Shown piece after piece: positions 1 through 64,000 of a stretch of 64,000 nt of DNA; positions within the stretch are counted from its first letter, which is position 1; every line of letters starts with the position of its first letter. The notes under the pieces are model-generated. The model had not been told where the DNA came from. It was given only the letters and a program-made list of their open reading frames with translations, and made no database searches. A program made the translations under genes and the position numbers. This stretch comes from Candidatus Saccharimonadales bacterium. Lineage in GTDB: Bacteria > Patescibacteriota > Saccharimonadia > Saccharimonadales > OMJO01. The stretch is from positions 10,033 through 74,032 of the forward strand of contig JBBQQG010000001.1 of assembly GCA_038216175.1 (NCBI GenBank), in the 5' to 3' direction.

Positions 1-362
1 CTGGAAACTGGAGTGTATCTTGTTGGAATAATAGCTACCCAGGAATGTCGATAGTCAGTAGTACCAAAGTTGATTCATCTAATACAGTATTAATTCTCTA
101 TTATAATTCAGGTTCAGGTGCTGCAGCCAAAGATTCATTTTTAGAAATTAATTATCGTGCAAGCAATGGTCAGCTCGTTACACAAAGAACTTATGGCAAT
201 CAGAATAACTACTCATTTAAAGAACTGTTCATGGGTTGGGTAGACGGTCAAGCATATTGGTCAGGAACAGGTATTAAAACCGGTACTCCATCAGAAACTG
301 AATTATCTAATGTCCGTGCATGGTCGACATCATTCATTCCTCAAGGTGGCCAAGGCGGTTAA
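1..362 (+). CDS. 3' end of a gene entering from upstream of the window (hypothetical, Gly/Ser/Asn/Thr-rich, possibly extracellular)
   Basis: The frame of the 45..362 ORF stays open back to nt 3, so the ATG at 45 is probably internal. No recognisable motif. Confidence 0.4.
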   Translation, partial: GNWSVSCWNNSYPGMSIVSSTKVDSSNTVLILYYNSGSGAAAKDSFLEINYRASNGQLVTQRTYGNQNNYSFKELFMGWVDGQAYWSGTGIKTGTPSETELSNVRAWSTSFIPQGGQGG

Positions 363-477
363 TTTATAGCAGCATTAAAATAATTACGCTCACGTTTGTA
401 TTATTTAGACGACTATTCACGATAAAAATTAAAAACTTTTTTACTTATATTTGTTAGCACTGCTTCTAATAGTTAAA

Positions 478-1080
478 TTACTTTAGAACTTTATAACGTA
501 TGTGAGTTACCAGTTTACTGCCACTTACTGAGGAAGGTTCAAGCTTAAGATTTGGTACATTTTCAAAAAGACGGGCGCCAGCTCCGATTGTTACCGGAAC
601 AATGTGAAGCCATAGTTCGTCGATAAGGCCTGCTAATAAATACTGGTTAACTGTATTTGCGCCGCCGGCAATCGATATCTTCCGGTTGCCGGTCGCAGTA
701 ACTGCTTTCGAATATGCAGAATCGATACCGTCTGTTACAAAATGAAAAGTTGTGCCTCCGTCCATGACAATCGGGTCTCGCTTATTATTAGTCAACACAA
801 ATACAGGCGCATGATAAGGTGGATTATCGCCCCACCATCCCCTCCAATCTAGATTATTCTGTTTGTCTTTAGTACAAAACATATTATTTCCCATTATATA
901 GGCACCAGCATCGGTTAAGGCAGCTATTTCGGACTTATGTTTTTCAGGTTCATCAAACATCCAGCGGTGCAAAAGGTTTTTAGGCATTTCGCCAAATGGT
1001 TTTTCAAAGCTTTGATTTAAACCTGCCACGTAGCCGTCTATCGAAACTGCTATTCCACATGTAACTTTTACTTTGCTCAT
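478..1080 (-). CDS. dihydrofolate reductase-family protein (RibD C-terminal domain type)
   Basis: MSKVKVTCGIAVSIDGYVAG...ISIAGGANTVNQYLLAGLIDELWLHIVPV matches the RibD_C/DHFR-like reductase family. I chose the internal ATG at 1080 (MSKVKV) over the ORF-track start at 1143. Confidence 0.7.
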   Translation of the reverse strand: MSKVKVTCGIAVSIDGYVAGLNQSFEKPFGEMPKNLLHRWMFDEPEKHKSEIAALTDAGAYIMGNNMFCTKDKQNNLDWRGWWGDNPPYHAPVFVLTNNKRDPIVMDGGTTFHFVTDGIDSAYSKAVTATGNRKISIAGGANTVNQYLLAGLIDELWLHIVPVTIGAGARLFENVPNLKLEPSSVSGSKLVTHIRYKVLK

Positions 1081-1245
1081 ATCTAAATATGTTACTAGAA
1101 TCTTTTGATTAAATATACCTGCTAGTTGGTAGGTGTAAAACAATTAATATTAATTGAATCATATTTTCTTCTCATGTAAAAAAATTATTTCTGCATTTTA
1201 AAACGTTAAGTTACTTTTAAAAAACGACGGAGTTAACAGCTAATT

Positions 1246-1704
1246 TTACTTTGATAAATATTCTCTCACACCTTCTAACCAGCCGCCGTTGAAATACTCC
1301 TCAGGATTAAACGTATCTATATCTACCCACTTCATTTGGTCGTGGTGCTGACCCAGTGCTATGTCGCCTCCAATATACTCTGCAGCATATCCAACTCCGA
1401 AGATTCGTACTTTCTGACCGGCAAGATCGTGTTCTTGTCGCTCTACTTTAAAAAATACTTGAGGAGATCCTAGATTATAGCTTACTTGAGATCCAAGTTC
1501 TTCGCGTACCTTGCGATCTATTGTAGTCTCCATAGGACTGCTAAATTCATCTTTTCGTATACGTCCTCCAGGTAAATCCCAGTCGCCGTAAATATCATGA
1601 GTTATAAGTAATTTGCCGCCATTTCGTAAAAATAATTTTACGGCAACAAAATATAAATCTTTTTCAAATAAATTAGTTTGTGCTTCTGGTACATTTTTCT
1701 CCAT
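1246..1704 (-). CDS. NUDIX hydrolase
   Basis: Nudix box GGRIRKDEFSSPMETTIDRKVREELG (GX5EX7REUXEEXGU pattern). Confidence 0.8.
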   Translation of the reverse strand: MEKNVPEAQTNLFEKDLYFVAVKLFLRNGGKLLITHDIYGDWDLPGGRIRKDEFSSPMETTIDRKVREELGSQVSYNLGSPQVFFKVERQEHDLAGQKVRIFGVGYAAEYIGGDIALGQHHDQMKWVDIDTFNPEEYFNGGWLEGVREYLSK

Positions 1705-1757
1705 ATCCTTAATATGTCACATCGATTTAACTAGTGCAAACGTAGGTAAGTATTAAA

Positions 1758-2042
1758 ATGTAATATTTTGGGTATACAATTTTTCGACTTAGATTTCAAA
1801 AGAGTTTTAATCTGCAATTCACAAATCTTTCGGCTGGTCAAAAACAGTTCTTAGAAGATACTATCGAACTATTTAGTGATAATCCATATGACGATAGTAT
1901 GCGCAATCACCCACTAAAAAAAGAGTGGAAAGGCTATCGCTCAATTACAGTTGACGCCGATTTACGTTTGCATTTTAAAATACTTATTGATAATACCGCT
2001 TTATTTGTTGCAGTTGGAAATCACGATCAGCTTTATAAATGA
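1758..2042 (+). pseudogene. RelE/ParE-superfamily toxin remnant with an in-frame TAA at codon 2
   Basis: Hand translation: ATG(1758) TAA(1761), then an open frame YFGYTIFRLRFQKSFNLQFTNLSAGQKQFLEDTIELFSDNPYDDSMRNHPLKKEWKGYRSITVDADLRLHFKILIDNTALFVAVGNHDQLYK, ending at TGA 2040-2042. The layout is the same as the intact toxin at 2170..2436. There is no other in-frame ATG/GTG/TTG before the Met at DDSM. Confidence 0.6.
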
Positions 2043-2169
2043 GGTTCCAGGCCAGACTACGCCTCTTATCTGTGGTGCAGTGCGTGTCCCGTGATTGGAA
2101 CTGCCTATTATCAAGTACACTACGATTATCTAAAAGGTTAGAGGAATTAGGGTACGTATATTCAGAATT

Positions 2170-2436
2170 CTAGTAAACCTGATTGTGTGTACCAATATCG
2201 ATAAAGATTATCTTTTCTTGAAGTTCAACGTATATGACACGAATATTGCCAGTTATAGAAAAGGCTCGTCTGCCTTGCATATCTCCTTCAAGAGCATGAT
2301 CATTCAAGGGCACACCACGCCGCCCTTCAATAAACAGATTCAGACGTTTCTCATATTGAATTATCAGTTTTTGATCATTAGCAATTCGTTTTGCAAAGTT
2401 CTTAGTAAACGAGCGAAAGGGCTCAATTCGCTTCAC
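2170..2436 (-). CDS. type II toxin, RelE/ParE superfamily
   Basis: 88 aa with KRLNLFIEG...PLNDHALEGDMQGRRAFSITGNIRVIYVE...IIFIDIGTHNQVY, a typical RelE/YafQ-like architecture. It overlaps the upstream antitoxin gene by 14 nt. Confidence 0.75.
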   Translation of the reverse strand: MKRIEPFRSFTKNFAKRIANDQKLIIQYEKRLNLFIEGRRGVPLNDHALEGDMQGRRAFSITGNIRVIYVELQEKIIFIDIGTHNQVY

Positions 2437-2725
2437 GCTGAAGGTATTCCATCATGCTTTTAGTATCAGTAAAGCTAGGGAGTTCACCTGAATCTGAAGC
2501 AGTTAAAGCCTCAGCAGTCCATTTGTTTAGACGGGTAGCCGCTTCGGCTGAAGGCTGGCCCCAATCATCGACTTCAAGATCTATACGACGTCCGTCTACA
2601 GTAGCTTTAATAATAACTCGTAAATACGCTTGCGCCGAGTCAAAACCGAGTTGCTTGGCCTTGATCGTAAACTCTTTACGAAGTTTTGGTTCTAGGGGTA
2701 TATGTATTGTAGATGTGTTACTCAT
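2423..2725 (-). CDS. type II antitoxin (RHH/RelB-DinJ-like N-terminus)
   Basis: 100 aa, located immediately upstream of the toxin and overlapping it. The N-terminal IHIPLEPKLRKEFTIKAKQLGFDSAQAYLRVII looks like a ribbon-helix-helix. Confidence 0.6.
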   Translation of the reverse strand: MSNTSTIHIPLEPKLRKEFTIKAKQLGFDSAQAYLRVIIKATVDGRRIDLEVDDWGQPSAEAATRLNKWTAEALTASDSGELPSFTDTKSMMEYLQREAN

Positions 2726-2876
2726 ACTGATAGGATATCAAAGAGTAATAATTATGTCAATACGAGACCTTCAAATTATAAAGTCAGAGGGATTGGAACC
2801 CCAAATAACAGACGAGTACGTATGAAAATCGCAGAACTAAATAGAGTTTGGAATCTTTTGTATCTGTTAATTTTAT

Positions 2877-2961
2877 TGGTGCAGGGTGAGGGATTCGAAC
2901 CCCCGAAGGCTGAGCCAGCTGATTTACAGTCAGCCGTGTTTGACCGCTTCACTAACCCTGC
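2877..2961 (-). tRNA. tRNA-Tyr (GTA), CCA encoded
   Basis: The reverse complement folds by hand: acceptor GCAGGGT/ACCCTGC, anticodon stem GCTGA/TCAGC with loop CTGTAAA, a long variable arm, T-loop TTCGAAT and 3' ACCA. Confidence 0.9.
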
Positions 2962-2967
2962 ATAATT

Positions 2968-3043
2968 TGGAGCCGACGGAGGGAGTCGAACCCACGACCC
3001 GCTGTTTACAAAACAGCCGCTCTGGCCACTGAGCTACGTCGGC
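2968..3043 (-). tRNA. tRNA-Thr (TGT), CCA encoded
   Basis: Reverse complement GCCGACGTAGCTCAGTGGCCAGAGCGGCTGTTTTGTAAACAGC...TTCGACT...CGTCGGCTCCA. Acceptor 7 bp, D-stem GCTC/GAGC, anticodon loop TTTGTAA, one U-U mismatch in the T stem. Confidence 0.85.
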
Positions 3044-3081
3044 ACATTTTTAAGTACCGTGGAAGTGTACCAAAACAGGGG

Positions 3082-3735
3082 TTAAATAACAACCCGTTTA
3101 GGACGAAGTACTCTTTTTGGTTTTCCAGCCGGCACAATTAATTTCTTTAGTTTTTCTTTAGTGATATCTGCTTCAGCCAGCATATCTAAACTTTCATAGG
3201 TGCGTATCAGCAAGTTATAGCTTTCATGGTTTGGTTCTAATTCTACCGCCTGTTCTAGCTCATGTAGCATCTTTTTATTATTGCCAAGTTTTTCTTGAAC
3301 TTTTGCATATGCAATATGTCTAGTAGCAAGACTGTCTTCTAGTTTAAGCGCTTGTTCAAAAGCTGTATCGGCTTTAGTATAGTTTTCGGTTTCATAATAT
3401 ATAAGACCTAAATTATGTAAACTTGACGCTGTTGGCTCAATACTGCTGGCGATTTCGAAACAATCTATTGCGTCCTTATATTCTTTTTGTTTGGCATATA
3501 AGATACCGAGCCTATTGTATGCAGCTGCATTCTTTTGATCAATTTTAAGTATTGTTAACAGGGCTTTTTCAGCTCTTAAAAATCTGTTTTCTCGCATACC
3601 TTGGTGTGCAATGTCCCAAAGTTTGCCTAGTTTATCACTAATTTTTCTAGGGACAACCGAGGCTTCCTGATCACTGACTACGCTGCTTCTGAGTACCAAT
3701 ATAGAAAAAGCGAGCACGAGTAAAAGTTCATACAT
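3082..3735 (-). CDS. tetratricopeptide (TPR) repeat protein with N-terminal membrane anchor
   Basis: Repeated A..YN.LG.LY....Y..A...FE.A TPR consensus units, plus a hydrophobic N-terminus. Confidence 0.75.
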   Translation of the reverse strand: MYELLLVLAFSILVLRSSVVSDQEASVVPRKISDKLGKLWDIAHQGMRENRFLRAEKALLTILKIDQKNAAAYNRLGILYAKQKEYKDAIDCFEIASSIEPTASSLHNLGLIYYETENYTKADTAFEQALKLEDSLATRHIAYAKVQEKLGNNKKMLHELEQAVELEPNHESYNLLIRTYESLDMLAEADITKEKLKKLIVPAGKPKRVLRPKRVVI

Positions 3736-3765
3736 ACATTACTATTATAACACGACCTATTTTTC

Positions 3766-4650
3766 TTAAATATTTAACATTAGATCTGTTAAAACTAATT
3801 TTGTGCTTACCGAATTTAAAAGCCCTAACTGGGCTGTTTGTATTTCGCTAAGAATTTTATACCATCTTTTGATATCTTTTTTGTTATTTCTATCTGCTGA
3901 TTGTGAGAGTCCTGCATTTGCTATTTGTTTAAGTGAATAGACTAAATTTTCAATGTTTTGCTTATCTTTTAAAATTTCAGATAAACTTATTAATTTATCG
4001 TAGGTGGACATTGCTAATATTTTTCTAGCTTGTTCTATTTGAATCAATATCGGATGATTATTATCACCGTTTAAAATAGACGACATAACTCCAACTGCAC
4101 CGTTGGATATTGTATATGCCTTGGTAATTTGTGCATCGTCGTTATTAAAAAATACAATCGTTTGTTCTAAGCTGGGTATTAATATATCTACTTCTTGGAC
4201 GCGCGAATATATAGTCGGCAGTAACTTATCTGATTTTTCGGCAGTTAATATTAACATTGTGTCTGTTGGTGGCTCTTCCAGTGTTTTTAAAAGCGCATTC
4301 TGAGCGGCAATAGTTAGGTTGTGCGCATCTTCAATTATTATTAAACGTCTAATCGCGCCCTTACCGGTAGTTTTAAGCTGTAAAAATGTTGTAAGTCGTC
4401 TGATATCATCAATACCAATTGTTTTACTATCTTTTGGAGCAGCTATTGTCAGAAAATACGGATATGATTCTAGCTGTTTTTCGTTTTTACCTAATATTTC
4501 TCTTGTTATAAATTTAGCCAGCGTATATTTGCCTATTCCTGTTTTTCCGCTAAGTAAAACCGCGTGATTTTTTTTGTTAATAATTGAATCTAGTTCGAGT
4601 TTTGTTTTTGGATGAAACAATATATCAGTCATTTTCTGTAACAAGTTCAT
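3766..4650 (-). CDS. holB: DNA polymerase III subunit delta'
   Basis: P-loop LLSGKTGIGKYTLA, then AAQNALLKTLEEPP and SRVQ motifs. The start may be the ATG at 4632, which would reduce the overlap with the upstream gene. Confidence 0.75.
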   Translation of the reverse strand: MNLLQKMTDILFHPKTKLELDSIINKKNHAVLLSGKTGIGKYTLAKFITREILGKNEKQLESYPYFLTIAAPKDSKTIGIDDIRRLTTFLQLKTTGKGAIRRLIIIEDAHNLTIAAQNALLKTLEEPPTDTMLILTAEKSDKLLPTIYSRVQEVDILIPSLEQTIVFFNNDDAQITKAYTISNGAVGVMSSILNGDNNHPILIQIEQARKILAMSTYDKLISLSEILKDKQNIENLVYSLKQIANAGLSQSADRNNKKDIKRWYKILSEIQTAQLGLLNSVSTKLVLTDLMLNI

Positions 4651-5491
4651 TAAATTCTTTAGGCATTTCTACATTGAACACTTTTCGTTGTCTATTTGGC
4701 AATGTCAGCTCTAAAGTTTCGGCATGTAAATATAGTCTGTCTGCACTAGGACCATCATAGAGCGTATCGCCAACTATTGGGTGGTGCTGCTGTTTTAAAT
4801 GGACTCGTAATTGGTGCGTTCTGCCAGTTTTAGGCGATAATTTAACTAAATCATAAAAAGGGCCGCTTTTTATTACTTGGTATTCTGTCGTAGCTGGTTT
4901 ACCGTTTAAACCAGTCCTAAAGGTTTTAGGGTTCCTGGGATGGCGTTCAATCGGCATATCGATTATCGCTTGTTTTGGATTTAAGTGTCCGTCAATAACG
5001 GCATAATAGGTTTTTTTAACTCTTCTTTGTGAGAATTGTTTTTGTAGCCACGACATGGCATTTTGGTTTTTGGCGCATATAATTACACCGGACGTAGCTC
5101 GATCTAACCTGTGTACTATGCCAGCGCGTTCTCCAGTAAGATCAATTAGCATATCTTCTATAAAAGTAGCTACTGTAGCTTCTGGATTAAATGCACCCTT
5201 ACTGTGCGTTAGTATGCCAGCTGGTTTATTAAGGACAATACAATCGTCGTCTTGATAGATAATATCTAATATAATTTTAGGAATTATATTTGCAGATTGT
5301 TCGTCGTAATCTACGATTATTTTATCGTTAATACTTAATTTATATTTCGTTTTTTCAGTGTTGCCGTTTACTTTCACACTGCCATTTTCAATCAGTTTTT
5401 GGACTGATGATCGGCTAAGATTATCAATTTTACCGGCTAAAAACATATCAAGTCTTAGACGATCGTCGTTATCGACTATATAGCATTGCAT
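4625..5491 (-). CDS. rluD: RluA-family 23S rRNA pseudouridine synthase (RluD-like, N-terminal S4 domain)
   Basis: Catalytic HRLDRATSGVIICAKN motif and an S4-like N-terminus (RLDMFLAGKI...SRSSVQKLIENGSVKVNG). Confidence 0.8.
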   Translation of the reverse strand: MQCYIVDNDDRLRLDMFLAGKIDNLSRSSVQKLIENGSVKVNGNTEKTKYKLSINDKIIVDYDEQSANIIPKIILDIIYQDDDCIVLNKPAGILTHSKGAFNPEATVATFIEDMLIDLTGERAGIVHRLDRATSGVIICAKNQNAMSWLQKQFSQRRVKKTYYAVIDGHLNPKQAIIDMPIERHPRNPKTFRTGLNGKPATTEYQVIKSGPFYDLVKLSPKTGRTHQLRVHLKQQHHPIVGDTLYDGPSADRLYLHAETLELTLPNRQRKVFNVEMPKEFNELVTEND

Positions 5492-6519
5492 TACTGTCTG
5501 AGACCAACAGCTTTTTGAACGTCTAAAAGTTTTTTATTAGCAATTTCATTTACTTGTTTTTCGTCTGACTCTAACTTAGTTTTTAATTCGTTTTCATCTA
5601 TCGCTGATAGTTTTGACTGAAAGTCAGCTAGAAACTGTTTAACCAGCTCGGCAACTGATTGTTTTAAGTCGCCGTAACTCGTTTTATCTATCCAAGTTGA
5701 TATTTCATCGTCTAGCGATACGTTTTTAAGAAGCGCTGAAATTTGAATGAGGTTGCTGATGCCCGGTTGATTTTTTGGATCGTAGTTAATTTTGCCGACT
5801 GAATCGGTTGTGGCGCTCATAACTTTTTTTACTGCTTCATCCGGTTCGTCGCTCATCAAAATTGTTCCATTGGGATCTTGAATAGATTTACTCATTTTAT
5901 TTTCCGGATTTCGCAAACTCTTAATTCTTATGCTAGATCTGTTAGTAAACTCAAGCTGTTTTTTCCATTCTTCGGGTACGGTAAAGATATCGCTAAATTT
6001 ATTATTAAATCTTATTGCTATATCTCTAGTTAATTCAAGGTGCTGCTGCTGGTCTTCGCCTAGCGGTACCCATTTAGCATCGTATAACAGAATGTCTGCG
6101 GCCATTAATATCGGATAGTTAAATTGACCGACGCTGACAGTGCTATCGCCGAATTTTTTTGATTTGTCTTTGAATTCGATCATTCTTGATGCTTCACCGA
6201 AATACGTAAAACAGTCGAGTATCCAGGCTAGTTCGCTATGCGCCGGGATAAAACTTTGGCGGTAGATAAAAGTATCGGAGTTATTAATATCTAGGCCGGC
6301 GGCTGCGAATACTTTTAGATTATTTAAAGTATTCTGATACAGCATAGTGTGATCGATAGGTGTTGTGAAACTATGAAGGTCAGGCACGAACATGTTAATT
6401 TGATAATCTGCCGAATGATTCTTTTGCAGCTTAACTATCGGCAGTATCGCTCCGAGATAATTGCCAATATGAATTTGATCATTCGATCTTAGACCGGTGA
6501 GAATTACAGGTTTACCCAT
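5491..6519 (-). CDS. trpS: tryptophan--tRNA ligase
   Basis: Class I HIGH-type motif (IHIGNYLG) and KMSKS. Size and overall sequence are typical of TrpRS. Confidence 0.9.
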   Translation of the reverse strand: MGKPVILTGLRSNDQIHIGNYLGAILPIVKLQKNHSADYQINMFVPDLHSFTTPIDHTMLYQNTLNNLKVFAAAGLDINNSDTFIYRQSFIPAHSELAWILDCFTYFGEASRMIEFKDKSKKFGDSTVSVGQFNYPILMAADILLYDAKWVPLGEDQQQHLELTRDIAIRFNNKFSDIFTVPEEWKKQLEFTNRSSIRIKSLRNPENKMSKSIQDPNGTILMSDEPDEAVKKVMSATTDSVGKINYDPKNQPGISNLIQISALLKNVSLDDEISTWIDKTSYGDLKQSVAELVKQFLADFQSKLSAIDENELKTKLESDEKQVNEIANKKLLDVQKAVGLRQ

Positions 6520-6668
6520 TTAGTTTATTGTACCATTTTAGCTGAGACTGGTGCGTTAAATGTTGATCGAGCTTATTTATAGGTATTCTATTGATGCTAA
6601 AAATTAACGATATTCTATATAGCCGTTAGCTTGTTTGCTGATCATCTAAAATTAGACAGTAACGAAGA

Positions 6669-7064
6669 TTATCGTTTGGTAAACTGGCGCTGTTTTCGAG
6701 CACCTCGCAAACCAAACTTCTTGCGTTCTTTTTCTCTTGGGTCACGGCCAAGTAGATCGGCTCGTTTTAGAGTGCTACGCAGGTCTTCATTCATAACGGC
6801 TAGTGCTTTGGCGATTCCAAGTCGTATCGCATCGGCTTGACCGGCATGGCCACCGCCGCTGACTACTATACTAACGTCGTATTTATTATCTAGTTCAAGT
6901 ACGTTAAATGGACGTCTGAGTTCGTTTAAGTATGCTTTGCTATTAACAAAGTAATCGTCGGCTGGTTGGCCGTTGATAACGATATTGCCTTTTCCGTTTA
7001 TCAGTCTGATACGGGCAGTAGCGCTTTTTCGTCGTCCTAATGCGTAAAAGTAGTTTGCAGCCAT
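6669..7064 (-). CDS. rpsI: 30S ribosomal protein S9
   Basis: GGGHAGQADAIRLGIAKAL and the basic C-terminal tail ...RKQRQFTKR. Sits downstream of rplM. Confidence 0.95.
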   Translation of the reverse strand: MAANYFYALGRRKSATARIRLINGKGNIVINGQPADDYFVNSKAYLNELRRPFNVLELDNKYDVSIVVSGGGHAGQADAIRLGIAKALAVMNEDLRSTLKRADLLGRDPREKERKKFGLRGARKQRQFTKR

Positions 7065-7507
7065 TATTTGTTACCTGCTGTTAGATCAATTGTCTCAGGT
7101 TTTTGAGCTTCATGCTTGTGTTCGGTACCTGGATATACTTTAAGTCTAAGCAGACGTCCGTCGCGAAGTTTATTCACAGGCAGCATACCTCTGATCGATT
7201 TAATAATTATTTGAGTTGAGTCTTTTGCCATTACATCCTTCATCTTAGCCTCTTTTAGTCCACCGGGATAATGGCTGTGCCGATAATACATTTTATCGTT
7301 TAACTTATTGCCAGTTGCAACTAATTTATCAGAATTGATAACTACTACAAAATCACCACAGTCGATATGGTGCGTAAACATCGGTTTGCCTTTTCCGGTT
7401 AATAAAGTAGCAACTCTAGTAGATAACCGGCCGAGTGGTATCTGAGATGCATCTACAACGTACCATTTTCGAACGACCTCAGTAGGCTTAGCACTATAAG
7501 TTTTCAT
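7064..7507 (-). CDS. rplM: 50S ribosomal protein L13
   Basis: KWYVVDA...LGRLST.VA.LL.GK motif. Forms the rplM-rpsI pair. Confidence 0.95.
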   Translation of the reverse strand: MKTYSAKPTEVVRKWYVVDASQIPLGRLSTRVATLLTGKGKPMFTHHIDCGDFVVVINSDKLVATGNKLNDKMYYRHSHYPGGLKEAKMKDVMAKDSTQIIIKSIRGMLPVNKLRDGRLLRLKVYPGTEHKHEAQKPETIDLTAGNK

Positions 7508-7944
7508 TATTTAGCCTCAGCCTTCTTTTTAACAGCCGTTTTTACTGGTTTTACTGTTTCCGGTTTGGCCACAGGCGCTTCTTTTAGATCATCGACAAAA
7601 CTGACTCTGGCAAGTTGAGTGTTATCACCACGACGAACTGTTGTTCTTTCAATCCGGAGATGGCCACTGACTCTGCCTTTTAGTTTTGGTGCAATCTCAT
7701 CAACAAGCTTATGGGCACTTTCAACTGTTTGAAGACCGCTTAATACTTGACGGCGGTTATGCAAATCGGCCTTTTTTGCTTTGGTTATCAGTCGTTCGAC
7801 GTATGGAACTACCTCTTTTGCTTTAAAAAGTGTTGTTTCAATCGATTCATATTTAATAAGTGAATCGGCTAGTCCCTGAATTAAAGCAGAGCGCTGGTCG
7901 CGCTGACGGTGGAATTTTCGACCCTGATATCCGTGACGGTGCAT
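7507..7944 (-). CDS. rplQ: 50S ribosomal protein L17
   Basis: MHRHGYQGRKFHRQRDQRSAL N-terminus. Sits downstream of rpoA. Confidence 0.95.
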   Translation of the reverse strand: MHRHGYQGRKFHRQRDQRSALIQGLADSLIKYESIETTLFKAKEVVPYVERLITKAKKADLHNRRQVLSGLQTVESAHKLVDEIAPKLKGRVSGHLRIERTTVRRGDNTQLARVSFVDDLKEAPVAKPETVKPVKTAVKKKAEAK

Positions 7945-7947
7945 TGT

Positions 7948-8889
7948 TTAAAGCTCCAACTCCGCCATTTTTTCTTTAACTTCATCAAGTGCTTTTGACC
8001 CAAAACCTTTAAGTTCTCTAAGTTCCGAGTCACCAAGACTAAATAGGTCTTTAAGCGTGTGAATTTCGTTGTTAATTAGGGCATTGGTGGTTCTTGCTGA
8101 CAAGTTAAGATCTTCAATTGAGGTATTTAGCTCAGTTGTATCTTCGCTGTCGCTGCCAATTCCGTCGTCAGCTTTATTGCCGATCGGTGCGGCGACTTCA
8201 ACTCTGGTCTGCCCGGCAAGTGCAGTATATTGGTTAACTAGGATCGCAGCCGCTTCTTCAAAAGCATCGTGCGGTGTTATTGATCCGTCGGTATCAATTG
8301 TAAGCAGCAGCTTGTCGAGATCTGTCATTTGACCGACACGAGTGTTTTCTACTTTATAACGTACTCGGATTACCGGACTAAAAATAGCATCGACTGCTAT
8401 CATGTCGCTGGCTTTTTTACTTGCTCCCTCTTCAATCGTTCTATATCCCCGGCCTGTTTCGACTGCAAGATCCATCGTGAATGTTTCTTTATCGTCTTCA
8501 ATTGTAGCGATAACATGCTCTGGATTAACTACTTCAACGTCAGCATTGCCTTGGATATCTTTTCCAGTAACTGTACCTTTACCTTTTTTAACAATTCTAA
8601 GAGTGTGGCTGTCGTCGCCGTAAATTTTAAACCTTAGTCCTTTAACAGCTAGCATTATGTCGACAACGTCTTCTTTTACGCCTTTTAAGGTAGTAAATTC
8701 ATGGCTGGCGCCGTCGATTTTAAAAGCCGTTACGGCTGCACCGGCGATACTTGATAAAAGCACACGTCTTAAACTATTGCCTAGCGTATTGCCGTAGCCA
8801 GTATGAAGAGGTTCAATAGCGAACGTAGCACTTTGGGGTGAGTGCTCATCGATATTGACTAGTCCCGGTGTGTGAATAATTTTTGACAT
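7948..8889 (-). CDS. rpoA: DNA-directed RNA polymerase subunit alpha
   Basis: NTD (GNTLGNSLRRVLLSS) and CTD (LNLSARTTNALINNEIHTLKDL) motifs, plus operon position. Confidence 0.95.
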   Translation of the reverse strand: MSKIIHTPGLVNIDEHSPQSATFAIEPLHTGYGNTLGNSLRRVLLSSIAGAAVTAFKIDGASHEFTTLKGVKEDVVDIMLAVKGLRFKIYGDDSHTLRIVKKGKGTVTGKDIQGNADVEVVNPEHVIATIEDDKETFTMDLAVETGRGYRTIEEGASKKASDMIAVDAIFSPVIRVRYKVENTRVGQMTDLDKLLLTIDTDGSITPHDAFEEAAAILVNQYTALAGQTRVEVAAPIGNKADDGIGSDSEDTTELNTSIEDLNLSARTTNALINNEIHTLKDLFSLGDSELRELKGFGSKALDEVKEKMAELEL

Positions 8890-8911
8890 AATAATTTCCT
8901 TTGCCTCCCTG

Positions 8912-9529
8912 TTAACGTGAGTAGTATTCCACGATTAGTTGTTCATTAATTTCTGGTTCTGCCTCTTCGCGGGTCGGCAGTCCAGTGATAGCTATCTCAA
9001 ACTTCTTGCGATTAACCTTAAGCCAGCTCGGCGATTGGGAGGGAGCAGGGCTTACGTCATCAAGTTTCTTGAAATACTCGTTATTCTTGCTATGGTCTCT
9101 TAGCACTAGTACATCTCCAGCCGAAAGTCTGATTGACGGTACGTCGACTCGGCGACCATTTAACATAAAGTGACCATGGGTGACAAGCTGTCTGGAAGCC
9201 CGGCGGCTGGTTGCAAAACCGGCTCGATAAACGGCATTGTCGGCGCGTTGTTCTAGAAACTGAAGTAGTAATTCACCAGTTTGACCCTGTTTTCTTGAAG
9301 CTTCTCCAATAAGTTTTGCAAACTGTTTTTCGAGTAGGCCGTATAGTCTTTTGACTTTTTGCTTTTCTCTTAACTGAAGAGAATACTGGCTGGCTTTATT
9401 TCTTTGATTACGTCCGCCATGAAAACCAGGAATAGTAGTTCTTTTAACTAACGCTTTATGAGCTTTAGGATGAAGTGCATAGCCTTCTCGACGGCTCATT
9501 TTTACAATTGATTGGGTATCTCTTGCCAC
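8912..9529 (-). CDS. rpsD: 30S ribosomal protein S4
   Basis: Typical uS4 sequence with an S4 RNA-binding domain (RQLVTHGHFMLNGRRVDVPS). Confidence 0.95.
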   Translation of the reverse strand: MARDTQSIVKMSRREGYALHPKAHKALVKRTTIPGFHGGRNQRNKASQYSLQLREKQKVKRLYGLLEKQFAKLIGEASRKQGQTGELLLQFLEQRADNAVYRAGFATSRRASRQLVTHGHFMLNGRRVDVPSIRLSAGDVLVLRDHSKNNEYFKKLDDVSPAPSQSPSWLKVNRKKFEIAITGLPTREEAEPEINEQLIVEYYSR

Positions 9530-9533
9530 TTTG

Positions 9534-9950
9534 CTATACCCTTCGTGCTTTCTTTGGTCGACAGCCGCCGTGCGGCACTCCAGTTACATCTTTGATGGTT
9601 TCAACATGCATATCCAGTCCCTGAAGCGAGCGAATTGCTGATTCTCGTCCAAGCCCTACGCCTTTTACGAATACTTCAACTTTAGACACATTGTACTGTT
9701 GTCTGGCAATCTGGCCGGCTTTTTCCATAGCAACTTGAGCCGCATAGGCAGTTCCTTTTTTTGATCCTCTAAATCCGCATCCTCCAGCACTGGCACTGGC
9801 AAGTGCTCCACCTGCTGTGTCAGTAAAAGTAACAATAGTATTATTAAAGCTGGCAAAAATATGTACCTGTCCAGCTGGAACAGATCGCTTTACCTTCTTC
9901 TTCTTTACTACTGGTGAGGGTGCTACTTGGGTAGCTGTATCTTCTGCCAT
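9534..9950 (-). CDS. rpsK: 30S ribosomal protein S11
   Basis: GFRGSKKGTAYAAQ motif. The start is trimmed to the ATG at 9950 because the track ORF (to 9998) runs into rpsM. Confidence 0.9.
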   Translation of the reverse strand: MAEDTATQVAPSPVVKKKKVKRSVPAGQVHIFASFNNTIVTFTDTAGGALASASAGGCGFRGSKKGTAYAAQVAMEKAGQIARQQYNVSKVEVFVKGVGLGRESAIRSLQGLDMHVETIKDVTGVPHGGCRPKKARRV

Positions 9951-9960
9951 AATATTTTGC

Positions 9961-10347
9961 TTAAGTTTTCGAAGCTGCTTTCTTGGCTGTGCCGCCAACA
10001 GTTAATTTTTTACCGCGACGAGTTCGGGCATTAGTTCGGGTTCTTTGTCCACGGCTTGGAAGGTTGGCTGTATGTCTAATACCACGGTAACTGTTAATGT
10101 CCTTTAGCCGTTTGATATTTCCGGCAACTATACGCTGAAGTTCGCCTTCTACTACGAATTTTTCATTCATAGTATCTTGTATTCGACTAATTTCTGCATC
10201 TGTTAAGTTTTTTACTCTAACAGTTGGATCGACTTTAGCGCTTTCGACTATTTCAGCGCTGGATTTCGGCCCGATTCCGTAAACATAGGTAAGTGCAATT
10301 TGCACCTGCTTGTTGTCTGGTATCGTAACTCCGGAAATTCTAGCCAT
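9961..10347 (-). CDS. rpsM: 30S ribosomal protein S13
   Basis: MARISGVTIPDNKQVQIALTYVYGIG N-terminus. Confidence 0.95.
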   Translation of the reverse strand: MARISGVTIPDNKQVQIALTYVYGIGPKSSAEIVESAKVDPTVRVKNLTDAEISRIQDTMNEKFVVEGELQRIVAGNIKRLKDINSYRGIRHTANLPSRGQRTRTNARTRRGKKLTVGGTAKKAASKT

Positions 10348-10352
10348 ATTAA

Positions 10353-10469
10353 TTAACCCTGCCTCTGCTTGTGCTTTGGCTTAAGTTTGTTAATAACATA
10401 AATACGCCCTTTTCGGCGTACAATTTTATCATCAGGACTGATCTTCTTAACACTGGCACGCACTTTCAT
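10353..10469 (-). CDS. rpmJ: 50S ribosomal protein L36 (Cys-less form)
   Basis: Below the ORF-track size cutoff. Hand translation gives [38 protein letters not shown]. An AAGGAG SD lies 11 nt upstream of this ATG. Sits between infA and rpsM as expected. Confidence 0.85.
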
Positions 10470-10525
10470 GCGGATCATTGCTCCTTAATGCTATGGTCAA
10501 TGACACACTGCTTAATTGATAATAA

Positions 10526-10747
10526 CTACGATTTGCGATAGGTGATTCTGCCCTTAGTAAGATCGTAAGGGGTCAACTCGACCGTAACGCCGTCTCCTGG
10601 TACTAAACGGATGTAATGTTTCCGCATCTTACCGGCGACATGAGCTATAATTTTATGTCCGTTGGAAAGTTCTACTCGGAACTGAGTTCCAGGCAAAGCC
10701 TCGACTATGGTTCCGTCTAACTCGATCACTTCCTTGTTTTTGGCCAT
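10526..10747 (-). CDS. infA: translation initiation factor IF-1
   Basis: 73 aa S1-like fold: [35 protein letters not shown]. Confidence 0.95.
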
Positions 10748-10813
10748 AAAATATAACGTCAGTAAATAAGTATATCAGTTGGGTGCTTGTCTGTAAAGTG
10801 TTTTATAAAATAT

Positions 10814-12307
10814 TTACTTCTTAGGCTTTTTTCGTCCTGGCAGGTATCTAAGAATGCGTCCGCCTGTACCGGCTTGAGCTGGATCTTCACTGTCATAAAA
10901 GAAGTCAGATTCGGCATATTGGTCGTATGTAACCATTAACGCTCGAGATTCGATCGAACGGAGAGTTTCTAGTGCTACAGATACTAAGATAAGAATCGAA
11001 GTACCGCCGATAGCGATGTTAGTTTTCAAGAATATTTGTCCAATAATTGGGAGTAGTGCCAGTAATCCTAAGCTGATTGCGCCAAATAGCGTTAGACGGT
11101 TGACCACTTTTGACAAGTATTTTTCAGTTTGTAAACCTGACCGCGTATCTTCGATAAATCCGCCTTGTTTTTGCAAATTTTCGGCAATTTCCTTGGCGTT
11201 AAACGTAATCGAGGTATAGAAGAAAGTAAAGACAAATACTAATAAGAAATAGACCACCGGGTAAATATACGGGATATAACCTCCGGTGAACGTCGACGCA
11301 CTCGGTGTTTGAAACCATAATGACAGATTGGATCCCAAATGTTGAAGCCCGGCACTATGGGCGCCGGTGAGAAGTTGTCCAGCAAAACTGGGCACACTTA
11401 AAAATGCCACAGCAAAGATAATCGGAACTACGCCGGCGGTAATCAGCTTTACTGGAAGAATTGTAGTAACGCCACCGTAGGTACGGTTTCCCTGTACCCT
11501 CTTTGCATAGTGAATAGTAATCATTCTCGACGCTTCATTCAATTTAACAATCAGCACTGTAACAATAATAGTTACCGCCAGTATCCCGCCGCCGTACAGC
11601 AGGGCCCGTTTATTTACTGGCAGCTGATGACCAAATAATACTATTTTGCTGCTTTTATCGACTATCGAACTGGCGACACTCGAGATTGTCGATGGCAATC
11701 GGCTTACGATACCAACTGTAATAACCAGCGATATACCGTTTCCAATAGATTGCTCGGTAATAAGTTCGCCTAGCCACATAAGAATCATCGATCCACCGGT
11801 AAGGGCTGCAATCATTAATATCCACTGAAGAGGTGTAGCATTGGCGGTGATGTCTCCGATACCGCTGATTCGAGCTGCTGACTGCCGAACCAAATAGATG
11901 GCACCGACTGATTGAATTATCGCTAGTGGTAGAGTTAACATTCGGGTATATTGATTTATTTTTTTGCGCCCAAATTCGCCTTCTTTATTTAGCGCTTCTA
12001 GTTTAGGGATAGCTTTTGTCAGCAGCTGCATAATGATCGATGCGTTAATATACGGCCCCATGCCAACAAGCATGATTGAAAAGTTAGACAGCGCTCCGCC
12101 AGATAGAACATCTATAAAACTAAGCAGCTGCGGAGTTTTTGATGAAGTAAACAAGTTGTTTAATATCTGTTTAAGAGTATGAGGATCGCTAAGTGGGATT
12201 GGGATATGGGCTAGAACACGAAAAACTAGAAGCATACCGACTACGGCCAGTATGCGCTTTCGCATATCGCTATTTTTTAGAGCCTGCCAAATTACTTTCC
12301 AACTCAT
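10814..12307 (-). CDS. secY: preprotein translocase subunit SecY (with C-terminal extension)
   Basis: Ten-TM protein with SecY signatures and operon position. The roughly 50 aa hydrophilic C-terminal tail is unusual. Confidence 0.9.
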   Translation of the reverse strand: MSWKVIWQALKNSDMRKRILAVVGMLLVFRVLAHIPIPLSDPHTLKQILNNLFTSSKTPQLLSFIDVLSGGALSNFSIMLVGMGPYINASIIMQLLTKAIPKLEALNKEGEFGRKKINQYTRMLTLPLAIIQSVGAIYLVRQSAARISGIGDITANATPLQWILMIAALTGGSMILMWLGELITEQSIGNGISLVITVGIVSRLPSTISSVASSIVDKSSKIVLFGHQLPVNKRALLYGGGILAVTIIVTVLIVKLNEASRMITIHYAKRVQGNRTYGGVTTILPVKLITAGVVPIIFAVAFLSVPSFAGQLLTGAHSAGLQHLGSNLSLWFQTPSASTFTGGYIPYIYPVVYFLLVFVFTFFYTSITFNAKEIAENLQKQGGFIEDTRSGLQTEKYLSKVVNRLTLFGAISLGLLALLPIIGQIFLKTNIAIGGTSILILVSVALETLRSIESRALMVTYDQYAESDFFYDSEDPAQAGTGGRILRYLPGRKKPKK

Positions 12308-12403
12308 ATTTTCCTAATTTTTCTCCATATCAGATCGTAATCTTAAAACTTTAACTAAGTATACAGTACGCTCGGTCTCAAGTAACAGTGTTTGCTGTAA
12401 AAC

Positions 12404-12871
12404 TTACTTTTCAGGCTTCGGTTTCGCTGTTCTTGCGACTAATCCAGTTTTAGTAAAACTTCCGCCAGCTTTTTGAACAGCAGCAATTGCACTTTCACTA
12501 GCTGCCTGCAATTTGACATCAGCTTTTTTAGCTACATCGCCCTTTACGACTAGTTTTACTTTGACGTATGGGCTTGACGTAAGGCTGGCGTTAAATACGC
12601 TGAAATTGTCGATCAGTCCGCCGATATTATCTAACTGGCCGGTATAAACAACTTCTGCCTTAGGTCGGTTTGATCGAAATCCTGGAAGTTTCGGAAGCTG
12701 AGACATTAGCGTGCTTTGTCCGCCTGAAAAACCTGGTCGCCGTCCTTTTCCGGTACGAGAACTCTGGCCTTTGGTGCCTCGGCCGGCAGTTTTACCTTGT
12801 CCGGCAGATATGCCTCGTCCAACTCGGTTTACTTTTTTATTGGAGCTAAGTGTCAGTTCGTTGTATTTCAT
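12404..12871 (-). CDS. rplO: 50S ribosomal protein L15
   Basis: GRGISAGQGKTAGRGTKGQ motif. Confidence 0.95.
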   Translation of the reverse strand: MKYNELTLSSNKKVNRVGRGISAGQGKTAGRGTKGQSSRTGKGRRPGFSGGQSTLMSQLPKLPGFRSNRPKAEVVYTGQLDNIGGLIDNFSVFNASLTSSPYVKVKLVVKGDVAKKADVKLQAASESAIAAVQKAGGSFTKTGLVARTAKPKPEK

Positions 12872-12875
12872 GATG

Positions 12876-13466
12876 TTAAACCGCCGCTTTCTCAGCCTTC
12901 GGTTTGGCAGTTTTTACATTCGGTTCTGAATTGTCGGAATCGTCAGTTTTTTGATTCTTGTTAGTCAGCCAATTGCGGGCTGGTTCAATACTGTCAAGCG
13001 CAGCTACAGTTGCATATGCGACATTAATTTTATTACTTGACCCTAGAGATTTAGACAAGATATTTTTAACCCCAGCCACTTCAAGTACAATTCTAATAAC
13101 TCCACCGGCAATTAAGCCGGTACCTTCACTGGCCGGCTTGAGAAGTATTCGAGCTCCACTCTGCTTGATTTCAGCTTCGTGAGGTATCGTGCCTTTGTAT
13201 AATTTTACTTGGGTAAAGTTTTTCTTGGCTACGTCGACGGCTTTGCTAACTGCAGCAGTTACGTCGGCTCCTTTTGCTACTCCGATACCGACTTTGCCTT
13301 TTCTATCGCCGACAACAACTAATGCTCTAAAACGAAACCTTCGGCCGCCTTTGACTACCCTAGCGACCCGGTCAATGTGGACAATTCGCTCGTCAAATTG
13401 CTTTTCTTCGGGCGGAGTATCATTACCCCGACGATTATTTCTTGCTGGACGTTGATCGTTTGCCAT
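12876..13466 (-). CDS. rpsE: 30S ribosomal protein S5
   Basis: RVARVVKGGRRFRFRALVVVGD motif. Only 4 nt separate it from rplO, leaving no room for L30. Confidence 0.95.
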   Translation of the reverse strand: MANDQRPARNNRRGNDTPPEEKQFDERIVHIDRVARVVKGGRRFRFRALVVVGDRKGKVGIGVAKGADVTAAVSKAVDVAKKNFTQVKLYKGTIPHEAEIKQSGARILLKPASEGTGLIAGGVIRIVLEVAGVKNILSKSLGSSNKINVAYATVAALDSIEPARNWLTNKNQKTDDSDNSEPNVKTAKPKAEKAAV

Positions 13467-13822
13467 TAGAATTTCAATCCTCCTTGACGCGCCGCATCGG
13501 CCAGGGCTTTAACCCGACCATGATACAGTTTGCCATTACGGTCTAATACTACCTGGTTAATTTTAGCGGCTTTGGCTTTTTTAGCTATATCGCTGCCGAC
13601 CCATAAGGCTTTATCAAACATTGTGCCGGTAACTGCTTTCTGACCGACTGAAGTCGAATGGACAAGAGTTTTTTGCTTTTCGTCGTCAATAATTTGAGCG
13701 ACGATATGGCTGTTGCTAATAAATATGCTGAGTCTCGGTCTATCGCCAGATCCTGATACTTTTGATCGTATCCGCGATTTTCGCTTTGATAAATTGTGAA
13801 GTTTAAGTGCTAATCTGTTCAT
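13466..13822 (-). CDS. rplR: 50S ribosomal protein L18
   Basis: Typical uL18 sequence (RPRLSIF.SN.HI.AQIIDD...DR.G..YHGRVKALADAAR.GGL.F). Confidence 0.95.
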   Translation of the reverse strand: MNRLALKLHNLSKRKSRIRSKVSGSGDRPRLSIFISNSHIVAQIIDDEKQKTLVHSTSVGQKAVTGTMFDKALWVGSDIAKKAKAAKINQVVLDRNGKLYHGRVKALADAARQGGLKF

Positions 13823-13831
13823 GGTTGTATC

Positions 13832-14371
13832 CTATTTGTCCTTGCCTGATTTGCCGCTCTTGCGGATAATCCGCTCGCCGACATATTTAAGCCCTTTGCC
13901 CTTATATGGTTCTGGTTTTTTGAGCGCTCTGATTTCAGCCGCTACTTGGCCAACTTGCTGTTTCGATATGCCGGTGATTGTAATAATATTCTGCTCAACT
14001 TTAGCTGTTATACCAGCTGGTAGCGCGTAGTTAACTTCATGCGAGAATCCTAAGTTAAGCTTTAGCCCGGCTCCAGCTAGCGCTACCCGGTAGCCAACGC
14101 CGTTTAGTTCTAACTGCTTGGAAAATCCGTCAGTCACGCCAACTACCATATTGTTAATCAGCGATCGAGTTAGACCGTGTTTCGATCGAATTTTAGGCTC
14201 GTCGTTTGCTCTCGTTACTAATAGCTCCTGATCTTTTTGGGCAACATTAATACCTTCCATACTAAACTGTGACAATGTACCTTTTGGCCCGGTAACAGTT
14301 ACTTCATTTGGATCGACAGTAATTGTCACACCGCTGGGAATTTTAATCGGAAGTTTTCCTATACGACTCAT
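13832..14371 (-). CDS. rplF: 50S ribosomal protein L6
   Basis: MSRIGKLPIKIPSGV N-terminus and overall similarity. Confidence 0.95.
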   Translation of the reverse strand: MSRIGKLPIKIPSGVTITVDPNEVTVTGPKGTLSQFSMEGINVAQKDQELLVTRANDEPKIRSKHGLTRSLINNMVVGVTDGFSKQLELNGVGYRVALAGAGLKLNLGFSHEVNYALPAGITAKVEQNIITITGISKQQVGQVAAEIRALKKPEPYKGKGLKYVGERIIRKSGKSGKDK

Positions 14372-14372
14372 G

Positions 14373-14774
14373 TTAATACACCTTACAGATTAATTCGCCG
14401 CCCAAGCCTTGTTTTTTAGCATCTTTTCCGGTCATTAAACCTCTCGAAGTAGACAAAATTACTATACCTCTGCCACGTTTGACGACAGGTATAGCGGTTG
14501 CACCTATATATGAACGGCGGCCGGGCTTGCTAAGTCTTACAATCTCGGTTATTCGAGCGTTGGCGTTTTCGGAATTTATTGTGACTGTCATTGATTTGCC
14601 TACTTTGATATCTTCAACACTGACATCATCAATAAAACGACTCTTCTTAAGAAGCTGCGCGACTGATTCCTTAAGCTTGGAGTGAGGCAGAGTTACTTCA
14701 TTTTTTCTTACTGAAATAGCATTTCTAATACGGGTTAGCATATCGGCGATTGGGTCTGTTGATACATTTGACAT
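14373..14774 (-). CDS. rpsH: 30S ribosomal protein S8
   Basis: DPIADMLTRIRNA motif. Confidence 0.95.
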   Translation of the reverse strand: MSNVSTDPIADMLTRIRNAISVRKNEVTLPHSKLKESVAQLLKKSRFIDDVSVEDIKVGKSMTVTINSENANARITEIVRLSKPGRRSYIGATAIPVVKRGRGIVILSTSRGLMTGKDAKKQGLGGELICKVY

Positions 14775-14792
14775 AATATTCTTCCTCCTTTC

Positions 14793-15062
14793 TTACCAGC
14801 TGGACTTAGTTACACCAGGGATTTCTCCCTTGCTTGCATGTTCACGAAATGAAATACGGCTTAGACCAAACTGTCGCATGTAAGCATGTGGCCGGCCGGT
14901 TTCAGAGCAACGGTTTTTCCATCTTGTCGGTGATGAATTTCTAGGTAGTTTATGAAGACCTTCAAGATCGCCGACTGATTTAAGTTCATTTCGTTTTGCT
15001 TCGTATTGTTTGATCATTTTCTGCCTTTTCAAATCTCGGGCAATAATAGATTTTTTAGCCAT
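14793..15062 (-). CDS. rpsN: 30S ribosomal protein S14 (long, non-zinc form)
   Basis: 89 aa ending ...[11 protein letters not shown]. No CxxC pairs. Confidence 0.9.
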
Positions 15063-15658
15063 TAGTTTGTCTCCTTAGTTTCTCTAGTTTTCTCAAACGG
15101 CATTCCAAATTTAAGTAGTAGCGCCCTAGCATGTTTGGCATCGATCGATCGAATTACGAATACTGCCTGAAGTCCGTGAACAGTAGTTGTTTCTTCGAAT
15201 GTTAGTTCTGGAAAAACTGATTGATCATTTATGCCGATACTAAAATTACCAGAGGTATCGAAAGCTTTATTGCTAACACCGTGAAAGTCCCTAAGCCTCG
15301 GCAGCACGATATTTATTAGACGATCCATGAATTCGTACATCCGCTCGTCCCTTAAAGTAACCTTTAGGCCTATTTTGTTTCCTTCTCGCAGTTTAAAGCT
15401 GGCGATCGATAACTTAGCAATAGTTTCAACTGGTTGTTGGCCGGTTATTTTACGAAGCGTATTGGCGGCAATTTCAATTAATTTCTTGTCGTCTTTTGCT
15501 CGACCGAGTCCGATATTAAGTACAATTTTTTCAAGCTTAGGTACTTGGTTAGGATTTTTCAATCCAAGTTCTTTTTGAAGTTCACTGGCATACTGGTTGA
15601 AATACATCTGTTTCAGCCTGGGGTGGTCGGATTTAAGTGATAGTGTTTTAGTAGCCAT
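15062..15658 (-). CDS. rplE: 50S ribosomal protein L5
   Basis: Typical uL5 sequence and operon position. Confidence 0.95.
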
Positions 15659-15990
15659 TACTTGATCTCCTTTCCACTTGATTGAAATATGCGGATTTTA
15701 TTTCCATCTTTGTCGGTCTTATAGCTAATTCTAGATGCTTTTTTACTGGTAGGTTCAACGATAGATACCTTTGATACCCAGATCGGTTTAGTCAGCTCAA
15801 CTATAGCTCCCTGAGGATGCTGTTTGTTAGGCTTTACGTGTTTTTTAACTATATTTATACCTTCAACTGTCACTTTATTATCGGCTGGATGAACGTTAAG
15901 TATTTTACCTGTCTTATTTTTATACTTGCCGGAACGAACAATCACATTGTCGCCTTTTTTAAGTCTAATTTTAAAGATTTGCTTGTCCAT
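15658..15990 (-). CDS. rplX: 50S ribosomal protein L24
   Basis: KOW motif (KKGDNVIVRSGKYKNKTGKI). Confidence 0.95.
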   Translation of the reverse strand: MDKQIFKIRLKKGDNVIVRSGKYKNKTGKILNVHPADNKVTVEGINIVKKHVKPNKQHPQGAIVELTKPIWVSKVSIVEPTSKKASRISYKTDKDGNKIRIFQSSGKEIK

Positions 15991-16358
15991 TATAAGACCT
16001 CCGGTGCTAGGCTGATGATTTTTGCATAGCCCTGTTCTCTAAGCTCTCTTGGAACTGGACCAAAAATACGGGTCGCCTTAGGCAGTTTGTCGTCGCCGAT
16101 TATTACGGCTGCGTTATCGTCAAATCGAATGGTCGATCCGTCTCTTCTCTTAATTGCATCACGAGTTCGAACAACAACCGCTCTAACTACTGATTTTTTC
16201 TTGACTCCTCCGGTCGGACTGGCCTGCTTAACTGTTGCTGTAATAACGTCGCCTACCCGTGCATAACGTCGTCGGGTGCCACCAAGCACACGGATACACA
16301 AAATCTCTTTGGCGCCGCTGTTATCGCAGACAGTTAATCTTGATTCCTGCTGTATCAT
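15990..16358 (-). CDS. rplN: 50S ribosomal protein L14
   Basis: [19 protein letters not shown]-terminus. Confidence 0.95.
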
Positions 16359-16648
16359 TACTTTTCTTCCTCAGCTTTCGGTGGAGTTTCCGGCTCGATA
16401 TGCCTGACAACGGCCTTATCGACAATCTTATTGAGGACATATCTTTTTCGGGCGCTAAGTGGACGCGATTCGCTGATAATAACTGTGTCGCCGACTTTTG
16501 CTTCGTTTCTTTCATCATGAGCCATGAATTTACGGCTAAAGCTGTACTGCTTCTTATATAGAGGGTGCATTTTCGGGGTATGGACAGTCACGACAATAGT
16601 CTTGTCGTTTTTATCTGACGATACAATTCCGGTAATAGTCTTGGCCAT
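16358..16648 (-). CDS. rpsQ: 30S ribosomal protein S17
   Basis: [14 protein letters not shown]...HPLYKK pattern. Confidence 0.95.
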
Positions 16649-16848
16649 TATTTGGTCTCCTTGGCGAGTTGTTCGCTTAGTACAGTTAACATGCGCGCTA
16701 AATCTTTTCGTTTAGTTCTCAATATTCTTACATTTTGGACTTCGCCCATATGCAGTCTTCGTCTGAGTTCGGCAATCTCTTCTCTTAGCTTGGTAGTTTC
16801 AGATGCTAGCTCGGTAGTCTGATATTTTCGGATTTCTATAATTTTCAT
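16648..16848 (-). CDS. rpmC: 50S ribosomal protein L29
   Basis: 66 aa helical protein with an L29 pattern, between rplP and rpsQ. Confidence 0.9.
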   Translation of the reverse strand: MKIIEIRKYQTTELASETTKLREEIAELRRRLHMGEVQNVRILRTKRKDLARMLTVLSEQLAKETK

Positions 16849-16849
16849 C

Positions 16850-17263
16850 TTATAGATCCTCCTTTACCAAAAATTTTGTCTTTATCGGCAGTTTATGGGC
16901 AGCTAAACGCATTGCTTCTCTTGCTGTGTCCTCACTGACACCTTGCATTTCAAATAGGATAGTTCCCGGTTTGACTTTGGCAACAAAAAACTCTGGATTG
17001 CCTTTACCGCTGCCCATCTTAACGTCCTGCGGCTTTTTAGTTACAGGCGTGTGTGGGAAAATTCTTATCCAGATCTTGCCACCTCTCTTTACGTAGCGTG
17101 TCATCGCTTGACGAGCCGATTCTATCTGACGCGAAGTTATTCGATAGCCGTCGGTTGATTGAAGGGCATACTGGCCAAATGCGATATAGTTGCCGCTGCT
17201 AGCCACGCCCCTTATCTTGCCTTTCCGTACCTTGCGGTACTTAGTTCGTTTAGGAGTTAACAT
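16850..17263 (-). CDS. rplP: 50S ribosomal protein L16
   Basis: [12 protein letters not shown]-terminus. Confidence 0.95.
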
Positions 17264-17265
17264 AA

Positions 17266-17898
17266 CTAAACCGTTTCTCCTTTATAAATCCAAACTTTGA
17301 CTCCGATTAAGCCGGAACCAGGATACTGGGCGGCTGTCTTATGAAAATCGATATCGGCTCTAATTGTATGAAGCGGTACGCTTCCTTGAACTTCTTTTTC
17401 TCGGCGCGACATTTCGGCTCCACCTAGTCTGCCTGATAATTCAATTCTGACACCTCGGGCTCCGGCACGCATAGTAGCGGCGGCTGACTGCTTGATAGCT
17501 CGACGAAATGAAATACGTCGTTCTAATTGATGGGCTATACTTTCGGCAACTAATTTAGCATATAGTTCAGGTTTCTTGATTTCTTCGATATTTACTCGTG
17601 TCGGTACGCCGTAAATTTTTTCGATTGCAGTTTTTAGTTCTTGCACCCCTGTACCGCCTCGTCCAATTACAACTCCGGCTTTTGCTGTGCTAATCGTAAC
17701 TGATACAAGATTCGGCGATCTTTCAATATCGACTTTATTAATCGATGCTCTCGAACCGGTTTTTTTATCGATAAGACGTCGAACTGCTAGATCCTGAGTT
17801 AAGAAAGTAGCGTAGTCGCGCTTGGAAGCAAACCAGCGTGACCGCCAGTCTTTGTTAACTTGAAGACGCATGCTAATTGGATTTACTTTTTGACCCAT
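17266..17898 (-). CDS. rpsC: 30S ribosomal protein S3
   Basis: [13 protein letters not shown]-terminus and KH domain. Confidence 0.95.
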
Positions 17899-18284
17899 TA
17901 CTTCGTCTCCTTTTTAACAGTCGATTTAGCGGCTGGTTTTTTAATCACACGCTGTTGACCATCAACTACTACCCGAATATGGGAGCTGCGTCTCTGAAAC
18001 GGCAGCGCTTGTCCGTGAGCTGCTGGGCGGTAACGCTTAATTCTAGGACCGGCCGTAACTCCAATTTCAATTATTGATAATCCCTCGGCCAAATAGTTAT
18101 GATTATGCTCGGCATTTGCCTTAGCGCTCTCGATAGCTTTTTTGACCGGCAAAGCTGATCTGCGAGGAGTATTTTCAAGTATCGTAATAGCATCGGCGAC
18201 AGTTCGACCGCGCACTAAAGCTGCAACAACTCCGACTTTTCTCGGACTCATTCGAACGCCTTTAGCGATAGATTGAACTGACAT
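17898..18284 (-). CDS. rplV: 50S ribosomal protein L22
   Basis: Typical uL22 sequence (RMSPRKVGVVAALVRG). Confidence 0.95.
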   Translation of the reverse strand: MSVQSIAKGVRMSPRKVGVVAALVRGRTVADAITILENTPRRSALPVKKAIESAKANAEHNHNYLAEGLSIIEIGVTAGPRIKRYRPAAHGQALPFQRRSSHIRVVVDGQQRVIKKPAAKSTVKKETK

Positions 18285-18559
18285 TACCTGTTCCCCTTAG
18301 CTAGTTTGCCGCCGTGGCTTCTAAATTTACGTGTCGGTGAAAATTCACCTAGTTTATGGCCGACCATGTTTTCGGTTACAAATACTGGTACGTGGACTTT
18401 ACCGTTATGTACAGCAATAGTTCGACCGACAAAATCTGGTGATATCGTACTGGCTCTAGCCCAAGTTTTAATAATCGTACGGTCTTCGTTGCCAAGAGCT
18501 GCAACTTTCTTAACTAGTTTTGGGTCGATAAATGGACCTTTTTTAAGTGATCTACTCAT
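18284..18559 (-). CDS. rpsS: 30S ribosomal protein S19
   Basis: [13 protein letters not shown]-terminus. Start trimmed to the ATG at 18559, with a GGAG 8 nt upstream. Confidence 0.95.
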
Positions 18560-18854
18560 GGTCTGCTCCAGTTCTTTCGTATTTAGCACCGAATAAGGCT
18601 ATCTGCCCTAGTCGTTCACCGTCATTTATCCCGCGGTCATATACATCGAGTATCAGTGCATGTACTTCTTCTTTGCTGAGTTTGCCAGTGTCTATTTGCT
18701 CGAAATCATCAAATAACAATCTCGTCTGATCAACTTTTAACTGAACAAACCCAAGATTTTGACGACCGTGGATGAAATTTCCGTAACTAAAACCATCCGG
18801 TGGTAATTCATGGATGACTATCATATTTTCGCCGGTTCTTAGTTTACTTGCCAT
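18552..18854 (-). CDS. hypothetical 100-aa protein inserted between rplB and rpsS
   Basis: ATG lies 2 nt after the rplB TAA and is preceded by AAGAGGAAA. Its stop overlaps the rpsS start by 8 nt. It fills the whole inter-gene gap. No recognisable domain. Confidence 0.6.
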
Positions 18855-18856
18855 AA

Positions 18857-19693
18857 TTATTTCCTCTTAGCCGAGTGACGGCTCCTTACAATAAACTTAG
18901 TACTGACCTTGCGGCGTCTGGTTTTAAAGCCCAAAGTCTTTTGACCCCAAGGCGTTCGAGGATCTTTGCCCATACCGTGTCGTCCGCCATCGCCGCCGCC
19001 ATGGGGGTGATCGGCTGCATTCATAACTACACCACGTACACCCGGTCGAATTCCGCGTTTACGATTTCGTCCGGCTTTGCCAATTTTAACGTTCTGGTGC
19101 TGTTCATTTCCAATTACTCCGATACTAGCTGTGCAGGCAACGTTAACCATCCGTACTTCGCCGCTGGGCAATCTAACTTGTGCGTACTGACCTTCTTTGG
19201 CCATCAACTGAGCACTAGTACCGGCTGATCGTACGATCTGAGCACCGCGACCAGGTATTAATTCAATTGCATGAAGTACACTTCCAACAGGAATATCTTT
19301 GATAGCTTTGCGGTTGCCGATTTCAATCGATGCTTCTTCGCCGGATTGTATTTTATGTCCGACTTTCATACCGCTGACTGCTAGAATATAGTGGAAAACT
19401 CCGGTAGAATCTTTAATTCGAGCAATTCGTGCGCTACGGTTAGGATCGTATTCAATTCCTTCAATTGTGGCAGTTGTACCGGCGCTGAGATTAAAGTTCA
19501 TAAGACGGTAGAATTGTCGAACACCGCCACCTTGATGCCTGGTTGTAATACGTCCTTGATTATTTCGTCCGCTGTGTTTTTTCTTTGCTACAAGTAGCGA
19601 CTTAAGTGGTTTTTTTAGCGTAATACTATCAAAATCCTGGGAAGTCATTCCCCGCTGTCCAGGAGTAGTCGGATTAAATGCTTTTATAGCCAT
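18857..19693 (-). CDS. rplB: 50S ribosomal protein L2
   Basis: Typical uL2 sequence including NAADHPHGGGDG. Confidence 0.95.
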   Translation of the reverse strand: MAIKAFNPTTPGQRGMTSQDFDSITLKKPLKSLLVAKKKHSGRNNQGRITTRHQGGGVRQFYRLMNFNLSAGTTATIEGIEYDPNRSARIARIKDSTGVFHYILAVSGMKVGHKIQSGEEASIEIGNRKAIKDIPVGSVLHAIELIPGRGAQIVRSAGTSAQLMAKEGQYAQVRLPSGEVRMVNVACTASIGVIGNEQHQNVKIGKAGRNRKRGIRPGVRGVVMNAADHPHGGGDGGRHGMGKDPRTPWGQKTLGFKTRRRKVSTKFIVRSRHSAKRK

Positions 19694-20052
19694 TATTTTT
19701 TCCTCCGAGAGGTTTCTCTTGTAGCTGGATTCTTGCTGTCATTAGCTGCTGGTTCTTCGGAAGCAAAGATCGCAAGACTGTCACCTTCTTTTAAGGTAAC
19801 ATAGGCTTTTTTTATATCGCTTCGTTTTCCATTGACCGATCGGCCGCCCCGACGGACAGTCCGTTTAACCTTGCCTTTAATATTCATCATATTGACGTCA
19901 ATTACTGTCACGTCAAATTGGCTTTTGACTGCATCGGCTACCGTCAATTTGTTGGCATTTTTTGGAACTTGAAAAACGTAAGTATTGCGAGAAAGACTTA
20001 GACCGTAGGCTTTTTCACTAATTTTTGGACGTATGACCATCGATTTACTCAT
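19693..20052 (-). CDS. rplW: 50S ribosomal protein L23 (C-terminal extension)
   Basis: uL23 core (KLTVADAVKSQFDVTV..VN) plus a roughly 20 aa charged tail. Confidence 0.9.
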   Translation of the reverse strand: MSKSMVIRPKISEKAYGLSLSRNTYVFQVPKNANKLTVADAVKSQFDVTVIDVNMMNIKGKVKRTVRRGGRSVNGKRSDIKKAYVTLKEGDSLAIFASEEPAANDSKNPATRETSRRKK

Positions 20053-20696
20053 TATTTTGTTTCCTTAACGATCAACCAGTCCGATAAAACAGCCAGTGCT
20101 TTAGTGGTAATAACGATGTGATCAGCATTTAAAAGGTCATATACGTTTACGTAGCGGGCATGAACCAGTTGATAATCTGATAAATTGGCAGTCGATCGAA
20201 CTAGAGATACTGATTTATCTTCAACTATGATAAGCGTATTTCGGCCGGCTCCTATTTTAGCCAGTAGTTTAGCTGCTTCGCTAGTTTTTGCTGTCTTAAA
20301 TTCTAAATCTTCAATAACAATTAACTTACCAGATTCAGCTGATAGGCTTAGTGCCTGACAGACTGCCCGTCTTTTAGCAGTAGTATTTAGCTTTTGACTA
20401 TAATTTTCGTTGCCGGTTGGACCAAAAACAATACCTCCACCACGCCAAATTGGGTTCCTAGAAGATCCGAATCTAGCCCGGCCAGTACCTTTTTGTTTCC
20501 ACGGTTTTTTACCACCGCCACGTATCAAGCCGCGGGTCTTAGTTACAGCATAGTTGCCTCGTCCGTTTGACAAATATCCGACGTAGGCAGATTTTAGAAG
20601 TTCGTGGTTTTTAGGCACGGCGCCGAAAACATTCTTATCTAATTTTGCGGCTACCGATGCTTTATTGCCAGATTTAGTAAATGTAGAGACCGCCAT
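20052..20696 (-). CDS. rplD: 50S ribosomal protein L4
   Basis: KPWKQKGTGRARFGS motif. Confidence 0.95.
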   Translation of the reverse strand: MAVSTFTKSGNKASVAAKLDKNVFGAVPKNHELLKSAYVGYLSNGRGNYAVTKTRGLIRGGGKKPWKQKGTGRARFGSSRNPIWRGGGIVFGPTGNENYSQKLNTTAKRRAVCQALSLSAESGKLIVIEDLEFKTAKTSEAAKLLAKIGAGRNTLIIVEDKSVSLVRSTANLSDYQLVHARYVNVYDLLNADHIVITTKALAVLSDWLIVKETK

Positions 20697-20697
20697 T

Positions 20698-21309
20698 TTA
20701 GATAGCTCCCTTTACAATTACTATACCTTTTTTAGGACCTGGTACTGCTCCCGATACGCCTATGACTCCAAGGTCGGTGTCGACTAGTTCGATCTTCAAA
20801 TTTCGTACAGTTACTGTTTCGTCGCCCATATGGCCAGCCATTTTTTTACCTTTGAAAATATGCTGGGGATACATTGATCCGATAGATCCGGGACGTCGGT
20901 AGCTACGTCCACCATGAGTTTTTCTTCCTCGGTGAAAGTTATGGCGCTTAATTGTGCCGGCAAAACCTTTGCCTTTGGAAGTACCGGTAACTTGAACAAT
21001 ATCGCCGATAGCAAAAGTGTCGGCTGCGATACTGCTGCCGACACTCAAGTTTTCTTCTATTTCATTTTGTCTAATTTCACGGACAATTTTAGGTGTAACT
21101 TTTGACTTAGCAAAGTGGCCTTTTAGCGCTTTTCCAATGTTTTTAGCCGTTTCAGATCCAATCTGGACTGCGCTATATCCGTCGGTATCAATTGTCTTTA
21201 TCTGGGTAACTACGCTGGGAGAAGCTGAAAGCAGAGTTACGGCCTTAACTACACCATTTTCATTGATGGTGCTAGTCATGCCTAACTTCCTAGTAATTAA
21301 TGCTTTCAT
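20698..21309 (-). CDS. rplC: 50S ribosomal protein L3
   Basis: MKALITRKLGMTS start with a GGGGAG SD. FKGKKMAGHMG motif. The track ORF start at 21357 is judged too long. Confidence 0.95.
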   Translation of the reverse strand: MKALITRKLGMTSTINENGVVKAVTLLSASPSVVTQIKTIDTDGYSAVQIGSETAKNIGKALKGHFAKSKVTPKIVREIRQNEIEENLSVGSSIAADTFAIGDIVQVTGTSKGKGFAGTIKRHNFHRGRKTHGGRSYRRPGSIGSMYPQHIFKGKKMAGHMGDETVTVRNLKIELVDTDLGVIGVSGAVPGPKKGIVIVKGAI

Positions 21310-21356
21310 ATCTCCCCTGTAAAAACGTTTATTCCATTTGAATCTGGCAAAGTGCA

Positions 21357-21452
21357 AGACACAAAAATGCTTGGTGTCTGCTAGTCTCTACCCTTGTTAA
21401 TGCGGTAGACTGGGCAACTCACCAAGTAACGGAAAGTTTTATATACCGTTAA
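21357..21452 (-). promoter_or_regulatory. candidate structured 5' leader of the rplC operon (three hairpins)
   Basis: Hand-found stems: GACAC/GTGTC (21358-21378), TCTACC/GGTAGA (21387-21409) and TAACGG/CCGTTA (21427-21451), all upstream of rplC. Confidence 0.3.
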
Positions 21453-21560
21453 AGGGTAACACTGCAAGCCTACTCCTGTCAATATGTTGTATATACTACT
21501 ATATTAATTTATGTTTTAGTTTAATAATTGCGTATTATATTTGAATAGATTGGAGATAAT

Positions 21561-22103
21561 ATGGAAGTCGCGCTAGTGAACTCATTTCACGATATTGAAC
21601 CCGAGCATTTATATGATCGCGGTTTTAAGCTACTCGGTGTAGATATTGAAAATGTTATAACTGATTATCGGTCTAGCGAAGTTTTTCCAGGTGTAGCTGA
21701 GAAATTTGAGGAACTTGAAACAAGCGTAAAAGGGCTAAAAACTGTGTTAATAACTAATAGTACCGACATTCATATTATTAATGAAGTTCTCGATCAGATC
21801 GGAGACCATTTCATTTATTCACCGATCGGAGGTTACAATAAAAAGCCGTCAAGTGACATGTTTAGAGCAGCCATATGCTCTGAAGCAGTCTATCCTAATC
21901 AGGCAGCTCTCGTCGATGACCAGTTTAAATCTTATTTCGGCGCTAAAAACGCCGGTTATCGATCTTTTTTCTGGACTTTGCCAGATGGAGAAAATAGTCA
22001 TCCTGCCGTAAAAGCATTTCGACCGGTTGAGACGTCGCTGATCAGACCGTATTATTATCTTAAGAATATAGCTAATCGACGTAGCGATAGTATTTTATCG
22101 TAA
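21561..22103 (+). CDS. HAD-superfamily phosphatase, YqeG/subfamily IIIA-like (degenerate motif I)
   Basis: Motif I reads VDIENVIT (DxE, not DxD). ITNST, YNKKPS and LVDDQ motifs are present. GGAG SD 6 nt upstream. Confidence 0.5.
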   Translation: MEVALVNSFHDIEPEHLYDRGFKLLGVDIENVITDYRSSEVFPGVAEKFEELETSVKGLKTVLITNSTDIHIINEVLDQIGDHFIYSPIGGYNKKPSSDMFRAAICSEAVYPNQAALVDDQFKSYFGAKNAGYRSFFWTLPDGENSHPAVKAFRPVETSLIRPYYYLKNIANRRSDSILS

Positions 22104-22126
22104 TTAATAATTAAGCTGAGTTTGAT

Positions 22127-22402
22127 CTATTTAAAAACTGTTATATAGATACCGGCTTGTGTTGCGTAGCCGATTAGCATCGCTACCAGTAGAACCGCGT
22201 ATTCTATTTTTCTATCAATTTTAAAATGATCGTGCGATGCAATCAGAAGTCCGATTATAAGTCCGATCGGTAAAGGAATAACTCTTGTCAGCTGGGGATT
22301 TACAAACCTTATCCACTGGCCGCCAATTATTAAATAAATTACTAGTTTGAGAAAGTAGACGCTGTCTCGTTCGTTAGTTTCAACTATTTTCTTTTTAGCC
22401 AT
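22127..22402 (-). CDS. small integral membrane protein (hypothetical)
   Basis: 91 aa with three hydrophobic segments. Confidence 0.5.
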   Translation of the reverse strand: MAKKKIVETNERDSVYFLKLVIYLIIGGQWIRFVNPQLTRVIPLPIGLIIGLLIASHDHFKIDRKIEYAVLLVAMLIGYATQAGIYITVFK

Positions 22403-22442
22403 TTCGTTAATTTAAGCATAACCACGACAACCAGGCAACTAG

Positions 22443-22922
22443 TTAGCCTAGCACCCTATGTTTGATTAAAAACGGATGTACTTTTGGAAACTGAGAATGT
22501 AGCGGGCTGGGAAGACTATCGGCATCAAACCAACCTAACTCAGCAATTTTATCAGGTTCATTATTTTTTACCGTTTTAGGATCGACTAACACTGCGTGGG
22601 CAATAGCTATCCAATGGGTTTGAATGCCGTTTAAATTACGGTGGGCGTCGTAAGTAGTTAGATAATCTATTCGTTTTGGAATAACGCCGATTTCTTCAAA
22701 TAGTTCTCGAGTTATGGTTTCGATTAGTGTTTCACCGAACTCAACTGCGCCGCCGACTGCATCCCAGTTACCTTGTTCGTCTCTTGCGTTAGGTCCTCTT
22801 TTTTGAAGCAGTATCCGTCCTTTGCCGTCATGAACTATAGCGACAGCCGACACTCCGATATGGTCAATGCCCCGCCTAAGATCGGTTTTAGGATTAGCTA
22901 TGTTTATTTTTTTGATGGCCAT
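22443..22922 (-). CDS. NUDIX hydrolase
   Basis: Nudix box GGAVEFGETLIETITRELFEEIG. Confidence 0.8.
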   Translation of the reverse strand: MAIKKINIANPKTDLRRGIDHIGVSAVAIVHDGKGRILLQKRGPNARDEQGNWDAVGGAVEFGETLIETITRELFEEIGVIPKRIDYLTTYDAHRNLNGIQTHWIAIAHAVLVDPKTVKNNEPDKIAELGWFDADSLPSPLHSQFPKVHPFLIKHRVLG

Positions 22923-23577
22923 GATCTAATAATTGTACCGCTTTTAGTACTTGTGAAAAATTATTTACAAATATATCGACAGTATTTTCGCCGAAATCTT
23001 TTTTTGACAACAGTCCGCTTTCTAGCGATGCAATGAAATATAGTCCAGCTCCTTTAGCAGCCAGAGCGTCGTTTACGGTATCGCCGACGTATACACATTC
23101 TTCCGGTTTCCAGCCGTGGTTTGATTCGATTAACTGAAAAACTCTGGGATCGGGCTTATGAAACTTAAGATTGTCTTTATAATAAAACGCCTGTATACGG
23201 CTAGCTAGAATATGGTCTGGCTCCAGCATATGTTTTAGCTCATTATGCGAACGCGATGTCAGCACATACATCGATCGATCTTCTTGAATAAATTTATCCA
23301 GTATCTTTAAATTGTTTTCAGGTATCACGTCAAGTTTTTTTAAGTCTACGTAGCGCTCAATTAATTTGTAATATTCACGCCTAAATTCATCTAAATTTAT
23401 ACCCGGTGCCCAGAAATGGACTGCTTGTTCAGCCGGCTTACCCCAATGCTGATTATGTACTTTTCGGCTGACCGGAGGATAGCCAAGTATTTTAAGTACT
23501 TCGTTATCACCCTCAAATGCAACATCTTTTGTCATTACTAATGTATCGTCGAGATCAAGAATTACGGCTTTTATCAT
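22894..23577 (-). CDS. HAD-family hydrolase
   Basis: Motif I VILDLDDTLV, motif II VLTSRS, motif IV YVGDTVNDALAAKGAG. Confidence 0.8.
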   Translation of the reverse strand: MIKAVILDLDDTLVMTKDVAFEGDNEVLKILGYPPVSRKVHNQHWGKPAEQAVHFWAPGINLDEFRREYYKLIERYVDLKKLDVIPENNLKILDKFIQEDRSMYVLTSRSHNELKHMLEPDHILASRIQAFYYKDNLKFHKPDPRVFQLIESNHGWKPEECVYVGDTVNDALAAKGAGLYFIASLESGLLSKKDFGENTVDIFVNNFSQVLKAVQLLDHGHQKNKHS

Positions 23578-23954
23578 TGGTTAAACCGCAGCACCATGCC
23601 AGGATGGCCGACTATTTCAGCCGGCAAGTTATCGTGGATTATCAATGCATCCGGCGATTCAATTTTGGCGAAGTTATTTTCAGCTACAAATATATTTAGT
23701 CCAGTTTCATCGAAGAATTTTATTCTAGAACAAAGCTGGCCAGCTGTTTTAGCTATTTTTAAGTGACGGTTATAATCTTCGACAATGTAGCGGCCAAGGC
23801 TTCTGTCATCTATTTCGTTCCATAATGCCCGCTTAAAACTGATTCGGCTTTCAATTTTTATACCTGCGAAAATATTGCCAACTACTGTATGTCTTAGCAG
23901 GTTGCCAAATGAGCTGTCTTCTTCGACCGGGTTTATTTTATCTACTGAAAACAT
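23574..23954 (-). CDS. hypothetical protein
   Basis: 126-aa ORF with a 4-nt overlap onto the downstream HAD gene. No recognisable motif. Confidence 0.45.
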   Translation of the reverse strand: MFSVDKINPVEEDSSFGNLLRHTVVGNIFAGIKIESRISFKRALWNEIDDRSLGRYIVEDYNRHLKIAKTAGQLCSRIKFFDETGLNIFVAENNFAKIESPDALIIHDNLPAEIVGHPGMVLRFNQ

Positions 23955-24025
23955 TACGACTAATCTATAATCTTTCTTATGTATTTAATTCGTTTTAAAG
24001 TAATTATTATGCCTGCAAATTTTTT

Positions 24026-24202
24026 ATGACGAGCAGCTTTGATTCTCAAAAGTGTAAATCTAAAACTCGCTTTAACAGCGATAGTTCTGCCCAGTCTGCT
24101 CTTAAAAAGTTAAATCCGAAAAAATTATCAGGTAGTCCGATAAGAGTTTATAAATGCCCTGCTTGTAGCGGCTGGCATCTGACAAGGTCAAAACTTAGGT
24201 AA
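24026..24202 (+). CDS. small zinc-ribbon-like protein (hypothetical, 58 aa)
   Basis: Below the ORF-track cutoff. Hand translation gives [58 protein letters not shown], with a C-x39-CPAC..WHLT motif. Confidence 0.4.
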
Positions 24203-24209
24203 TACAGCT

Positions 24210-24656
24210 CTACATTTTAATTTCGGCGTCGCAACCGGCTGGCAAACTGAGGTTCATCAAGCTGTCGATTGTCTTGGGGGTCGGGTCGCTTATATCGATA
24301 AGGCGTTTATGTACCCGCATTTCGAACTGTTCCCGGCTTTTCTTATAGACATGAGGGCTTTTAACGACTGTATATACCGTTTTACGGGTTGGTAGCGGAA
24401 TCGGTCCCGATATTACTGCACCGGTTCGTAGCGCCGTATCGACAATCTGTTTTGCAGCCTGATCGATTACTTTATGATCATATGCTTTAAGCCTGATTCT
24501 AATTCTTTGTTTTACTGGAGCATCAGGTTTTTTTGCTGCTTCTTTTTTAACTGTCACTGGCTTTTTTGCTTCAGCCGGTACGCTTTTCTCTGCTACAGCG
24601 CTAGGTTTGGTTTCTGGTTTTGCCGCTTTTTTAGGTTCGGTTTTGGCTTCAGCCAT
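24210..24656 (-). CDS. rpsJ: 30S ribosomal protein S10 with a roughly 47-aa Lys/Ala/Pro/Glu-rich N-terminal extension
   Basis: Core [26 protein letters not shown]...[38 protein letters not shown] upstream. Confidence 0.9.
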
Positions 24657-24858
24657 CGAATCTCCCTTTGGTGTAACATTAACACCTGGTATATAGAATC
24701 CAAGGTATTAACTTTTAGTCACCATAATTAATTTACAAATGTTATTGTATCTTTTATGATAAACTTTTTCAAATTATAAATAATAATCCTTATGCTTGCG
24801 TATCAGATTTTATCCGTCTATAAATATTTGAGAAACGTATTAGTTAAACGGAGGTTTT

Positions 24859-25893
24859 ATGGATCCAGAAATTAAAGTTGATGAAACTATAGTTCAGCAG
24901 GCCGAACTCGAAACTTTTATTGATACATATACCAATTCGATTAGAGAATATGAAGTTGAATCCACTTTTACCGACGAAGAAATAATGCGCGAAGAAGAAT
25001 TAATAGATAGAACTCGGCAACGTATTAACGCCGCTAAAAATAAACTCGCAAGTAAATTTAGTGAAGTAAAACAAATTCAGTATCATTGCCGTGATCTAGC
25101 TTATGAAGTGCTAGCCGACGAAAAATCAGATATTCCGCATAAATTAATAGCCGGTTTTATGATTAATGTTGATCCATCCACCGCCTTAAAAGGAGCAAAT
25201 AATTTATCACAAGTAAATGAAATAATAAAAAACGAAAAAAGTACGCCAATAATACATATAAAGGGTACAAACGATGCTGATCATCAAATTACAATCGGAA
25301 ATTTAGTTAGTATCGAACATAGATTTAGCAAAGATGGCCTACGATTACTTGCAAACCTCGAAGATTCGACGTTGATTGATAGTAAGTCCCGAAATCCCAA
25401 GAGAAGTTACATGGTACGTAAAATAACCGGCGACGTTCCTTTTGAACTTAATTTAGACACCCAGGAGATGTCAAATAATATTTTTGATCCAAATTATATA
25501 AATTTTGATCAACCGTCGAAGGATGAAACTAAAACAAAACCGATTATTGTCAGCGGGCTGTTAATTGGACAACAAGCAATTACTAATTATTTTTACGCTA
25601 TGATTGAAAATAACTCTAATTATGCAGAATCTGAGCGTGTCCAAAATAACCTTATTTATCAATTGTGGGAAGGATTGAAAAATGCCGGAGTTGAAATTCC
25701 TTTGAATGATATTCTAAAAAGTTTGTGGATCGAAAAAATAAAAGATGAGGTAACAAGTCCAATTGTCAGGACCTTAGAATCCACTGAAAATATTGAAAGA
25801 AAAAGGCTACTGTCGGAACTTGGAGTAGAAGTAGATGAATCAGTTATTGTACTAGAAGCTCTAGCAAGAATTAGGCAAAATAAACAAAATTGA
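24859..25893 (+). CDS. hypothetical protein (344 aa, acidic coiled N-terminus)
   Basis: Long ORF with an ACGGAGG SD 5 nt upstream. No recognisable domain. Confidence 0.55.
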   Translation: MDPEIKVDETIVQQAELETFIDTYTNSIREYEVESTFTDEEIMREEELIDRTRQRINAAKNKLASKFSEVKQIQYHCRDLAYEVLADEKSDIPHKLIAGFMINVDPSTALKGANNLSQVNEIIKNEKSTPIIHIKGTNDADHQITIGNLVSIEHRFSKDGLRLLANLEDSTLIDSKSRNPKRSYMVRKITGDVPFELNLDTQEMSNNIFDPNYINFDQPSKDETKTKPIIVSGLLIGQQAITNYFYAMIENNSNYAESERVQNNLIYQLWEGLKNAGVEIPLNDILKSLWIEKIKDEVTSPIVRTLESTENIERKRLLSELGVEVDESVIVLEALARIRQNKQN

Positions 25894-25965
25894 GGTAAGA
25901 ATACAGCTAATAACCAGTAACCATTCCTTATTTCAATTAAGCCAGATATTGGCGTAACTATTTAT

Positions 25966-25994
25966 TTGTAAACACCTATTTTTAGGCTTATACT
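25966..25994 (+). promoter_or_regulatory. candidate sigma-70-type promoter for the pilin-like gene
   Basis: TTGTAA, 17 nt spacer, TATACT, about 30 nt upstream of the ATG at 26024. AT-rich background, so weak evidence. Confidence 0.3.
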
Positions 25995-26023
25995 AAGCGC
26001 AAATATAATAAAATGACTATCAG

Positions 26024-26917
26024 ATGGATCACATAAAAAGCAGTCAAGATGGTTTTAGCGCAGTAGAAGCACTTATTATTCTGGTAGTTATTTGTTTAAT
26101 AACCAGCATTGGGTATTATATTTACAAAAGTAAATCGTCGAACAGAATTATTGTCGGTAATACTGTCAAAACGATTCAAACCGATGCTGAGCAAAATAAA
26201 CTGGATAAAATTAAATACAAAATAGGGCAACTTGACCACCGGACGGATATAGCAGTTAGTACTTATACAATTGACGATATTAAAATGACAGATCCGACTT
26301 CGATGGTTACATTACCGCCATATTTTACTTTTATTTTTAACGGGTCGAGTTATGCTAATGATAAAAATATAGCTCCAGTTGGTACTGCCGGTCCAAATGG
26401 ATCGGGCGGCAATCAAGCACTTCAAAGGGATAAAATTGATACCATTTTAAAATATGAAGGTCTAACTCAATCAGCCAAAAATGGTACTGAGCCCGGTATA
26501 ACTATTACATATGAAAGTAAGCTAGTTTTGTGTACCGAAGGTGATAGTATTGGTGTTGCTACAGTATCATGTATCGGAAAGAAGGAATTTAATCAGGATA
26601 TAGCCGACATAAAAACAGCATTTCAAGCTTTAAAAAATAAGTTCTCCAACGTAGATACGACTCAGTATTCTATTATTAACTATACTGAAGGCACGACCGA
26701 CGAGGTCAAGGGTATTTATATTAGCAATCTAACAGGATCAAGTATGAAACAGGCGGATTATGGCGCCTATTTAGTTAAATTATCCGGTTCGTGGCGGTAC
26801 ATTGCAAGCAATACTGCTGGTCGACAGGGGCAACTATCACCTAGTTGCGATGTTATAAATAAGCCAGAATATCATAACGTATTTAAATCATATTACCCTG
26901 CACCTTGCGGAATCTAG
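26024..26917 (+). CDS. type IV pilin-like / pseudopilin protein
   Basis: Class III signal MDHIKSSQDG|FSAVEALIILVVICLITSIGYYIY (G-F cleavage context, Glu at +5), followed by a globular domain with Cys pairs. Confidence 0.7.
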   Translation: MDHIKSSQDGFSAVEALIILVVICLITSIGYYIYKSKSSNRIIVGNTVKTIQTDAEQNKLDKIKYKIGQLDHRTDIAVSTYTIDDIKMTDPTSMVTLPPYFTFIFNGSSYANDKNIAPVGTAGPNGSGGNQALQRDKIDTILKYEGLTQSAKNGTEPGITITYESKLVLCTEGDSIGVATVSCIGKKEFNQDIADIKTAFQALKNKFSNVDTTQYSIINYTEGTTDEVKGIYISNLTGSSMKQADYGAYLVKLSGSWRYIASNTAGRQGQLSPSCDVINKPEYHNVFKSYYPAPCGI

Positions 26918-26997
26918 TCTAGTCATGATTAATAATGAACAAACCTATTCTTTTTTATATATAAAGCTAAGATAAAGTCTCGTTATTACAGATTGAT

Positions 26998-28136
26998 CTA
27001 TTTTACAACCGATGGTGTGCCATCACCATTACCCTCGGTATATATATAGCATTGCTGTCCTAGAAATGCTTTGTGTACGTCGGGATCCTTTTGATATTCA
27101 GAACATGCTGGGGCATTATCTATCCCCCACGCAAATACTGTCCACGTATTGCCTTTTTGATAGAGCCAAGCTCTCACAGACTCCCCCCCGCTATTTTTGG
27201 CCGTATCAAACGGTATAACTTCTAATATATTTATAACTTTATATCCTGGGGTTTTACTATCTAAAATTACAGGGGTACCAATCCCAACGGGTATATCAGT
27301 TTTGCTAAAATACTTCTCTGATCCTGGGGGATTGACCTTGTTAGCAGCAATTTTTACAGCATCAAATATTGGCTTGTCGGCCACAGTCGTTTTATTAATA
27401 TCATTACTATCAACGCAACTTACATCAATAGTTAAATCAGAACTAAAACTGCATACCGTATGAGTTTCTGCATTTTCGTACAAGCCGCTTACAGATGTCT
27501 GTGGATTATTATCTTGTTTTGTTTGTAGCCGGAAACCAGCATCAACTAATAGATTTTTGATTGCGGGAGTGGCAGTTTTGACGATTTCTTGACCCCTATC
27601 TTGCTCTTCTTGATTAAAAGTAGCGGGGTTATCACTACTGGTCAATGTTTTTTCTGTCTTTGTCGGTTGGAATGATACCCAAGTACTTGTTGTCATTCTT
27701 TGTAAAACATAATAATCTGCACCTGGTAAACTACCAAAGTCATCATCAGGGGGTTCAATAGTGTCTCCCTTATTGTCAAACAAGTATGTAGAATTTTGCC
27801 TTGTTCGCTCAACTAAAACCGTTTGCGTCGGCACAACTTTTCGTAACATTGCTATTAGTTCAGTGGCATTTCGACTCTTGTGTTGGTAGTCGTAATTAAT
27901 ACTTTTGCTAGTTTTATCATCTTGATAGCCATTGTAAAGTCCTATACTCACGTAGAGTACGACTAGTCCCAGTAAACAGGTCCCAACCCATATAAATATC
28001 TTTTTTTGTTTTTGTTTTTTTTATTTACTGTTTCTTCCGGTTTAGTTTTAGTGTCATCTTCTAAAACGTTAATACCCTGAGCTGTTTCATCTTGTTCCGT
28101 TGCTATAGTTTGAGGTCGTAGATTAGGTGATTCCAT
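26998..28136 (-). pseudogene. membrane-anchored extracellular protein split by a frameshift in a poly-A tract (paralog of the pilin-like globular domain)
   Basis: The 5' piece runs from ATG 28136 to TAG 27963 (MESPNLRPQTIATEQDE...NKKNKNKKRYLYGLGPVYWD*). The 3' piece is the track ORF 26998..27951, whose frame upstream reads KKQKQKKIFIWVGTCLLGLVVLYVSIGLY, a TM helix with no start codon of its own. One extra A in the tract joins the two. Confidence 0.6.
28001..28022 (-). repeat. homopolymer-rich tract A8-C-A5-C-A7 (minus strand) at the frameshift site
   Basis: Plus strand reads T7 G T5 G T8 at 28001-28022. Confidence 0.9.
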
Positions 28137-28405
28137 ATGAAGTCTTCGGTCTACTAAATTGGGTCTTTCGTATTTAAAATTATGCCCTATATTTTCTACT
28201 AATATACATCACTATTATTTATTTTAGCGTAAGCTATAAGCAAATAATTTGCAAATATCTGACATTTAGCATATGTCTATTGATAAATAAACTTAGTTAA
28301 CTATCACTTCGATCGCCTAAAAACCCTTTATTAATAAACGCAGAATTCTCAATGCTTCATAGCAATTGGGAGCAAGACATCAACTTGCATTGGTATCTTA
28401 GATAA

Positions 28406-28990
28406 TTAAATTAATTGATCGGCTTTAGTGTTTGGCAGTAAATTTTCGTTTAACCGATTGAAGTAATCTTGGATAACTAAAATATCTAAGCCATCTGGCA
28501 CTAATACTATTATTACGAATGCCAGTCCAGCAGACAATTTTCCAGCTGTTATTATTCCGACTGCTTTAGAGTAGCTCCACAGCCATAGCGCCATAGCAAT
28601 CATGATCAAAATAAATCCGACAAAAAAAGAAATAATCGATATTATTTGAAATTTACTTATTGGATGCAGATAGGTTTCATGGCAGGTAGCGCTATTGCTA
28701 TTATAGCGATTGATTGCTTGATCACCTTGATATGGGTAACCATTTACGCATGAAGTAGCATAAGCAGGTGTAACAGTTTTATAGATATTCGAAATCGTCG
28801 AGAATACGAATATCGATATAGCTGCGCTAAATAATAGAAATGGAATTAGCAGCAGCCATGGAGAAGCAATTTTTATATTCTTATTTTGATCCATCATTTC
28901 TCGTCTTGTTTTAATAAACCAATATATTCTATAAATTCCAAACGTAATAAGTTCCAAAAAAAACAACTTAAAGATTGATCGGTTTTTCAT
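28406..28990 (-). CDS. integral membrane protein (DUF4234-like N-terminus)
   Basis: FFLELITFGIYRIYWFIKTRREM resembles the DUF4234 signature. Four hydrophobic segments. Confidence 0.5.
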   Translation of the reverse strand: MKNRSIFKLFFLELITFGIYRIYWFIKTRREMMDQNKNIKIASPWLLLIPFLLFSAAISIFVFSTISNIYKTVTPAYATSCVNGYPYQGDQAINRYNSNSATCHETYLHPISKFQIISIISFFVGFILIMIAMALWLWSYSKAVGIITAGKLSAGLAFVIIVLVPDGLDILVIQDYFNRLNENLLPNTKADQLI

Positions 28991-29071
28991 ATTATTCCTT
29001 ATTGTGCTTATTTCTTAACTGGATTCTAGATTAAAAAACACTTCTAGTAAAGCAGCTAAGCAATGTTAAAT

Positions 29072-29105
29072 AAAAAGAGAGCCCTATATAAAGCTCTCTT
29101 TTTTT
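29072..29105 (-). terminator. rho-independent terminator downstream of tuf (bidirectional shape)
   Basis: Perfect 9-bp stem AAAGAGAGC/GCTCTCTTT with a 10-nt loop, flanked by an A-run and a T-run, 14 nt after the tuf stop. Confidence 0.7.
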
Positions 29106-29118
29106 AATCTTTCACTGT

Positions 29119-30300
29119 TTATTTATTGATCTTGGTAACAACTCCAGCGCCAACAGTTCGTCCACCTTCACGAATAGCAAAGCGTAGACCCTGTTCCATG
29201 GCAATTGGAGCCAGCAACTTTACTTTAAATGTAATCGTGTCACCTGGCATAACCATTTCTTTGTCAGCCGGAAGTTCAACTTCACCAGTTACGTCAGTAG
29301 TTCGGAAATAGAACTGTGGTTTGTAACCTTTGAAAAATGGCGTGTGTCGTCCGCCTTCTTCTTTTGTTAAGATATAGACTTCGCTGTCAAATTCTGTGTG
29401 AGGCGTAATAGTACCTGGCTTGCAAAGTACTTGTCCTCTTTCAATATCTGCTCGCTCAATTCCTCGAAGTAGAATTCCGACATTGTCGCCGGCTTGTCCC
29501 TGGTCTAAGTTCTTTTTGAACATTTCTACACCAGTTACCGTAGATTTACGAGTATCTTTAATTCCAACGATTTCTATTTCTTCGCCGACTTTTACGATAC
29601 CTTGTTCAATTCTTCCGGTTGCAACGGTTCCACGTCCTTTAATTGAGAATACGTCTTCAATAGGCATTAAAAACGGCTTGTCTAGTTCGCGTTTTGGTTC
29701 TGGAATAAAATCATCAAGTGCTTTTACTAGTTCCATGATTGCATCTTCGCTTGCAGCGTCGCCAGCTAGAGCTTTGGTTGCTGAACCTTTAATAATCGGA
29801 GCGTTTTCATCGTAGCCGTTCTTAGCTAGTAATTCACGAATATCCATTTCTACAAGTTCGATTAGTTCTGGGTCAGCTAGATCCATTTTGTTCATGAAAA
29901 CTAAAATTGAAGGTACGCCAACTTGCTTAGCGAGAAGAACGTGCTCTCTTGTCTGAGGCAATGGGCCGTCGTTGGCAGCAACTACTAAAATAGCTCCGTC
30001 TATCTGGGCAGCACCTGTAATCATGTTTTTAACGTAATCGGCGTGACCCGGCATGTCAACGTGAGCATAGTGTCGTTTTTCACTTTCATATTCCTGATGA
30101 GATGTAGCAATCGTAATACCACGAGCTTTTTCTTCAGGCGCATTATCTATTTGATCATAAGCAACTGGCTTATTTACTTCAGTTGGTAGTTTTTTTGCAA
30201 GTACAGAAGTAATTGCGGCTGTTAGTGTAGTCTTACCATGGTCGACGTGACCCATTGTACCTACGTTTACGTGGGGCTTGCTTCTATCAAAATTTGCCAT
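29119..30300 (-). CDS. tuf: elongation factor Tu
   Basis: [15 protein letters not shown] (DxPGH variant) and NKMD motifs, 393 aa. Confidence 0.97.
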
Positions 30301-30414
30301 TGTCTGGTCTCCTATTGTTTAGTTAGAGCTTATTTAATTAATTGTTGTTCGCGGTCCATATTTTGCTGCTTTAATAAGCATAAATCAAAAAGCCCTCACG
30401 CGAGTTACTGATGT

Positions 30415-30442
30415 ATTCTATCGAATTTCAAGCTGGTTGTAA
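30415..30442 (-). promoter_or_regulatory. candidate promoter for tuf
   Basis: Minus strand reads TTACAA, 16 nt spacer, TAGAAT, about 110 nt upstream of the tuf ATG. Confidence 0.25.
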
Positions 30443-30452
30443 AGCCAAAGTC

Positions 30453-31505
30453 TTAACTATTTTTATTATTTTTCGACTGTTTTAATACAGTTTTGTAAGC
30501 CTTAATATAGCCCTCAGTCATCTTTTTATAGTTAAACAGTTTGGCTGTTCGTCTTGCAATATATTTTCGGTTTAGTGAAAAGCATTGGTCTAGTTTGCTA
30601 TATCCTTCGATAAAGTCTTCGACTAGTAATCCGGTTTTGCCGTTTTCAATTACTTCAGGCATCGATCCTCGTCTGATAGCAAAAGTTGGGGTGCCGCACA
30701 TTGCTGCCTCAACAACTGTAAGTCCAAACGGTTCTCGAAAACTAACGGGGTGCAAGTTGCACATAGCGTTACTGAGCAATTTAACTTTGTCTTTAAAGCC
30801 AAGCTCTCCCAGATACTCGACCAGCGGATGGCGTAAATACGGCCTTATAATTTTATCGAAGTATTCCCGACCTTGAACATCGATTTTTCCGGCTATCTTT
30901 ATTTTTATGTTACGGCTGATTGCTAGATCAATCGCAATATGCGGACTTTTTTCGGTATCGAATCTGCCCAAATAGCACAAGTATTTTTGCGGCTTTTCAA
31001 CAAATTTAAAGTCGGCAAGATCTTCGCCGTTATAAACTACGCCTTTGTAATTTAGTCCACTGTAAGACTGCATTTGGTTTTTCGAAATAGCAATGTAGTT
31101 TAGATCTTTTCTTTCTTCATAATGTTTATAATTATCAAGTGTTATCGCCCCGTGAATTGTAGTAAGATTTGGAAAATCTTTAAATTTAGTCAGATCAAAC
31201 GTATGCGAGTGAATTAAATCTATTTCTGGCAACAGTTTAGATATTTCGTGATTTGTGTTTCTGTTAAATAGTTTTATTTTTTTATTAACTAGTTTAAGCT
31301 CGTCGGCTGTTTTCGGAAAACCAGTCGCTTTATCTAGTGTTGGAATAATTCGACAGTCGGCTTTAGAGTCAGCTGGCGCCAGTAATATTGGTTCGTGGCC
31401 AGCAAGTTTCAAACCATTAATCAGATAGCTAATTACCTGTTCTGTGCCACCATACTGAACTGGAGGCACTGGAATATATGGTCCTGAAACTATCGCAATC
31501 CTCAT
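30453..31505 (-). CDS. glycosyltransferase family 4 (GT-B fold)
   Basis: MRIAIVSGPY..PPVQYGGTEQV N-terminus and an E-x7-E region (REPFGLTVVEAAMCGTP...GSMPEVIENGKTGLLV). Confidence 0.85.
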   Translation of the reverse strand: MRIAIVSGPYIPVPPVQYGGTEQVISYLINGLKLAGHEPILLAPADSKADCRIIPTLDKATGFPKTADELKLVNKKIKLFNRNTNHEISKLLPEIDLIHSHTFDLTKFKDFPNLTTIHGAITLDNYKHYEERKDLNYIAISKNQMQSYSGLNYKGVVYNGEDLADFKFVEKPQKYLCYLGRFDTEKSPHIAIDLAISRNIKIKIAGKIDVQGREYFDKIIRPYLRHPLVEYLGELGFKDKVKLLSNAMCNLHPVSFREPFGLTVVEAAMCGTPTFAIRRGSMPEVIENGKTGLLVEDFIEGYSKLDQCFSLNRKYIARRTAKLFNYKKMTEGYIKAYKTVLKQSKNNKNS

Positions 31506-31556
31506 GTATATAACATTGTAGACTACTACGCTGACTTGTGACTAATCTTTAAGATG

Positions 31557-33074
31557 TTAGGAAGCGTTAACTAAACTGTAAGGATAATCAGGATAACGGG
31601 CGCCGAGTTCTTTGCCTCGCCTAAGTTCTTTTACCCTTGGTATATGAGAAAGTACGTCGTGCTCAAGCAGTTTTTGCCATTCTTCCTGATGTATTTTCGG
31701 TTGTCTAACACCCGGCGATCGACTACTGGCTATAGCCATAACTGCTGATACTGTCCAAGCCTGAACGGTTTCCGGCTTATTGGTACTTTCAACTAGCGAC
31801 ACTGGACCGTGCTCAGTTGCGCTTGGCGGCCCAGCAAGTACCCGTCCCCGGAAATCGACATAAACAAATTCCGGGTAGCCTTTGCTTTTTTTAACTACGT
31901 TTAATATTCTGTTCTCTAGTTCCTGCGACAACTTTATAAACCCTTGCCGTCGCATTCCTTTGGCAATATCATAAGTTTCTTTTGGCCAAGTTGTAAATGA
32001 ACCGTGATAATCCCAGAACTTGATTAGTTTGCGCTCGCTAAGTGACCGGCTGCGAATACCTGCGTCGGTTAAAAAGTCGGTGCCCATGATATTCATTACT
32101 ATTCCTTTAATAAATTTCACCTTGGTGTCATGTTCTAAATCGTCAAAAAACATGCTGTCAAGCAGTGATGCCGGATTGGCTGTCATAGTTTTTATTATTC
32201 TGATGCTTCCCGGTACACGGTAATCTATGCCTAGTGCAAAGTATTTTTGTTTCGGCTGCCAAAGCAGCTGTATCGTTCTTGCTTGCAGCTGTTTTGCTCG
32301 ATCAGACAGCTGTTGTCTTCTTTCCGGAAGCATTAAGGCAGCGTATTTAAGGGCATCGTAGGCAAGCCCTTGGACTTCAATTGAACCAATCGGCAAATGA
32401 TGGTTAGCTAGCCGTCCGTTTTTGTGGACATAGAATTCTTTTGAATCCTTCCATACCTGATTTTCTATTCCCTGAGGATTTCGGGCGTGGTACTCCAGTA
32501 GTCCGGAATCAGAATCGCCCAGTTTTTCGAGCAGCCAGTCGACTGCCAGTTCAAGTGCCTGGTACATAGTTGAATGAGAGCCATCACGCCGGCGAACCGG
32601 TACTTCCAGTATCTTCTTTGAATTTCTTTTAGTATAGATACCCAGCATCCTGATAAAATGGGGCGTCGCATCGATCGAACCGTAGTATGCCATTTCTGTG
32701 GCTGTGCCGCCCCAGCGTGAAGATAGCTCAGTAAAAATATGTCTCGACATATCGTCCAGCGGCTTGCCATCGACGATAGTTGTTCGGTATTCGTGAACAA
32801 TTTTGCCATATTCTTCTTCTGTAACGTCACTGCTGTGTAATCCCTGGAGGCTGGCTAGAGTCAGAAGTATGTGCTTGACTAGTTTTGGTTTTAAATTATT
32901 TAAATCCTCTGCTACTTCTAATGAGTCGCGCCCAAATACTGCGCCCTTAAATAGCGTATCGGAGCTGGCATATACGCCTTTACCAGTTTTTGAGATTACC
33001 GATCTAAGTGCCAGCGCTGCTGGAGTCTGGGGCATAATTGGCTGAACTTGTAGGTATTTAAATATCTTCTTCAT
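31557..33074 (-). CDS. amylo-alpha-1,6-glucosidase / glycogen-debranching-enzyme-like (alpha/alpha)6-barrel glycoside hydrolase
   Basis: GAVFGRDSLEVAEDL N-terminal motif and a size/pattern typical of bacterial and archaeal GDE_C-type proteins. Confidence 0.55.
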   Translation of the reverse strand: MKKIFKYLQVQPIMPQTPAALALRSVISKTGKGVYASSDTLFKGAVFGRDSLEVAEDLNNLKPKLVKHILLTLASLQGLHSSDVTEEEYGKIVHEYRTTIVDGKPLDDMSRHIFTELSSRWGGTATEMAYYGSIDATPHFIRMLGIYTKRNSKKILEVPVRRRDGSHSTMYQALELAVDWLLEKLGDSDSGLLEYHARNPQGIENQVWKDSKEFYVHKNGRLANHHLPIGSIEVQGLAYDALKYAALMLPERRQQLSDRAKQLQARTIQLLWQPKQKYFALGIDYRVPGSIRIIKTMTANPASLLDSMFFDDLEHDTKVKFIKGIVMNIMGTDFLTDAGIRSRSLSERKLIKFWDYHGSFTTWPKETYDIAKGMRRQGFIKLSQELENRILNVVKKSKGYPEFVYVDFRGRVLAGPPSATEHGPVSLVESTNKPETVQAWTVSAVMAIASSRSPGVRQPKIHQEEWQKLLEHDVLSHIPRVKELRRGKELGARYPDYPYSLVNAS

Positions 33075-33145
33075 GTTTAAAGAGTTTAACTACTAATCTA
33101 AATTGCGGTCAAGCTTTATTAGTTTATTTACAATTATTAAAGTTT

Positions 33146-33661
33146 TTAATCTGATTTAAATTTAGAACTAAATCTAGAATGTGCATCTAGAATATTTAAT
33201 AATACTCCACCTAGGTGTGCACTTCTTTCTCTAAAACTTGGTCTCGGATTAAAATTTTTAAAATCTGTAAGTACGTTTTTAATTTTGTAGTAATCGTATT
33301 TATTAAATACTTCGCTTCCGCGTTTTACGTATTGCTCGTCTAGGCGATTTAATCTTTTTAATATTAAAGATCGACCGAGCTGAAACTGATTTGGATCAGT
33401 TTTATCTAATTTATCTGTTAGCACGCTTAAAATCATAGCGCTGTCGCGGCTGGTATATTTTGGTGCGAATATAACAGCATCAATTAGACGAGTAGCATCA
33501 GGCTGATGGATAAAGCTTAAACTATATTCATCGGATTCTTCGTAGCCTAGATCTAAGGCAACCTGCCTAGCTTCAAGGCTGGTTTGGTCATTAAAATTAC
33601 CAGTTAGAAATACAGAGTACTTACTGGTATTAAGTTCATTAAACATATGCTCGCTGTTCAC
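33146..33661 (-). CDS. hypothetical protein (171 aa)
   Basis: ORF starting 12 nt after the fusA stop. No recognisable domain. Confidence 0.5.
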   Translation of the reverse strand: MNSEHMFNELNTSKYSVFLTGNFNDQTSLEARQVALDLGYEESDEYSLSFIHQPDATRLIDAVIFAPKYTSRDSAMILSVLTDKLDKTDPNQFQLGRSLILKRLNRLDEQYVKRGSEVFNKYDYYKIKNVLTDFKNFNPRPSFRERSAHLGGVLLNILDAHSRFSSKFKSD

Positions 33662-33672
33662 GATAACATTTC

Positions 33673-35760
33673 CTATTTAGCGTTTTTAGCGATTATTGCT
33701 TCAGCGACATGATTAGGTACGTCAGCGTAGTGGTCAAGCTCCATGCTCGAGCTGGCGCGTCCTTGGGTCGAACTTCGAAGATTAGTTGTGTAGCCGAACA
33801 TTTCACCTAATGGTACGAAAGAAGTAATTTCTTTTATGCCCTGGCTAAGATCTTCCATCGATTCGATTCGTCCCCGTTTGGCATTCAAATCACCGATTAC
33901 TTCACCCATGAACTGTTCCGGTGTAACAACTACTACCTTCATTACTGGCTCTAGCAGTACTGGACTAGCTTTTTTAACACCTTCTTGAAGTGCCATCGAT
34001 CCGGCAATTTTAAATGCCATTTCACTTGAGTCAACATCGTGGTAGCTGCCGAAGTATAATTCAGTTTTAACATCTACAACTGGGTATCCGGCGAGTACGC
34101 CGTTAGACATCGCTTCTTTAATACCTTCTTCGACCGGTTTGATATATTCACTAGGAATTACTCCACCCTTGATAGAGTTAATAAATTCAAATCCTTTACC
34201 GGCTTCGTTTTGCGATAATCTTAGCCATACGTCGCCGTACTGTCCACGTCCACCGCTTTGTCGAATAAACTTGCCCTGAACTTCGACGCCGTCTTTACGG
34301 ATAGTTTCACGGTAGGCAACCTGCGGCTGTCCGACGTTAGCTTCGACTGCAAATTCTCTTTTCATCCTATCGACAATAATTTCAAGATGTAACTCGCCCA
34401 TACCTGAGATAATTGTCTGTCCAGTCTCATCGTCAACCCTAATTCTAAATGTCGGGTCTTCTTCAGCTAGTCGCTGCATCGCTAGACTCATTTTTTCCTG
34501 GTCAGCTTTAGTCTTTGGCTCGATTGCGATCGATACCGGCGGTTCGGGAAACGTAATACTCTCAAGAACTATTGGGTGAGACACGTCGCATAGCGTGTTG
34601 CCAGTAGTTGTGCCTTTAAGCCCGACTATTGCCGCTATATCTCCGGCTTCTACTTCAGCCACGTCTTCCCGTTTATCGGCTTGCATTCGGACTATCCGTC
34701 CGACTCGCTCTTTTTCTCCAGTCGAGCTATTTAATATGTAGCTTCCGGCAGTAATTTTTCCTGAGTAAACTCTAAAATATGCTAGTTTTCCAACAAACGG
34801 ATCAGTTGCAATCTTAAATGCTAGTCCAGCAAATGGCTCGTCAAGCGAAGGTTTTCGTTCAGTTTCGTCGCCTGTTTTCGGTTGAGTGCCCCAGGTACTG
34901 CCTCGGTCAATCGGGCTGGGTAGTAAATCTACTACTAAATCTAGCACTTTTTCGACTATTACTCCGCGTCCGTCGCCGCCGGTTACGACAAAAAAGTCTC
35001 CGGCCAGGATGGCGCTTCGAATAGCATGACGTATTTCGTCTTCCGATAATCCATCTTCGCCGACTTCAAAGTATTTTTCGAGCATCTTTTCATCTTCAGC
35101 TACGGCATTTTCTATTAATAGCGACCGGTATTTTTTGGCCTTATCGAGCATGTCGGCCGGTACTTCGCCTTCGATAAGTTCATGATCTGTAAATTCTTTG
35201 TAGGTGTAGGACTTCATGCTGACGAGATCGATTAGACCGTTGATGCTCTGTTCGAATCCGATGGGCAAATGTATTGGAAATGCTCTTTTATTTAGTCGGG
35301 CGTGAATGCTATCGAGCGATTTATAATAATCACCGCCGGTCTGGTTGATCTTATTTATAAAGCATATCCGTGGAACGCCGTATTTATCAGCTTGTCGCCA
35401 GACTGTTTCAGACTGCGACTCGACTCCCATTTTTCCGTCAAATACTACTACTGCACCGTCAAGTACACGCAGCGAACGTTCAACTTCAACAGTAAAGTCT
35501 ATATGGCCTGGCGTATCGATAATATTTATCTGGTGGTTTTTCCAGTAGCAAGTAACGGCTGCCGACACGATTGTAATACCGCGTTCTCGCTCCTGAGCCA
35601 TCCAGTCTGTTGTCGTTTCGCCTTCATGAACGGCACCGATCTTATGCTTAAGTCCGGTTCGGTAAAGTATGCCTTCAGTAGTTGTAGTCTTACCAGCATC
35701 AATGTGAGCAATGATACCAATATTACGAATTTTTTCTAATGGATATTTTTTAGCTGCCAT
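33673..35760 (-). CDS. fusA: elongation factor G
   Basis: AHIDAGKTTTTE, DTPGHIDF and NKINQ (NKxD variant) motifs, 695 aa. Confidence 0.97.
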   Translation of the reverse strand: MAAKKYPLEKIRNIGIIAHIDAGKTTTTEGILYRTGLKHKIGAVHEGETTTDWMAQERERGITIVSAAVTCYWKNHQINIIDTPGHIDFTVEVERSLRVLDGAVVVFDGKMGVESQSETVWRQADKYGVPRICFINKINQTGGDYYKSLDSIHARLNKRAFPIHLPIGFEQSINGLIDLVSMKSYTYKEFTDHELIEGEVPADMLDKAKKYRSLLIENAVAEDEKMLEKYFEVGEDGLSEDEIRHAIRSAILAGDFFVVTGGDGRGVIVEKVLDLVVDLLPSPIDRGSTWGTQPKTGDETERKPSLDEPFAGLAFKIATDPFVGKLAYFRVYSGKITAGSYILNSSTGEKERVGRIVRMQADKREDVAEVEAGDIAAIVGLKGTTTGNTLCDVSHPIVLESITFPEPPVSIAIEPKTKADQEKMSLAMQRLAEEDPTFRIRVDDETGQTIISGMGELHLEIIVDRMKREFAVEANVGQPQVAYRETIRKDGVEVQGKFIRQSGGRGQYGDVWLRLSQNEAGKGFEFINSIKGGVIPSEYIKPVEEGIKEAMSNGVLAGYPVVDVKTELYFGSYHDVDSSEMAFKIAGSMALQEGVKKASPVLLEPVMKVVVVTPEQFMGEVIGDLNAKRGRIESMEDLSQGIKEITSFVPLGEMFGYTTNLRSSTQGRASSSMELDHYADVPNHVAEAIIAKNAK

Positions 35761-36033
35761 TTAACTTTCTCCCTTAATTTCTTCATTTGTTTGTTGACTG
35801 ACTGTTTCCAGTACCGGACAAATTATAGTTTCACCGGAACTACTGAGCTGTGAAACTGCACCGCCTAGAAAGTAGCATCTTTTTATCATATCGAGATTAT
35901 CCATTTCGAATTGATTGTCTCGTTTATGGTCAGCAAAATATGGGCACTTATTTATACAAGTATCTCTATGATTAGTATTTTCATTAACAGTCCTTGCAAC
36001 AACAAATTCCGAATAGCTGTTTCTTCTAGCCAT
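35761..36033 (-). CDS. hypothetical 90-aa four-Cys protein between rpsG and fusA
   Basis: AAGGAC SD upstream. Its TAA abuts the fusA ATG. Motifs CINKCPYF and CYFLGG. Confidence 0.55.
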   Translation of the reverse strand: MARRNSYSEFVVARTVNENTNHRDTCINKCPYFADHKRDNQFEMDNLDMIKRCYFLGGAVSQLSSSGETIICPVLETVSQQTNEEIKGES

Positions 36034-36037
36034 TTTA

Positions 36038-36313
36038 TTAGTCCTTAAGCAGTTCGGCTATTTTTTGTTGTAAAACTAAAGCCGCGTCGATACCGGTTAC
36101 GTTGTCGACGACCTCGGCAATTTCAGCAGCATCGGTTTGGTTTAATTCTTTAGTTTTTCCATCAGGAAAGTCGATGTCAAGAGTATAGCCCCGTCCGTTT
36201 CTAGCTCGCTTAAGGGCGTTTACGGCTATTTCAGAAAAGCCCGGTGTCATTCCCAGCAGCGATAGCTCCGGATTCGTTTGTCTTTCCGGTGATCGATAGA
36301 ATGCGAATGCCAT
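36038..36313 (-). CDS. hypothetical 91-aa protein directly after rpsG
   Basis: Its start overlaps the rpsG stop as TAATG. No recognisable domain. Confidence 0.55.
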   Translation of the reverse strand: MAFAFYRSPERQTNPELSLLGMTPGFSEIAVNALKRARNGRGYTLDIDFPDGKTKELNQTDAAEIAEVVDNVTGIDAALVLQQKIAELLKD

Positions 36314-36792
36314 TAGAACCTCGCGAAGTGAGCAAATGCTCGGTTAGCTTCGGCCATTTTATGGGTATCTTCACGCTTTTTAACTGCTGATCCGGCATTG
36401 TTATAAGCATCGACAAACTCAAGTGCCAAGCGGTCTTCCATGCTCATGCCTTTTCGGCTTCGGGCAGCTGCAACAATCCACATTAGTGTAAGGTGAGACT
36501 GTCTTTGGCCTTTAACATCGAAAGGAATCTGATAATTAGCCCCGCCGACACGTCGTGAGCGTGTTTCAACATGAGGTTGAACGTTTCTGATAACCTGATC
36601 AAAAACTTCTATCGGGTTTTTAACGCTTAATTTATCGGCTGCCTTTTGCAGTCCGCCGTAAACTAATCTTTCGGCAATTTGCTTTTTACCGTTTAGCATC
36701 ACTCGGTTAATAAGCCTTTGAATCATGATGCTCTCATAAACGCGGTCTGGTTTAATGTCGCGAATTAGCGAGGCTGTTTTTTTACGAGGCAT
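36313..36792 (-). CDS. rpsG: 30S ribosomal protein S7
   Basis: MPRKKTASLIRDIKPD start with an AAGGAG SD. Typical uS7 sequence. The track ORF start at 36864 is judged too long. Confidence 0.95.
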   Translation of the reverse strand: MPRKKTASLIRDIKPDRVYESIMIQRLINRVMLNGKKQIAERLVYGGLQKAADKLSVKNPIEVFDQVIRNVQPHVETRSRRVGGANYQIPFDVKGQRQSHLTLMWIVAAARSRKGMSMEDRLALEFVDAYNNAGSAVKKREDTHKMAEANRAFAHFARF

Positions 36793-37000
36793 TTGATACT
36801 CCTTTAGAACCACCGGTAAATTGCTGTAACTCGACTCCGGCGAAAAAACGGCAAAACTGCTCATTTTTATACGGGTTTATTTCAGTATTTGTTTCGCACA
36901 TTGCAGTAGGTATTTCTTCATATTCACCCATACCGAACTCATTTAATAGTCCGATAAATTTTGGGCAGTCAAATTTAGCGCATGGAATTGCTTCAGTCAT
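36782..37000 (-). CDS. hypothetical 72-aa four-Cys acidic protein between rpsL and rpsG
   Basis: Its start overlaps the rpsL stop as TAATG. Its 3' end overlaps the rpsG start by 11 nt and carries the rpsG SD. Motifs CAKFDCPKF and CRFFAG. Confidence 0.5.
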   Translation of the reverse strand: MTEAIPCAKFDCPKFIGLLNEFGMGEYEEIPTAMCETNTEINPYKNEQFCRFFAGVELQQFTGGSKGVSNAS

Positions 37001-37413
37001 TATTTGCTCGCCTTCTTAGCGCCGTACAAGCTGCGTCCGCGCTTTCGGTTAGCAACACCCTGAAGGTCTAAGCTGCCTCTAACTATGTGATATCGAACAC
37101 CAGGTAAATCTTTAACCCGTCCGCCGCGGATTGTTACTACTGCGTGTTCTTGAAGGTTATGTCCTTCGCCGCCGATATATGCCCAGACTTCGTAGCCGTT
37201 AGTCAATCTGACACGTGCGACTTTTCGAAGTGCCGAGTTAGGTTTCTTGGGTGTTTTAGTCGTAACTTTTACACAGACACCGCGTTTAAATGGTGATGGC
37301 TTTTCATAGTGTTTGGTTTTTAAATTGTTAACGACGCGCTGAAGTGCTGGCGACTTACTTTTAGTCGTCACTTGTTTGCGCGGTTTTCGCACTAACTGAT
37401 TGATTGTTGGCAT
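37000..37413 (-). CDS. rpsL: 30S ribosomal protein S12
   Basis: [14 protein letters not shown]-terminus and [10 protein letters not shown] motif. Confidence 0.97.
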
Positions 37414-37507
37414 TTATTCTCCTACGTAAGTTGTAATCTACTGCAGCGCACGCATGCCTACGTGTGGCTCAGACTACTTAAGTTTGTAAATATAGACTTT
37501 AACAGAT

Positions 37508-40500
37508 TTACTGCAGAGTGGCAAGTGCTTCGGCAGCTTCTATTTCTTCTGGTGATCGATATCCTGTTCCAACTGGAATTCGGCGTCCTAAGATGACATT
37601 TTCTTTAAGACCGAACAAATGGTCGACTTTACCGCTGGTAGCAGCTGCAATTAGGACTCTAGTTGTGTCCTGGAACGAAGCAGCACTTAGGAATGAATCA
37701 GTCGATAGGCTGGCTTTGGTAATACCAAGCAGCAGCTGCGTTACTTTTGCCGGCTGTTTGCCAGCTGAGACAAGTTCTTCGTTAGCTACAACTACAGCCA
37801 GCTTGCTGACAATATCACCAGTGACAAAGGTACTGTCGCCGGCTTCTTCAACTTGAACTCGGCTAAACATCTGACGGACAATAATCTCTAGGTGCTTATC
37901 GGCAATGTTTTGTCCTTGAGAGGCAAAGATTCTTAGAATGTCGTTCATGATGTAGCGCTGAGTTGCTTCGACTCCTTGAAGTCGCATCAGCTCGTGTAAG
38001 TTAATTGAACCGTTAGTTAGTCTCTGACCTGCAACTACTTTGTCGCCGTCTTTTACAACAAGCTGCTTAAAGCTTGGGATCTCGTATTTTTCAACACTCT
38101 TTGATGTCGGAGACAAGGTAATTACTTTCTTAGAGATATCGGCTTTTCCGGCCATAGGAGCGATAAGCGGACTTGATCCGTCTTCTTTAGCAGCAATTAC
38201 GTCGCCGATAGATACATCCGATCCGCTGGCTATTTGAGCTTTGCGGCCATCAAGTTTCAGTTCAATGATTTCAGCGTCGTTAGCTGTAACTTGAACTACA
38301 TAATGCTCGCCTTCTTCCCAGGTTGAAACAAGTCCGGGAATTTCAGCTAGATAGGCTTGTCCCTTTGGTGTTCGTACTTCAAACAGTTCCTCGACACGGG
38401 GAAGTCCAGACGTAATGTCGTCGCCGGCAACTCCTCCTGAGTGGAAAGTCTTAAGCGTCAGCTGGGTACCAGGTTCGCCGATACTCTGAGCAGCAATAAC
38501 ACCGGCCGGGTGGTGTCCGGCTACTAGTTCACCGGTAGCTGGATCAAGACCGTATGATTTGCGACCAACACCCTTAACACTGGTACAGCTAAGTACGCTC
38601 ATGATCTTTACGCCGTCAAGTTCTTCATTTGCGTCGATTTCTTCGGCCATTTGTTTGGAAATTAGCTGACCTTTTTTGACTATGCCTTTTACTTCTTCGG
38701 CAGTGAATCGTCCTACTAAACGAGATGCGTAAGGAACGCCGATTTCGGCTGAGTCGGAACGATAAATTGCAAAACCGGGATCGTCAACTTCTTCGTCAAG
38801 CGTAAATACATCTTGTGAAACATCAACTAGACGGCGAGTTAGGTAGCCTGAGTCAGCGGTTTTAAGTGCGGTGTCAATCATACCTTTTCTAGCACCTCTA
38901 GTAGCCGTAAAGTATTCTAGAGGTGAAAGTCCTGACATATAGTTAGATCTAATCGGCAGTTCAATTGACCGTCCAGTTGCATCGGTGGTAACACCAAGCA
39001 GTCCAACGGCAGTCATAACTTGTCCAATATTTCCTCTGGCTCCAGATACTACAGCAATCGACATTGAACTGTCTTCTTCGGCAAACTGGGCGCTCAATGT
39101 CTGCTGGACAAAGTTAGTCGTATTTGTCCAAGTTTCGACGGTTAAACGGTAGCGCTCTTCATCAGTAATGAATCCTTGGTCGTATTGTTCAGCAATTTCT
39201 GCAGTCTTGTCCTGACCCTCATCGAGTATGCCTTTTAAGCCTTTAATTTCGTTAAAGTCACCCATTCCCATAGATATTCCGGACCTTGTGGCGTAGACGA
39301 ATCCGATGTCCTTTAGATCATCGGCAATTTCTGCAGTCTTGTCCTGGCCATACATTGCGTAGGCTAGTGCCATAGCTGCACCGAGACGTTTTTTAGTCAT
39401 CGCTTCGTCGAGGAAAGGAAAGTCTTCTGGGAATATTTCGTTAAACAGCATTCGGCCAAATGTAGTTGTTCGAACTTCACCTCTAAACGGTGCTCTAACT
39501 GGACTTTGAAGTGTCAGCGAACCGGCGTCGTATGCCATCAGTGCTTCTTCAATTGATGCAAAAGCTTTTACTTTCTTACTGGCACCTGGTCGGTCGTATG
39601 TCAAGTAGTAGCAGCCAAGCACGATATCTTGTTCAATATGTAAAATCGGTGAGCCATCAGCTGGTTTAAGAAGATTACGGTTACTAGCCATAATTTCTCT
39701 AGCTTCGTTCTGAGCAGCGTCAGAAAGTGGCAAGTGAACTGCCATTTGGTCGCCGTCAAAGTCAGCATTAAAACCTTTACAGACAAGCGGGTGAAGTTGG
39801 ATGGCTTTACCTTCAATTAGTACTGGTTGGAAAGCCTGGATACTTAAACGGTGAAGCGAAGGAGCTCGGTTAAGTAGCACGTATTTGCCCTTGATTACTT
39901 CGTCTAGTGCATCCCAGACTTCGGTTTCACCGGTTTCAATCATCCTAGTAGCTGATCGAATATTATGAGCGTGCTCATTAACAATCAGGTGTCCTATGAC
40001 GAATGGTTTGAATAGTTCAAGCGCCATCATCTTAGGCAGGCCGCACTGGCTTATTTTAAGTTCCGGTCCGGCAACAATTACTGATCGGCCGGAGTAGTCG
40101 ACTCGTTTTCCAAGCAAGTTTTGACGGAAACGTCCCTGCTTGCCTTTTAACATGTCAGATAGACTCTTGAGTCGTCGCCTCTGTCCGGTGGCAGCCACTG
40201 CTCGGCCGGAACGGGCACTGTTGTTGTCGATTAGAGCGTCGACAGCTTCTTGGAGCATTCTTTGTTCGTTTCGTCTAATTACTTCCGGGGCATTTAAATC
40301 GATAAGTTTCTTGAGCCGATTGTTACGGTTAATCACTCTTCGGTATAGATCGTTTAAATCGCTGGTTGCGAATCGTCCGCCGGTTAATTGAACCATTGGT
40401 CGAAGATCTGGAGGAATAACAGGTAGAACCGTCATACACATGCTGTTAGGCTTTATGCCGGCCCGCTCCATACTCTCAAGCAGTCTAAGCCGCTTCATTA

Positions 40501-41317
40501 TCTTCTTTTTCCTTTGGCCTTTAGCTTCTTCAGTTTCAATATCTAGTTCAGCGATTAGCTTCGACAAATCAATTTCATCGAGCAGTTCTTTTAGGGCTGC
40601 ACCGCCCATTCCGACAGTGATTAGTGATCTAAGATCGTCAGGCAGCGACCGGTAATCGGTTTCAGATATAAGTCTTAGCTTTTCTAAACTGTCAAACTGA
40701 ACTTTTAATGCGTCAAATTCTTTTGACAACTCTTCTAGTTCTTTAGTCTGCATTTCAGCCAGTGCTTTAACGTTGGCATTCTCGGCTTCAGCTTCTTTGG
40801 CAAATCGCAGTTTAATCGCTTCTGATCCAGCATTAAACTCGGCTTCCTTATCGGCAAGCATTTGGTTTCGTTTGTCGCTGTTAACCGACTTTATGATGTA
40901 GCTGGCAAAGTATGCCACTCGCTCTAGGTTTTTTACTGTCATACCAAGTAGTAGTCCGATAGCTGACGGTGTACCACGCAGGAACCAAATGTGAGCAACA
41001 GGAGCAGCCAGGCTGATATGGCCCATTCGCTCTCGTCTGACAATTGATTTTGTGACAATTTCACCGTTTTTATCAATCGCTGCTTCCCTCGATCTTACGC
41101 CTTTATATTTTGCGTCGTGCGGATTTATATCTTTAACTGGTCCGAAGATCCTTTCGCAGAATAGTCCGTCGCGCTCTGGTTTTTGAGTTCGGTAGTTAAT
41201 CGTTTCTGGTTTTGTCACTTCGCCGTGACTCCAATCGAGAATATCGGTCGGACTGGCTACTGCTAGTCTTACGGCATCAAAATCGGCAATGTTGGTTCCG
41301 TATGAATATCGTCTCAT
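37508..41317 (-). CDS. rpoC: DNA-directed RNA polymerase subunit beta'
   Basis: NADFDGDQMAVH catalytic motif. Start set to the ATG at 41317 (MRRYSYG), with a GAGGAGG SD and 1 nt after the rpoB stop. Confidence 0.97.
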   Translation of the reverse strand: MRRYSYGTNIADFDAVRLAVASPTDILDWSHGEVTKPETINYRTQKPERDGLFCERIFGPVKDINPHDAKYKGVRSREAAIDKNGEIVTKSIVRRERMGHISLAAPVAHIWFLRGTPSAIGLLLGMTVKNLERVAYFASYIIKSVNSDKRNQMLADKEAEFNAGSEAIKLRFAKEAEAENANVKALAEMQTKELEELSKEFDALKVQFDSLEKLRLISETDYRSLPDDLRSLITVGMGGAALKELLDEIDLSKLIAELDIETEEAKGQRKKKIMKRLRLLESMERAGIKPNSMCMTVLPVIPPDLRPMVQLTGGRFATSDLNDLYRRVINRNNRLKKLIDLNAPEVIRRNEQRMLQEAVDALIDNNSARSGRAVAATGQRRRLKSLSDMLKGKQGRFRQNLLGKRVDYSGRSVIVAGPELKISQCGLPKMMALELFKPFVIGHLIVNEHAHNIRSATRMIETGETEVWDALDEVIKGKYVLLNRAPSLHRLSIQAFQPVLIEGKAIQLHPLVCKGFNADFDGDQMAVHLPLSDAAQNEAREIMASNRNLLKPADGSPILHIEQDIVLGCYYLTYDRPGASKKVKAFASIEEALMAYDAGSLTLQSPVRAPFRGEVRTTTFGRMLFNEIFPEDFPFLDEAMTKKRLGAAMALAYAMYGQDKTAEIADDLKDIGFVYATRSGISMGMGDFNEIKGLKGILDEGQDKTAEIAEQYDQGFITDEERYRLTVETWTNTTNFVQQTLSAQFAEEDSSMSIAVVSGARGNIGQVMTAVGLLGVTTDATGRSIELPIRSNYMSGLSPLEYFTATRGARKGMIDTALKTADSGYLTRRLVDVSQDVFTLDEEVDDPGFAIYRSDSAEIGVPYASRLVGRFTAEEVKGIVKKGQLISKQMAEEIDANEELDGVKIMSVLSCTSVKGVGRKSYGLDPATGELVAGHHPAGVIAAQSIGEPGTQLTLKTFHSGGVAGDDITSGLPRVEELFEVRTPKGQAYLAEIPGLVSTWEEGEHYVVQVTANDAEIIELKLDGRKAQIASGSDVSIGDVIAAKEDGSSPLIAPMAGKADISKKVITLSPTSKSVEKYEIPSFKQLVVKDGDKVVAGQRLTNGSINLHELMRLQGVEATQRYIMNDILRIFASQGQNIADKHLEIIVRQMFSRVQVEEAGDSTFVTGDIVSKLAVVVANEELVSAGKQPAKVTQLLLGITKASLSTDSFLSAASFQDTTRVLIAAATSGKVDHLFGLKENVILGRRIPVGTGYRSPEEIEAAEALATLQ

Positions 41318-41318
41318 A

Positions 41319-44300
41319 TTAAACCTCCTCGCTTTCTTCGCTAACATTAATCGAGGCGGTTGTCGCGTCGTATTCTTCATTTTCCATTCCGGCAGTTGGC
41401 TCGGTCGGCAGTGTATCTTGAAGTTCTAATACCATGAACTCATCGACTGCAGCATCAACAGAAACATCGACGTCTGAAGTTGAAGGAGCTGGTACATCGA
41501 CGTCAGCAAGGTGAGTAGCTTCGTCTTTAATATTTTCAGCTAGTACTGCTTCGGCATCGATTACTTCGTCTGATACTATCAGGTCAACTTTAAGTCCAAG
41601 ACCCTGAAGTTCTTTTACAAGAACGTTAAAGCTCTCAGGTACTTTCGGTCCGACAATTTCAGTCTGCTTGATGATCGATTCGTATGCTTTCGATCGTCCA
41701 TAAACGTCGTCTGATTTGATCGTTAGCATTTCCTGCAAAGTATTGCTGGCACCGTAGGCTTCTAGAGCCCAAACTTCCATTTCGCCAAATCTTTGGCCAC
41801 CGTTTTGGGCTTTTCCACCTAGTGGCTGCTGAGTAACCATTGTGTATGGTCCAGTAGAACGAGCGTGGATCTTATCGGCGATCATATGGTTTAGTTTGAT
41901 CATATACATCGATCCGACAGTCGTTCGCTCAAAGAAGGCATCGCCGGTTCGTCCATCGAAAAGTTGCTGCTTACCGTCTTCTGGTAGTCCTGCTTGTTTT
42001 AGCAGATCATGAATCTGAACGATTGATACTCCATTAAAAGCTGGGCTAGCTACCTTCATACCAAGTGCTCTGGCTGCCATACCTAAGTGAGTTTCAAATA
42101 ACTGGCCAATGTTCATTCTACTAGGTACACCTAGCGGGTTTAGTACAATATCAACAGATGTTCCATCGGCTGTAAATGGCATATCTTCAACTGGTAGAAT
42201 ACGGGCAATAACACCTTTGTTACCATGCCTTCCGCCTAGTTTGTCGCCGACAGCTATTTTTCGCATCTGGGCAACGAACACCTGAATCTGCATAATTACG
42301 CCGGCTTTTAGCTCATGTCCGTTAGCCCGGCTAAATACTTTTACGCCGACTACTTTTCCGTGCTTGCCGTTACTCATTCTTTGCGACGTATCACGGACTT
42401 CTTTAGCTTTTTCACCGAATATTGCTCTTAGCAGTCGTTCTTCTGAGCTTAGTTCCTGTTCGCCTTTTGGAGTAATCTTTCCGACTAATATGTCGCCGGG
42501 GTGTACTTCGGCACCAATTCTAACTATTCCGTCTTCATCAAGGTGTCTTAGTGCGTCTTCTGAAACATTAGGAATATCTCTCGTAACTATTTCTGGTCCC
42601 AGTTTAGTTTCTCGAACTTCAACCATGAAATCTACAATATGAACTGATGTCAGGGTGTCATCTTCGACTAGTTTTCTGGAGATAATGATGGCATCTTCGA
42701 AGTTATATCCGCTCCAAGGCATAAATGCGACTAGCAAATCTTTTCCAAGCGCTAATTCGCCACCTTCAATCGACATTCCTTCGATTAATGAATCGCCTTC
42801 TTTTACCGTTTGGCCGCTCGATACTACGACACGCTGGTTAATACTAGTACCTTCGTTTGATCTTATGTAATGCTGAGGTCTGTAAGTTACACTACCTTCT
42901 TTATACTTAACGATTACTTCGTCAGCATTTGCTAGTGACACCTCGCCGTCGGCTTCAGCAACAATTAACTGTCCGGTGTTTCTAGCGGCTGTAGTTTCCA
43001 TGCCAGTTCCGACAATTGGTGCACTAGGCTTAACTAGCGGTACTGCTTGACGCTGTTGGTTGCTGCCCATAAGTGAGCGGTAAACGTAGTTTTTTTCAAT
43101 AAATGGAATTAAACCGGCACTTGAGCCGATAATCTGCATTCTCGATGCGTCCATATGGGTGACGTCGTCGGCATCAACTTCACCGGCTTGAAGCTTTGTT
43201 CTTGCTGAAACACGGTTTAGTAGAAAGTGTCCTTTTTCGTCGTAGTCTTCCGATGCGTTTACGATAACTGCCGATTCTTCCTGTGATGCGTCCAGATAAA
43301 CAACGTCGCGGGTAACTCTGGCTTTTACGGGCCAGGTTGCCCGGTTTTTTACAGCTGCCAGTTTTTTAGCTTGATCGGCAGTAATAACTTGACCGGCTTT
43401 TACGATAGTCGTCCCTTTTTCGTCTTCTAGATTAACCGAAGCAATCTCACCAGCTGCATCTTTTGCAGGCACGGCACTGACTACTATCCGGTAAGGAGTT
43501 TCGATAAATCCATAGTCGTTAATTCGGGCATGGCAAGCTAGATTAAGTACTAATCCGATGTTGGCACCTTCAGGAGTTTCTACAGCACAAATTCGTCCGT
43601 AGTGGGTAGCGTGGGCATCACGAACTTCAAATCCAGCACGTTCTCTCGATAATCCGCCTGGGCCCATAGAACTGAGTCGTCTTTTATGAGCTAGTTCACT
43701 CAGCGGATTAATCTGGTCCATAAACTGTGATAGCTGACTGCTAGCAAAAAATTCCCTTACGGCTGCCACAATTGGACGGGCGTTTATAAGCTGAGCTGGT
43801 GTAACTGTTTCAATTTCGCACATGCTCATACGGTCTTTTGTGTTTCGCTCCATTCGAAGCAGACCAATTCTAAACTGACGCTGAACTAGTTCGCCGACTA
43901 ATTTAACCCGTCTGTTAGCTAGGCTGTCGATATCGTCAGCTGGTTCCTGAGTATTATTTAGTCTAATGATCTCGGCAATTATTGCCGTTAGATCTTCCAG
44001 ACGCATAATTCTATTTTCAATTGTGTTTGAAATATCTAGATCGAGCCGTTTGTTGATCTTATATCTTCCGACGCGGCTAAAATCAAAACGTTTGAAATTA
44101 TAAAACATGTTCTCTAGCAGGCTGCGAGCGTTATCAACAGTCGCAAGGTCGCCTGGTCGCAGACGTCGGTAAACTTCGATCAAGGCATCATTGGCACCTT
44201 TAGTCGGATCTTTTTCGATTGTCTGCTCGATATAGCTGGTTTTACCGGAGTCGACGTGTTTGAAAGTATCTTTCATATGAGCGTCTGTTAAACCGAGTGC

Positions 44301-44897
44301 CCGCATTAATGTAGTAACTGCAATTTTTCTTTTTCGGTCGATTTTAACGAATATAGCACCGGAGGCAGCTGTTTCGAATTCTAGCCAAGCTCCGCGTCCC
44401 GGTATTACTTTGGCACCATATAAGTTGTGCGTTCCATGGGCATCAGATGTAAAGAAAACACCGGCTGAGCGGATTAGCTGTGACACTACAACACGCTCGG
44501 CACCGTTTATTACAAATGTACCGCGGTCGGTCATCCAAGGATAGTCTCCTAGGTATATTTCTTGTTCTTTTACTTCACCAGTTACTTTATTTGTCAGCTC
44601 GACAGTTGCTTTCAGCGGAGCTTCGAAGCTTACGTTATTTTCTCTAGCTTCAGATTCTGGTACTTTAGGCGGTTCAAACCGGTAGTCTTTAAATGATAAT
44701 GATAATTTTGTTCCGGTATAGTCGTCGATCGGACTTATTTCGGCAAGCAGTTCACCGAGTCCTTCGTCTACGAACCACTGGAAAGAGCGGTTTTGATGAT
44801 CTACCAGGTTTGGCAGGTCGATTACGTCGTCTGTTTTGGTAAAGAACTTGCGCGTCGACGGCGCAATTTTAGCGGACTTACTTGCAGTTTTAGCCAT
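41319..44897 (-). CDS. rpoB: DNA-directed RNA polymerase subunit beta (acidic C-terminal tail)
   Basis: Full-length beta subunit signatures (e.g. GRHGNKGV, FGEMEVWALEAYGA). Confidence 0.97.
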   Translation of the reverse strand: MAKTASKSAKIAPSTRKFFTKTDDVIDLPNLVDHQNRSFQWFVDEGLGELLAEISPIDDYTGTKLSLSFKDYRFEPPKVPESEARENNVSFEAPLKATVELTNKVTGEVKEQEIYLGDYPWMTDRGTFVINGAERVVVSQLIRSAGVFFTSDAHGTHNLYGAKVIPGRGAWLEFETAASGAIFVKIDRKRKIAVTTLMRALGLTDAHMKDTFKHVDSGKTSYIEQTIEKDPTKGANDALIEVYRRLRPGDLATVDNARSLLENMFYNFKRFDFSRVGRYKINKRLDLDISNTIENRIMRLEDLTAIIAEIIRLNNTQEPADDIDSLANRRVKLVGELVQRQFRIGLLRMERNTKDRMSMCEIETVTPAQLINARPIVAAVREFFASSQLSQFMDQINPLSELAHKRRLSSMGPGGLSRERAGFEVRDAHATHYGRICAVETPEGANIGLVLNLACHARINDYGFIETPYRIVVSAVPAKDAAGEIASVNLEDEKGTTIVKAGQVITADQAKKLAAVKNRATWPVKARVTRDVVYLDASQEESAVIVNASEDYDEKGHFLLNRVSARTKLQAGEVDADDVTHMDASRMQIIGSSAGLIPFIEKNYVYRSLMGSNQQRQAVPLVKPSAPIVGTGMETTAARNTGQLIVAEADGEVSLANADEVIVKYKEGSVTYRPQHYIRSNEGTSINQRVVVSSGQTVKEGDSLIEGMSIEGGELALGKDLLVAFMPWSGYNFEDAIIISRKLVEDDTLTSVHIVDFMVEVRETKLGPEIVTRDIPNVSEDALRHLDEDGIVRIGAEVHPGDILVGKITPKGEQELSSEERLLRAIFGEKAKEVRDTSQRMSNGKHGKVVGVKVFSRANGHELKAGVIMQIQVFVAQMRKIAVGDKLGGRHGNKGVIARILPVEDMPFTADGTSVDIVLNPLGVPSRMNIGQLFETHLGMAARALGMKVASPAFNGVSIVQIHDLLKQAGLPEDGKQQLFDGRTGDAFFERTTVGSMYMIKLNHMIADKIHARSTGPYTMVTQQPLGGKAQNGGQRFGEMEVWALEAYGASNTLQEMLTIKSDDVYGRSKAYESIIKQTEIVGPKVPESFNVLVKELQGLGLKVDLIVSDEVIDAEAVLAENIKDEATHLADVDVPAPSTSDVDVSVDAAVDEFMVLELQDTLPTEPTAGMENEEYDATTASINVSEESEEV

Positions 44898-45129
44898 AAG
44901 CTAAGCACTCCCATTACTTCTTACCGGAATCAAATTAAAAGACTTACATCTTAAAAGTTATATTACCGGCTAATTAAAATAGATTAGTAGATGTTGTAAT
45001 TTTGCGTGCGAAGATCACTACTCTGGGGTTTTTGGAGCAAATTGTGAACAACAACCGCACTACCCTTTGTACACTACTTCTTAGTTACTAGTTTGATAGA
45101 TTTATTTGCTAAAGTCAAGTCTATTATTA

Positions 45130-45885
45130 CTAGATCTTGATTCTATCTTTAAGCCACGGCTTCTTATGTTCTAAAATTTTAATTAACTGTCCGACCGGTT
45201 CTCCAAGGAACATAGTTTGAGGCAACTTATACTTTCCAAACATATGGCCGCCATCAGTTATCTGTTTATTTGGAGCGAAGCTTAGTCGACCTAGCCATTC
45301 AACCGTTTTCTTGTTAAAAGGAAATTCATAAATCAGTGTTTCCATATCTGGAGGAAAGAAATCTAGAGCCGACCTAAGTAGGGCTGAGCCGATACCTCTG
45401 CTTTGTAGTGGAAAAGTGCTGATTACGTCGGTCGGTCTGACAAATATATTACTAACGTCAGCTAACGATTCCCGCGGTATAACTTTAAATAAATCTGTCC
45501 TCGGCTGCTCGTTAGCTTTGGCTATACCAACTGTTTTTCGATCGGCGTTTCTGGCGTTTTCTGGCCCTAATGGCATCCAGGCCTTTAGATATACCGGTTT
45601 GCCGACGTTATACTGTGTGATTCCTGGGTCGCGGGACGAGCCTTTTATTCGGTCCAGTTGGGCATTTACTAGTTTTGGATCATTTGGATCAACCGATTGT
45701 GCGATTTGTTCAGGGCGGTACAAATGTTCAAATTGTTTAGTCCAGGCATCATGCATAACTGACTGGACAGCTACGGCATCGTCAATTAAATTTGGTGCAT
45801 TGGGATCGATAACAGTGACATTAAACGGATGAAGCATTTTATAACTAGCTTCCGGATTGTCATATGAATAATTAGCTACTGCCAC
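45130..45885 (-). CDS. GNAT-family N-acetyltransferase with an unknown N-terminal region
   Basis: Motif A LQSRGIGSALLRSAL in the C-terminal half. Confidence 0.5.
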   Translation of the reverse strand: MAVANYSYDNPEASYKMLHPFNVTVIDPNAPNLIDDAVAVQSVMHDAWTKQFEHLYRPEQIAQSVDPNDPKLVNAQLDRIKGSSRDPGITQYNVGKPVYLKAWMPLGPENARNADRKTVGIAKANEQPRTDLFKVIPRESLADVSNIFVRPTDVISTFPLQSRGIGSALLRSALDFFPPDMETLIYEFPFNKKTVEWLGRLSFAPNKQITDGGHMFGKYKLPQTMFLGEPVGQLIKILEHKKPWLKDRIKI

Positions 45886-45953
45886 ATAAATCTCCTCTTA
45901 ATAAGAGATTTATTATAACAGCTTATTGCATTCTAGTGTAATACTTAGCCCAG

Positions 45954-46544
45954 TTACGGCTTTATAACGTGATCAACGACGCCGTATTTTTTAGCTTCTT
46001 CGGCTGGCATCCAATAATCGCGTTCCATGTCGTCTTGAATCTGCTTGACGGTTTTTCCTGTGTTTTTTGCCATAATCTCATTTAGTCGGTGTTTGATTCT
46101 TAAAGATTCTTTGAGATCGATTTCCATATCGGTAACTTTACCTCGTGTACCGCTGCTTGGCTGGTGAATCATAACAGTACCGTTTGGTAGAATTGAGCGT
46201 TTGTCTTTAGCACCTGAACTAAGTAGAAATGCCGCTGCACTAGCCTGCACGCCGATTCCGACTGTTTGGATATCGGCTTTAACAAACTGCATTGTGTCAT
46301 AAATCGCCAGTGCATCGTAGACACTTCCTCCGGGACTATTGATATAAAGATAGATGTCTTTTTTAGAGTCTTGGTTATCTAAAAATAGCAGCTGGGCTAC
46401 GATTAAGTTGGCTGTGTGCTCGTTAACGTCGGTACCTAAAAAGATTATCCGGTCTTTTAGCAGTCTCGAATAAATATCATATGCCCGTTCGACGCGGCCT
46501 TCGTTTTCTATAACAGTTGGTATCAAAATTGAATTACTTGGCAT
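45954..46544 (-). CDS. clpP: ATP-dependent Clp protease proteolytic subunit
   Basis: Typical ClpP sequence (RIIFLG...[19 protein letters not shown]...MIHQP). AAGGAGGG SD. Confidence 0.95.
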
Positions 46545-46579
46545 TATTGCCCTCCTTGTAATTACTATGATACTAAAAC

Positions 46580-46604
46580 TAGCACTCTCAAGTCAAGAGT
46601 GCTA
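46580..46604 (-). terminator. rho-independent terminator between the 84-aa ORF and clpP
   Basis: 9-bp stem TAGCACTCT/AGAGTGCTA with a 7-nt loop. On the minus strand it is followed by GTTTTAGT. Confidence 0.5.
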
Positions 46605-46614
46605 ATTTAAAATG

Positions 46615-46869
46615 TTAACTGTCTTTTTGATGTCCAATTCGGCTGCCAATTGCACCGGCAGCAACGAGAATTAGCGCACCGATTCCGAATGTTGGCAGTA
46701 CTTCTGCTATATGATTTGTCGCAATTTCTATTACTTCAGTCGTTAAAAAACTAATGCCAACGGCAGCTACAGTTACACCTGCGCCTAATTTAATTAAATG
46801 GTTTCTGTTGTCATGGTGTTCGACTTGCAGGCGTCTAGTATTTTCGACAGATTCGTTAAATGTATTCAT
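46615..46869 (-). CDS. small membrane protein (hypothetical, 84 aa)
   Basis: Two hydrophobic helices. Lies between tig and clpP. Confidence 0.45.
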   Translation of the reverse strand: MNTFNESVENTRRLQVEHHDNRNHLIKLGAGVTVAAVGISFLTTEVIEIATNHIAEVLPTFGIGALILVAAGAIGSRIGHQKDS

Positions 46870-46881
46870 ATTTTGTAATAA

Positions 46882-48156
46882 TTAACTATATGACCGTAGT
46901 TTATCTAGAGTTTTCTCGGTAAGCAGTCTAGAAGCGATATCTCGCCTTGCTTCCGGCTTTTCGAGCTCAGCCTGCATCGGCTGATCTTTATATTGACCTT
47001 TTAGTAGCTGCATTCTGATTTCTAATTCCTCAGGTGTTACAGTCAGTTTTTCTTGTTCGGCAATCTCAGACAAAACCAGTCCGGCTTTTACTCGTTCTTT
47101 AGCTCCCGGCTCTAGTTCTTTTTTTAGCTCGTCTTCAGTTTTACCTTCTTCAGCTAAATATTCTGGGAAGGTCTGGCCGCGGTAGGTTAGGTTCTGTTTT
47201 AGTTCAGCTAGCGTTCTTTCGATTTGTTCGTCGATCAGTACCTGCGGCACAGTCGCTTTACTTTGCTCGGTGATTTGTTTTACTAGTTCAGCTTCGTGAT
47301 TTCCATCGGCTTCATTTTGTCTTTCTATTTTAAGCTGGGTTTTAATATCTGTTTTTAGCTCTTTAACTGTTTTAAATGGTCCGGCTTTAGTTGCAAACTC
47401 ATCATTAACTTCTGGTGGGATGACTTCATTAATCTGATTTACAGTAATTGTAAAAGTGACGTCTTTAGATGCCAGTGCTTTTACGCCGTAGTCTTTGGGA
47501 AACTTTATTGTAAAAGTTTTAAGCTCGCTTGGCATAAGCCCAATAACTTCATCTTCAAATCCCGGTATAAAAGAATTGCTGCCTAGAACTAACGTATAAT
47601 CTTTGCCGTCGGCGCCGTTTATAGCTTTTCCGTCTTTGTCGACCCCTTTAAAATCTAGTGTCACTTCATCGCCGTTCTTTGCTGCCCGTGTTACCGGCTT
47701 TTTTTCACCTAACTGTTTTTGGAGTGATTCAACTACGTTGTCAACATCTTTTTCGGTAATCTTAACCTCGGTTTTTTCAACCTTTATTGCCTTATAGTCG
47801 GGCAGAACTACTTTTCCAAGTACTGATACTTCTGCGTCAAATTCTAAAATAGTATAAGGCACGAACTTTTTTAGATTTACTACCGGGCGGTCGACCGGTC
47901 GCAGCTTTACTTCAGCAGCGGCTGCCTGGTATAAGTGATTGACTGCTTCTTCTAGAAATTCTGTTTGCAATGCCTGCTGGTCGACGTTTTTCTCGACCAT
48001 AGATATTGGTGCTTTGCCTTCTCTAAAGCCAGGAAGTTTTACCTTATCGACAAAGTGCGTTAGTACGTGGTCTTTAAGTGAAATAATTTCAGCTAGGTCA
48101 GCTACAATTATTAGCTTCACTTTTGAATCAGAAATAGTTTCCTTTGTCACCTTCAT
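46882..48156 (-). CDS. tig: trigger factor
   Basis: N-terminal ribosome-binding region (GFREGKAP), a central PPIase-like domain and the tig-clpP arrangement. Confidence 0.9.
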   Translation of the reverse strand: MKVTKETISDSKVKLIIVADLAEIISLKDHVLTHFVDKVKLPGFREGKAPISMVEKNVDQQALQTEFLEEAVNHLYQAAAAEVKLRPVDRPVVNLKKFVPYTILEFDAEVSVLGKVVLPDYKAIKVEKTEVKITEKDVDNVVESLQKQLGEKKPVTRAAKNGDEVTLDFKGVDKDGKAINGADGKDYTLVLGSNSFIPGFEDEVIGLMPSELKTFTIKFPKDYGVKALASKDVTFTITVNQINEVIPPEVNDEFATKAGPFKTVKELKTDIKTQLKIERQNEADGNHEAELVKQITEQSKATVPQVLIDEQIERTLAELKQNLTYRGQTFPEYLAEEGKTEDELKKELEPGAKERVKAGLVLSEIAEQEKLTVTPEELEIRMQLLKGQYKDQPMQAELEKPEARRDIASRLLTEKTLDKLRSYS

Positions 48157-48198
48157 AGAAGGATATGCTAACAGACTGACTCGTTTTTTTCCAGTAGA

Positions 48199-48651
48199 TT
48201 AGCGTGATAAAACTGGCACAAGGAGATAGGTTGCGCCAATAAACCAGATAAATTCAAATATCCAACCATATGCCCGCTCGCCCCATTGAATCCAAGATAA
48301 AAATCTAATTAAAGGATACTTTTTCTTTGCTTTTTTACGCCTTAGCTCGTCAATCCAATAAGGTAGCCAAAGCAGATCTGGGCTGGCCGCTACTACTCCG
48401 CAGATTAATAATAAAAACCAGTGCGTCGGTATAGCAAATAAAACAGTTAGAAGCACAATTAGTGCGACAATTGCGTCACTTGCTACAATTAACTTAAATT
48501 TGGACGATCTATGGGGTAGCTTGTCGTCGCCGTAATGAGGCAAACTATCTAAAACTAAATGGGAGGCTAGTGCTAACGGTATTGCTACTAAAGGATGTGG
48601 GTAGGCAGCGGCCACTAATATTCCGGTTATCGTGTGATTTGTGGCTGTCAC
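48199..48651 (-). CDS. membrane protein, YdjM/DUF457-like metal-dependent hydrolase family
   Basis: HLVLDSLPHYGD motif in a multi-TM protein. GTG start overlaps the hisS TGA (GTGA). Confidence 0.4.
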   Translation of the reverse strand: MTATNHTITGILVAAAYPHPLVAIPLALASHLVLDSLPHYGDDKLPHRSSKFKLIVASDAIVALIVLLTVLFAIPTHWFLLLICGVVAASPDLLWLPYWIDELRRKKAKKKYPLIRFLSWIQWGERAYGWIFEFIWFIGATYLLVPVLSR

Positions 48652-49955
48652 CCTTTACGGTAATCCTTGACGATACTGACGATTCGCTCGAGACCATGTG
48701 TTTCTTCATTGCTGGTTGTTAAATCTTTAATTACGTACTGCTCGCTGGTTAGTTCTTTTTCACCTATAAACAGCGCATATTTTAGCTGCTTTTTAACTGC
48801 CGTTTTAATTTGCTTTTCTGTTTTTTGATCAGGACCGCCGATTGCTACGTTCAGTCCCATTTGCCGAAGCTCACTTGCTACACCGAGCGCCCTCTGATAG
48901 ACGTCCCCGATAAAGACAACGAATATATCTGTTTCTACTGTAATTTCCGGCATTAATTCGTGTAGTTCTAAGAAATTAGATAGTGTTACGTCGCCCATTC
49001 CAAAACCGACTATCGGTACCGGCTCAACACCAAACATGCCAATTAGTCCTTCGTATCTACCTCCGCCGAACATACTGCGGTTATTGTCTGGGTGATTATC
49101 GAATACCTCGAAAACTATATCGGTATAGTAATCGAATCCGCGCATTAATGTTGGATCGAATTCTGAGTTTTGTATGCCGGCAGTACCAAGCATTTGAAGT
49201 AACGTATCTAATTCTTTGGCTGATTCATGATCTTTTATACTTTCTGGCAAGTCATCAAGATTTGTAGCCTTTAAATATTCAAATAACATCTCCGGTTCGT
49301 TTTTTTCTCTTTGCGACGGATTAAATATAGAGTCTACTTGGCCACTAAACTGAACGAAATCCATTTTATGCATTTTATCTATTAATCTTATTAACGTAGT
49401 CGATTGGACTTCATCTAGTCCAAGAATGTCTTTTATGAATGTATTTATTAGCTTTCGGCTATTAATCTTTATTGTATACATATCGCGTTTTGCTTTAAAC
49501 GCTTTCATAATGGCATCACTGACTTGTATTATTTCAAAATCTGCTTCTATACCTTTAATACCAAATAGATCAACATTGAGTTGCCAGAACTCACGAAGCC
49601 TGCCTCTTTGAGGCCTTTCATAGCGCCACATGTTAGGAATTGAGTACCAGCGTAGTGGATAAGGTAGTTCTTGCCTTTTAGCTGCGACCATTCGGCTAAC
49701 AGTAGGAGTCATTTCTGTTCTGATTGTTACAGAACGTCCACCGCGGTCTTCAAATGTGTATGTTTGTTCGTTTACTATTTCATCACTTGTTTTCGACGCA
49801 AATAGTTCAGTCGGTTCAAGTATAGGAGCGTCGTATTCTTCATAACCGAATCTCTCGACTGTTTCTCGCATTACTTTAAACAGATATTTTTGTAGACGTT
49901 TATCTTCAGGATAATAGTCTCTAGCACCTTTATATGGTTGTGTTGATAATGCCAT
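48648..49955 (-). CDS. hisS: histidine--tRNA ligase
   Basis: Class II motifs (RWYSIPNMWRYERPQRGRLREFWQ, GGGRYEGL). Start trimmed to MALSTQPYKGARDY at 49955. Confidence 0.9.
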   Translation of the reverse strand: MALSTQPYKGARDYYPEDKRLQKYLFKVMRETVERFGYEEYDAPILEPTELFASKTSDEIVNEQTYTFEDRGGRSVTIRTEMTPTVSRMVAAKRQELPYPLRWYSIPNMWRYERPQRGRLREFWQLNVDLFGIKGIEADFEIIQVSDAIMKAFKAKRDMYTIKINSRKLINTFIKDILGLDEVQSTTLIRLIDKMHKMDFVQFSGQVDSIFNPSQREKNEPEMLFEYLKATNLDDLPESIKDHESAKELDTLLQMLGTAGIQNSEFDPTLMRGFDYYTDIVFEVFDNHPDNNRSMFGGGRYEGLIGMFGVEPVPIVGFGMGDVTLSNFLELHELMPEITVETDIFVVFIGDVYQRALGVASELRQMGLNVAIGGPDQKTEKQIKTAVKKQLKYALFIGEKELTSEQYVIKDLTTSNEETHGLERIVSIVKDYRKG

Positions 49956-50345
49956 GGTTAGTCTTAATACATATTGTATATATAAATGTATAAGCTTCAA
50001 AATGGATAGTTGGCTATCAGAATAAATTACAGTAATCAAAAATACGGGGTGCTGTCCTTGATATTGCACTATTAAATAATTATGACCCAGTTGTTGCCAA
50101 GCTATAGAAGTATTACTTGAGTCACAGTTTATCTGTGTAGTACTATTACGCAGATCAAAGCTTTCCTTACAAGTAAGAGTAAATTACCGTTAAAAGATTA
50201 CGAAGAAAGTGACTCATCTTTCAGTAGATCTAAAGCACTTTTTCGTGACCCTAAGCTATTCGGTTTATAAGGAAATAGTAGGAGAGGTTACTAGATGGAA
50301 TGAGATTTTTAAAGGCTCTAAATACTCACTTTCATAACAGAACAA

Positions 50346-51386
50346 TCATAAAACAAAATATATTCTGCTACTTTCTGGGTTTGATATTACCCACTTCATT
50401 ATTATACCTTTTTCATTCTCCCATTTTAGTAATTGTGGCATTTTGAAGAATACACCTTCATCAAGAGGTATATTAGGAAACGGATTATGGAACACTTGCA
50501 TTTGAAAACTAGATTTTTCCCTTAACGAGCAATACAGAACCGCACTTAGTCCTGTCCGCTTCCCAAACCATTCCAGATTCTCGTCCTTGCTTGGTGTGAA
50601 ATGTCCGCTTCTGTCTTTATGCCACATCGGCGGATTATCATGATCTCCAAAGGTAATCATATCTCTACCAAATAGCGTTCTATCAATAGTGGTTTCACTC
50701 ATTCGAATACGCCCAACCCCGTCAGCAATCATAACTATTAGCGGAAGTTTAGTTTTTTTAGAGCTATATTTATTAGCTTTATCATCTAGAACTGATTTAA
50801 TTCTGTCTGAATAATCAGGCACAGCTCCACCAACGTCCATAACTGAAAGTACACAACCACCAGTAGGTTTAGGTGCGTCAATAATCGCTTGGACCTTAAG
50901 AGAAAGACTATGATGACCGAAGTTCATCTCATACCGTTTTGAAGTGTTAGTAGTATCGAGTTTATCAACCCAGTCCTTCACCATTTTCGCCACAACCTTA
51001 AGTTTGACCTTGTCGTTTGGGTTAATCAAATAGTGTAAGTCTAGCTTAAATGGAGTAGAGATTGCGCTTATCGCCTCTGTTACTTCCTGCACCTTCTTGT
51101 TAGATGTTTTTATATCTTTGCTATCCATTGTGGTTGCGACTTCAAGAATAAACTTATATCCAGATTTTGTTGTAACTAGAAAGTCAGGATTTTTACCAGT
51201 GACGACTTTTGGCTCATATTCGATTGTCCAGCCTTCTTCAAGACAATATTGATGGGTGACTAATTCATAGAGGGTAGGTATAAATACCTCATCTTCCAGA
51301 CTTTTTAACTTGTTTTTAAACTTTGGCTTATGTTCTTCTGGTAGATTTTTATACCATTTCTCGATTAATTGTCTTAACAGACGCAA
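50346..51386 (-). CDS. hypothetical protein (346 aa; weak PD-(D/E)xK-like N-terminal pattern)
   Basis: NPDFLVTTKSGYKFILEVATT resembles a nuclease core, but the ExK lysine is missing. No confident assignment. Confidence 0.45.
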   Translation of the reverse strand: MRLLRQLIEKWYKNLPEEHKPKFKNKLKSLEDEVFIPTLYELVTHQYCLEEGWTIEYEPKVVTGKNPDFLVTTKSGYKFILEVATTMDSKDIKTSNKKVQEVTEAISAISTPFKLDLHYLINPNDKVKLKVVAKMVKDWVDKLDTTNTSKRYEMNFGHHSLSLKVQAIIDAPKPTGGCVLSVMDVGGAVPDYSDRIKSVLDDKANKYSSKKTKLPLIVMIADGVGRIRMSETTIDRTLFGRDMITFGDHDNPPMWHKDRSGHFTPSKDENLEWFGKRTGLSAVLYCSLREKSSFQMQVFHNPFPNIPLDEGVFFKMPQLLKWENEKGIIMKWVISNPESSRIYFVL

Positions 51387-51658
51387 ATGATGAACAGTTC
51401 AAAGAGTATAACCTAGCTAGATCCCCTTATGAGATTTTTACTCTAAAACATGATCCAGAGAAGACTGATCCAGCTTACTATAACAAGCTGCTCAATCATT
51501 ATGGCTTTAGAGTTGAGGATGTCATTTACTTTGAACACAACGTTGCCGCTGTTAAGAGCGCAGTATCTGTAGGAATTAAGACGTACTTCTACGATCATAC
51601 TAAAGCTGACTTAGGTGCACTCAAGCAGTTTATAGATGTAAACCTTACTGATGGCTGA
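51323..51658 (+). pseudogene. HAD-hydrolase C-terminal fragment (N-terminal catalytic half missing)
   Basis: Only the distal part is present (KTDPAYYNKLLNHYGFRVEDVIYFEHNVAAVKSAVSVGIKTYFY). The 5' end of the ORF overlaps the opposite-strand gene. Confidence 0.5.
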
Positions 51659-51827
51659 GTTGTATCAAATTGACGGTATATCTGGTACCGGAAAGACCTC
51701 ATTGGCTGTAGAGTTGACCGGTAGAGGCTACGACGCTGTTGACTCCGACGGATCGTTTGGATATTTTGGTAACTCAAAAACAGGTCTGCCGACAGACGAG
51801 AAAACACAAATGAACTGGATTTGGTAA
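51651..51827 (+). pseudogene. P-loop kinase/NTPase N-terminal fragment (58 codons)
   Basis: Hand translation MAELYQIDGISGTGKTSLAVELTGRGYDAVDSDGSFGYF...NWIW*. Walker A only, then truncated. Confidence 0.45.
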
Positions 51828-52019
51828 ATGGCAGAGGATCTGTCTAACCGTAGTTCTGATTTATTTGAGTTCCCTGAAAAACTCGAATAAATACTTGAGC
51901 GTTTACATAAGCAATACCGACTTGGAATTGTAACTAGTCGTATTAAAGCTGGAATGGATGATGTGTTTAGCGCCTGTAATAAAAAGATGTGGAGCACATT
52001 ACAACTGCTTCGTAACTGA
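51828..52019 (+). pseudogene. HAD-like fragment with an in-frame TAA
   Basis: MAEDLSNRSSDLFEFPEKLE*ILERLHKQYRLGIVTSRIKAGMDDVF... The TAA at 51888-51890 interrupts a HAD motif-II-like region. Confidence 0.45.
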
Positions 52020-52032
52020 AGAGGTATATCTG

Positions 52033-52707
52033 TTACTGCACAAGGTCGGCATATACAACCAGTCGCTGAGAATAGCCGTTAATTGATTTGTCCCATTTTC
52101 CGGCACACGTAATGAGATTTAAATGTGCCTTGTTTGACTCACCGAAGATGGTTATTAGTGGTGATTTTGCGACATCATATTTGCGAGTTGATGTGATAAC
52201 AAAGTGTTGACTTACTTGAGTGTCGTTCTGAATATAAAGAGAATCGCCTGGAACAAGTTGGTCAATGTTCCAAAATACACCCTTACCTTGTCCGAGTATC
52301 TGATTATGACCATCAATAACTGCATTGCCGTGCTGACCAGGCTTCGGGCCGTTTCTATACCATCCAGCATAGTTTGTATCTTGAGGTACAGCCATTTCTC
52401 CATTTTTTGTGACTCCTACGCCCACAACTGCTATATTTTCGTTTAGTTTAGGAATCAGTATATGAAATATTGGTTTAGAAGGTTGGGACGTATTCGATTC
52501 TGTTTGTTGCTGACCTGTAGCAAAAACTTTACTTGGCGAACTTAACGAAATAATTGGTCCAAGTGATTGACGTTGAAACATTAATACGTAGGTAATCATT
52601 GGAAAGATGATTAGTGTAGCTACAAAGATACGTTTCTTCCAATAATGTGTACGTATAGGCATACGTTTATCAAAATAATAATGCTTACGGCGAATTATGT
52701 TTATCAT
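52033..52707 (-). CDS. sortase (class F-like)
   Basis: N-terminal TM anchor, the GHN histidine motif (AVIDGHNQ), catalytic LNLITCAG and the downstream Arg (SQRLVVYA). Confidence 0.8.
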   Translation of the reverse strand: MINIIRRKHYYFDKRMPIRTHYWKKRIFVATLIIFPMITYVLMFQRQSLGPIISLSSPSKVFATGQQQTESNTSQPSKPIFHILIPKLNENIAVVGVGVTKNGEMAVPQDTNYAGWYRNGPKPGQHGNAVIDGHNQILGQGKGVFWNIDQLVPGDSLYIQNDTQVSQHFVITSTRKYDVAKSPLITIFGESNKAHLNLITCAGKWDKSINGYSQRLVVYADLVQ

Positions 52708-52715
52708 ACCGTACC

Positions 52716-54134
52716 TTACACCTTGATATATAACTTAGTACGAATTCGTCGCAGAATTAGTATGGAAGTTATGGCGATAGAAACAACTGGAATAGTGTAG
52801 TTCCAAGCAAAACTATTCTTAATAATACCCGTATCAGGCATAGCTTTCGGAATAACCAAATTAGAATTTAGGACATTTGATGATGGTCCAGGGCAGGATG
52901 TATTGCCTGTATTTCCGGTAACAGGATCAAAACTCCAGACAATACCGGCATCGCCTGTAGCGAAGAAACATCCAAGGTCTGAGTAGGTATATCCATAATC
53001 GCCGGTGTTTCCACTATTAACACTCGGCCAGAAATGTGGGCCACCGAAACCTGCACATCGCGCCGGCACGCTAAAGTCGTAGCAATCAGCAAAGCCACCA
53101 TTCGGCTGATAGAATGCGAAGTATGTCTTATTACCAAATCGAGTTTCTTCACGAGCAAATGAACCAGGTAACCCTGTCATTAAACCTGCCAGTGGAGTAA
53201 CTGGCGTTGATGTATTAAGATCAAAACATGTTGGACCGTCAGGTCCAAAGCCGGCAATACATACAGCATTTGCTGTTCCCGTCGTAGAATATGAAGCAAA
53301 TATCGAACCTATCCCTTCGTGTGCAACAGTACTGGTACCGGCCAGATCAACACCATTTGTCCAACCTGCACATCTAGCATCAGTCAGGGTGTCATAACAA
53401 GTTAATCTAGCATCTGCAGGAGTTGACTGGGACCAATAATTTACAACCAGGTAAACGTTAGTTCCAATTACTTCTCTAGGTAAACGAAGGGAAGTGCCAT
53501 CATAAGCCGGCATAGTTGCATCCCCGGCGGCAATGTCATACGGTTGACCAATGCAGGCGGCTAATGTATTTAGATCATAGCAGTACGCTTTTACATCTTC
53601 ACCGATACCGTATAAGCGGTTGCCAACCTGTTCTAATCCATCAAATGCAGAGGCATTTGGAGAATTATTCATTACTAATGTCCCAAGTGGTATATAACCG
53701 CAATTAGTCCCCGCTTCTAAATCAAAACAGCCTATACCGTTATCCGCGCTTCTCTGTGCAGCGTAGTAAAGTTTTGAACCAACCATAATGTAGTGCGGAT
53801 AAAAGCTTGTACTAATATCATCCACGCCGGTGTTTGATGATCCTAAAGTAGAACTAAAATATTTAGGATAACCTACACATATACCACTGGTAGTCGTAGA
53901 CACACAGTTAATATTGCTATTAGGCGTGGCAGTACCACTCGGCTTCCTGTGATGGTAAATTGTATACACTTGAGTTTGCCCACTTAGAGTTTTATAGACA
54001 ATAGGTGTATAACCATCACCTCCCGTAGCAGAGATGACAGAGATAGCTGAGACGTGACCTGTTCGGGCTATAAAACAGATTGAAAATATCAGGAAAATAA
54101 TAAATAATAATCCCGACCTTGTTTTGTATTTCAT
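52716..54134 (-). CDS. secreted Cys-repeat surface protein with an MPDTG sorting signal (probable sortase substrate)
   Basis: Signal peptide ...ARTGHVSA. About 6-7 repeats of C[YF]D-x6/7-C-x-G. C-terminal AMPDTG, then a hydrophobic helix, then RRIRTK. Confidence 0.7.
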   Translation of the reverse strand: MKYKTRSGLLFIIFLIFSICFIARTGHVSAISVISATGGDGYTPIVYKTLSGQTQVYTIYHHRKPSGTATPNSNINCVSTTTSGICVGYPKYFSSTLGSSNTGVDDISTSFYPHYIMVGSKLYYAAQRSADNGIGCFDLEAGTNCGYIPLGTLVMNNSPNASAFDGLEQVGNRLYGIGEDVKAYCYDLNTLAACIGQPYDIAAGDATMPAYDGTSLRLPREVIGTNVYLVVNYWSQSTPADARLTCYDTLTDARCAGWTNGVDLAGTSTVAHEGIGSIFASYSTTGTANAVCIAGFGPDGPTCFDLNTSTPVTPLAGLMTGLPGSFAREETRFGNKTYFAFYQPNGGFADCYDFSVPARCAGFGGPHFWPSVNSGNTGDYGYTYSDLGCFFATGDAGIVWSFDPVTGNTGNTSCPGPSSNVLNSNLVIPKAMPDTGIIKNSFAWNYTIPVVSIAITSILILRRIRTKLYIKV

Positions 54135-54595
54135 TTTTCTCTCTTTATTTGTTATTTGCGAATGCCTTCAGTCTTAACCGTTAGCATAATTACTATGTAC
54201 TATACATACAGATGAGAGTAATGCAAATAGATAATTTAAAAGCATTTATTAGCAAAGACAAGAAAGCAAATTTAAGGACTCCGAGAGTTTTATTACAACT
54301 AAGCTAACTTGTACTTATAAGCCGTCTTTAAGTATCATAAAAGTATATATCGTGAGTTCGCATATTCGATCCTTGCCGCTCCATAATCACTGGTATTACT
54401 TAAATACATTCAGAAATATTGTCAGATAAAAAGCTATATATAACATCTGGTGAAGTTGATTCTTTAGCTTCGAAAGTATCTGTAAAATTCTAAAAATGAT
54501 AATATAGTCAACCTATATTAATCCACAAGCAATTTGACAGACGATATGTGATGGTAGATTATATAATTGATAGTTATTTAAAAACAAAGAAAAAT

Positions 54596-56164
54596 ATGCT
54601 GACTGCAAAAAAGAAACAAACTAAAATAGATAAACTTGCTAATTTTTTAAGACCATCTAGTCCGGTAAAGGGTTTGTTGATATTTCCTATTGTATTTGCG
54701 CTTACTGGTGGTAGTTTTGCAGTTTTAAAAAGCTTTGCTGCAACTCCGCCGCCTGTTAATACGGTTCGGCCTGTTGTTACTGGCTCCCCTGTTGTTGGCC
54801 AAGTCTTAAGTGCAACGACCGGAACTTGGACCGGTAGTCCGACTAGTTATGCCTATCAGTGGCAGGATTGTGCCGGATATTTCTGTTTTAACTTAGCTGG
54901 TGGGAGCGGTTCTAGATATACAGTTACTAAGGCTGATGTCGGCCTTGTCATTAGGGTTGAAGTGGTTGCCTCTAATTCGTTTAGTTTTGCATCGTCTGCA
55001 TCATCTCCAACAGCGGTTGTCAGTGTAGTTAAAGACAGTTTCACCAAGTACGTAATTGACGCTAGTCCGGCTGGTACGGTCGTCGAAAAGACTCTGGTTG
55101 ATTTAAACGGCGATGGTAAGGCTGATGCTGTAATCGGAGAAGAACCTTCACCTTCTCAACCGGGTGGTGGTGGCATTTACTGGTATCAATATCCAGCTAG
55201 CGGGATACCAAGTGACGTTTGGACTAAACATATGATTATTTCTAGCGGTACAGCCTACGAAGACTTGAAAGCTTATGACGTTAATAACGATGGCCGGCAA
55301 GACATTATTGCCAGCCTTAATAACAACGTTTATTTATTTATTAATCCAACAACGGTTAATGGCGTATGGCAAAAAGTACTAATTGGACCTGGAAACGGTG
55401 AGGATACAATTGCACTTGGAGATATTGACGGTGATGGTAAGACCGATATTGCTACTAATTCTTATATCTATTTTCAAAATAGTCCGACTTCATGGCAAAC
55501 AATTAGGTTGAGCACCAGTTTTAGTGCTTCGGCCCTGCTTGATAGTGGTTCAGGCAAAGGCCGAATTGATTTAGTTGGCAATGGGGCTAGTTCTCCATAT
55601 AACATTGTTTGGTATCAGAACCCTAGAGACGTCGGAGGAAATGCTCGAACCGGTACCTGGACTATGTTTACGGTTGGACCGGGTTACTTTTGTTCTGGTG
55701 GACTTAACCAGTGTGATGAAGGCTCAGTTGCAACAGCCTCTACAGCTGATCTTAACGGCGATGGACGTATGGATGTCGTTGTAGGACAATCTGAAGGCAG
55801 TCCGGCTCCTCCAGGCGGTTTAAAATGGTTTGAGGCTCCTCTAAATCGTACCCAGCCCTGGATAGTGCATAACATTAATACTAGCTATACAGATACTCAT
55901 AATATTATCGTTGCGGATATTAACCGTGATGGGACTCCTGATCTAGTTACCGGTGAGCAAGATCAGTCAGTAAATAAGCGCATCTCGGTTTTTTATAATG
56001 ATGGTAGAGGAAACTTTAATGAGCAAGTTTTGTCGCATGATGCAACTCACAACGTCGCTGTTGCCGACGTCAATAAAGACGGTGATCTGGACATTTTATC
56101 TTCCCCGCATGGATACTTTGGCGGTCCTCACCCGATAGAGCTGTTTGTAAATAATCACTTCTGA
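54596..56164 (+). CDS. FG-GAP/VCBS repeat (integrin-alpha-like beta-propeller) surface protein with an Ig-like repeat
   Basis: Six D-x-[DN]-x-D-G-x-x-D motifs (DLNGDGKAD, DVNNDGRQD, DIDGDGKTD, DLNGDGRMD, DINRDGTPD, DVNKDGDLD) and an Ig-like repeat (PVVTGSPVVGQVLSATTGTWTGSPTSYAYQWQDC). The start is uncertain: GTG 54548 or ATG 54596. Confidence 0.75.
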   Translation: MLTAKKKQTKIDKLANFLRPSSPVKGLLIFPIVFALTGGSFAVLKSFAATPPPVNTVRPVVTGSPVVGQVLSATTGTWTGSPTSYAYQWQDCAGYFCFNLAGGSGSRYTVTKADVGLVIRVEVVASNSFSFASSASSPTAVVSVVKDSFTKYVIDASPAGTVVEKTLVDLNGDGKADAVIGEEPSPSQPGGGGIYWYQYPASGIPSDVWTKHMIISSGTAYEDLKAYDVNNDGRQDIIASLNNNVYLFINPTTVNGVWQKVLIGPGNGEDTIALGDIDGDGKTDIATNSYIYFQNSPTSWQTIRLSTSFSASALLDSGSGKGRIDLVGNGASSPYNIVWYQNPRDVGGNARTGTWTMFTVGPGYFCSGGLNQCDEGSVATASTADLNGDGRMDVVVGQSEGSPAPPGGLKWFEAPLNRTQPWIVHNINTSYTDTHNIIVADINRDGTPDLVTGEQDQSVNKRISVFYNDGRGNFNEQVLSHDATHNVAVADVNKDGDLDILSSPHGYFGGPHPIELFVNNHF

Positions 56165-56364
56165 TTGAACTGAGTTTAACTGTTTAACTTGTTCTTTTAA
56201 GCTAGTCTGCAATCGGTCGTCGTATTATACGTTTCAAATAATCTTTAAGAATAGATAATAGCTTTGTTAATTTATTAATATATTTAAAGTGGCTACGGTT
56301 GTGATATGTCACAAATATCTGTATTATCTGTTTTGACATATTTATTATCTTATTTTGAAAGTAT

Positions 56365-57453
56365 ATGGAATCTAGTCCAACACAACCTCCGCAGCCAGAA
56401 GTCCACTTTGAGCCCGGTATTCACACTTTAAGTCAGAGCTCGTCAGAACAGTTAGATAAGAAAGTGCGATCTGGTAAAGTTGGTGCTAATCAGTGGAACC
56501 AGGCAGTCACCGAAAGATTGGCAGATTACAGCCCGGAAATGATCGCTATCGACAGCCTTGTCTGTCCGCATGATAAACGAAAATTAACAATCGACGACAA
56601 AGTTAATATATGGGAATTTATGCCAGACCGTCCGACTTTAATAAATGGTACCGACAGTATTAATGTCTTGCTCGGAGATAATATCTATAATGAACAGCCT
56701 GCTTCCGATTTAGTGCCATCTGGATTAGCATTAGCCGACGCTGGAGCTATATTTATTGCTGGTAATTTAGGTGGCGTGCAGTTAGATAAAATGGCTCATG
56801 GCTGGCGAAAATGGATGGCTGGTTATGATAACGTATCCGGTAATTTCGATGATGAGCTAGCTAGTAAGGTTTCGCGGCGCAATTTTTTTAGAATAGCTGG
56901 TTCGATTGCCGCAGTCGCCGTATTTACATCGGATAGAACTGCTGCATATTCGCCGTGGCAGTCTGTAACTTCGTTTTTTTCGCGTATTGCTGACGTTCAA
57001 CAGCACTATAGTCCGGAACAATTATTTACACTTAATAAATACGTAGAAGGGCGGACTGCTCTGTTAATTCAAAAGATGTACGACGGACTTTCGGCAACTA
57101 ATCAAAAAGTTGGCTCAGTCATTTTGGGTTCCGGACATATAAATGATTCTGTGCAGCTTCTACATGATCAGGAATTTCGTCTTGATTTAATAGTTGATCA
57201 TACTAAGCTTCTTCTCGATGCCGCCCCTACTGGCCTTGGATTGTATAGTTATGATAAAGAGAACCTAAATACTCGGGTTAATTTCCAGATTGATGCCATA
57301 CTTCAGATGCAGAATAATTATGCTGTCGTTTCGGTCAGCGAACCTGATAATAAGAGGTTTAAAAAGGACGCCCTTAAAGAAATAGACCGAATAGTCAAGC
57401 TTGATCATTACTTTACGTCAGAACCTATTAAGCAGGCTATCGGCAAGATTTAA
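56365..57453 (+). CDS. hypothetical protein with a central Tat-signal-like segment
   Basis: 362-aa ORF. SRRNFFRIAGSIAAVAVF lies at about residue 170. Confidence 0.5.
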   Translation: MESSPTQPPQPEVHFEPGIHTLSQSSSEQLDKKVRSGKVGANQWNQAVTERLADYSPEMIAIDSLVCPHDKRKLTIDDKVNIWEFMPDRPTLINGTDSINVLLGDNIYNEQPASDLVPSGLALADAGAIFIAGNLGGVQLDKMAHGWRKWMAGYDNVSGNFDDELASKVSRRNFFRIAGSIAAVAVFTSDRTAAYSPWQSVTSFFSRIADVQQHYSPEQLFTLNKYVEGRTALLIQKMYDGLSATNQKVGSVILGSGHINDSVQLLHDQEFRLDLIVDHTKLLLDAAPTGLGLYSYDKENLNTRVNFQIDAILQMQNNYAVVSVSEPDNKRFKKDALKEIDRIVKLDHYFTSEPIKQAIGKI

Positions 57454-57519
57454 ACTAGCAGTTTATAATTATTTTAGAACACTGCTGTATTTGGATTTAT
57501 AAAGAAGTCGAACTATTAA

Positions 57520-57921
57520 TTATGATTCGACTAAAGGTACGTTTAATACATTTGTTATGTGAAGTCTGGCAGCTCTTTCCGGTGGCTGTAAATGCTTTTC
57601 TACAACCCAGTAGTTTGTGTCTTTTAAAATAATATTCTCTATTTTTGATACATCGTGTTTTGGCTTAATAATAAATTGTTTGCGGTTATTGTGTATCTCA
57701 TTATAAATGCTTAGTTTAATTTCTATTTTTTGTAGGCAGTTTTCATCTGAGCATTCACAGAAAAAATGAAAGGTAAGATTTTCGAGCTCAGGCAGCGATT
57801 TGTCTTTCTCTTCTTCGGCGATCTCTTTTAATTTATCGAGTTCCGTCTGGACGCGTTCATTAGCTTGTCGAAAAACTACTTCGTTTTCGATCTGCCGCCT
57901 CTCAGACTGTATCTTCTCCAT
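57520..57921 (-). CDS. hypothetical protein (133 aa, coiled N-terminus, CEC..C motif)
   Basis: FHFFCECSDENCLQKIEIKLSIYNEI...FIIKPKHD pattern. No function assigned. Confidence 0.5.
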   Translation of the reverse strand: MEKIQSERRQIENEVVFRQANERVQTELDKLKEIAEEEKDKSLPELENLTFHFFCECSDENCLQKIEIKLSIYNEIHNNRKQFIIKPKHDVSKIENIILKDTNYWVVEKHLQPPERAARLHITNVLNVPLVES

Positions 57922-58008
57922 GTATTCATTATACTAACAGTTTTACAAATAAAACAACAGCGTTATCGATACTGTTCTCTTGATAGGGAATGGGGGGTAT
58001 TTGAAGTA

Positions 58009-58037
58009 TTGTTAATTATTGAATTTTCTGTTATAAT
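58009..58037 (+). promoter_or_regulatory. candidate promoter for the 58073 operon
   Basis: TTGTTA, 17 nt spacer, TATAAT, 35 nt upstream of the ATG. Confidence 0.3.
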
Positions 58038-58072
58038 ACTTTAGTTAAATTAACGGAACTTTATTCATAGTT

Positions 58073-58480
58073 ATGTTAAAAGAAAATCTTCAAGCACCTA
58101 ACGATAGCCATGAAGTAAAAGCAAAGTTAAGCCTTGGAATAAAGGCATTTGGTGTTATAGCGGTTGGTGGTCTGGCAGCACTGGGTGCTCACATTTCGGC
58201 TAATCACTTTAAGCAGGATGCTAGATCTTCTGCGCATTCGGCTGAAGTGGTTTATGACGGCAGCCTGCACCGCCATATGGATATGTCCAACATTGCATTG
58301 AAGCCAAAAGAACTAGCAACTATTTCGGCCGATTTAAAAACTCATGATGACGATATTAGATTAAACGACTTTCTTAACCGTGTCGGTGTCGGATTTGTCG
58401 TTGCCTCGGCACTGCCGCTGGCCGGGTTTGCTGCTTTGGAACTTTCCGGAAACGGCCAGATTGCAGACCAGACAGAATAG
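58073..58480 (+). CDS. membrane protein (hypothetical, 135 aa)
   Basis: Two hydrophobic helices (GIKAFGVIAVGGLAALGAHI and VGVGFVVASALPLAGFAALEL). Confidence 0.5.
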   Translation: MLKENLQAPNDSHEVKAKLSLGIKAFGVIAVGGLAALGAHISANHFKQDARSSAHSAEVVYDGSLHRHMDMSNIALKPKELATISADLKTHDDDIRLNDFLNRVGVGFVVASALPLAGFAALELSGNGQIADQTE

Positions 58481-58503
58481 TAGTAGTAAACCTTAACCTA
58501 GCT

Positions 58504-58532
58504 TTGGTTTTATCGTATATTTATTGTATAAT
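58504..58532 (+). promoter_or_regulatory. candidate internal promoter giving a near-leaderless transcript for the 58541 ORF
   Basis: TTGGTT, 17 nt spacer, TATAAT. The -10 box ends 8 nt before the ATG at 58541. Confidence 0.25.
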
Positions 58533-58540
58533 ATTGTCTT

Positions 58541-58894
58541 ATGCCTGTTGAGAATATTTACGATAGCCAGATCGAAAAAAACGTTCTGGGATTTATGCCA
58601 GAGCAGTACGACGAGTTTGATTTTGCAAAAAACCATGAACAATTATTATCTGGTATCAGATCCAGACTAATTGGTGTTCTTAGTCTCGGCGAATCTATAA
58701 AAGTGCAACAGCTAATCGGCCGATTTGGCGATGACTATGACAGGTTGACGCCGGAACAGACTGAGCTGCTTACCAGACCGGACACATCGGAAATAGAGGC
58801 TCTTAGAGACGAGTTTAAAAGTGAGCGGACCATTCTTACTGCCGTTAAAGCAATTTATAACCAGCGACTTTTGCGTAGTGCGACTGAAAATTAA
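58541..58894 (+). CDS. hypothetical protein (117 aa)
   Basis: Its stop lies 6 nt before the helicase TTG start, so the two are probably translationally coupled. Confidence 0.5.
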   Translation: MPVENIYDSQIEKNVLGFMPEQYDEFDFAKNHEQLLSGIRSRLIGVLSLGESIKVQQLIGRFGDDYDRLTPEQTELLTRPDTSEIEALRDEFKSERTILTAVKAIYNQRLLRSATEN

Positions 58895-58900
58895 AGAACT

Positions 58901-61507
58901 TTGCCCCATCAACAGAATATACTAGATGATATATCGTCTTTTTTAGCTACTGGTAAAAAAGAAGGTTACGTTGAGCTGGCTACGGCCGGTGGTAAAACTT
59001 ATTTAGAATCTAAAATAACCGATACTTTAGTCGGTGCCGGACTTAGAGTTCTGGTTTTATCTAATACCAAACATGCCAATGATCAGTTTATCGGTTTAAA
59101 TGGCAATAAGGGGCTGAGTCAGTTTGCATCTAAACAAACTATTTCTAAAATTGGCCGCCAGTACGGTGGGTACGTTGCCAGTCCAAGCGATCAATTAGTT
59201 ATATCTACTTATCAGTCGCTGAACGGTTTTTCGGCTGACAATCGGCTCGGTGACTTCGATGTAATTGTCTGTGATGAGGCTCACCGTGCGCTGGGAGATA
59301 AAACACGGGCAAACTTAATAAAATCATATCCCCATGCAATTAAGCTCGGGTTTACTGCCACTCCAAATTTTGGTATTAACAAATCGGTTGATCAGGTGTT
59401 TCCGGAAGTTATCCACAGCCTTAATTTACGTGAAGCGATCGACAGCGATATTGTCGCACCAGTCCAGTGTTTAACCTATACGACTGGTGAGCAGATACAG
59501 ATAGTCGATCCAACGCATCAGGATTTTTCAATTAGGGAACTTAGGCGCCTGATAAACCTTAAGTCTAGAAACGAAAAAGCTGCTTCGTTTGCCTGCGATT
59601 TTGTCCAAGATGGACGACGGGGCATTGTTGCCTGTTTGCCGGGTGGTGACTTGGCTCACGCTAAATTAATGGCCCAGGATTTACAAAGACAGGTTATTAC
59701 CGATAAGAACACTGGTCAAAAAAGAAATATTGTGGCTCGGGCGGTCGGTCGGTCAACCGGCAATGATGCTGAGCGCAAGTTGGTATTAAAACAGTTTGAG
59801 GATGGAGAAATTGATGTTTTGACGTTTGTTGATCTTATATCTGAGAGTTGGGACAGCGATCAGGCCAGCTTTTTGATAAATGCCCGCCCGACTACATCTA
59901 TCGTAAAGATTACCCAGCAGATCGGCCGGGTTATTAGAAAGAAAAAAAGCGGTCTTCATTCGATTGTTGTCGACTTTATCGATGACAATATTGGCAAGCA
60001 GCAGAAGACTGCCCTCCAAGCTCTAGGCGAAGACAGGGTTGAGCTAAACACTATCTACGGAAATCGGGGCGAGCCAGGCAGTGGGACTCATTCCCTGTCG
60101 TATCTTAGGGGAATACTAAGTCCCGAACTTTATAGCCGCCTAATGAGCGTTGACGGCAGGTTAATTAACGAACTTACGATAGCACCAAAAGAAGATATAG
60201 CTAACACCCGGGCACTTTTATATGAACGTATGCTTGAAAAAGACGGTTTATATCCCGATACCCATCTTTTCGGTATTCCAAATAAAGTTAATCAGGCTAT
60301 CGATCATTCTATTCTTGAATTTGAAGAATTAAACGGTCGACTGCCGACTGCTGACGAGCTGTTCACCAATATTGATGCTAAGCAGCTTCTTGGCGGGCGT
60401 GACAAGGATCTAAGAGATCGTTTCGATAATATCTTACTAGTTAGAGACTATGACCTGCGCGGCACAATGATCGGCAGTACAGAAACAGTATATGACGGCG
60501 ATGATAAGTACTACCGAGATCCTCAAGAGTTAGCAGACGATATGTCTCTTAAAACTGATATTGGTAAAATAATGCTTCTTCTCGATGAACGTAAGCAGTT
60601 TATTTTAAATGAACGAAACGGATTAGTCGGCGACGTTCCGAGAACATACGCCGAAATTGGAGAGTTTTTGGGTATTTCTGCTCCCAGAGTCAGGGATATA
60701 GAATCCTATGCTCTATCCGAGCTTAGCCGTCCTAATTTCGCCGATGTTCGTCTGTCGTCTTACATGTTCGATCCTGACAACGAAAGACGTGTAAAGCTCA
60801 GTTCAGAAATTGCGAAAGTTAGCCTGCTTAATCGTATTGCTAGCGAACCTATCGGTTTACAGTCTTTGCTAATCAGTATGATCTCACCCGGCGACCGTAG
60901 TGCACTGTTTAATCAGGATCGTTCTCACTTCCCTTTAGTAATTCAAAAATTCTTAAAAGATTCAATTGACTACGAAAAAAATAATACTCCGGACTATATG
61001 ATTCACAGTAAATATTTAACTGATGGACATCTAAATAAACTGGGCGATATATATGTGCAAACCAAGAAACTGTTAAACGGAGATTACAACATTTATATAA
61101 AACAGGCTGGTAGCGAGACTAATGATCTACTTGCCAACATTTTTCAGTTTGTTCCCGCTACTATGATTGGAGATACTAGGGTCAAATCGGATGATTCAAA
61201 CTTTTTATATCCCGGACCACTATCGGTGACTTGGAAAGCTGCTGAACGGTACTCCGATATTTTGACTACACTTGATTACTCGAATAGCATTACTGATCTA
61301 GTTTTTAGCTACCATAAAAGCCAGCAAAATAACAATCCAGAATACCAGGTACCTCGTAGAAATTCAGTTGCTAAGTATCTAGGAAATCTACACAACTTTC
61401 AAGTTTTTACGCTTAGTAGTCTAGCCGAGGCTTGGAGTATGCCTGGTATTTATAGTTATGCCGGCCGAGTAATTAGACAAGAACCGCTGGAAACATCACA
61501 GCACTAG
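58901..61507 (+). CDS. SF2 (DEAH/ResIII-type) helicase fused to sigma-70 region 3/4-like domains and an unknown C-terminal domain
   Basis: Helicase motifs I (ATAGGKT), II (VCDEAHRA), III (GFTATP) and VI (QQIGRVIR). Then GIPNKVNQAIDHSILEFEELNGRLPTADEL (sigma r3-like) and LLLDERKQFILNERNGLVGDVPRTYAEIGEFLGISAPRVRDIESYALSELSRP (sigma r4). TTG is the only in-frame start upstream of the Walker A motif. Confidence 0.8.
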   Translation: MPHQQNILDDISSFLATGKKEGYVELATAGGKTYLESKITDTLVGAGLRVLVLSNTKHANDQFIGLNGNKGLSQFASKQTISKIGRQYGGYVASPSDQLVISTYQSLNGFSADNRLGDFDVIVCDEAHRALGDKTRANLIKSYPHAIKLGFTATPNFGINKSVDQVFPEVIHSLNLREAIDSDIVAPVQCLTYTTGEQIQIVDPTHQDFSIRELRRLINLKSRNEKAASFACDFVQDGRRGIVACLPGGDLAHAKLMAQDLQRQVITDKNTGQKRNIVARAVGRSTGNDAERKLVLKQFEDGEIDVLTFVDLISESWDSDQASFLINARPTTSIVKITQQIGRVIRKKKSGLHSIVVDFIDDNIGKQQKTALQALGEDRVELNTIYGNRGEPGSGTHSLSYLRGILSPELYSRLMSVDGRLINELTIAPKEDIANTRALLYERMLEKDGLYPDTHLFGIPNKVNQAIDHSILEFEELNGRLPTADELFTNIDAKQLLGGRDKDLRDRFDNILLVRDYDLRGTMIGSTETVYDGDDKYYRDPQELADDMSLKTDIGKIMLLLDERKQFILNERNGLVGDVPRTYAEIGEFLGISAPRVRDIESYALSELSRPNFADVRLSSYMFDPDNERRVKLSSEIAKVSLLNRIASEPIGLQSLLISMISPGDRSALFNQDRSHFPLVIQKFLKDSIDYEKNNTPDYMIHSKYLTDGHLNKLGDIYVQTKKLLNGDYNIYIKQAGSETNDLLANIFQFVPATMIGDTRVKSDDSNFLYPGPLSVTWKAAERYSDILTTLDYSNSITDLVFSYHKSQQNNNPEYQVPRRNSVAKYLGNLHNFQVFTLSSLAEAWSMPGIYSYAGRVIRQEPLETSQH

Positions 61508-61644
61508 GATTATTTGGCAATTCTTTTTCTCCTAAGATTTATAAAGAATATCTTAAAACCTTTTTAACAGAATTTATAAAAGATAGTGAAACAACGCCAG
61601 TTTAGATTATTGACTGCAGTATTTTTATATGTTTATATATCTGT

Positions 61645-62226
61645 ATGAGTGAGTCATTTGAGGAACGTCACGAGCTATCGGCAGATCAGCTATCACTATC
61701 TCAATTAATTATTGAGCGTACTAAGCGTCACGCCGATGAACTGTCTAATTTTGTAATAGAAAATACCGGGGACTATTTAGATCCAACTATGGTAGTTTTT
61801 AAACTTGATACTTTTAAATTTTCAATTTTAATAGGTGAATGTGATGAATTAGCTTTGCATTATCAGAGATATGATCCTAAGCACGGCTGGGGTATGATGG
61901 GAATTACTCTTTTTAGAGACAGATCTCCGTTTATGATTGATCAGGATTATGATGACTATGGTCCAGAAGATAACGAATATCTCATTGTATCGGTTGAAGA
62001 TAGACCGCCGTTCATTGTTCACAATAAACGAATTAACGTTGATGACGGTATAGATAGTATTTATGACTATCTTGACTCGGTCGGTGATAGCTTGCAACCA
62101 AAGCCGTATTTATTATCTGATAATGATTGCCGGCAGATTACCGAAATTGTGACTAATAAGGAGCTGCCTAAATATATAGATACTGATGAGGGTATTGATG
62201 CTGCTACCAGACCGAACGGTAATTAA
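61645..62226 (+). CDS. hypothetical acidic protein (193 aa)
   Basis: ORF downstream of the helicase. No recognisable domain. Confidence 0.45.
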   Translation: MSESFEERHELSADQLSLSQLIIERTKRHADELSNFVIENTGDYLDPTMVVFKLDTFKFSILIGECDELALHYQRYDPKHGWGMMGITLFRDRSPFMIDQDYDDYGPEDNEYLIVSVEDRPPFIVHNKRINVDDGIDSIYDYLDSVGDSLQPKPYLLSDNDCRQITEIVTNKELPKYIDTDEGIDAATRPNGN

Positions 62227-63025
62227 AAACATCAAAAGATTGACTTGGATTATTAACGTTTATCCAGATATTTGACTCTGTACTTAATATATTTTCAGTT
62301 GTAGTTAAGCAAATATTTATCTCGCTAGTTATCCCCAGATTTTCAAGATAGCTAGACGCGTATTTTGTAATTTGTTTTAGCTGGTATTTATTTCTTGTAA
62401 CTAGCAGAATTATTGGGTAGCTGCCGTAAGACGTAAGAAGTAAGTTAGCATAGTCGTAGTGGTGGTATAGCTCGGATATTCTTAGTTTAACTTTAAAAAA
62501 TGATTTATCGGTTATGTTATCCAGAATAAAATCGGTCTTTTTAGATCTTAAGTATAAATCTGGTTTATTCTTTGGAAAATGATTATATGTAATCAGCTCA
62601 TTTTTAGCATAAATGTCATATTTGGCATTTAATTTTTGTCTTAAGTTAAGGTATATGTCTACAACATTTAAATAGTGCTCTACGTTAGGTTGTGTCAGTT
62701 TTAAATTATGCTGCATATTATGAACTGCTTTTTGGTCGACTTTTAGCTGGTGTTTAATTTGTTTAACTCCAGCTGACAATAAAGTGTAATAGGCACTCTT
62801 TCCAATTAATCGAAAATGCTTATCGTAGACTTTATTGATATAGCCATTTCTATATAGCCAGTTAAGTATGCTGCTAGACGAATCGTATCTACTATTTTGT
62901 CTGTACTTTGATATTTGTACTCCACTCATGAACCTAAATTTGTATAGCAGCATTAATACATTTATTTTGTCTGGTTTTAGTATTGTTCGATTTATTTGTT
63001 GGTTCATGTATTCATTATTTAGCAA
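62204..63025 (-). CDS. replication-relaxation-family-like protein (winged-helix N-terminus), AT-rich gene
   Basis: LKPDKINVLMLLYKFRFMSGVQISKY...ILNWLYRNGYINKVYD resembles the plasmid replication-relaxation family. Assignment is from memory of the family pattern only. Confidence 0.4.
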   Translation of the reverse strand: MLNNEYMNQQINRTILKPDKINVLMLLYKFRFMSGVQISKYRQNSRYDSSSSILNWLYRNGYINKVYDKHFRLIGKSAYYTLLSAGVKQIKHQLKVDQKAVHNMQHNLKLTQPNVEHYLNVVDIYLNLRQKLNAKYDIYAKNELITYNHFPKNKPDLYLRSKKTDFILDNITDKSFFKVKLRISELYHHYDYANLLLTSYGSYPIILLVTRNKYQLKQITKYASSYLENLGITSEINICLTTTENILSTESNIWINVNNPSQSFDVFNYRSVW

Positions 63026-63093
63026 TTATTTCATTAATATATAGTATACTCTGATAGTTTTATTAATTTTTCTTCGTATTTTGTGTTTCTTTT

Positions 63094-63111
63094 GACGTTA
63101 TCGATAACGTC
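63094..63111. promoter_or_regulatory. 18-bp perfect palindrome GACGTTATCGATAACGTC (candidate operator or origin element)
   Basis: Read directly in the divergent intergenic region. A third TTGACGTT half-site lies at 63125-63132. Confidence 0.5.
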
Positions 63112-63211
63112 TGTGTTTAATCATTTGACGTTTTTATAAAATAGTAAATGTTTGCTATTAAAACGCTTATGTAGTTTAGTTATAGGTAAGTAATTATTAG
63201 ATAGCGTAGAT

Positions 63212-64000
63212 ATGTCTAAATCAAAAAAGTTAACTAAACCACAAAAATTTCTAGAACTGATAAAACCTAACAGTTTATCTAAAGGTTTCTTCTCTTTTGC
63301 ACTATTATTCGCTTTGATTGGTGGCGGGTATATGACATTTAAGAGTTTTGCGGCCAGCGGCGCCTACCTGTATTTAAACCCTTCTAGTGCGACAGTTTAT
63401 CCGCAGTCGACATTTGACGTTCAGATATGGGAGCAGAGTGGTACAAGAGCTGTTAATGCTGTTCAGAGCATAGTAACTTATCCGTCAGATAAATTATCGT
63501 ACGTTAGTACTAGTTTTGCCTATTCGAGTTTTAGTATTGTAGCCCAATCAAGTCATTCTAATGGATCAGTCTCAATATCGAATGCCTCGACTACACCACG
63601 AACTGGCGCTCATTTAGTAGCAATCATAAGATTTAAATTTTTAGTATCAAGCAGCAGTGGCATTAGTGTTCCGATAAATTTTGGACCGTCGTCTCAAATA
63701 CTTGCCTCTTCTTCTCCGCCATCTAACATAATCGGCTATACTCAGGGCGCTACGTTTTTGCTTAAGAACCCGCCGTCTTTGGCAACTTACATGTATTTGA
63801 CACCGACTTCCGGTAGTTATTCGATAAAAACTACTCATCAGATAGCTTTAACGGTAATAGATGAGAGTGGCTTGAGTCCGATCAATGTTTTCCAGCCGGT
63901 AGTATCTTATCCGACTAATTTGCTAAGTTATGACCACGCTACTTTCAGTTCGCCCTTGTCTTTGTTCATTCTGCCGTCGATCAATAACGGTGTGCTTACG
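63212..64000 (+). CDS. cohesin-like repeat surface protein, 5' part (runs out of the window)
   Basis: Hand-translated frame is open from ATG 63212 to the window end. N-terminal leader ...FALIGGGYMTFKSFAA. Two repeats of the pattern Y(L/M)YL.P.S......F.V.I.......NA(V)Q..V.YP...LSY, typical of cohesin-type domains. Confidence 0.6.
   Translation, partial: MSKSKKLTKPQKFLELIKPNSLSKGFFSFALLFALIGGGYMTFKSFAASGAYLYLNPSSATVYPQSTFDVQIWEQSGTRAVNAVQSIVTYPSDKLSYVSTSFAYSSFSIVAQSSHSNGSVSISNASTTPRTGAHLVAIIRFKFLVSSSSGISVPINFGPSSQILASSSPPSNIIGYTQGATFLLKNPPSLATYMYLTPTSGSYSIKTTHQIALTVIDESGLSPINVFQPVVSYPTNLLSYDHATFSSPLSLFILPSINNGVLT

Follow-up and report, generated by a model that had tools for sequence, protein, structure and literature searches.

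No part of the bacterial genome is regarded as more invariant than the ribosomal-protein operons, which form the backbone of phylogenomic marker sets. In the S10 and spc operons of E. coli, coupled cistrons have abutting or overlapping stop and start codons, and the Shine-Dalgarno (SD) sequence of a gene lies in the preceding gene. Bacterial spc operons also contain the non-ribosomal genes secY, adk, map and infA, and formerly unknown ORFs of archaeal S10/spc-like operons were later tied to RNA processing or translation. A different kind of system is the variable slot, in which recombination through the flanks swaps divergent alleles or cassettes, as in surface-antigen or bacteriocin-immunity regions. 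Small acidic proteins are known among immunity and anti-restriction factors, such as the colicin and CDI immunity proteins and the Ocr or ArdA-like DNA mimics. The Saccharimonadia mostly lack era and rbfA, and several standard 30S ribosome-biogenesis factors have been lost in the saccharibacterial lineage (PMC12641178).

We analysed a 100-codon ORF located between rplB and rpsS in the S10-type operon of a Candidatus Saccharimonadales bacterium. The window is the whole stretch of 64,000 nt in which this operon was examined. The ORF shares with the coupled S10/spc cistrons the close or overlapping codons and the SD in the preceding gene, but it does not encode a ribosomal protein, its product matches no known domain and is not basic but acidic, and counterparts of it occur in about one third of the related genomes. 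Like secY, adk, map and infA, it appears as a non-ribosomal gene co-expressed inside a ribosomal operon. Those genes, however, are conserved, essential and recognisable across phyla, whereas the ORFs of this junction are hypervariable and dispensable and exist in many unrelated-looking versions, as far as sampled in Saccharibacteria only. The junction resembles the variable slots in its fixed position, its conserved flanks, its divergent occupants plus an empty state, and the decoupling of the occupant from the phylogeny of the flanks. It differs from them in lying inside a core ribosomal operon, in being occupied by just one gene, about 100 codons long, and in having no recognisable conflict-system component, and exchange is only suggested. 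The occupants are comparable to the small immunity and anti-restriction proteins in size (about 85-130 aa), acidity and high diversity, and unlike them have no sequence or fold match and no cognate toxin gene. Full-text literature searches returned no description of an ORF at the rplB-rpsS junction in Saccharibacteria or Patescibacteria, and the combination of a core-operon junction, acidic occupants that differ beyond recognition, an empty state and ORFs kept across short inserts appears to be new. It appears to be a new variant of coupled cistrons, operon-lodged genes and variable slots rather than a new type of system.

Table 1. Position and basis of the features at the rplB-rpsS junction (numbering of the window).
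Feature	Position	Strand	Basis
100-codon ORF between rplB and rpsS	18552..18854	-	sequence; pI 5.11, net charge -6
Shine-Dalgarno AAGAGGAAA of the ORF, inside the last rplB codons	18860..18868	-	sequence
rplB TAA stop (18859-18857) and 2-nt TT spacer ahead of the ORF ATG	18855..18859	-	sequence
GGAG Shine-Dalgarno of rpsS, within the final codons of the ORF	18566..18569	-	sequence
8-nt overlap ATGAGTAG: rpsS ATG 18559-18557 and ORF TAG 18554-18552	18552..18559	-	sequence
rplB (uL2), upstream flank	18857..19693	-	69-83% identity to Saccharibacteria rplB; Pfam Ribosomal_L2_N and Ribosomal_L2_C on identical Logan contig
rpsS (uS19), downstream flank	18284..18559	-	Pfam Ribosomal_S19 on identical Logan contig

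The operon, including the ORF, lies entirely on the minus strand in the order rplC (20698-21357), rplD, rplW, rplB, ORF, rpsS, followed by rplV, rpsC, rplP, rpmC, rpsQ, rplN, rplX, rplE and rpsN (Table 1). The 3' end of rplB reads GCT AAG AGG AAA TAA and is followed by TT and by the first codons of the ORF, ATG GCA AGT, so that the ATG (18854-18852) stands 2 nt past the rplB stop; AAGAGGAAA ends 8 nt ahead of it. At its 3' end the ORF reads ACT GGA GCA GAC CAT GAG TAG, with the GGAG located 6 nt upstream of the rpsS ATG. The layout of coupled cistrons is thus found on both sides, with a start near the upstream stop and its SD in rplB, and a stop that overlaps the rpsS start. The remaining junctions of the rplC-rpsN run measure 0-4 nt or overlap, and no promoter-like or terminator-like sites were detected on the minus strand in or beside the ORF. 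The position, SD, overlap, rpsS SD and translation given in the initial annotation, which left the minus strand unstated, were all exact on re-reading. Its proposal that the ORF is co-transcribed and packed for translational coupling is borne out at the level of sequence on both sides, by the two SDs, the 2-nt spacer and the 8-nt overlap.

Two other start codons were considered and rejected. The GTG at 18589, given as the rpsS start in the ORF-finder listing, does not agree with the relatives, all of which begin with MSRSLKKG and point to the ATG at 18559. For the ORF, a start at Met11 would fit the N-terminus of its relatives and has no SD. The first ATG was kept since a canonical SD with appropriate spacing is present there and none at Met11.

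A codon-usage model trained on 31 long ORFs of the window gave the ORF 0.186 bits/codon in frame and -0.3 to -0.94 in its other frames. Genuine 100-codon windows have a mean of 0.262 (sd 0.085), and off-frame windows a mean of -0.81 and a maximum of -0.14. Each of the five other frames of the segment contains 4-11 stops. The GC content at codon positions 1, 2 and 3 (row L161 of our locus table) is 0.58, 0.31 and 0.35, highest at position 1 and about equal at the other two, and the overall value of 0.40 is like that of the neighbourhood. In addition, the same 3.5 kb, with the ORF, was found at 100% identity in a separately assembled Logan contig (SRR19962015). Native codon usage, GC by codon position and the stops in the other frames indicate that the ORF is a genuine gene, beyond chance, as it had been described at first.

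The ORF did not behave as a structured RNA or a repeat. Folding of its mRNA showed no structure signal against shuffles (z -0.22), Rfam has no family in the ORF region, and no tandem repeats were detected in or near it. A short intercistronic repeat element of the type found in S10 operons of relatives (100-157 nt with a tandem heptamer or palindromic arms, several copies per operon) was rejected because of the absence of repeats and of a second copy, together with the z of -0.22. Origin by duplication or overprinting of the neighbours was also rejected, since neither a paralog nor a duplicated segment of the ORF, nor anything else similar to it, occurs elsewhere in the window.

We surveyed the rplB-rpsS gap across Saccharibacteria (TM7), the group to which the window belongs by its rplB. 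The closest matches of the window rplB are 83% identical ('Candidatus Saccharimonas' MAGs), and the best match in the metagenome collection is 82% identical, none being closer. The loci were taken from the best 80 of 396 genome matches and the best 80 of 438 metagenome matches, and 156 of them have both rplB and rpsS. The gap is clearly bimodal: it measures 1-18 nt in 106 of the 156 loci and 107-585 nt in the other 50, so that the earlier statement that this junction is normally a short spacer stands for the first group and not for the second. Gaps longer than 200 nt separate rplB from rpsS in 42 of 154 loci and are found in at most three loci at each of nine other junctions of the S10 operon; this concentration marks the rplB-rpsS junction as a specific location of ORFs about 100 codons long.

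The long gaps hold ORFs on the same strand, 37 of them distinct and 75-132 aa long when counted at a minimum of 75 aa. Nearly all start 1-4 nt past the rplB stop, and they overlap the rpsS ATG by 4 (ATGA) or 8 nt. All 37 are acidic, with a net charge of -2 to -16 and a median pI of 4.75, whereas peptides read from their alternative frames would have a mean net charge of +8.8 and be broken by 5.8 stops on average. The GC content of the 37 ORFs is about 0.6 at the first codon position and declines to about 0.35 at the third, a pattern typical of genuine genes. The window ORF shows the features of this positional set: it fills the gap between the two ribosomal genes on their strand, falls within the size range, is acidic and has a higher GC at position 1 than at position 3. 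It is therefore one case of a variable slot found across Saccharibacteria and not a lone oddity, and it belongs to a positional set of small acidic cytoplasmic proteins that roughly one in three of the surveyed Saccharibacteria loci encodes. The initial annotation had proposed to look for ORFs in the gap of relatives; they are indeed present in about a third of the loci, mostly with very different sequences. For annotators, these data mean that the rplB-rpsS spacing varies in Saccharibacteria and that an ORF inserted there should be taken as a real gene, not as a miscall.

Comparison of the gap ORFs with each other by blastp left almost all of them as singletons. Eleven pairs reached a local alignment score of at least 45, against 1.2 in composition-preserving shuffles, and most pairs are mutually unrecognisable. 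Two motifs could be distinguished. Class A ORFs (L008, L031, L036, L039, L045, L097, L139 and L150) begin with the N-terminal motif M-(I/L)-x-F-x-E-x-P-P, and their Pro-Pro codons vary at third positions, which points to a constraint acting at the level of the protein instead of the RNA. Class B ORFs carry the C-terminal motif EPP(M/L)(S/T)..E..F..G, and a class B profile reaches a few other ORFs weakly and does not unify the set. A motif of the class A type (MIxIxELPP) is also found in the window ORF, from Met11. When five class A ORFs were combined into a profile, the window ORF did not score above shuffles, and we do not claim class A membership for it because the N-terminal motif is the sole support.

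The best relative of the window ORF is the ORF at the same junction in locus L072, with 37% identity over 60 aa by blastp (E 1e-4) and a Smith-Waterman score of 55, the maximum among shuffles being 39. A search with a profile of these two sequences found two further proteins (P0009 and P0010), which come from loci L162 (Logan SRR22387773) and L163 (JGI 3300020195); both occupy the rplB-rpsS junction and are packed in the same way. In the reverse direction, the window ORF obtained 7.6 bits with a profile of L072, L162 and L163, and of 2000 shuffles one scored as high. The window protein shares with the three a start of the form MI(V/T)IHE (after an extension of 10 residues), a TR(L/V)xFDD strand and an LG(Q/R)..(F)G motif. 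It has an insert of 26 residues and is without the conserved C-terminal module of about 27 residues of the subfamily. The similarity is weak, and these matches suggest that the window ORF is probably a distant, rearranged member of the L072/L162/L163 subfamily.

The Nei-Gojobori dN/dS among the L072, L162 and L163 ORFs is 0.20-0.23 at dS of 0.7-1.4, and for the L162-L163 pair it is 0.083 in rpsS and 0.025 in rplB. The values are those of the relatives' ORFs only, the window ORF being without a close relative. They indicate that the protein of this subfamily is under purifying selection, with a rate of evolution about 3-5 times that of the adjacent ribosomal proteins. The initial annotation had set a dN/dS near 1 against its proposal; the relatives give 0.20-0.23, not 1, measurable in the L072/L162/L163 subfamily only. 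Two pairs of near-identical loci were also compared, both too small for a selection test: L061 and L145 differ by 9 SNPs in 5.9 kb, two of them in the ORF and both nonsynonymous, and L073 and L156 differ by 29 SNPs, none in the ORF.

Searches for the identity of the protein were carried out with sequence, profile and structure methods. For the window ORF nothing meaningful was found in Pfam, PHROGs (only E 0.2-0.28), PADLOC (0 matches) or the sequences of the PDB, and the sole NCBIfam match, YadW at E 4.8, is noise. No curated model of a ribosomal protein or ribosome-associated factor in Pfam or NCBIfam matched it. A word-indexed search of 5.8 billion proteins with the window ORF alone returned only the ORF itself, and the same database searched with a 10-sequence class A alignment returned only four members of the query. 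When 1.84 billion representatives were searched exhaustively with HMMER, two marginal matches appeared (E 1.9e-4 and 3.7e-4), both long repeat proteins (EF-hand, low-complexity) that we judged to be spurious. For 36 gap ORFs, Pfam and NCBIfam gave no convincing family (best E 0.027). AlphaFold2 produced no confident fold for the window ORF, with a pLDDT of 52.8 when run on the sequence alone and of 43.1 when given eight aligned sequences, and Foldseek of the better model, itself of low confidence, against the PDB gave a best E of 0.22 and a CdiI chain at E 0.47, both noise. The absence of a recognisable motif noted in the first reading thus agrees with the Pfam, NCBIfam, PHROGs, PADLOC and PDB sequence searches, and the profile and structure searches that it had proposed (family models, AlphaFold, Foldseek) gave nothing usable.

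We consider it probable, at roughly 60%, that the window ORF is a real accessory gene whose protein is translated and under selection, and that it serves as a coupling relay as well. The ORF would be co-transcribed with the operon. Ribosomes ending rplB would restart 2 nt downstream by means of the SD in the last rplB codons, translate the ORF, and stop at the TAG that overlaps the rpsS AUG, just past GGAG. With this restart and the overlapping stop and start, we propose that the ORF acts as an obligatory relay that hands ribosomes to rpsS, and its product may reach a level near that of ribosomal proteins. As the predicted product is soluble and acidic, and purifying selection acts in the subfamily, the protein itself probably matters. 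It would evolve fast, be lost often and apparently be replaced by other types. As to its role in trans, our best guess is that the acidic product, without being essential, partners or buffers the very basic ribosomal proteins encoded alongside it, or acts so in ribosome assembly, in a lineage from which several 30S biogenesis factors have gone; we hold this specific role to be doubtful. The protein may be a ribosome-associated factor, as the initial annotation suggested. The junction ORFs flag a set of probably highly expressed proteins without annotated function in a major uncultured, host-dependent lineage.

The meaning of the tight packing was evaluated at the other junctions. Inserts of 60-199 nt are present at many operon junctions of L003, L028, L138, L107, L036, L163 and L025. 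Many of these short inserts are tandem-heptamer or palindromic repeat families with translations that are not protein-like; some fold as hairpins and others do not. An ORF spans the insert from stop to start in 49 of 64 cases, against an expectation of 9.3 from shuffled interiors; the reverse complements gave 2. An open frame can thus be kept for the sake of coupling alone. The inserts of these operons thus seem to be kept translatable, and the downstream genes presumably need ribosomes arriving from upstream. As nearly any insert is spanned by an ORF, the tight packing is demanded by the site and is no evidence for a ribosomal function. The case for a functional protein rests on coding character, motif conservation and dN/dS.

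These results support an alternative in which the window ORF is only a bridge: inserted DNA would be kept open because rpsS needs upstream ribosomes, and the peptide would be functionless and merely harmless. Its acidity would then be a mark of harmlessness, as an acidic peptide is unlikely to bind rRNA. Besides the high number of spanned inserts and the repeats with non-protein-like translations, this explanation agrees with the extreme diversity of the long ORFs, with their presence or absence among close species and with the lack of a fold in AlphaFold. The dN/dS of 0.20-0.23 in the subfamily akin to the window ORF is contrary to it, as are the amino acid motifs kept while third codon positions vary. 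Moreover, all 37 long ORFs are acidic with gene-like GC, whereas the short bridging ORFs are basic and without this GC pattern, as seen in the shortest rplB-rpsS inserts (107-151 nt); and the concentration of long ORFs at one junction (42 loci against at most three elsewhere) is not predicted by a generic process. We regard a bridge with a functionless peptide as unlikely. Whatever the role of the peptides, the gap ORFs and the short-insert ORFs together form a natural experiment on the limits that coupling sets to insertion into operons, and the forced translation of inserts may feed the birth of new genes.

The state of the junction changes between closely related species. Within the pairs L027/L042, L045/L020, L059/L048 and L117/L094, an occupied junction is found beside an empty one with a spacer of 1-4 nt; the rplB proteins of these four pairs are 96-99% identical and the DNA about 85-90%, and the carrier has an ORF of about 100 codons. 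The rplB ending AAGAGGA(A/G)ATAA is common to the two members in 9 of 9 pairs of relatives inspected, occupied or empty, and the ORFs of relatives end with (A/G)GGAG N6-9 ATG, the same layout as in the window. Both types of junction thus share their ends, AAGAGGAAATAA followed by 1-4 nt and ATG, so that a deletion between the two SD-ATG modules would remove the ORF cleanly. The gene is dispensable, since it is so often absent (two thirds of the relatives are without it), and this absence, which includes species with 96-99% identical rplB, argues against a core or important ribosomal role.

The similarity of the ORFs does not follow that of their flanks. We compared 47 carrier pairs whose rplB identity is 88% or more (88-92%), and the ORFs are recognisably similar in one of them. 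Several of the ORF pairs with the highest similarity come from loci that share only 75-82% identity in rplB. The two measures are uncorrelated (Spearman 0.05), with rplB alone being a noisy proxy of phylogeny. At a five-fold rate, ORFs from loci with 90% identical rplB should align, which means that types replace one another or that rates vary enormously. Between L072 and L162 the ORF has a pS of 0.63 and the flanks 0.79 and 0.88, a difference that rests on 100 codons; the lower value in the ORF fits a later exchange of the ORF.

It could be proposed that the junction is a dedicated hypervariable expression slot within the cell's most conserved operon, in which many ancient acidic alleles, unrecognisable to one another, and an empty one recombine through the flanks between lineages and are kept diverse by conflict; immunity proteins or decoys against ribosome-directed toxins, phage or host factors would be examples. 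The slot could otherwise be a nursery in which ORFs maintained by coupling give rise to new proteins. We hold this reading, in either form, to be rather improbable. In a further explanation, the gene is a conflict cassette: divergent alleles and the empty one would be swapped by homologous recombination through the rplB and rpsS flanks, and the products would be arms-race proteins acting as immunity or decoy factors against toxins, phage or host factors, possibly targeting the ribosome. The lack of correlation between ORF and rplB similarity (one pair in 47), the alternation of occupied and empty junctions among close species and the lower pS of the L072-L162 ORF are in line with it, and small acidic proteins recall many immunity and anti-restriction proteins. 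Against it, a test for a toxin-immunity or defence role gave no model match, and the neighbours are rplB and rpsS, with no cognate toxin, partner or defence gene. PADLOC, Pfam and PHROGs are empty for the window ORF, as are Pfam and NCBIfam for the 36 gap ORFs, and families of gap ORFs were never found in another genomic context in the database of 5.8 billion proteins. The support from pS comes from 100 codons and that from rplB from a noisy proxy of phylogeny. A conflict cassette seems quite improbable to us; if cassette exchange proved true, it would mean that recombination reaches into marker genes whose inheritance is taken to be vertical.

Two further explanations of the window ORF fared much worse. 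That it encodes a degenerate EF-hand calcium-binding protein is suggested by one of the marginal HMMER matches, to an EF-hand repeat protein of 1259 aa (E 1.9e-4, summed over three stretches), by a calcium-binding protein of the PDB at E 0.8, and by residues 48-64, which fit the loop spacing, positions 6, 8 and 12 of the loop being G, L and E. This reading is close to refuted and very improbable, since no Pfam EF-hand model (PF13499 and related) matches even at E 10, ligand positions 1 and 3 of the loop are E and I instead of D, N or S, there is no second hand to pair with, and segment 48-64 is not kept in L072, L162 and L163. A chance ORF or an assembly artefact, which the orphan status of the protein in very large databases might suggest, has a negligible probability and is refuted for practical purposes by the gene-like coding statistics, the identical contig from a separate assembly and the recurrence of the same architecture in dozens of other genomes.

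Junction-filling ORFs of 60–116 aa were also found outside the rplB-rpsS junction, in the S10 operons of a few genomes. The majority of these extra ORFs are acidic, and no similarity was detectable between them and the small acidic ORFs at the rplB-rpsS junction. The related Saccharibacteria loci L008, L039, L072 and L139 carry an extra ORF together with an rplB-rpsS ORF that is either window-like or of class A, the class with the N-terminal motif M-(I/L)-x-F-x-E-x-P-P. Considering all inserts of 60–199 nt at S10-operon junctions except rplB-rpsS, the upstream stop and the downstream start are bridged by an ORF in 49 of 64, and 9.3 are expected from shuffling. At rplB-rpsS itself, the longest gap (585 nt) occurs in two loci, where the ORF spans just the final 396 nt and about 190 nt following rplB are without an ORF. 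Translation may not include the N-terminus called for this ORF, which is rich in Cys (CSSCGNTRIQAGSCNSCVC).

Some Saccharibacteria (L003, L028, L138, L107, L036, L163 and L025) display repeat elements of 100–157 nt at many S10-operon junctions. These elements contain tandem heptamers, which frequently form inverted arms, and ahead of the next ATG they carry a conserved 3' module, GCGACCnAAGGGAGC. Copies from L138 fold as hairpins (z of -3.1 and -2.2), and no hairpin folding was seen for the copies of L163 and L028.

In the window, rpsJ (S10) and rplC are not neighbours: rpsJ lies about 2.9 kb upstream of rplC. None of 106 related loci has rpsJ within 150 nt of rplC, and the gap measures 189–1225 nt in the 43 related loci with rpsJ inside the examined flank. 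Between these genes, both the window and L002 encode a conserved hydrophobic protein of about 91–95 aa, with the pattern ...YLLKLVI.LIIG.QW.RFVNP...HDHF.IDRKIEYAVLLVAML.G..., which is probably a membrane protein and may represent a further lineage-specific gene tied to the ribosomal cluster.

The only Rfam matches across the 64-kb window were two neighbouring tRNA genes. Mechanical ORF calls were too long for two window genes. Comparison with all relatives places the true start of rpsS at the ATG at 18559 rather than the GTG at 18589; for rplC, the ATG at 21309 (MKALITRK...) is the probable start instead of the TTG at 21357.

Coordinates of features in the window and in related loci
Feature	Locus	Position	Strand
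tRNA genes (two)	window	2880-3043	-
overlong call, rpsS	window	18284-18589	-
overlong call, rplC	window	20698-21357	-
rpsJ-rplC interval	window	21358-24212	
opposite-strand ORF, in interval	window	21561-22103	+
hydrophobic (probable membrane) protein, in interval	window	22127-22402	-
NUDIX-like gene, in interval	window	22443-22922	-
HAD-like gene, in interval	window	22894-23577	-
rpsJ	window	24213-24512	-
hydrophobic protein, rpsJ-rplC	L002	783-1070	
extra ORF, rplV-rpsC	L008	4764-5093	
extra ORF, rplV-rpsC	L039	4887-5147	
extra ORF, rplV-rpsC	L072	4823-5068	
extra ORF, rplW-rplB	L119	2256-2501	
extra ORF, rplW-rplB	L139	1768-1950	
extra ORF, rpmC-rpsQ	L078	5907-6257	
585-nt rplB-rpsS gap	L057	1263-1847	
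585-nt rplB-rpsS gap	L135		
repeat copies (examples)	L138	3351-3443, 3745-3837, 4217-4309	
repeat copies (examples)	L163	1100-1240, 1611-1787, 2423-2590

Follow-up and report, generated by a model that had tools for sequence, protein, structure and literature searches.

Putative genes for small acidic proteins at coupled cistron junctions in the str operon of a Saccharimonadales (TM7) bacterium

Small ORFs within the str operon

The window, by which we mean the whole stretch of 64,000 nucleotides analyzed here, comes from an uncultured Saccharimonadales (TM7) bacterium and carries the str operon on its minus strand. Few gene orders in bacteria are as conserved as rpsL-rpsG-fusA. Direct reading of the sequence gave rpsL, ORF72, rpsG, ORF91, ORF90, and fusA, where successive cistrons are joined by TAATG overlaps or by gaps of 0 to 4 nt and a Shine-Dalgarno (SD) sequence precedes each start. 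The features, including one small ORF from another operon of the window, are as follows.

37000..37413, minus strand: rpsL, ribosomal protein S12 (137 aa, pI 11.3), with 85 to 88% identity to S12 of Saccharibacteria loci
36782..37000, minus strand: ORF72, a 72-aa orphan (pI 4.43) that fills the 207-nt rpsL-rpsG gap
36313..36792, minus strand: rpsG, ribosomal protein S7 (159 aa, pI 10.5), Pfam PF00177 (E=3e-54)
36038..36313, minus strand: ORF91, a 91-aa orphan (pI 4.73, no Cys) whose start overlaps the rpsG stop (TAATG)
35761..36033, minus strand: ORF90, a 90-aa orphan (pI 5.27) that begins 4 nt past the end of ORF91
33673..35760, minus strand: fusA, EF-G (695 aa), coupled and downstream, with 85 to 88% identity to EF-G of relatives
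18552..18854, minus strand: ORF100, a 100-aa acidic orphan (pI 5.11) with a codon log-odds of 0.32 and no Pfam match

The geometry described in an earlier note on this DNA was confirmed by this reading: TAATG starts, with the rpsL TAA sharing its bases with the ORF72 ATG, an ORF72 end 11 nt within rpsG, the 4-nt spacing before ORF90, and an ORF90 TAA that directly adjoins the fusA ATG (35760). The SD of rpsG (AAAGGAG, 36799-36805) lies inside ORF72, 6 nt upstream of the rpsG ATG at 36792, while that of ORF91 (GAGG) sits in the final rpsG codons, that of ORF90 is AAGGA, and that of fusA (GGGAG) lies within ORF90. Approximate charges are -5.5 for ORF72, -4.5 for ORF91, and -3.3 for ORF90, compared with +26 for S12 and +14 for S7; the rpsG product has at most 83% identity to any S7 retrieved.

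An independent assembly agrees with this arrangement, as a Logan contig of SRR19962015 is identical across 35722-36933, which excludes an assembly artefact for the region. No terminator-like sites were found on the operon strand between 33000 and 38000. A structured RNA leader or autoregulatory element for ribosomal proteins was rejected, since an Rfam search of 35500-37700 returned no family at E<=1 and the inserts are open and coding-like.

A comparable insert occurs in the S10 operon, where ORF100 lies 2 nt after rplB and overlaps the start of rpsS, and we regard it as the same phenomenon as the str operon inserts. The earlier count of at least four unknown small proteins hard-wired into ribosomal operons stands as to this fourth ORF, but the hard-wiring is not supported, no relative having a recognizable copy of ORF72, ORF91, or ORF90.

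Coding signal and similarity searches

The 207-nt gap has an open forward frame along 99% of its length (p=0.018 versus shuffles), and two ORFs fill the 552-nt rpsG-fusA gap (p=0.03 versus shuffles). The codon log-odds per codon are 0.29 for ORF72, 0.35 for ORF91, and 0.23 for ORF90, against references of 0.32+-0.12 (true genes) and -0.10+-0.12 (spurious ORFs). Of the six frames, the called one scores best for all three, and their codon usage is native. Their amino acid composition, the extra Cys aside, resembles that of real proteins, with a protein-like log-likelihood ratio for ORF91 (0.26) and an intermediate score for ORF90 (0.03). An AlphaFold2 single-sequence model of ORF91 (pLDDT 64, pTM 0.50) has a helix-strand-strand-helix-helix arrangement, for which Foldseek found no fold match in PDB and BFVD, with nothing below E=0.09. 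The model of ORF90, built without an alignment, is uninformative (pLDDT 40) and too poor for judging a metal site. ORF90 is also the weakest of the three as a gene, combining this pLDDT of 40 with a codon score that falls within the upper tail of the spurious ORFs (maximum 0.25).

The word-indexed search of 5.8 billion proteins returned only the self match for ORF72 and no homologue for ORF91 or ORF90. No credible match to any of the three was found in Pfam, NCBIfam, PHROG, PADLOC, or PDB sequences; two acyl-carrier-protein matches of ORF91, far under the cut-off, are the sole Pfam or NCBIfam matches at E<=1. An exhaustive phmmer run with ORF90 against 1.84 billion representatives gave a single non-self match (P0004), which we rejected as a 344-aa tandem-repeat protein whose score is summed over five weak repeats, with 23 bits per repeat unit and only C26 of the ORF90 Cys aligned to a Cys. 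Neither tblastn nor phmmer matched the window ORFs to any of 160 related loci. At one of these (L007), a 110-aa ORF with CPYF and I/F-CPV elements had appeared as a positional homologue of ORF90 (pairwise E=0.011 and 0.041), and this candidate was not upheld: phmmer over 1846 local ORFs gave nothing at E<=10, and the Smith-Waterman shuffle test (p=0.03) fails multiple-testing correction. Searches by blastn (word size 7) and tblastn for a donor, paralogue, or duplication source of the inserts found none in the window or the loci. The three ORFs were also rejected as ribosomal proteins, having no family model match, conserved presence, or basic composition. Between the window and every relative the synonymous sites are saturated, and loss of detectable homology is therefore expected.

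A taxonomically restricted orphan gene is one with no homologues outside its lineage and with a coding signal. The searches found no such homologues, and the coding signal is seen in codon usage and frame, in the filling of the gaps, in acidity compared with shuffled DNA, and in the purifying selection on junction ORFs of relatives. Judged from these sequence features, ORF72, ORF91, and ORF90 are very probably real genes that share the transcript of the str operon and are translationally coupled within it.

The Cys residues of ORF72 (C7, C12, C35, and C50) and ORF90 (C26, C30, C53, and C72), of which C12, C30, and C72 are followed by Pro, had suggested a common set of motifs. Four Cys in each is more than a proteome with 0.52% Cys would give (P=5.6e-4 and 1.3e-3), and both proteins contain a C-x3/4-C-P element; this part of the proposal stands. 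The remaining motif similarity does not, as the Smith-Waterman score (23) is that of shuffled sequences (23.8+-4.5, p=0.55) and BLASTP gives E=1.7. Furthermore, the listed motifs are not collinear, because the Cys at +23 from the Cys-Pro Cys of ORF90 (C53) is itself the Cys of CYFLGG, whereas ORF72 has separate residues for the +23 Cys (C35) and the Cys of CRFFAG (C50). For lack of significant collinear similarity, one paralogous Cys-motif family of ORF72 and ORF90 is not supported. The spacings between successive Cys, 5/23/15 in ORF72 and 4/23/19 in ORF90, may point to a Cys signature common to both beyond composition, as may the Cys-Pro enrichment across the nine Cys-rich junction proteins described below; alignments and profiles gave it no support.

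Random sequence of 40% GC is expected to hold 3.8% Cys, likewise four per 72 to 90 residues, and for this reason the Cys count alone is not proof of a metal site. A 4Fe-4S ferredoxin pattern (CxxCxxCxxxCP) was rejected, ORF90 having only the terminal C-x3-C-P and no Pfam Fer4 match. Small proteins with four Cys are known among ribosomal proteins, namely the Cys-containing zinc-ribbon forms of uS14, bL31, bL33, and bL36, and these resemble ORF72 and ORF90 in size, Cys number, and location in ribosomal operons. However, the zinc-ribbon proteins are basic, universally conserved, and Pfam-matching, with paired CxxC knuckles, while ORF72 and ORF90 are acidic and unique, match no model, and have a single close pair of Cys (C-x4-C for ORF72 and C-x3-C for ORF90), their other two Cys being distant and isolated.

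Junctions in related genomes

The claim that the rpsL-rpsG and rpsG-fusA junctions are normally short holds in about 115 non-TM7 loci, with medians of 54 nt and 30 nt. Within the family of this bacterium, the length of every str operon junction varies between -1 nt and several hundred nt, reaching 267 nt (rpsL-rpsG), 860 nt (rpsG-fusA), and 612 nt (fusA-tuf); for TM7, the ancestral lengths are -1 to +3 nt. Same-strand ORFs fill each of the 14 gaps that measure 190 nt or more (p<=0.03 in every case), and those filling rpsL-rpsG or rpsG-fusA gaps of this size are mutually unrecognizable. An all-against-all comparison of 19 junction ORFs left no pair significant after correction, and against Pfam they gave nothing meaningful, the lone match being a phage tail-fibre repeat (E=0.017). 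The number of ORFs per junction ranges from 0 to 2 among relatives. Two-gene cassettes occupy the rpsG-fusA gaps of the window and of the loci L001 and L008, and in L004 and L006 the junctions are -1 to 12 nt, with no insert at rpsL-rpsG or rpsG-fusA. Insert size and content differ even where S7 is 96% identical between genomes. The junction ORFs of relatives are found in public data sets as called proteins (9 of 10 tested), in clusters of 1 to 4.

When the same junctions of relatives were checked for the ORFs of the window, they held different ORFs or no insert, and no recognizable copy was found. The notion of hard-wired partners of S12, S7, and EF-G is not supported, given this result, the empty junctions of L004 and L006, and the acidity of the proteins, which ribosomal proteins do not share.

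Purifying selection was measured on the junction ORFs of relatives, since no orthologue is available for comparison with the window ORFs. The close pair L001 and L162 has conserved junction ORFs, for which dN/dS is 0.51, 0.16, and 0.50, compared with 0.015 for the flanking S7 and 0.005 for EF-G; dN is 0.075 to 0.10 in the junction ORFs versus 0.002 to 0.005 in S7 and EF-G. The pooled Fisher test is significant (p=4e-9), as is ORFb on its own (dN/dS 0.16, p=6e-10), whereas the other two (dN/dS about 0.5) are individually not (p=0.13 and 0.08). Purifying selection at such junctions was thus found in this pair, looser than in S7 and EF-G and individually significant in one of three ORFs.

Acidity is common to all of the junction proteins, with a pI of 4.1 to 5.5 in 19 of 19, while translations of shuffled DNA have a mean pI of about 9.5, with only 3.4% below 6. 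Nine of the 19 contain four or five Cys, and in these nine, 10 of 39 Cys are in Cys-Pro versus 1.8 expected (p=1e-5), an excess that persists against the worst off-frame background (p=0.002). The idea that four Cys merely mark young, random-like sequence was partly rejected: the count fits random sequence, but such a sequence would not account for the acidity, the Cys-Pro excess, or the composition apart from Cys. Because about half of the junction proteins have four or five Cys and are enriched in Cys-Pro, a metal-binding or thiol role for this subclass is possible.

Origin and possible role of the junction genes

We consider it fairly probable, from the sequence comparisons above, that ORF72, ORF91, and ORF90 are genuine, lineage-restricted genes for small acidic proteins, lodged in coupled junctions as fast-evolving expression passengers. 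They would be transcribed on the rpsL-rpsG-fusA mRNA, each being translated from its own SD in the closing codons of the cistron upstream, and ribosomes would pass across the inserts to rpsG and fusA by way of the stop/start overlaps or of spacers no longer than 4 nt. Relatives show that all rpoC-rpsL-rpsG-fusA-tuf junctions of the family are hot spots of gene gain, loss, and rapid divergence, where, under relaxed purifying selection, the junction proteins change 15 to 50 times faster than the flanking genes, so that homology is erased between genera. Such passengers may exploit, and be filtered by, the very high constitutive expression, with apparently only small, soluble, acidic products tolerated. 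The subclass with four or five Cys, including ORF72 and ORF90, would plausibly bind metal (e.g., Zn or an Fe-S cluster) through its thiols. We infer that the junction proteins are not conserved ribosome components or partners.

Orphan small protein genes are abundant in Patescibacteria/CPR genomes. The junction ORFs are like them in being short, fast-evolving, devoid of detectable homologues, and at most called "hypothetical protein." However, the window ORFs fit base-perfectly into the coupled junctions of a highly conserved operon, and junction ORFs recur across the family and are all acidic. Our literature searches did not find this phenomenon described. The junctions of this family offer a natural system for how new genes arise and persist in essential, highly expressed operons, and their genes may show what expression level selects for in new proteins (solubility and negative charge). 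They also raise the question of whether episymbiotic, genome-reduced bacteria add lineage-specific translation factors. Two cautions follow for similar cases, namely that ORFs at CPR ribosomal operon junctions should not be presumed to encode ribosomal proteins and that motif likenesses among Cys mini-proteins need statistical testing.

It is rather unlikely that the inserts are essentially functionless, kept open as a translated spacer that relays ribosomes and avoids polarity on rpsG and fusA, with inert peptides as products. The orphan status of the three ORFs, the differences in insert size and content between genomes with nearly identical S7, the Cys content at random expectation, the low-confidence ORF90 prediction, and the dN/dS near 0.5 in two junction ORFs of relatives would all fit such a spacer. 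However, an open spacer is not needed, given that every downstream gene carries an SD of its own, and neither the protein-like codon usage and non-Cys composition nor the constraint on ORFb of L001/L162 is what inert peptides would show. The uniform acidity of the junction proteins, although the same DNA translated at random would give basic products, and the Cys-Pro excess, for which composition does not account, also argue against it.

We find it improbable that ORF72 and ORF90 form a paralogous metal-binding family that, together with ORF91, serves S12, S7, or EF-G as dedicated partners (for example, as acidic escorts) in a proportion fixed by coupling. The tight coupling and position, the charge opposite to that of basic S12 and S7, the acidity universal among the junction proteins of the family, and the Cys and Cys-Pro enrichment are consistent with such partners. 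Set against these are the lack of significant similarity between ORF72 and ORF90, the absence of homologues from every protein collection searched, and the occurrence in relatives of unrelated ORFs in varying number or, in L004 and L006, of no insert; moreover, a dN/dS of 0.16 to 0.5 is far looser than an obligate ribosomal partner would show. Accessory genes are known in ribosomal operons, as the L7Ae-like ybxF of Firmicutes sits between rpoC and rpsL. In Pseudomonadales, a cluster of unknown genes follows rpsF-rpsR and precedes rplI (PMC9132574). Both resemble the present ORFs as unknown or accessory genes that share a transcript with ribosomal protein genes, but they are conserved throughout an order or phylum, whereas the junction ORFs here are unrecognizable between genera and missing in some relatives.

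More of a long shot is the suggestion that the junction proteins are an unrecognized class of small acidic proteins, many of them of Cys4/Cys-Pro type, at coupled ribosomal operon junctions of Saccharimonadales, which would act on S12, S7, or EF-G as charge-complementary escorts or assembly factors, or would protect the translation apparatus. Eukaryotes have dedicated chaperones for ribosomal proteins (Yar1, Tsr2, Acl4, and others), and by analogy the acidity of the junction proteins would fit the charge of the basic ribosomal proteins, and coupled synthesis could favor early capture. The likeness is by analogy only; the junction ORFs show no homology or conservation. Were the suggestion true, these proteins would be a bacterial analogue of the eukaryotic chaperones, evolving too fast to keep sequence homology. 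A related and less exotic reading is that the coupled junctions of highly expressed operons may act as cradles for new genes.

We give least credence to selfish or conflict cargo, that is, to ORF91 and ORF90 as a toxin-antitoxin pair, to genes for immunity or anti-defence proteins, or to remnants of free-standing homing endonucleases at conserved-gene junctions: the two-gene rpsG-fusA cassettes, the GIY-YIG gene of one relative, and the look of small, acidic, fast-diverging orphans as anti-defence or immunity proteins would fit it, but the test for a toxin-antitoxin or defence module found no PADLOC, Pfam, or PHROG match for the window ORFs, nor has any of the 19 junction ORFs a meaningful Pfam match, ORF91 and ORF90 are both acidic, the codon usage is native, mobile-element genes are not adjacent, and there are no repeats, paralogues, or donor sequences in the window or loci. 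In phage T4, the seg and mob genes are free-standing homing endonuclease genes between conserved genes. The window ORFs differ from these in having no nuclease domain, and no meaningful Pfam domain occurs in the 19 junction ORFs; the likeness lies in variable small genes occupying gaps between highly conserved genes, and one related locus (L003) has a gene for a GIY-YIG nuclease (PF01541, E=3e-18) in its fusA-tuf junction.

The str operon and its three inserted ORFs

The str operon of the window lies on the minus strand, where three small ORFs occupy the junctions on either side of rpsG. From 5' to 3' the stretch reads:

37508-41380, minus: rpoC
37000-37413, minus: rpsL, 3' of rpoC
36782-37000, minus: ORF72, between rpsL and rpsG
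36313-36792, minus: rpsG, 3' of ORF72
36038-36313, minus: ORF91, 3' of rpsG
35761-36033, minus: ORF90, 3' of ORF91
33673-35760, minus: fusA, 3' of ORF90

Direct reading of the sequence bore out all the junction details of the earlier note. The rpsL stop and the ORF72 ATG overlap as TAATG; ORF72 ends 11 nt into rpsG and holds AAAGGAG 6 nt 5' of the rpsG ATG; the rpsG stop is overlapped by the ORF91 ATG; 4 nt separate ORF91 from ORF90, and the fusA ATG directly follows the ORF90 TAA. Furthermore, Shine-Dalgarno (SD)-like purine runs (GAAGG, AAAGGAG, GAGG, AAGGA and GGGAG) accompany every start, placed in the last codons of the upstream cistron. A simple scan of the operon strand found no terminator-like site in 33000-38000, and no Rfam family matched in 35500-37700. 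This geometry suggests that the three ORFs are co-transcribed and that their translation is coupled. The arrangement is not an assembly artefact, since window 35722-36933 recurs without a difference as a 1212-nt contig in the Logan assembly of run SRR19962015, where gene callers gave the full S7, ORF91 and ORF90, plus a 49-residue fragment at the contig edge, at the end of ORF72.

Orphan ORFs with coding-like statistics

A codon log-odds model trained on 31 long ORFs of the window gave 0.29, 0.35 and 0.23 per codon for ORF72, ORF91 and ORF90, against 0.32+-0.12 for true 90-codon gene segments and -0.10+-0.12 (maximum 0.25) for spurious internal ORFs of 60-130 aa. The called frame was the best of six for each. 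The 207-nt rpsL-rpsG gap is 99% open on the forward strand (p=0.018 versus shuffles), and two ORFs tile the 552-nt rpsG-fusA gap (p=0.03 versus shuffles). By amino-acid composition (log-likelihood ratio per residue; real proteins 0.17+-0.09, off-frame translations -0.16+-0.11), ORF91 is clearly protein-like at 0.26, while ORF72 (0.10) and ORF90 (0.03) fall short by as much as their four Cys each cost them. AlphaFold2 without an alignment reached pLDDT 64 and pTM 0.50 for ORF91, with a helix-strand-strand-helix-helix order, and pLDDT 40 for ORF90, which has the weakest case as a gene of the three. The statistics of all three ORFs are coding-like, and the ORFs are predicted to be translated.

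Small orphan ORFs are common in CPR genomes, and these three are orphans. Nothing matched them in Pfam, NCBIfam, PHROGs, PADLOC or PDB sequences, each found only itself among 5.8 billion proteins, and the ORF91 model had no Foldseek match below E=0.09 in PDB and BFVD. For ORF90, an exhaustive phmmer search of 1.84 billion representatives gave a single non-self match (P0004; 344 aa, tandem 52-aa repeats), which was judged spurious: its E-value of 1.8e-5 is the sum of five weak matches, a single unit scores 23 bits, and Cys falls on Cys only at C26 of ORF90.

Str-operon junctions across relatives

By its S7 the organism belongs to Saccharibacteria (Saccharimonadales; TM7), and the closest S7 sequences share only 79-83% identity with its own; loci with S7 at least 67% identical were taken as its family.

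Junction lengths in the family and in the window
rpoC-rpsL: family 22-299 nt; window 94 nt
rpsL-rpsG: family -1 to 267 nt; window 207 nt
rpsG-fusA: family -1 to 860 nt; window 552 nt
fusA-tuf: family 109-612 nt; window 3372 nt, with three genes

TM7 loci further removed mostly have rpsL-rpsG junctions of -1 to +5 nt (110 nt in one locus), and the medians over about 115 non-TM7 loci are 54 nt for rpsL-rpsG and 30 nt for rpsG-fusA. Where either gap reaches at least 190 nt in the family, same-strand ORFs fill it in 14/14 cases (each p<=0.03). In the 12 of these gaps that were tabulated, ORF starts lie -4 to +12 nt from the upstream stop, and ORF ends lie 0-28 nt 5' of the next gene or up to 11 nt within it. 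The str-operon junctions are a family-wide hot spot. The earlier note had proposed looking for ORFs at the same junctions in relatives: they are present but mutually unrecognisable, and they are absent from L004, L006, L086 and L087, the first two being family members in which both rpsG junctions are tight. No similarity was recognisable among the 19 junction proteins of the window and its relatives, and Pfam gave nothing meaningful, its sole match being a phage tail-fibre repeat (E=0.017). Nine of ten looked up in public collections are present as called proteins, in clusters of 1-4 members, one of them named 'hypothetical protein'.

The junction proteins are uniformly acidic, with a pI of 4.1-5.5 in 19/19. 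Translations of shuffled junction DNA are basic (mean pI about 9.5; below 6 in only 3.4%), so the acidity has been selected for and does not simply follow from composition.

Cys content is bimodal, with 0-1 Cys in 10 junction proteins and 4-5 in nine. ORF72 and ORF90 have exactly four each (P=5.6e-4 and 1.3e-3 at the 0.52% Cys of the window proteome); random translation of 40%-GC DNA would give 3.8%, so the count alone is not decisive. The earlier note had suggested a family of these two on the basis of shared Cys motifs, a claim that fails as stated because the motifs are not collinear and no alignment is significant (Smith-Waterman score 23 against 23.8+-4.5 for shuffles, p=0.55; BLASTP E=1.7). 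Counted from the CP Cys, the +23 Cys of ORF90 is C53, the Cys of CYFLGG; in ORF72 it is C35, but the CRFFAG Cys is C50, and no single alignment can accommodate the listed motifs. Across the nine Cys-class proteins there is an excess of Cys-Pro (10/39 Cys, 1.8 expected, p=1e-5; p=0.002 against the highest off-frame background rate, 9.2%), a pair found at only 2/67 Cys of the window proteome. An N-terminal C-x2-4-C-P element occurs in 5/9, ORF72 and ORF90 included. It is no evidence for common descent, and it leaves room for a thiol-based function, e.g. metal binding, in the Cys subclass; the four-Cys proteins are putative metal binders.

Other inserts were seen in TM7. On a more distant contig (L100 2274-2633), two neighbouring ORFs of 59 and 54 aa 3' of rpsG look like paralogues of each other; each has one CxxC pair and a third Cys, unlike the window ORFs in type. 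A Nanosynbacter-like clade (L013, L015, L019 and L098) has a conserved, putatively YajQ-like 164-aa gene 3' of rpsG (N-terminal sequence MASFSFDIVSEIDKAEMNNV), intact in L013, L015 and L098 and apparently split in L019; insertion 3' of rpsG thus extends widely across TM7. In L019 fusA lies kilobases off, and the sequence retrieved for L013 and L098 showed no fusA.

Evolution of the inserts and further features of the window

Rates were estimated (NG86) between L001 and its close relative L162, a Logan contig of identical layout (S7, ORF95, ORF116, EF-G, ORF128, Tuf).

dN/dS between L001 and L162, with Fisher p for junction ORFs
S7: 0.015 (dS 0.36)
EF-G: 0.005 (dS 0.47)
ORFa (90/95 aa): 0.51 (p=0.13)
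ORFb (116 aa): 0.16 (p=6e-10)
ORF128 (fusA-tuf junction): 0.50 (p=0.08)

The pooled test of the three junction ORFs gave p=4e-9, and they have a dN of 0.075-0.10, compared with 0.002-0.005 in the flanking genes. Thus, in this genome pair, junction ORFs persist as ORFs across short distances, and the purifying selection on them is relaxed; we infer selection on ORF72, ORF91 and ORF90 as well. Synonymous change is saturated between L001 and L005 (S7 protein 96% identical), whose junction DNA is not alignable, and likewise in all comparisons of the window with its relatives, so lost homology is expected from divergence alone. Differences in ORF number and size, together with the loci that lack such ORFs, also require gains and losses.

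That the junction proteins are conserved ribosomal partners is disfavoured: they are not conserved, some relatives do without them, and constraint is loose. Inserts serving purely as spacers are likewise disfavoured by the independent SDs, the amino-acid composition, the acidity of the products and the dN/dS of ORFb. A toxin-antitoxin, defence or mobile-element origin of the window ORFs has no positive support. One relative, however, has a 99-aa ORF with a GIY-YIG nuclease domain (PF01541, E=3e-18) at the fusA-tuf junction of L003 (7078-7377), which may be a free-standing homing-type nuclease and hints at one way for DNA to enter str junctions. High expression would select for small, acidic, soluble products. 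Ribosomal operons with unknown genes are already known, e.g. after rpsF-rpsR in Pseudomonadales (PMC9132574); our literature search found no description of a family-wide hot spot at every str-operon junction, of base-perfect coupling of inserted ORFs or of uniformly acidic junction products. The pattern is real and somewhat surprising.

Conservation was also seen in spacers. The 78 nt 5' of rpsG (L001 3923-4000; L162 1-78), within the non-coding 106-nt rpsL-rpsG spacer of L001, are 93.6% identical, exceeding synonymous-site conservation in S7 and EF-G (pS 0.29-0.35), and contain an AAGCGAA/TTCGCTT hairpin; they may act as a regulatory RNA, for instance an S7 operator. In the same way, the spacers of L007 and L087 (124 and 123 nt) share 72% identity over 90 nt.

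Further features of the window are:

18552-18854, minus: ORF100, between rplB and rpsS, codon score 0.32, coding-like
24026-24202, plus: 58-aa ORF on the opposite strand beside rpsJ, Cys 10, 44 and 47 (CPAC), no Pfam family
24210-24656: rpsJ (S10), with a Lys/Ala/Pro-rich N-terminal extension of ~50 aa
30301-33672, minus: 3.4 kb with three genes, parting fusA from tuf
52716-54134, minus: 472-aa protein, 15 Cys, N-terminus hydrophobic

ORF100 shows that the phenomenon occurs in the S10 operon too: it starts 2 nt 3' of rplB, overlaps the start region of rpsS, has a pI of 5.1 and matches no Pfam family, and all other junctions from rplC to rplO are -1 to +18 nt. About 2.8 kb separate rpsJ from rplC (region 21358-24656), which splits the S10 operon of this genome; the interval contains an oppositely oriented HAD-type hydrolase gene (PF00702) as well as several small ORFs, those searched having no Pfam match. 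The fusA-tuf genes encode a family-4 glycosyltransferase (PF00534, E=7e-20) and proteins of 171 and 505 aa without a Pfam family; none of the three turned up in the loci retrieved, and wherever a relative's locus extends to tuf the gap measures 109-612 nt. The 472-aa protein stands out against the otherwise extremely low Cys content of the proteome (0.52%) and is probably secreted or at the surface.

Follow-up and report, generated by a model that had tools for sequence, protein, structure and literature searches.

The gene that spans 58541 to 61507 (+) in the 64,000-nucleotide stretch of DNA analysed here (the window) encodes an SF2 helicase joined to a sigma-70 region 4 and a region 3-like domain, and is broken by one in-frame TAA. 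It belongs to a family with a fixed domain order: N-terminal helical domain, SF2 helicase of the ResIII type, linker, region 3-like domain, region 4, variable tail. The hosts are mostly Candidatus Saccharibacteria and other Patescibacteria. An initial annotation had described a helicase with core motifs, sigma-70 regions 3 and 4 without region 2, and a C-terminal stretch of unknown sequence.

The helicase core

An open reading frame of 868 codons was read at 58901..61507 (+). Its first part (58901..59995, +) encodes an SF2 helicase/translocase core consisting of two RecA-like domains. Motif I (ATAGGKT, 58979-58999, aa 27-33), the DEAH of motif II (59273-59284, aa 125-128), the TATP of motif III (59354-59365, aa 152-155) and the QxxGRxxR of motif VI (QQIGRVIR, 59915-59938, aa 339-346), all on the + strand, were found intact, and the motif residues were invariant in alignments across 21-32 relatives. 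The Pfam models ResIII (E=1e-21) and Helicase_C (E=7.7e-8) matched above their cut-offs, in agreement with the initial annotation. Matches were also obtained to the generic SWI2_SNF2 ATPase model PF18766 (E=6e-12) and to the DNA helicase family PHROG_16 (E=1.7e-51). The helicase fold was predicted with confidence (pLDDT >85).

In the PDB, the sequence of the core matched SauUSI (7clg), a type I R subunit, FANCM, Hef and RadD. When the predicted fold was compared by Foldseek, XPB/Ssl2, SauUSI, RadD and LlaBIII were retrieved, with XPB/Ssl2 and archaeal XPB on top. Since the E-values of XPB, RadD, SauUSI and LlaBIII lie within less than 100-fold of each other, this ranking is not decisive. Judged from the sequence and fold matches, the motor is a predicted DNA translocase of the XPB/RadD/restriction-enzyme kind. 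Pfam and PADLOC found no nuclease domain in the helicase-sigma protein. The Pfam ERCC3/XPB models did not match the window protein; a weak, sub-threshold match to ERCC3_RAD25_C was seen only in L024, a fusion of a second type described below.

Sigma-70 region 4 and a region 3-like domain

Region 4, comprising 4.1 and the helix-turn-helix of 4.2, was located at 60506..60745 (+), aa 536-615. Pfam Sigma70_r4 (PF04545) matched aa 561-608 with E=4e-7 and 29.9 bits against a gathering score of 24.1 bits, bearing out this part of the initial annotation; in relatives the match reached E=8e-17. The NCBIfam model RpoD_Cterm matched over aa 535-613 (E=1e-8), sigma region 4 chains of the PDB were found with E=1.6e-6, and the AlphaFold2 model of region 4 had a pLDDT of 78-95. 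An hhalign comparison of the whole C-terminal profile with Saccharibacteria RpoD gave a probability of 98.6%, over region 4 only and without extension into region 3.

Most family members have a region 4.2 nearly identical to the primary-sigma consensus ('TRERIRQIE..KLRHP'). The residues that read the -35 element in region 4.2 of E. coli sigma-70 were widely retained among 32 members: R584 in 21, E585 in 24, R586 in 28, R588 in 25 and Q589 in 28. The recognition helix of the window copy is degenerate (SAPRVRDIE vs TRERIRQIE), with three of these five residues altered.

The region 3-like domain, a three-helix structure at 60260..60460 (+), aa 454-520, was recognized by profile alignment, hhalign, AlphaFold2 and Foldseek. 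The family profile aligned without a break to residues 204-367 of B. subtilis SigA, from 'IRIPVHMVETINKL' through region 4.2 (E=3e-26). Ordinary sigma factors aligned in a single stretch to positions ~60-224 of the family profile, and in a tblastn search with P0002, the closest relative, real sigma factors aligned over aa 559/574/586-741 with 33-40% identity. The region 3-like block by itself matched PDB sigma chains with E=0.4-2 only, and in an hhalign comparison with SigA region 3 gave P=3.5e-5 and a probability of 72%. In the AlphaFold2 model of the domain (pLDDT 77-90), aa 456-515 were predicted with confidence to form a bundle of three helices. The top 50 Foldseek matches of the C-terminal model were all sigma chains, and all but one aligned over 150-206 columns.

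The initial annotation had named a Pfam scan as the test that could refute region 3. On this point it fared unevenly: Sigma70_r3 (PF04539) gave no match at E<=1 in the window protein or at E<=0.01 in nine relatives, whereas profile, pairwise and fold comparisons point to a region 3, with weaker support than for region 4. The claim that region 2 is lacking was confirmed, as Sigma70_r2 (PF04542) did not match at E<=1 and the sigma alignments begin at region 3.0. The helicase sits N-terminal to region 3, where region 2 of a sigma factor normally stands. Because region 2 is absent, the helicase-sigma protein is not a sigma factor.

Linker, connector and tail

The helicase and the sigma module are joined by a conserved, family-specific linker (60089..60256, +, aa 397-452) with the motifs YLRGIL..LY..L...G.L..L and (W/Y)ER.L..EGLP.E. 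In the alignment the linker was present in all family members, and the matches of an HMM built on it (E=1e-12 to 1e-23) were confined to the family. At the position of sigma region 3.2 there is a variable acidic connector (60461..60505, +), marked by variable alignment columns and low model confidence (pLDDT <50 at residues 124-142 of the C-terminal fragment modelled by AlphaFold2, in which residue 1 is aa 396). The gene ends with a helical tail of ~250 aa and the stop codon (60746..61507, +). As the initial annotation had it, this stretch has no family match (Pfam, NCBIfam). It could be aligned in P0002 only, is otherwise unconserved, and was modelled with low confidence.

The fusion family

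The fusion was found in ~30 clusters at the 90% identity level and in at least ~45 of the 150 best clusters at the 50% level, drawn from NCBI, ENA, JGI and Logan assemblies. A second form, in which the helicase is followed by region 4 alone, is represented by L020 and L024; fusions of this type do not have the linker. In three close relatives (P0007-P0009) the linker remains but the sigma module has been lost, and cousins bear a dsRBD or NOV_C in place of the C-terminal module. Going by the numbers of clusters, the family occurs sparsely in Saccharibacteria and is not universal there; it is therefore no essential component of transcription.

The full-length fusion was absent from 50,697 phage records, 72,556 plasmid records and viral contigs. 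An origin from a phage or plasmid was rejected: no full-length match was obtained, and the helicase and sigma parts matched different genes. Literature searches on the architecture, on MzaA and on co-occurrence of the Pfam names found no paper describing a helicase-sigma fusion, in keeping with the view of the initial annotation that no family of this architecture had been described. Databases give the members no more than automatic names.

Gene boundaries and the in-frame stop codon

According to the initial annotation, the gene started at a TTG and followed a separate ORF of 117 aa without known function. This was a misreading. The segment listed as a separate ORF encodes the N-terminal helical domain (58541..58891, +) and shares its reading frame with the 868-aa ORF. 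With its stop codon (58541..58894) it shows 48% identity to aa 1-120 of P0002 and a phmmer match to the P0002 gene with E=2.4e-25. P0002 is contiguous (1015 aa), its N-terminal domain and helicase being unbroken, and the extension is also found in P0003-P0006. The helix 'ERTILTAVKAIYNQ' of the N-terminal domain matches P0002 helix 92-113 (pLDDT ~90). Against the PDB the domain gave non-significant matches only, CarD (E=0.5-1.2) among them.

The interrupting TAA lies at 58892..58894 (+; read-through translation ...SATEN*RTLPHQQN), opposite a GAA (Glu) codon in the alignment with P0002. Its origin could be a nonsense mutation, an error in sequencing or a true split of the gene. Recoding of the stop codon was considered and rejected, because TAA is the commonest true stop of the window and terminates 32 of its 48 long ORFs. 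The 'HQ' motif marks the start of the 868-aa ORF. A TATAAT was seen by eye at 58527-58532, 8 nt 5' of the ATG; a promoter scan gave no more sites than in shuffled sequence.

Translation might restart at the TTG located 6 nt past the stop, so that the window copy would be expressed as two chains. The copy may also be a recent pseudogene, or the stop a base-call error, and if it is a pseudogene the 868-aa protein starting at TTG would not be made as such. This explanation, which we consider possible although somewhat unlikely, would account for a TAA at a place where P0002 has GAA, for the degenerate recognition helix and for the lack of any Shine-Dalgarno-like sequence (by eye) 5' of the TTG. 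It is also in line with the fact that every aligned relative, the sole exception being the 868-aa window ORF, has a stretch of ~40-50 residues or more in front of 'HQ', with a conserved helix in it. However, the rest of the gene stays open for 868 codons, none of the catalytic motifs is damaged, and a start codon so close behind the stop would permit termination-reinitiation. The corrected gene boundary shows that ORF callers cut the helicase-sigma gene short at the in-frame stop.

Genomic neighbourhood

The operon with a small membrane protein suggested by the initial annotation is not conserved: this neighbour (135 aa) was beside no relative in 56 loci. A conserved operon with a 193-aa ORF or with Replic_Relax was likewise rejected, neither being found beside any relative. 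In the window, a Replic_Relax gene follows at 700 nt downstream, and RpoB and RpoC are encoded at 41319-44897 and 37508-41380. The fusion family members have no conserved partner gene beside them, and the relatives are located amid housekeeping genes (rplJ-rplL, recG, secA, prfB, pheST), not among defence or mobile genes. An apparent cluster of UvrA neighbours was discarded, as it consisted mostly of ABC-transporter ATPases; true UvrA/UvrC occurred in L035 only, 5 kb away. Membership in a defence system was also rejected, PADLOC giving generic motor matches only.

Cousins that consist of the helicase only adjoin sigma genes in four genomes. In two Saccharibacteria the order is rpoC-dnaG-rpoD-helicase, with the cousin, which has no sigma domains, directly downstream of rpoD. 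In two Peribacteria the cousin is divergently oriented and adjoins a sigma gene.

Discussion

The C-terminal module of the family is homologous to region 4 and probably also to region 3 of the primary sigma-70 factors (RpoD/SigA), and colinear with them. In contrast to these factors, the helicase-sigma protein has no regions 1.1, 1.2 and 2, so that it cannot work as a sigma, which has to bind the beta-prime clamp helices and melt the -10 element. Its region 3.2 finger is unconserved, residues that would read an extended -10 element are not evident, and it has an SF2 helicase added at the N-terminus and an extra tail at the C-terminus.

We propose that the helicase-sigma protein is a DNA translocase tethered by its sigma domains to RNA polymerase and/or -35 DNA, a reading for and against which we find the balance about even. 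The sigma-derived module would be the tether. Region 4 would bind the beta-flap tip of RNA polymerase and/or a -35-like element, as in primary sigma factors, with the region 3-like domain seated beside it. The tether would place a motor that moves along duplex DNA at the expense of ATP on RNA polymerase or promoters, where it could remodel, clear or recycle transcription complexes. Both the retention of the -35 residues and the location of cousins beside sigma genes are consistent with a connection to RNA polymerase or promoters. Because the main sigma-core interface is missing without region 2, the affinity for the core enzyme is uncertain.

RapA, Mfd, HelD and UvrD/PcrA each attach to RNA polymerase through a module of their own; to our knowledge, no bacterial motor associated with RNA polymerase uses sigma-factor domains. 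The proposed task is comparable to that of RapA (HepA), Mfd and HelD, in which an ATP motor is likewise held on RNA polymerase by a dedicated module. Unlike in those proteins, the association with RNA polymerase is presumed for the helicase-sigma protein, the attachment module is different and non-homologous, and the motor is of a different subfamily. Neither Pfam nor NCBIfam detected CarD_TRCF/RID, UvrB-homology, RapA N-terminal or HelD domains. The sole trace of Mfd/TRCF features was the non-significant CarD match of the N-terminal domain, and of RapA there was the generic PF18766 match alone, the RapA-specific domains being absent.

Alternatively, region 4 might read -35-like elements alone and bring an XPB-like translocase to promoter DNA, in order to open or reel the DNA or to strip the sigma-A holoenzyme, which would amount to an ATP-dependent step at sigma-70-type promoters. 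XPB and Ssl2 are SF2 duplex-DNA translocases acting at promoters and in repair, and in structure it is the chains of TFIIH XPB/Ssl2 and archaeal XPB that the motor core resembles most. The conserved -35 recognition residues of most members, the weak ERCC3_RAD25_C match in one fusion of the second type and the placement of the helicase at the usual region 2 position point the same way. However, the XPB scores are not clearly above those of RadD or SauUSI, and three of the five recognition residues are changed in the window copy. Moreover, isolated sigma region 4 binds -35 DNA weakly without core enzyme. On this evidence we think it unlikely that the motor is directed by promoter DNA alone.

Less probable still, in our estimate, is that the sigma module is a borrowed helix-turn-helix that aims the helicase at repair, at restriction of plasmids or phages or at replication, in the manner of the target-recognition domains of SauUSI and type I enzymes. 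SauUSI (type IV), type I R subunits and RadD have the helicase cores closest in sequence, and they are close in fold too. The exchange of the C-terminal module for dsRBD or NOV_C in cousins and the Replic_Relax gene downstream in the window would agree with such a role. Restriction-enzyme models of PADLOC and NCBIfam also match, but over the motor part only and far below their cut-offs (59.6 vs 550 bits). Unlike SauUSI and the type I R subunits, the helicase-sigma protein has no PLD or PD-(D/E)xK nuclease and no methyltransferase, specificity or defence-system partner, and its relatives stand in a housekeeping context. The likeness to primary sigma factors spans regions 3 and 4, with near-identity in 4.2, and so goes beyond a generic helix-turn-helix; in addition, cousins adjoin rpoD and the fusion is absent from the phage, plasmid and viral sequences searched. 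MzaA of the MZA anti-phage system is likewise a protein whose sigma-70 region 4 serves outside the ordinary initiation of transcription; its NCBIfam model matched region 4 weakly (24 bits vs a cut-off of 800), and for the helicase-sigma gene there were no PADLOC Mza matches and no Mza partner genes.

That the helicase-sigma junction is an assembly chimera can be dismissed with near certainty, because the same architecture and conserved linker recur across dozens of assemblies that are independent of each other and come from four sources.

One further proposal concerns a counterpart of TFIIH-XPB: an XPB/RadD-like translocase would replace region 2 in a sigma scaffold, occupy the sigma site of RNA polymerase as well as -35 DNA, and, in Saccharibacteria and other Patescibacteria, spend ATP on opening, clearing or resetting promoter complexes of the sigma-70 type. 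We regard this as improbable. Sigma-70-type initiation is held to need no ATP hydrolysis, and the TFIIH-XPB-like reading, if true, would mean an ATP-dependent step in bacterial initiation of this type.

If the helicase-sigma protein is a translocase tethered by its sigma domains, it would represent a new route for delivering ATP-driven work to the transcription machinery. In this family, from a poorly understood, genome-reduced lineage (Saccharibacteria/CPR), a DNA translocase is combined with those domains by which sigma is kept on the beta-flap and the -35 element. The family also provides a natural experiment on the abilities of sigma regions 3 and 4 in the absence of region 2.

In-frame stop codon in the helicase-sigma gene

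The 868-codon ORF with a TTG start described in the initial annotation is present at 58901..61507 (+). The 117-aa ORF preceding it (58541..58894), which had been regarded as a separate gene of unknown function, is in the same frame, separated from it by no more than a single TAA (58892-58894) plus two sense codons (...SATEN*RTLPHQQN). The closest database relative, P0002, is an uninterrupted protein of 1015 aa (46% identity across 99% of the query). Its residues 1 to ~120 are 48% identical to the 117-aa product (phmmer E=2.4e-25), the same N-terminal extension is found in the relatives P0003-P0006, and the window TAA pairs with a GAA codon in P0002. In all aligned relatives the 'HQ' motif that opens the 868-aa ORF is preceded by ~40-50 residues or more, among them a conserved helix (aa 92-113 in P0002, pLDDT about 90 in the full-length model); the sole exception is the window ORF itself. 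Since P0002 is uninterrupted and the in-frame 117-aa ORF aligns with its N-terminus, these alignments indicate that the true gene is 58541..61507 with an internal stop. Stop-codon recoding at 58892-58894 was ruled out because TAA is the usual stop in the window, ending 32 of the 48 long ORFs. The stop could reflect a base error or a nonsense mutation of recent date, or the gene could be split, with translation re-initiating at the TTG that follows 6 nt later.

The profile of the N-terminal domain (58541-58891) gave only three PDB matches at E<=5; two of them were the RNA polymerase-binding factor CarD (E=0.5 and 1.2), not significant and a mere lead. The 60-nt AT-rich gap (58481-58540) before the ATG at 58541 includes a TATAAT (58527-58532) that ends 8 nt ahead of this ATG. 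Transcription could start from a promoter belonging to the gene itself, leaving only a very short leader; a promoter scan was no richer in sites than shuffled sequence.

Helicase core

Motifs I (ATAGGKT, aa 27-33, counted from the TTG), II (DEAH, aa 125-128), III (TATP, aa 152-155) and VI (QQIGRVIR, aa 339-346) were read in the translation of the 868-aa ORF. Pfam returned ResIII (E=1e-21), SWI2_SNF2 (6e-12) and Helicase_C (7.7e-8), in agreement with the SF2 helicase proposed in the initial annotation. PHROGs gave a strong match to the phage DNA-helicase family phrog_16 (E=1.7e-51), and the restriction-enzyme and PbeA models of PADLOC matched the motor portion only. A nuclease domain is absent from the protein. 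The nearest cores by sequence were those of SauUSI (7clg), a type I R subunit, FANCM, Hef and RadD. In a fold search with the full-length P0002 model (mean pLDDT 72, core >85) the best matches were chains of TFIIH-containing complexes, which we take to be XPB/Ssl2, consistent with explicit archaeal XPB matches lower in the list; SauUSI, RadD and LlaBIII came next. Because all E-values of the fold matches lie within about two orders of magnitude, XPB is not singled out, and the motor can safely be described as a predicted duplex-DNA translocase or repair-type SF2 motor, not as XPB specifically.

Sigma-like module

Identification of region 4 in the window protein is solid by sequence comparison and modelling. 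Pfam Sigma70_r4 matched aa 561-608 (E=4e-7, 29.9 bits vs the gathering score of 24.1), NCBIfam RpoD_Cterm and numerous further sigma models matched the same stretch (aa 535-613, E=1e-8 for RpoD_Cterm), and PHROGs placed a sigma family across aa 535-630. Phmmer against solved sigma region 4 chains gave E=1.6e-6, hhalign against a Saccharibacteria RpoD assigned region 4 with 98.6% probability, and AlphaFold2 pLDDT across the region was 78-95. Neither Sigma70_r2 nor Sigma70_r3 was matched by Pfam, even at E<=1; the proposed lack of region 2 thus holds.

The region 4.2 helix of 32 family members reads mostly T-R-E-R-I/V-R-Q-I-E, then ..LRHP. In E. coli sigma-70 numbering, R584 is retained in 21, E585 in 24, R586 in 28, R588 in 25 and Q589 in 28 of the 32; primary sigma factors use these residues to read the -35 element. 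An exception is the window copy, which has SAPRVRDIE in place of the consensus.

Identification of region 3 is less firm than that of region 4, yet several lines of evidence point to it. A 21-member family profile aligned with residues 204-367 of B. subtilis SigA in one stretch (E=3e-26) that begins with 'IRIPVHMVETINKL' in region 3.0 and takes in region 4.2 to its end. When the C-terminal profile was run against 1.84 billion representatives, ordinary sigma factors likewise aligned in single stretches (profile positions ~60-224), and in tblastn of P0002 against plasmids annotated sigma factors aligned to aa 559/574/586-741 (33-40% identity, best E 3e-17); in P0002 the region 3-like block occupies aa 573-640 and region 4 aa 658-737. 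Hhalign of the block alone with SigA region 3 (P=3.5e-5, probability 72%) recovered the alignment of the initial annotation, and AlphaFold2 predicted a confident three-helix bundle at aa 456-515 of the window protein. When the C-terminal model was compared with the PDB by Foldseek, the best 50 matches were sigma chains throughout; 49 of them span 150-206 columns, longer than region 4 alone could yield, the exception being a region 4/flap-tip chimera (87 columns). On the other side, Pfam Sigma70_r3 matched no family member searched, the block by itself scored no better than E=0.4-2 when searched against the whole PDB, and one hhalign run gave region 4 without region 3. The connector at the region 3.2 position is variable and modelled with low confidence.

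Distribution of the fusion

In a search of 5.8 billion proteins, helicase, linker and region 4 occurred together in about 30 clusters, so the fusion is not an assembly chimera. An exhaustive representative search with the C-terminal profile retrieved 138 proteins with E<=1e-30; among the best 150, about 45 were helicase-fused (match beginning at profile positions 2-15 and protein positions ~420-500). The genome loci belong mostly to Candidatus Saccharibacteria/Saccharimonadia, plus some other Patescibacteria; one contig labelled 'Dormiibacterota' (43% GC) is probably a binning error. The fusion was absent from the phage records, plasmid records and viral contigs searched. P0088 (938 aa) and P0097 (589 aa) have an unusual architecture of about 7-11 diverged tandem region 4-like units ('..RE.KIIRLRYGLD...PL.L.EI..'). 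In the RpoD-like P0089 and P0095 the region 3-4 block is present twice, in exact or almost exact copies, which inflated their profile scores; these duplications are probably assembly artefacts.

Helicase motifs are unchanged throughout the family, and a 55-residue linker with the motifs YLRGIL... and (W/Y)ER.L..EGLP.E is exclusive to it. The P0007-P0009 sub-clade kept the linker and lost the sigma module. A second form, helicase plus region 4 with neither linker nor region 3, occurs in two Patescibacteria loci, L020 (unclassified-bacterium MAG) and L024 (Paceibacterota MAG). In the close helicase cousins P0027, P0029 and P0030 (37-39% core identity) a double-stranded-RNA-binding motif (PF00035) or NOV_C (PF13020) replaces the sigma module. 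The motor thus seems, from these sequences, to accept interchangeable targeting modules.

Genomic neighbourhood

The suggested operon with a small membrane protein was not borne out: neither the 135-aa membrane protein nor the 193-aa, 362-aa and Replic_Relax ORFs of the window recur beside relatives, and clustering of neighbours across the relatives' loci revealed no conserved partner. The relatives sit amid housekeeping genes (rplJ-rplL then dnaX-dnaB; recG and tyrS; serS-secA-prfB; pheST). Helicase-only cousins adjoin sigma genes in four genomes. In two Saccharibacteria species (L027 3569-13155, L028 2933-12175) rpoC-dnaG-rpoD-helicase lie on a single strand; rpoD has regions 1.1 to 4, and no more than about 40 nt lie between its stop and the start of the helicase, which is devoid of sigma domains. 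In two Peribacteria (L042 8101-13042, L043 7924-12808) a sigma-70-family gene with regions 2 and 4 is divergently adjacent to the cousin. As each genome has few sigma genes, this adjacency exceeds chance and ties the helicase clade to sigma by a route other than the fusion.

In the window, a minus-strand housekeeping block (ribosomal proteins, rpoB/rpoC, clpP, tig, hisS, sortase) ends with a strand switch at about 54.5 kb. As listed, the ORFs of rpoB (41319..44897) and rpoC (37508..41380) have 62 nt in common (41319-41380); the true rpoC start is probably further downstream than the listed one. The segment ~54300-64000 holds mostly genes of unknown function, none recurring beside helicase relatives, and looks like a variable region. 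One of its products, 538 aa long (54548-56164, +), contains FG-GAP repeats together with a dockerin-like match and is probably secreted or surface-located. The 273-aa Replic_Relax ORF (62204-63025, -; PF13814, E=4e-6, and a weak PHROG replication-initiation match) overlaps the end of the unknown 193-aa ORF (61645-62226, +); situated at the window's right end, it may be left over from a plasmid or integrated element.

Possible function

Domain composition and its conservation, the lack of region 2 and of a nuclease, the housekeeping context and the cousins adjoining sigma genes are established for the family. The region 3-4 module would tether the motor to the beta-flap tip, where sigma docks on core RNA polymerase, and/or to -35-like DNA, and ATP-driven translocation by the tethered motor would then remodel or recycle transcription complexes. 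Alternatively, the protein may be a promoter-DNA-directed, XPB-like opener or stripper; in favour of this, the -35-reading residues are largely retained; against it, the fold matches do not favour XPB specifically. The sigma-derived module may also be a helix-turn-helix domain borrowed for a task unrelated to transcription; that cousins exchange C-terminal modules speaks for this, and that cousins neighbour sigma genes speaks against it. Finally, the gene may simply have lost function in the source genome of the window, where it carries the TAA and a deviant region 4.2; this reading concerns that genome.

No description of a helicase-sigma fusion was found in the literature searched, nor in a jumbo-phage paper examined for 'sigma factor', and source annotations of family members are automatic or absent, in line with the initial view that no such family had been described. 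Motors directed to RNA polymerase or promoters are already known; the new part is the sigma-derived attachment module, to our knowledge undescribed on such a motor, with a putative function.
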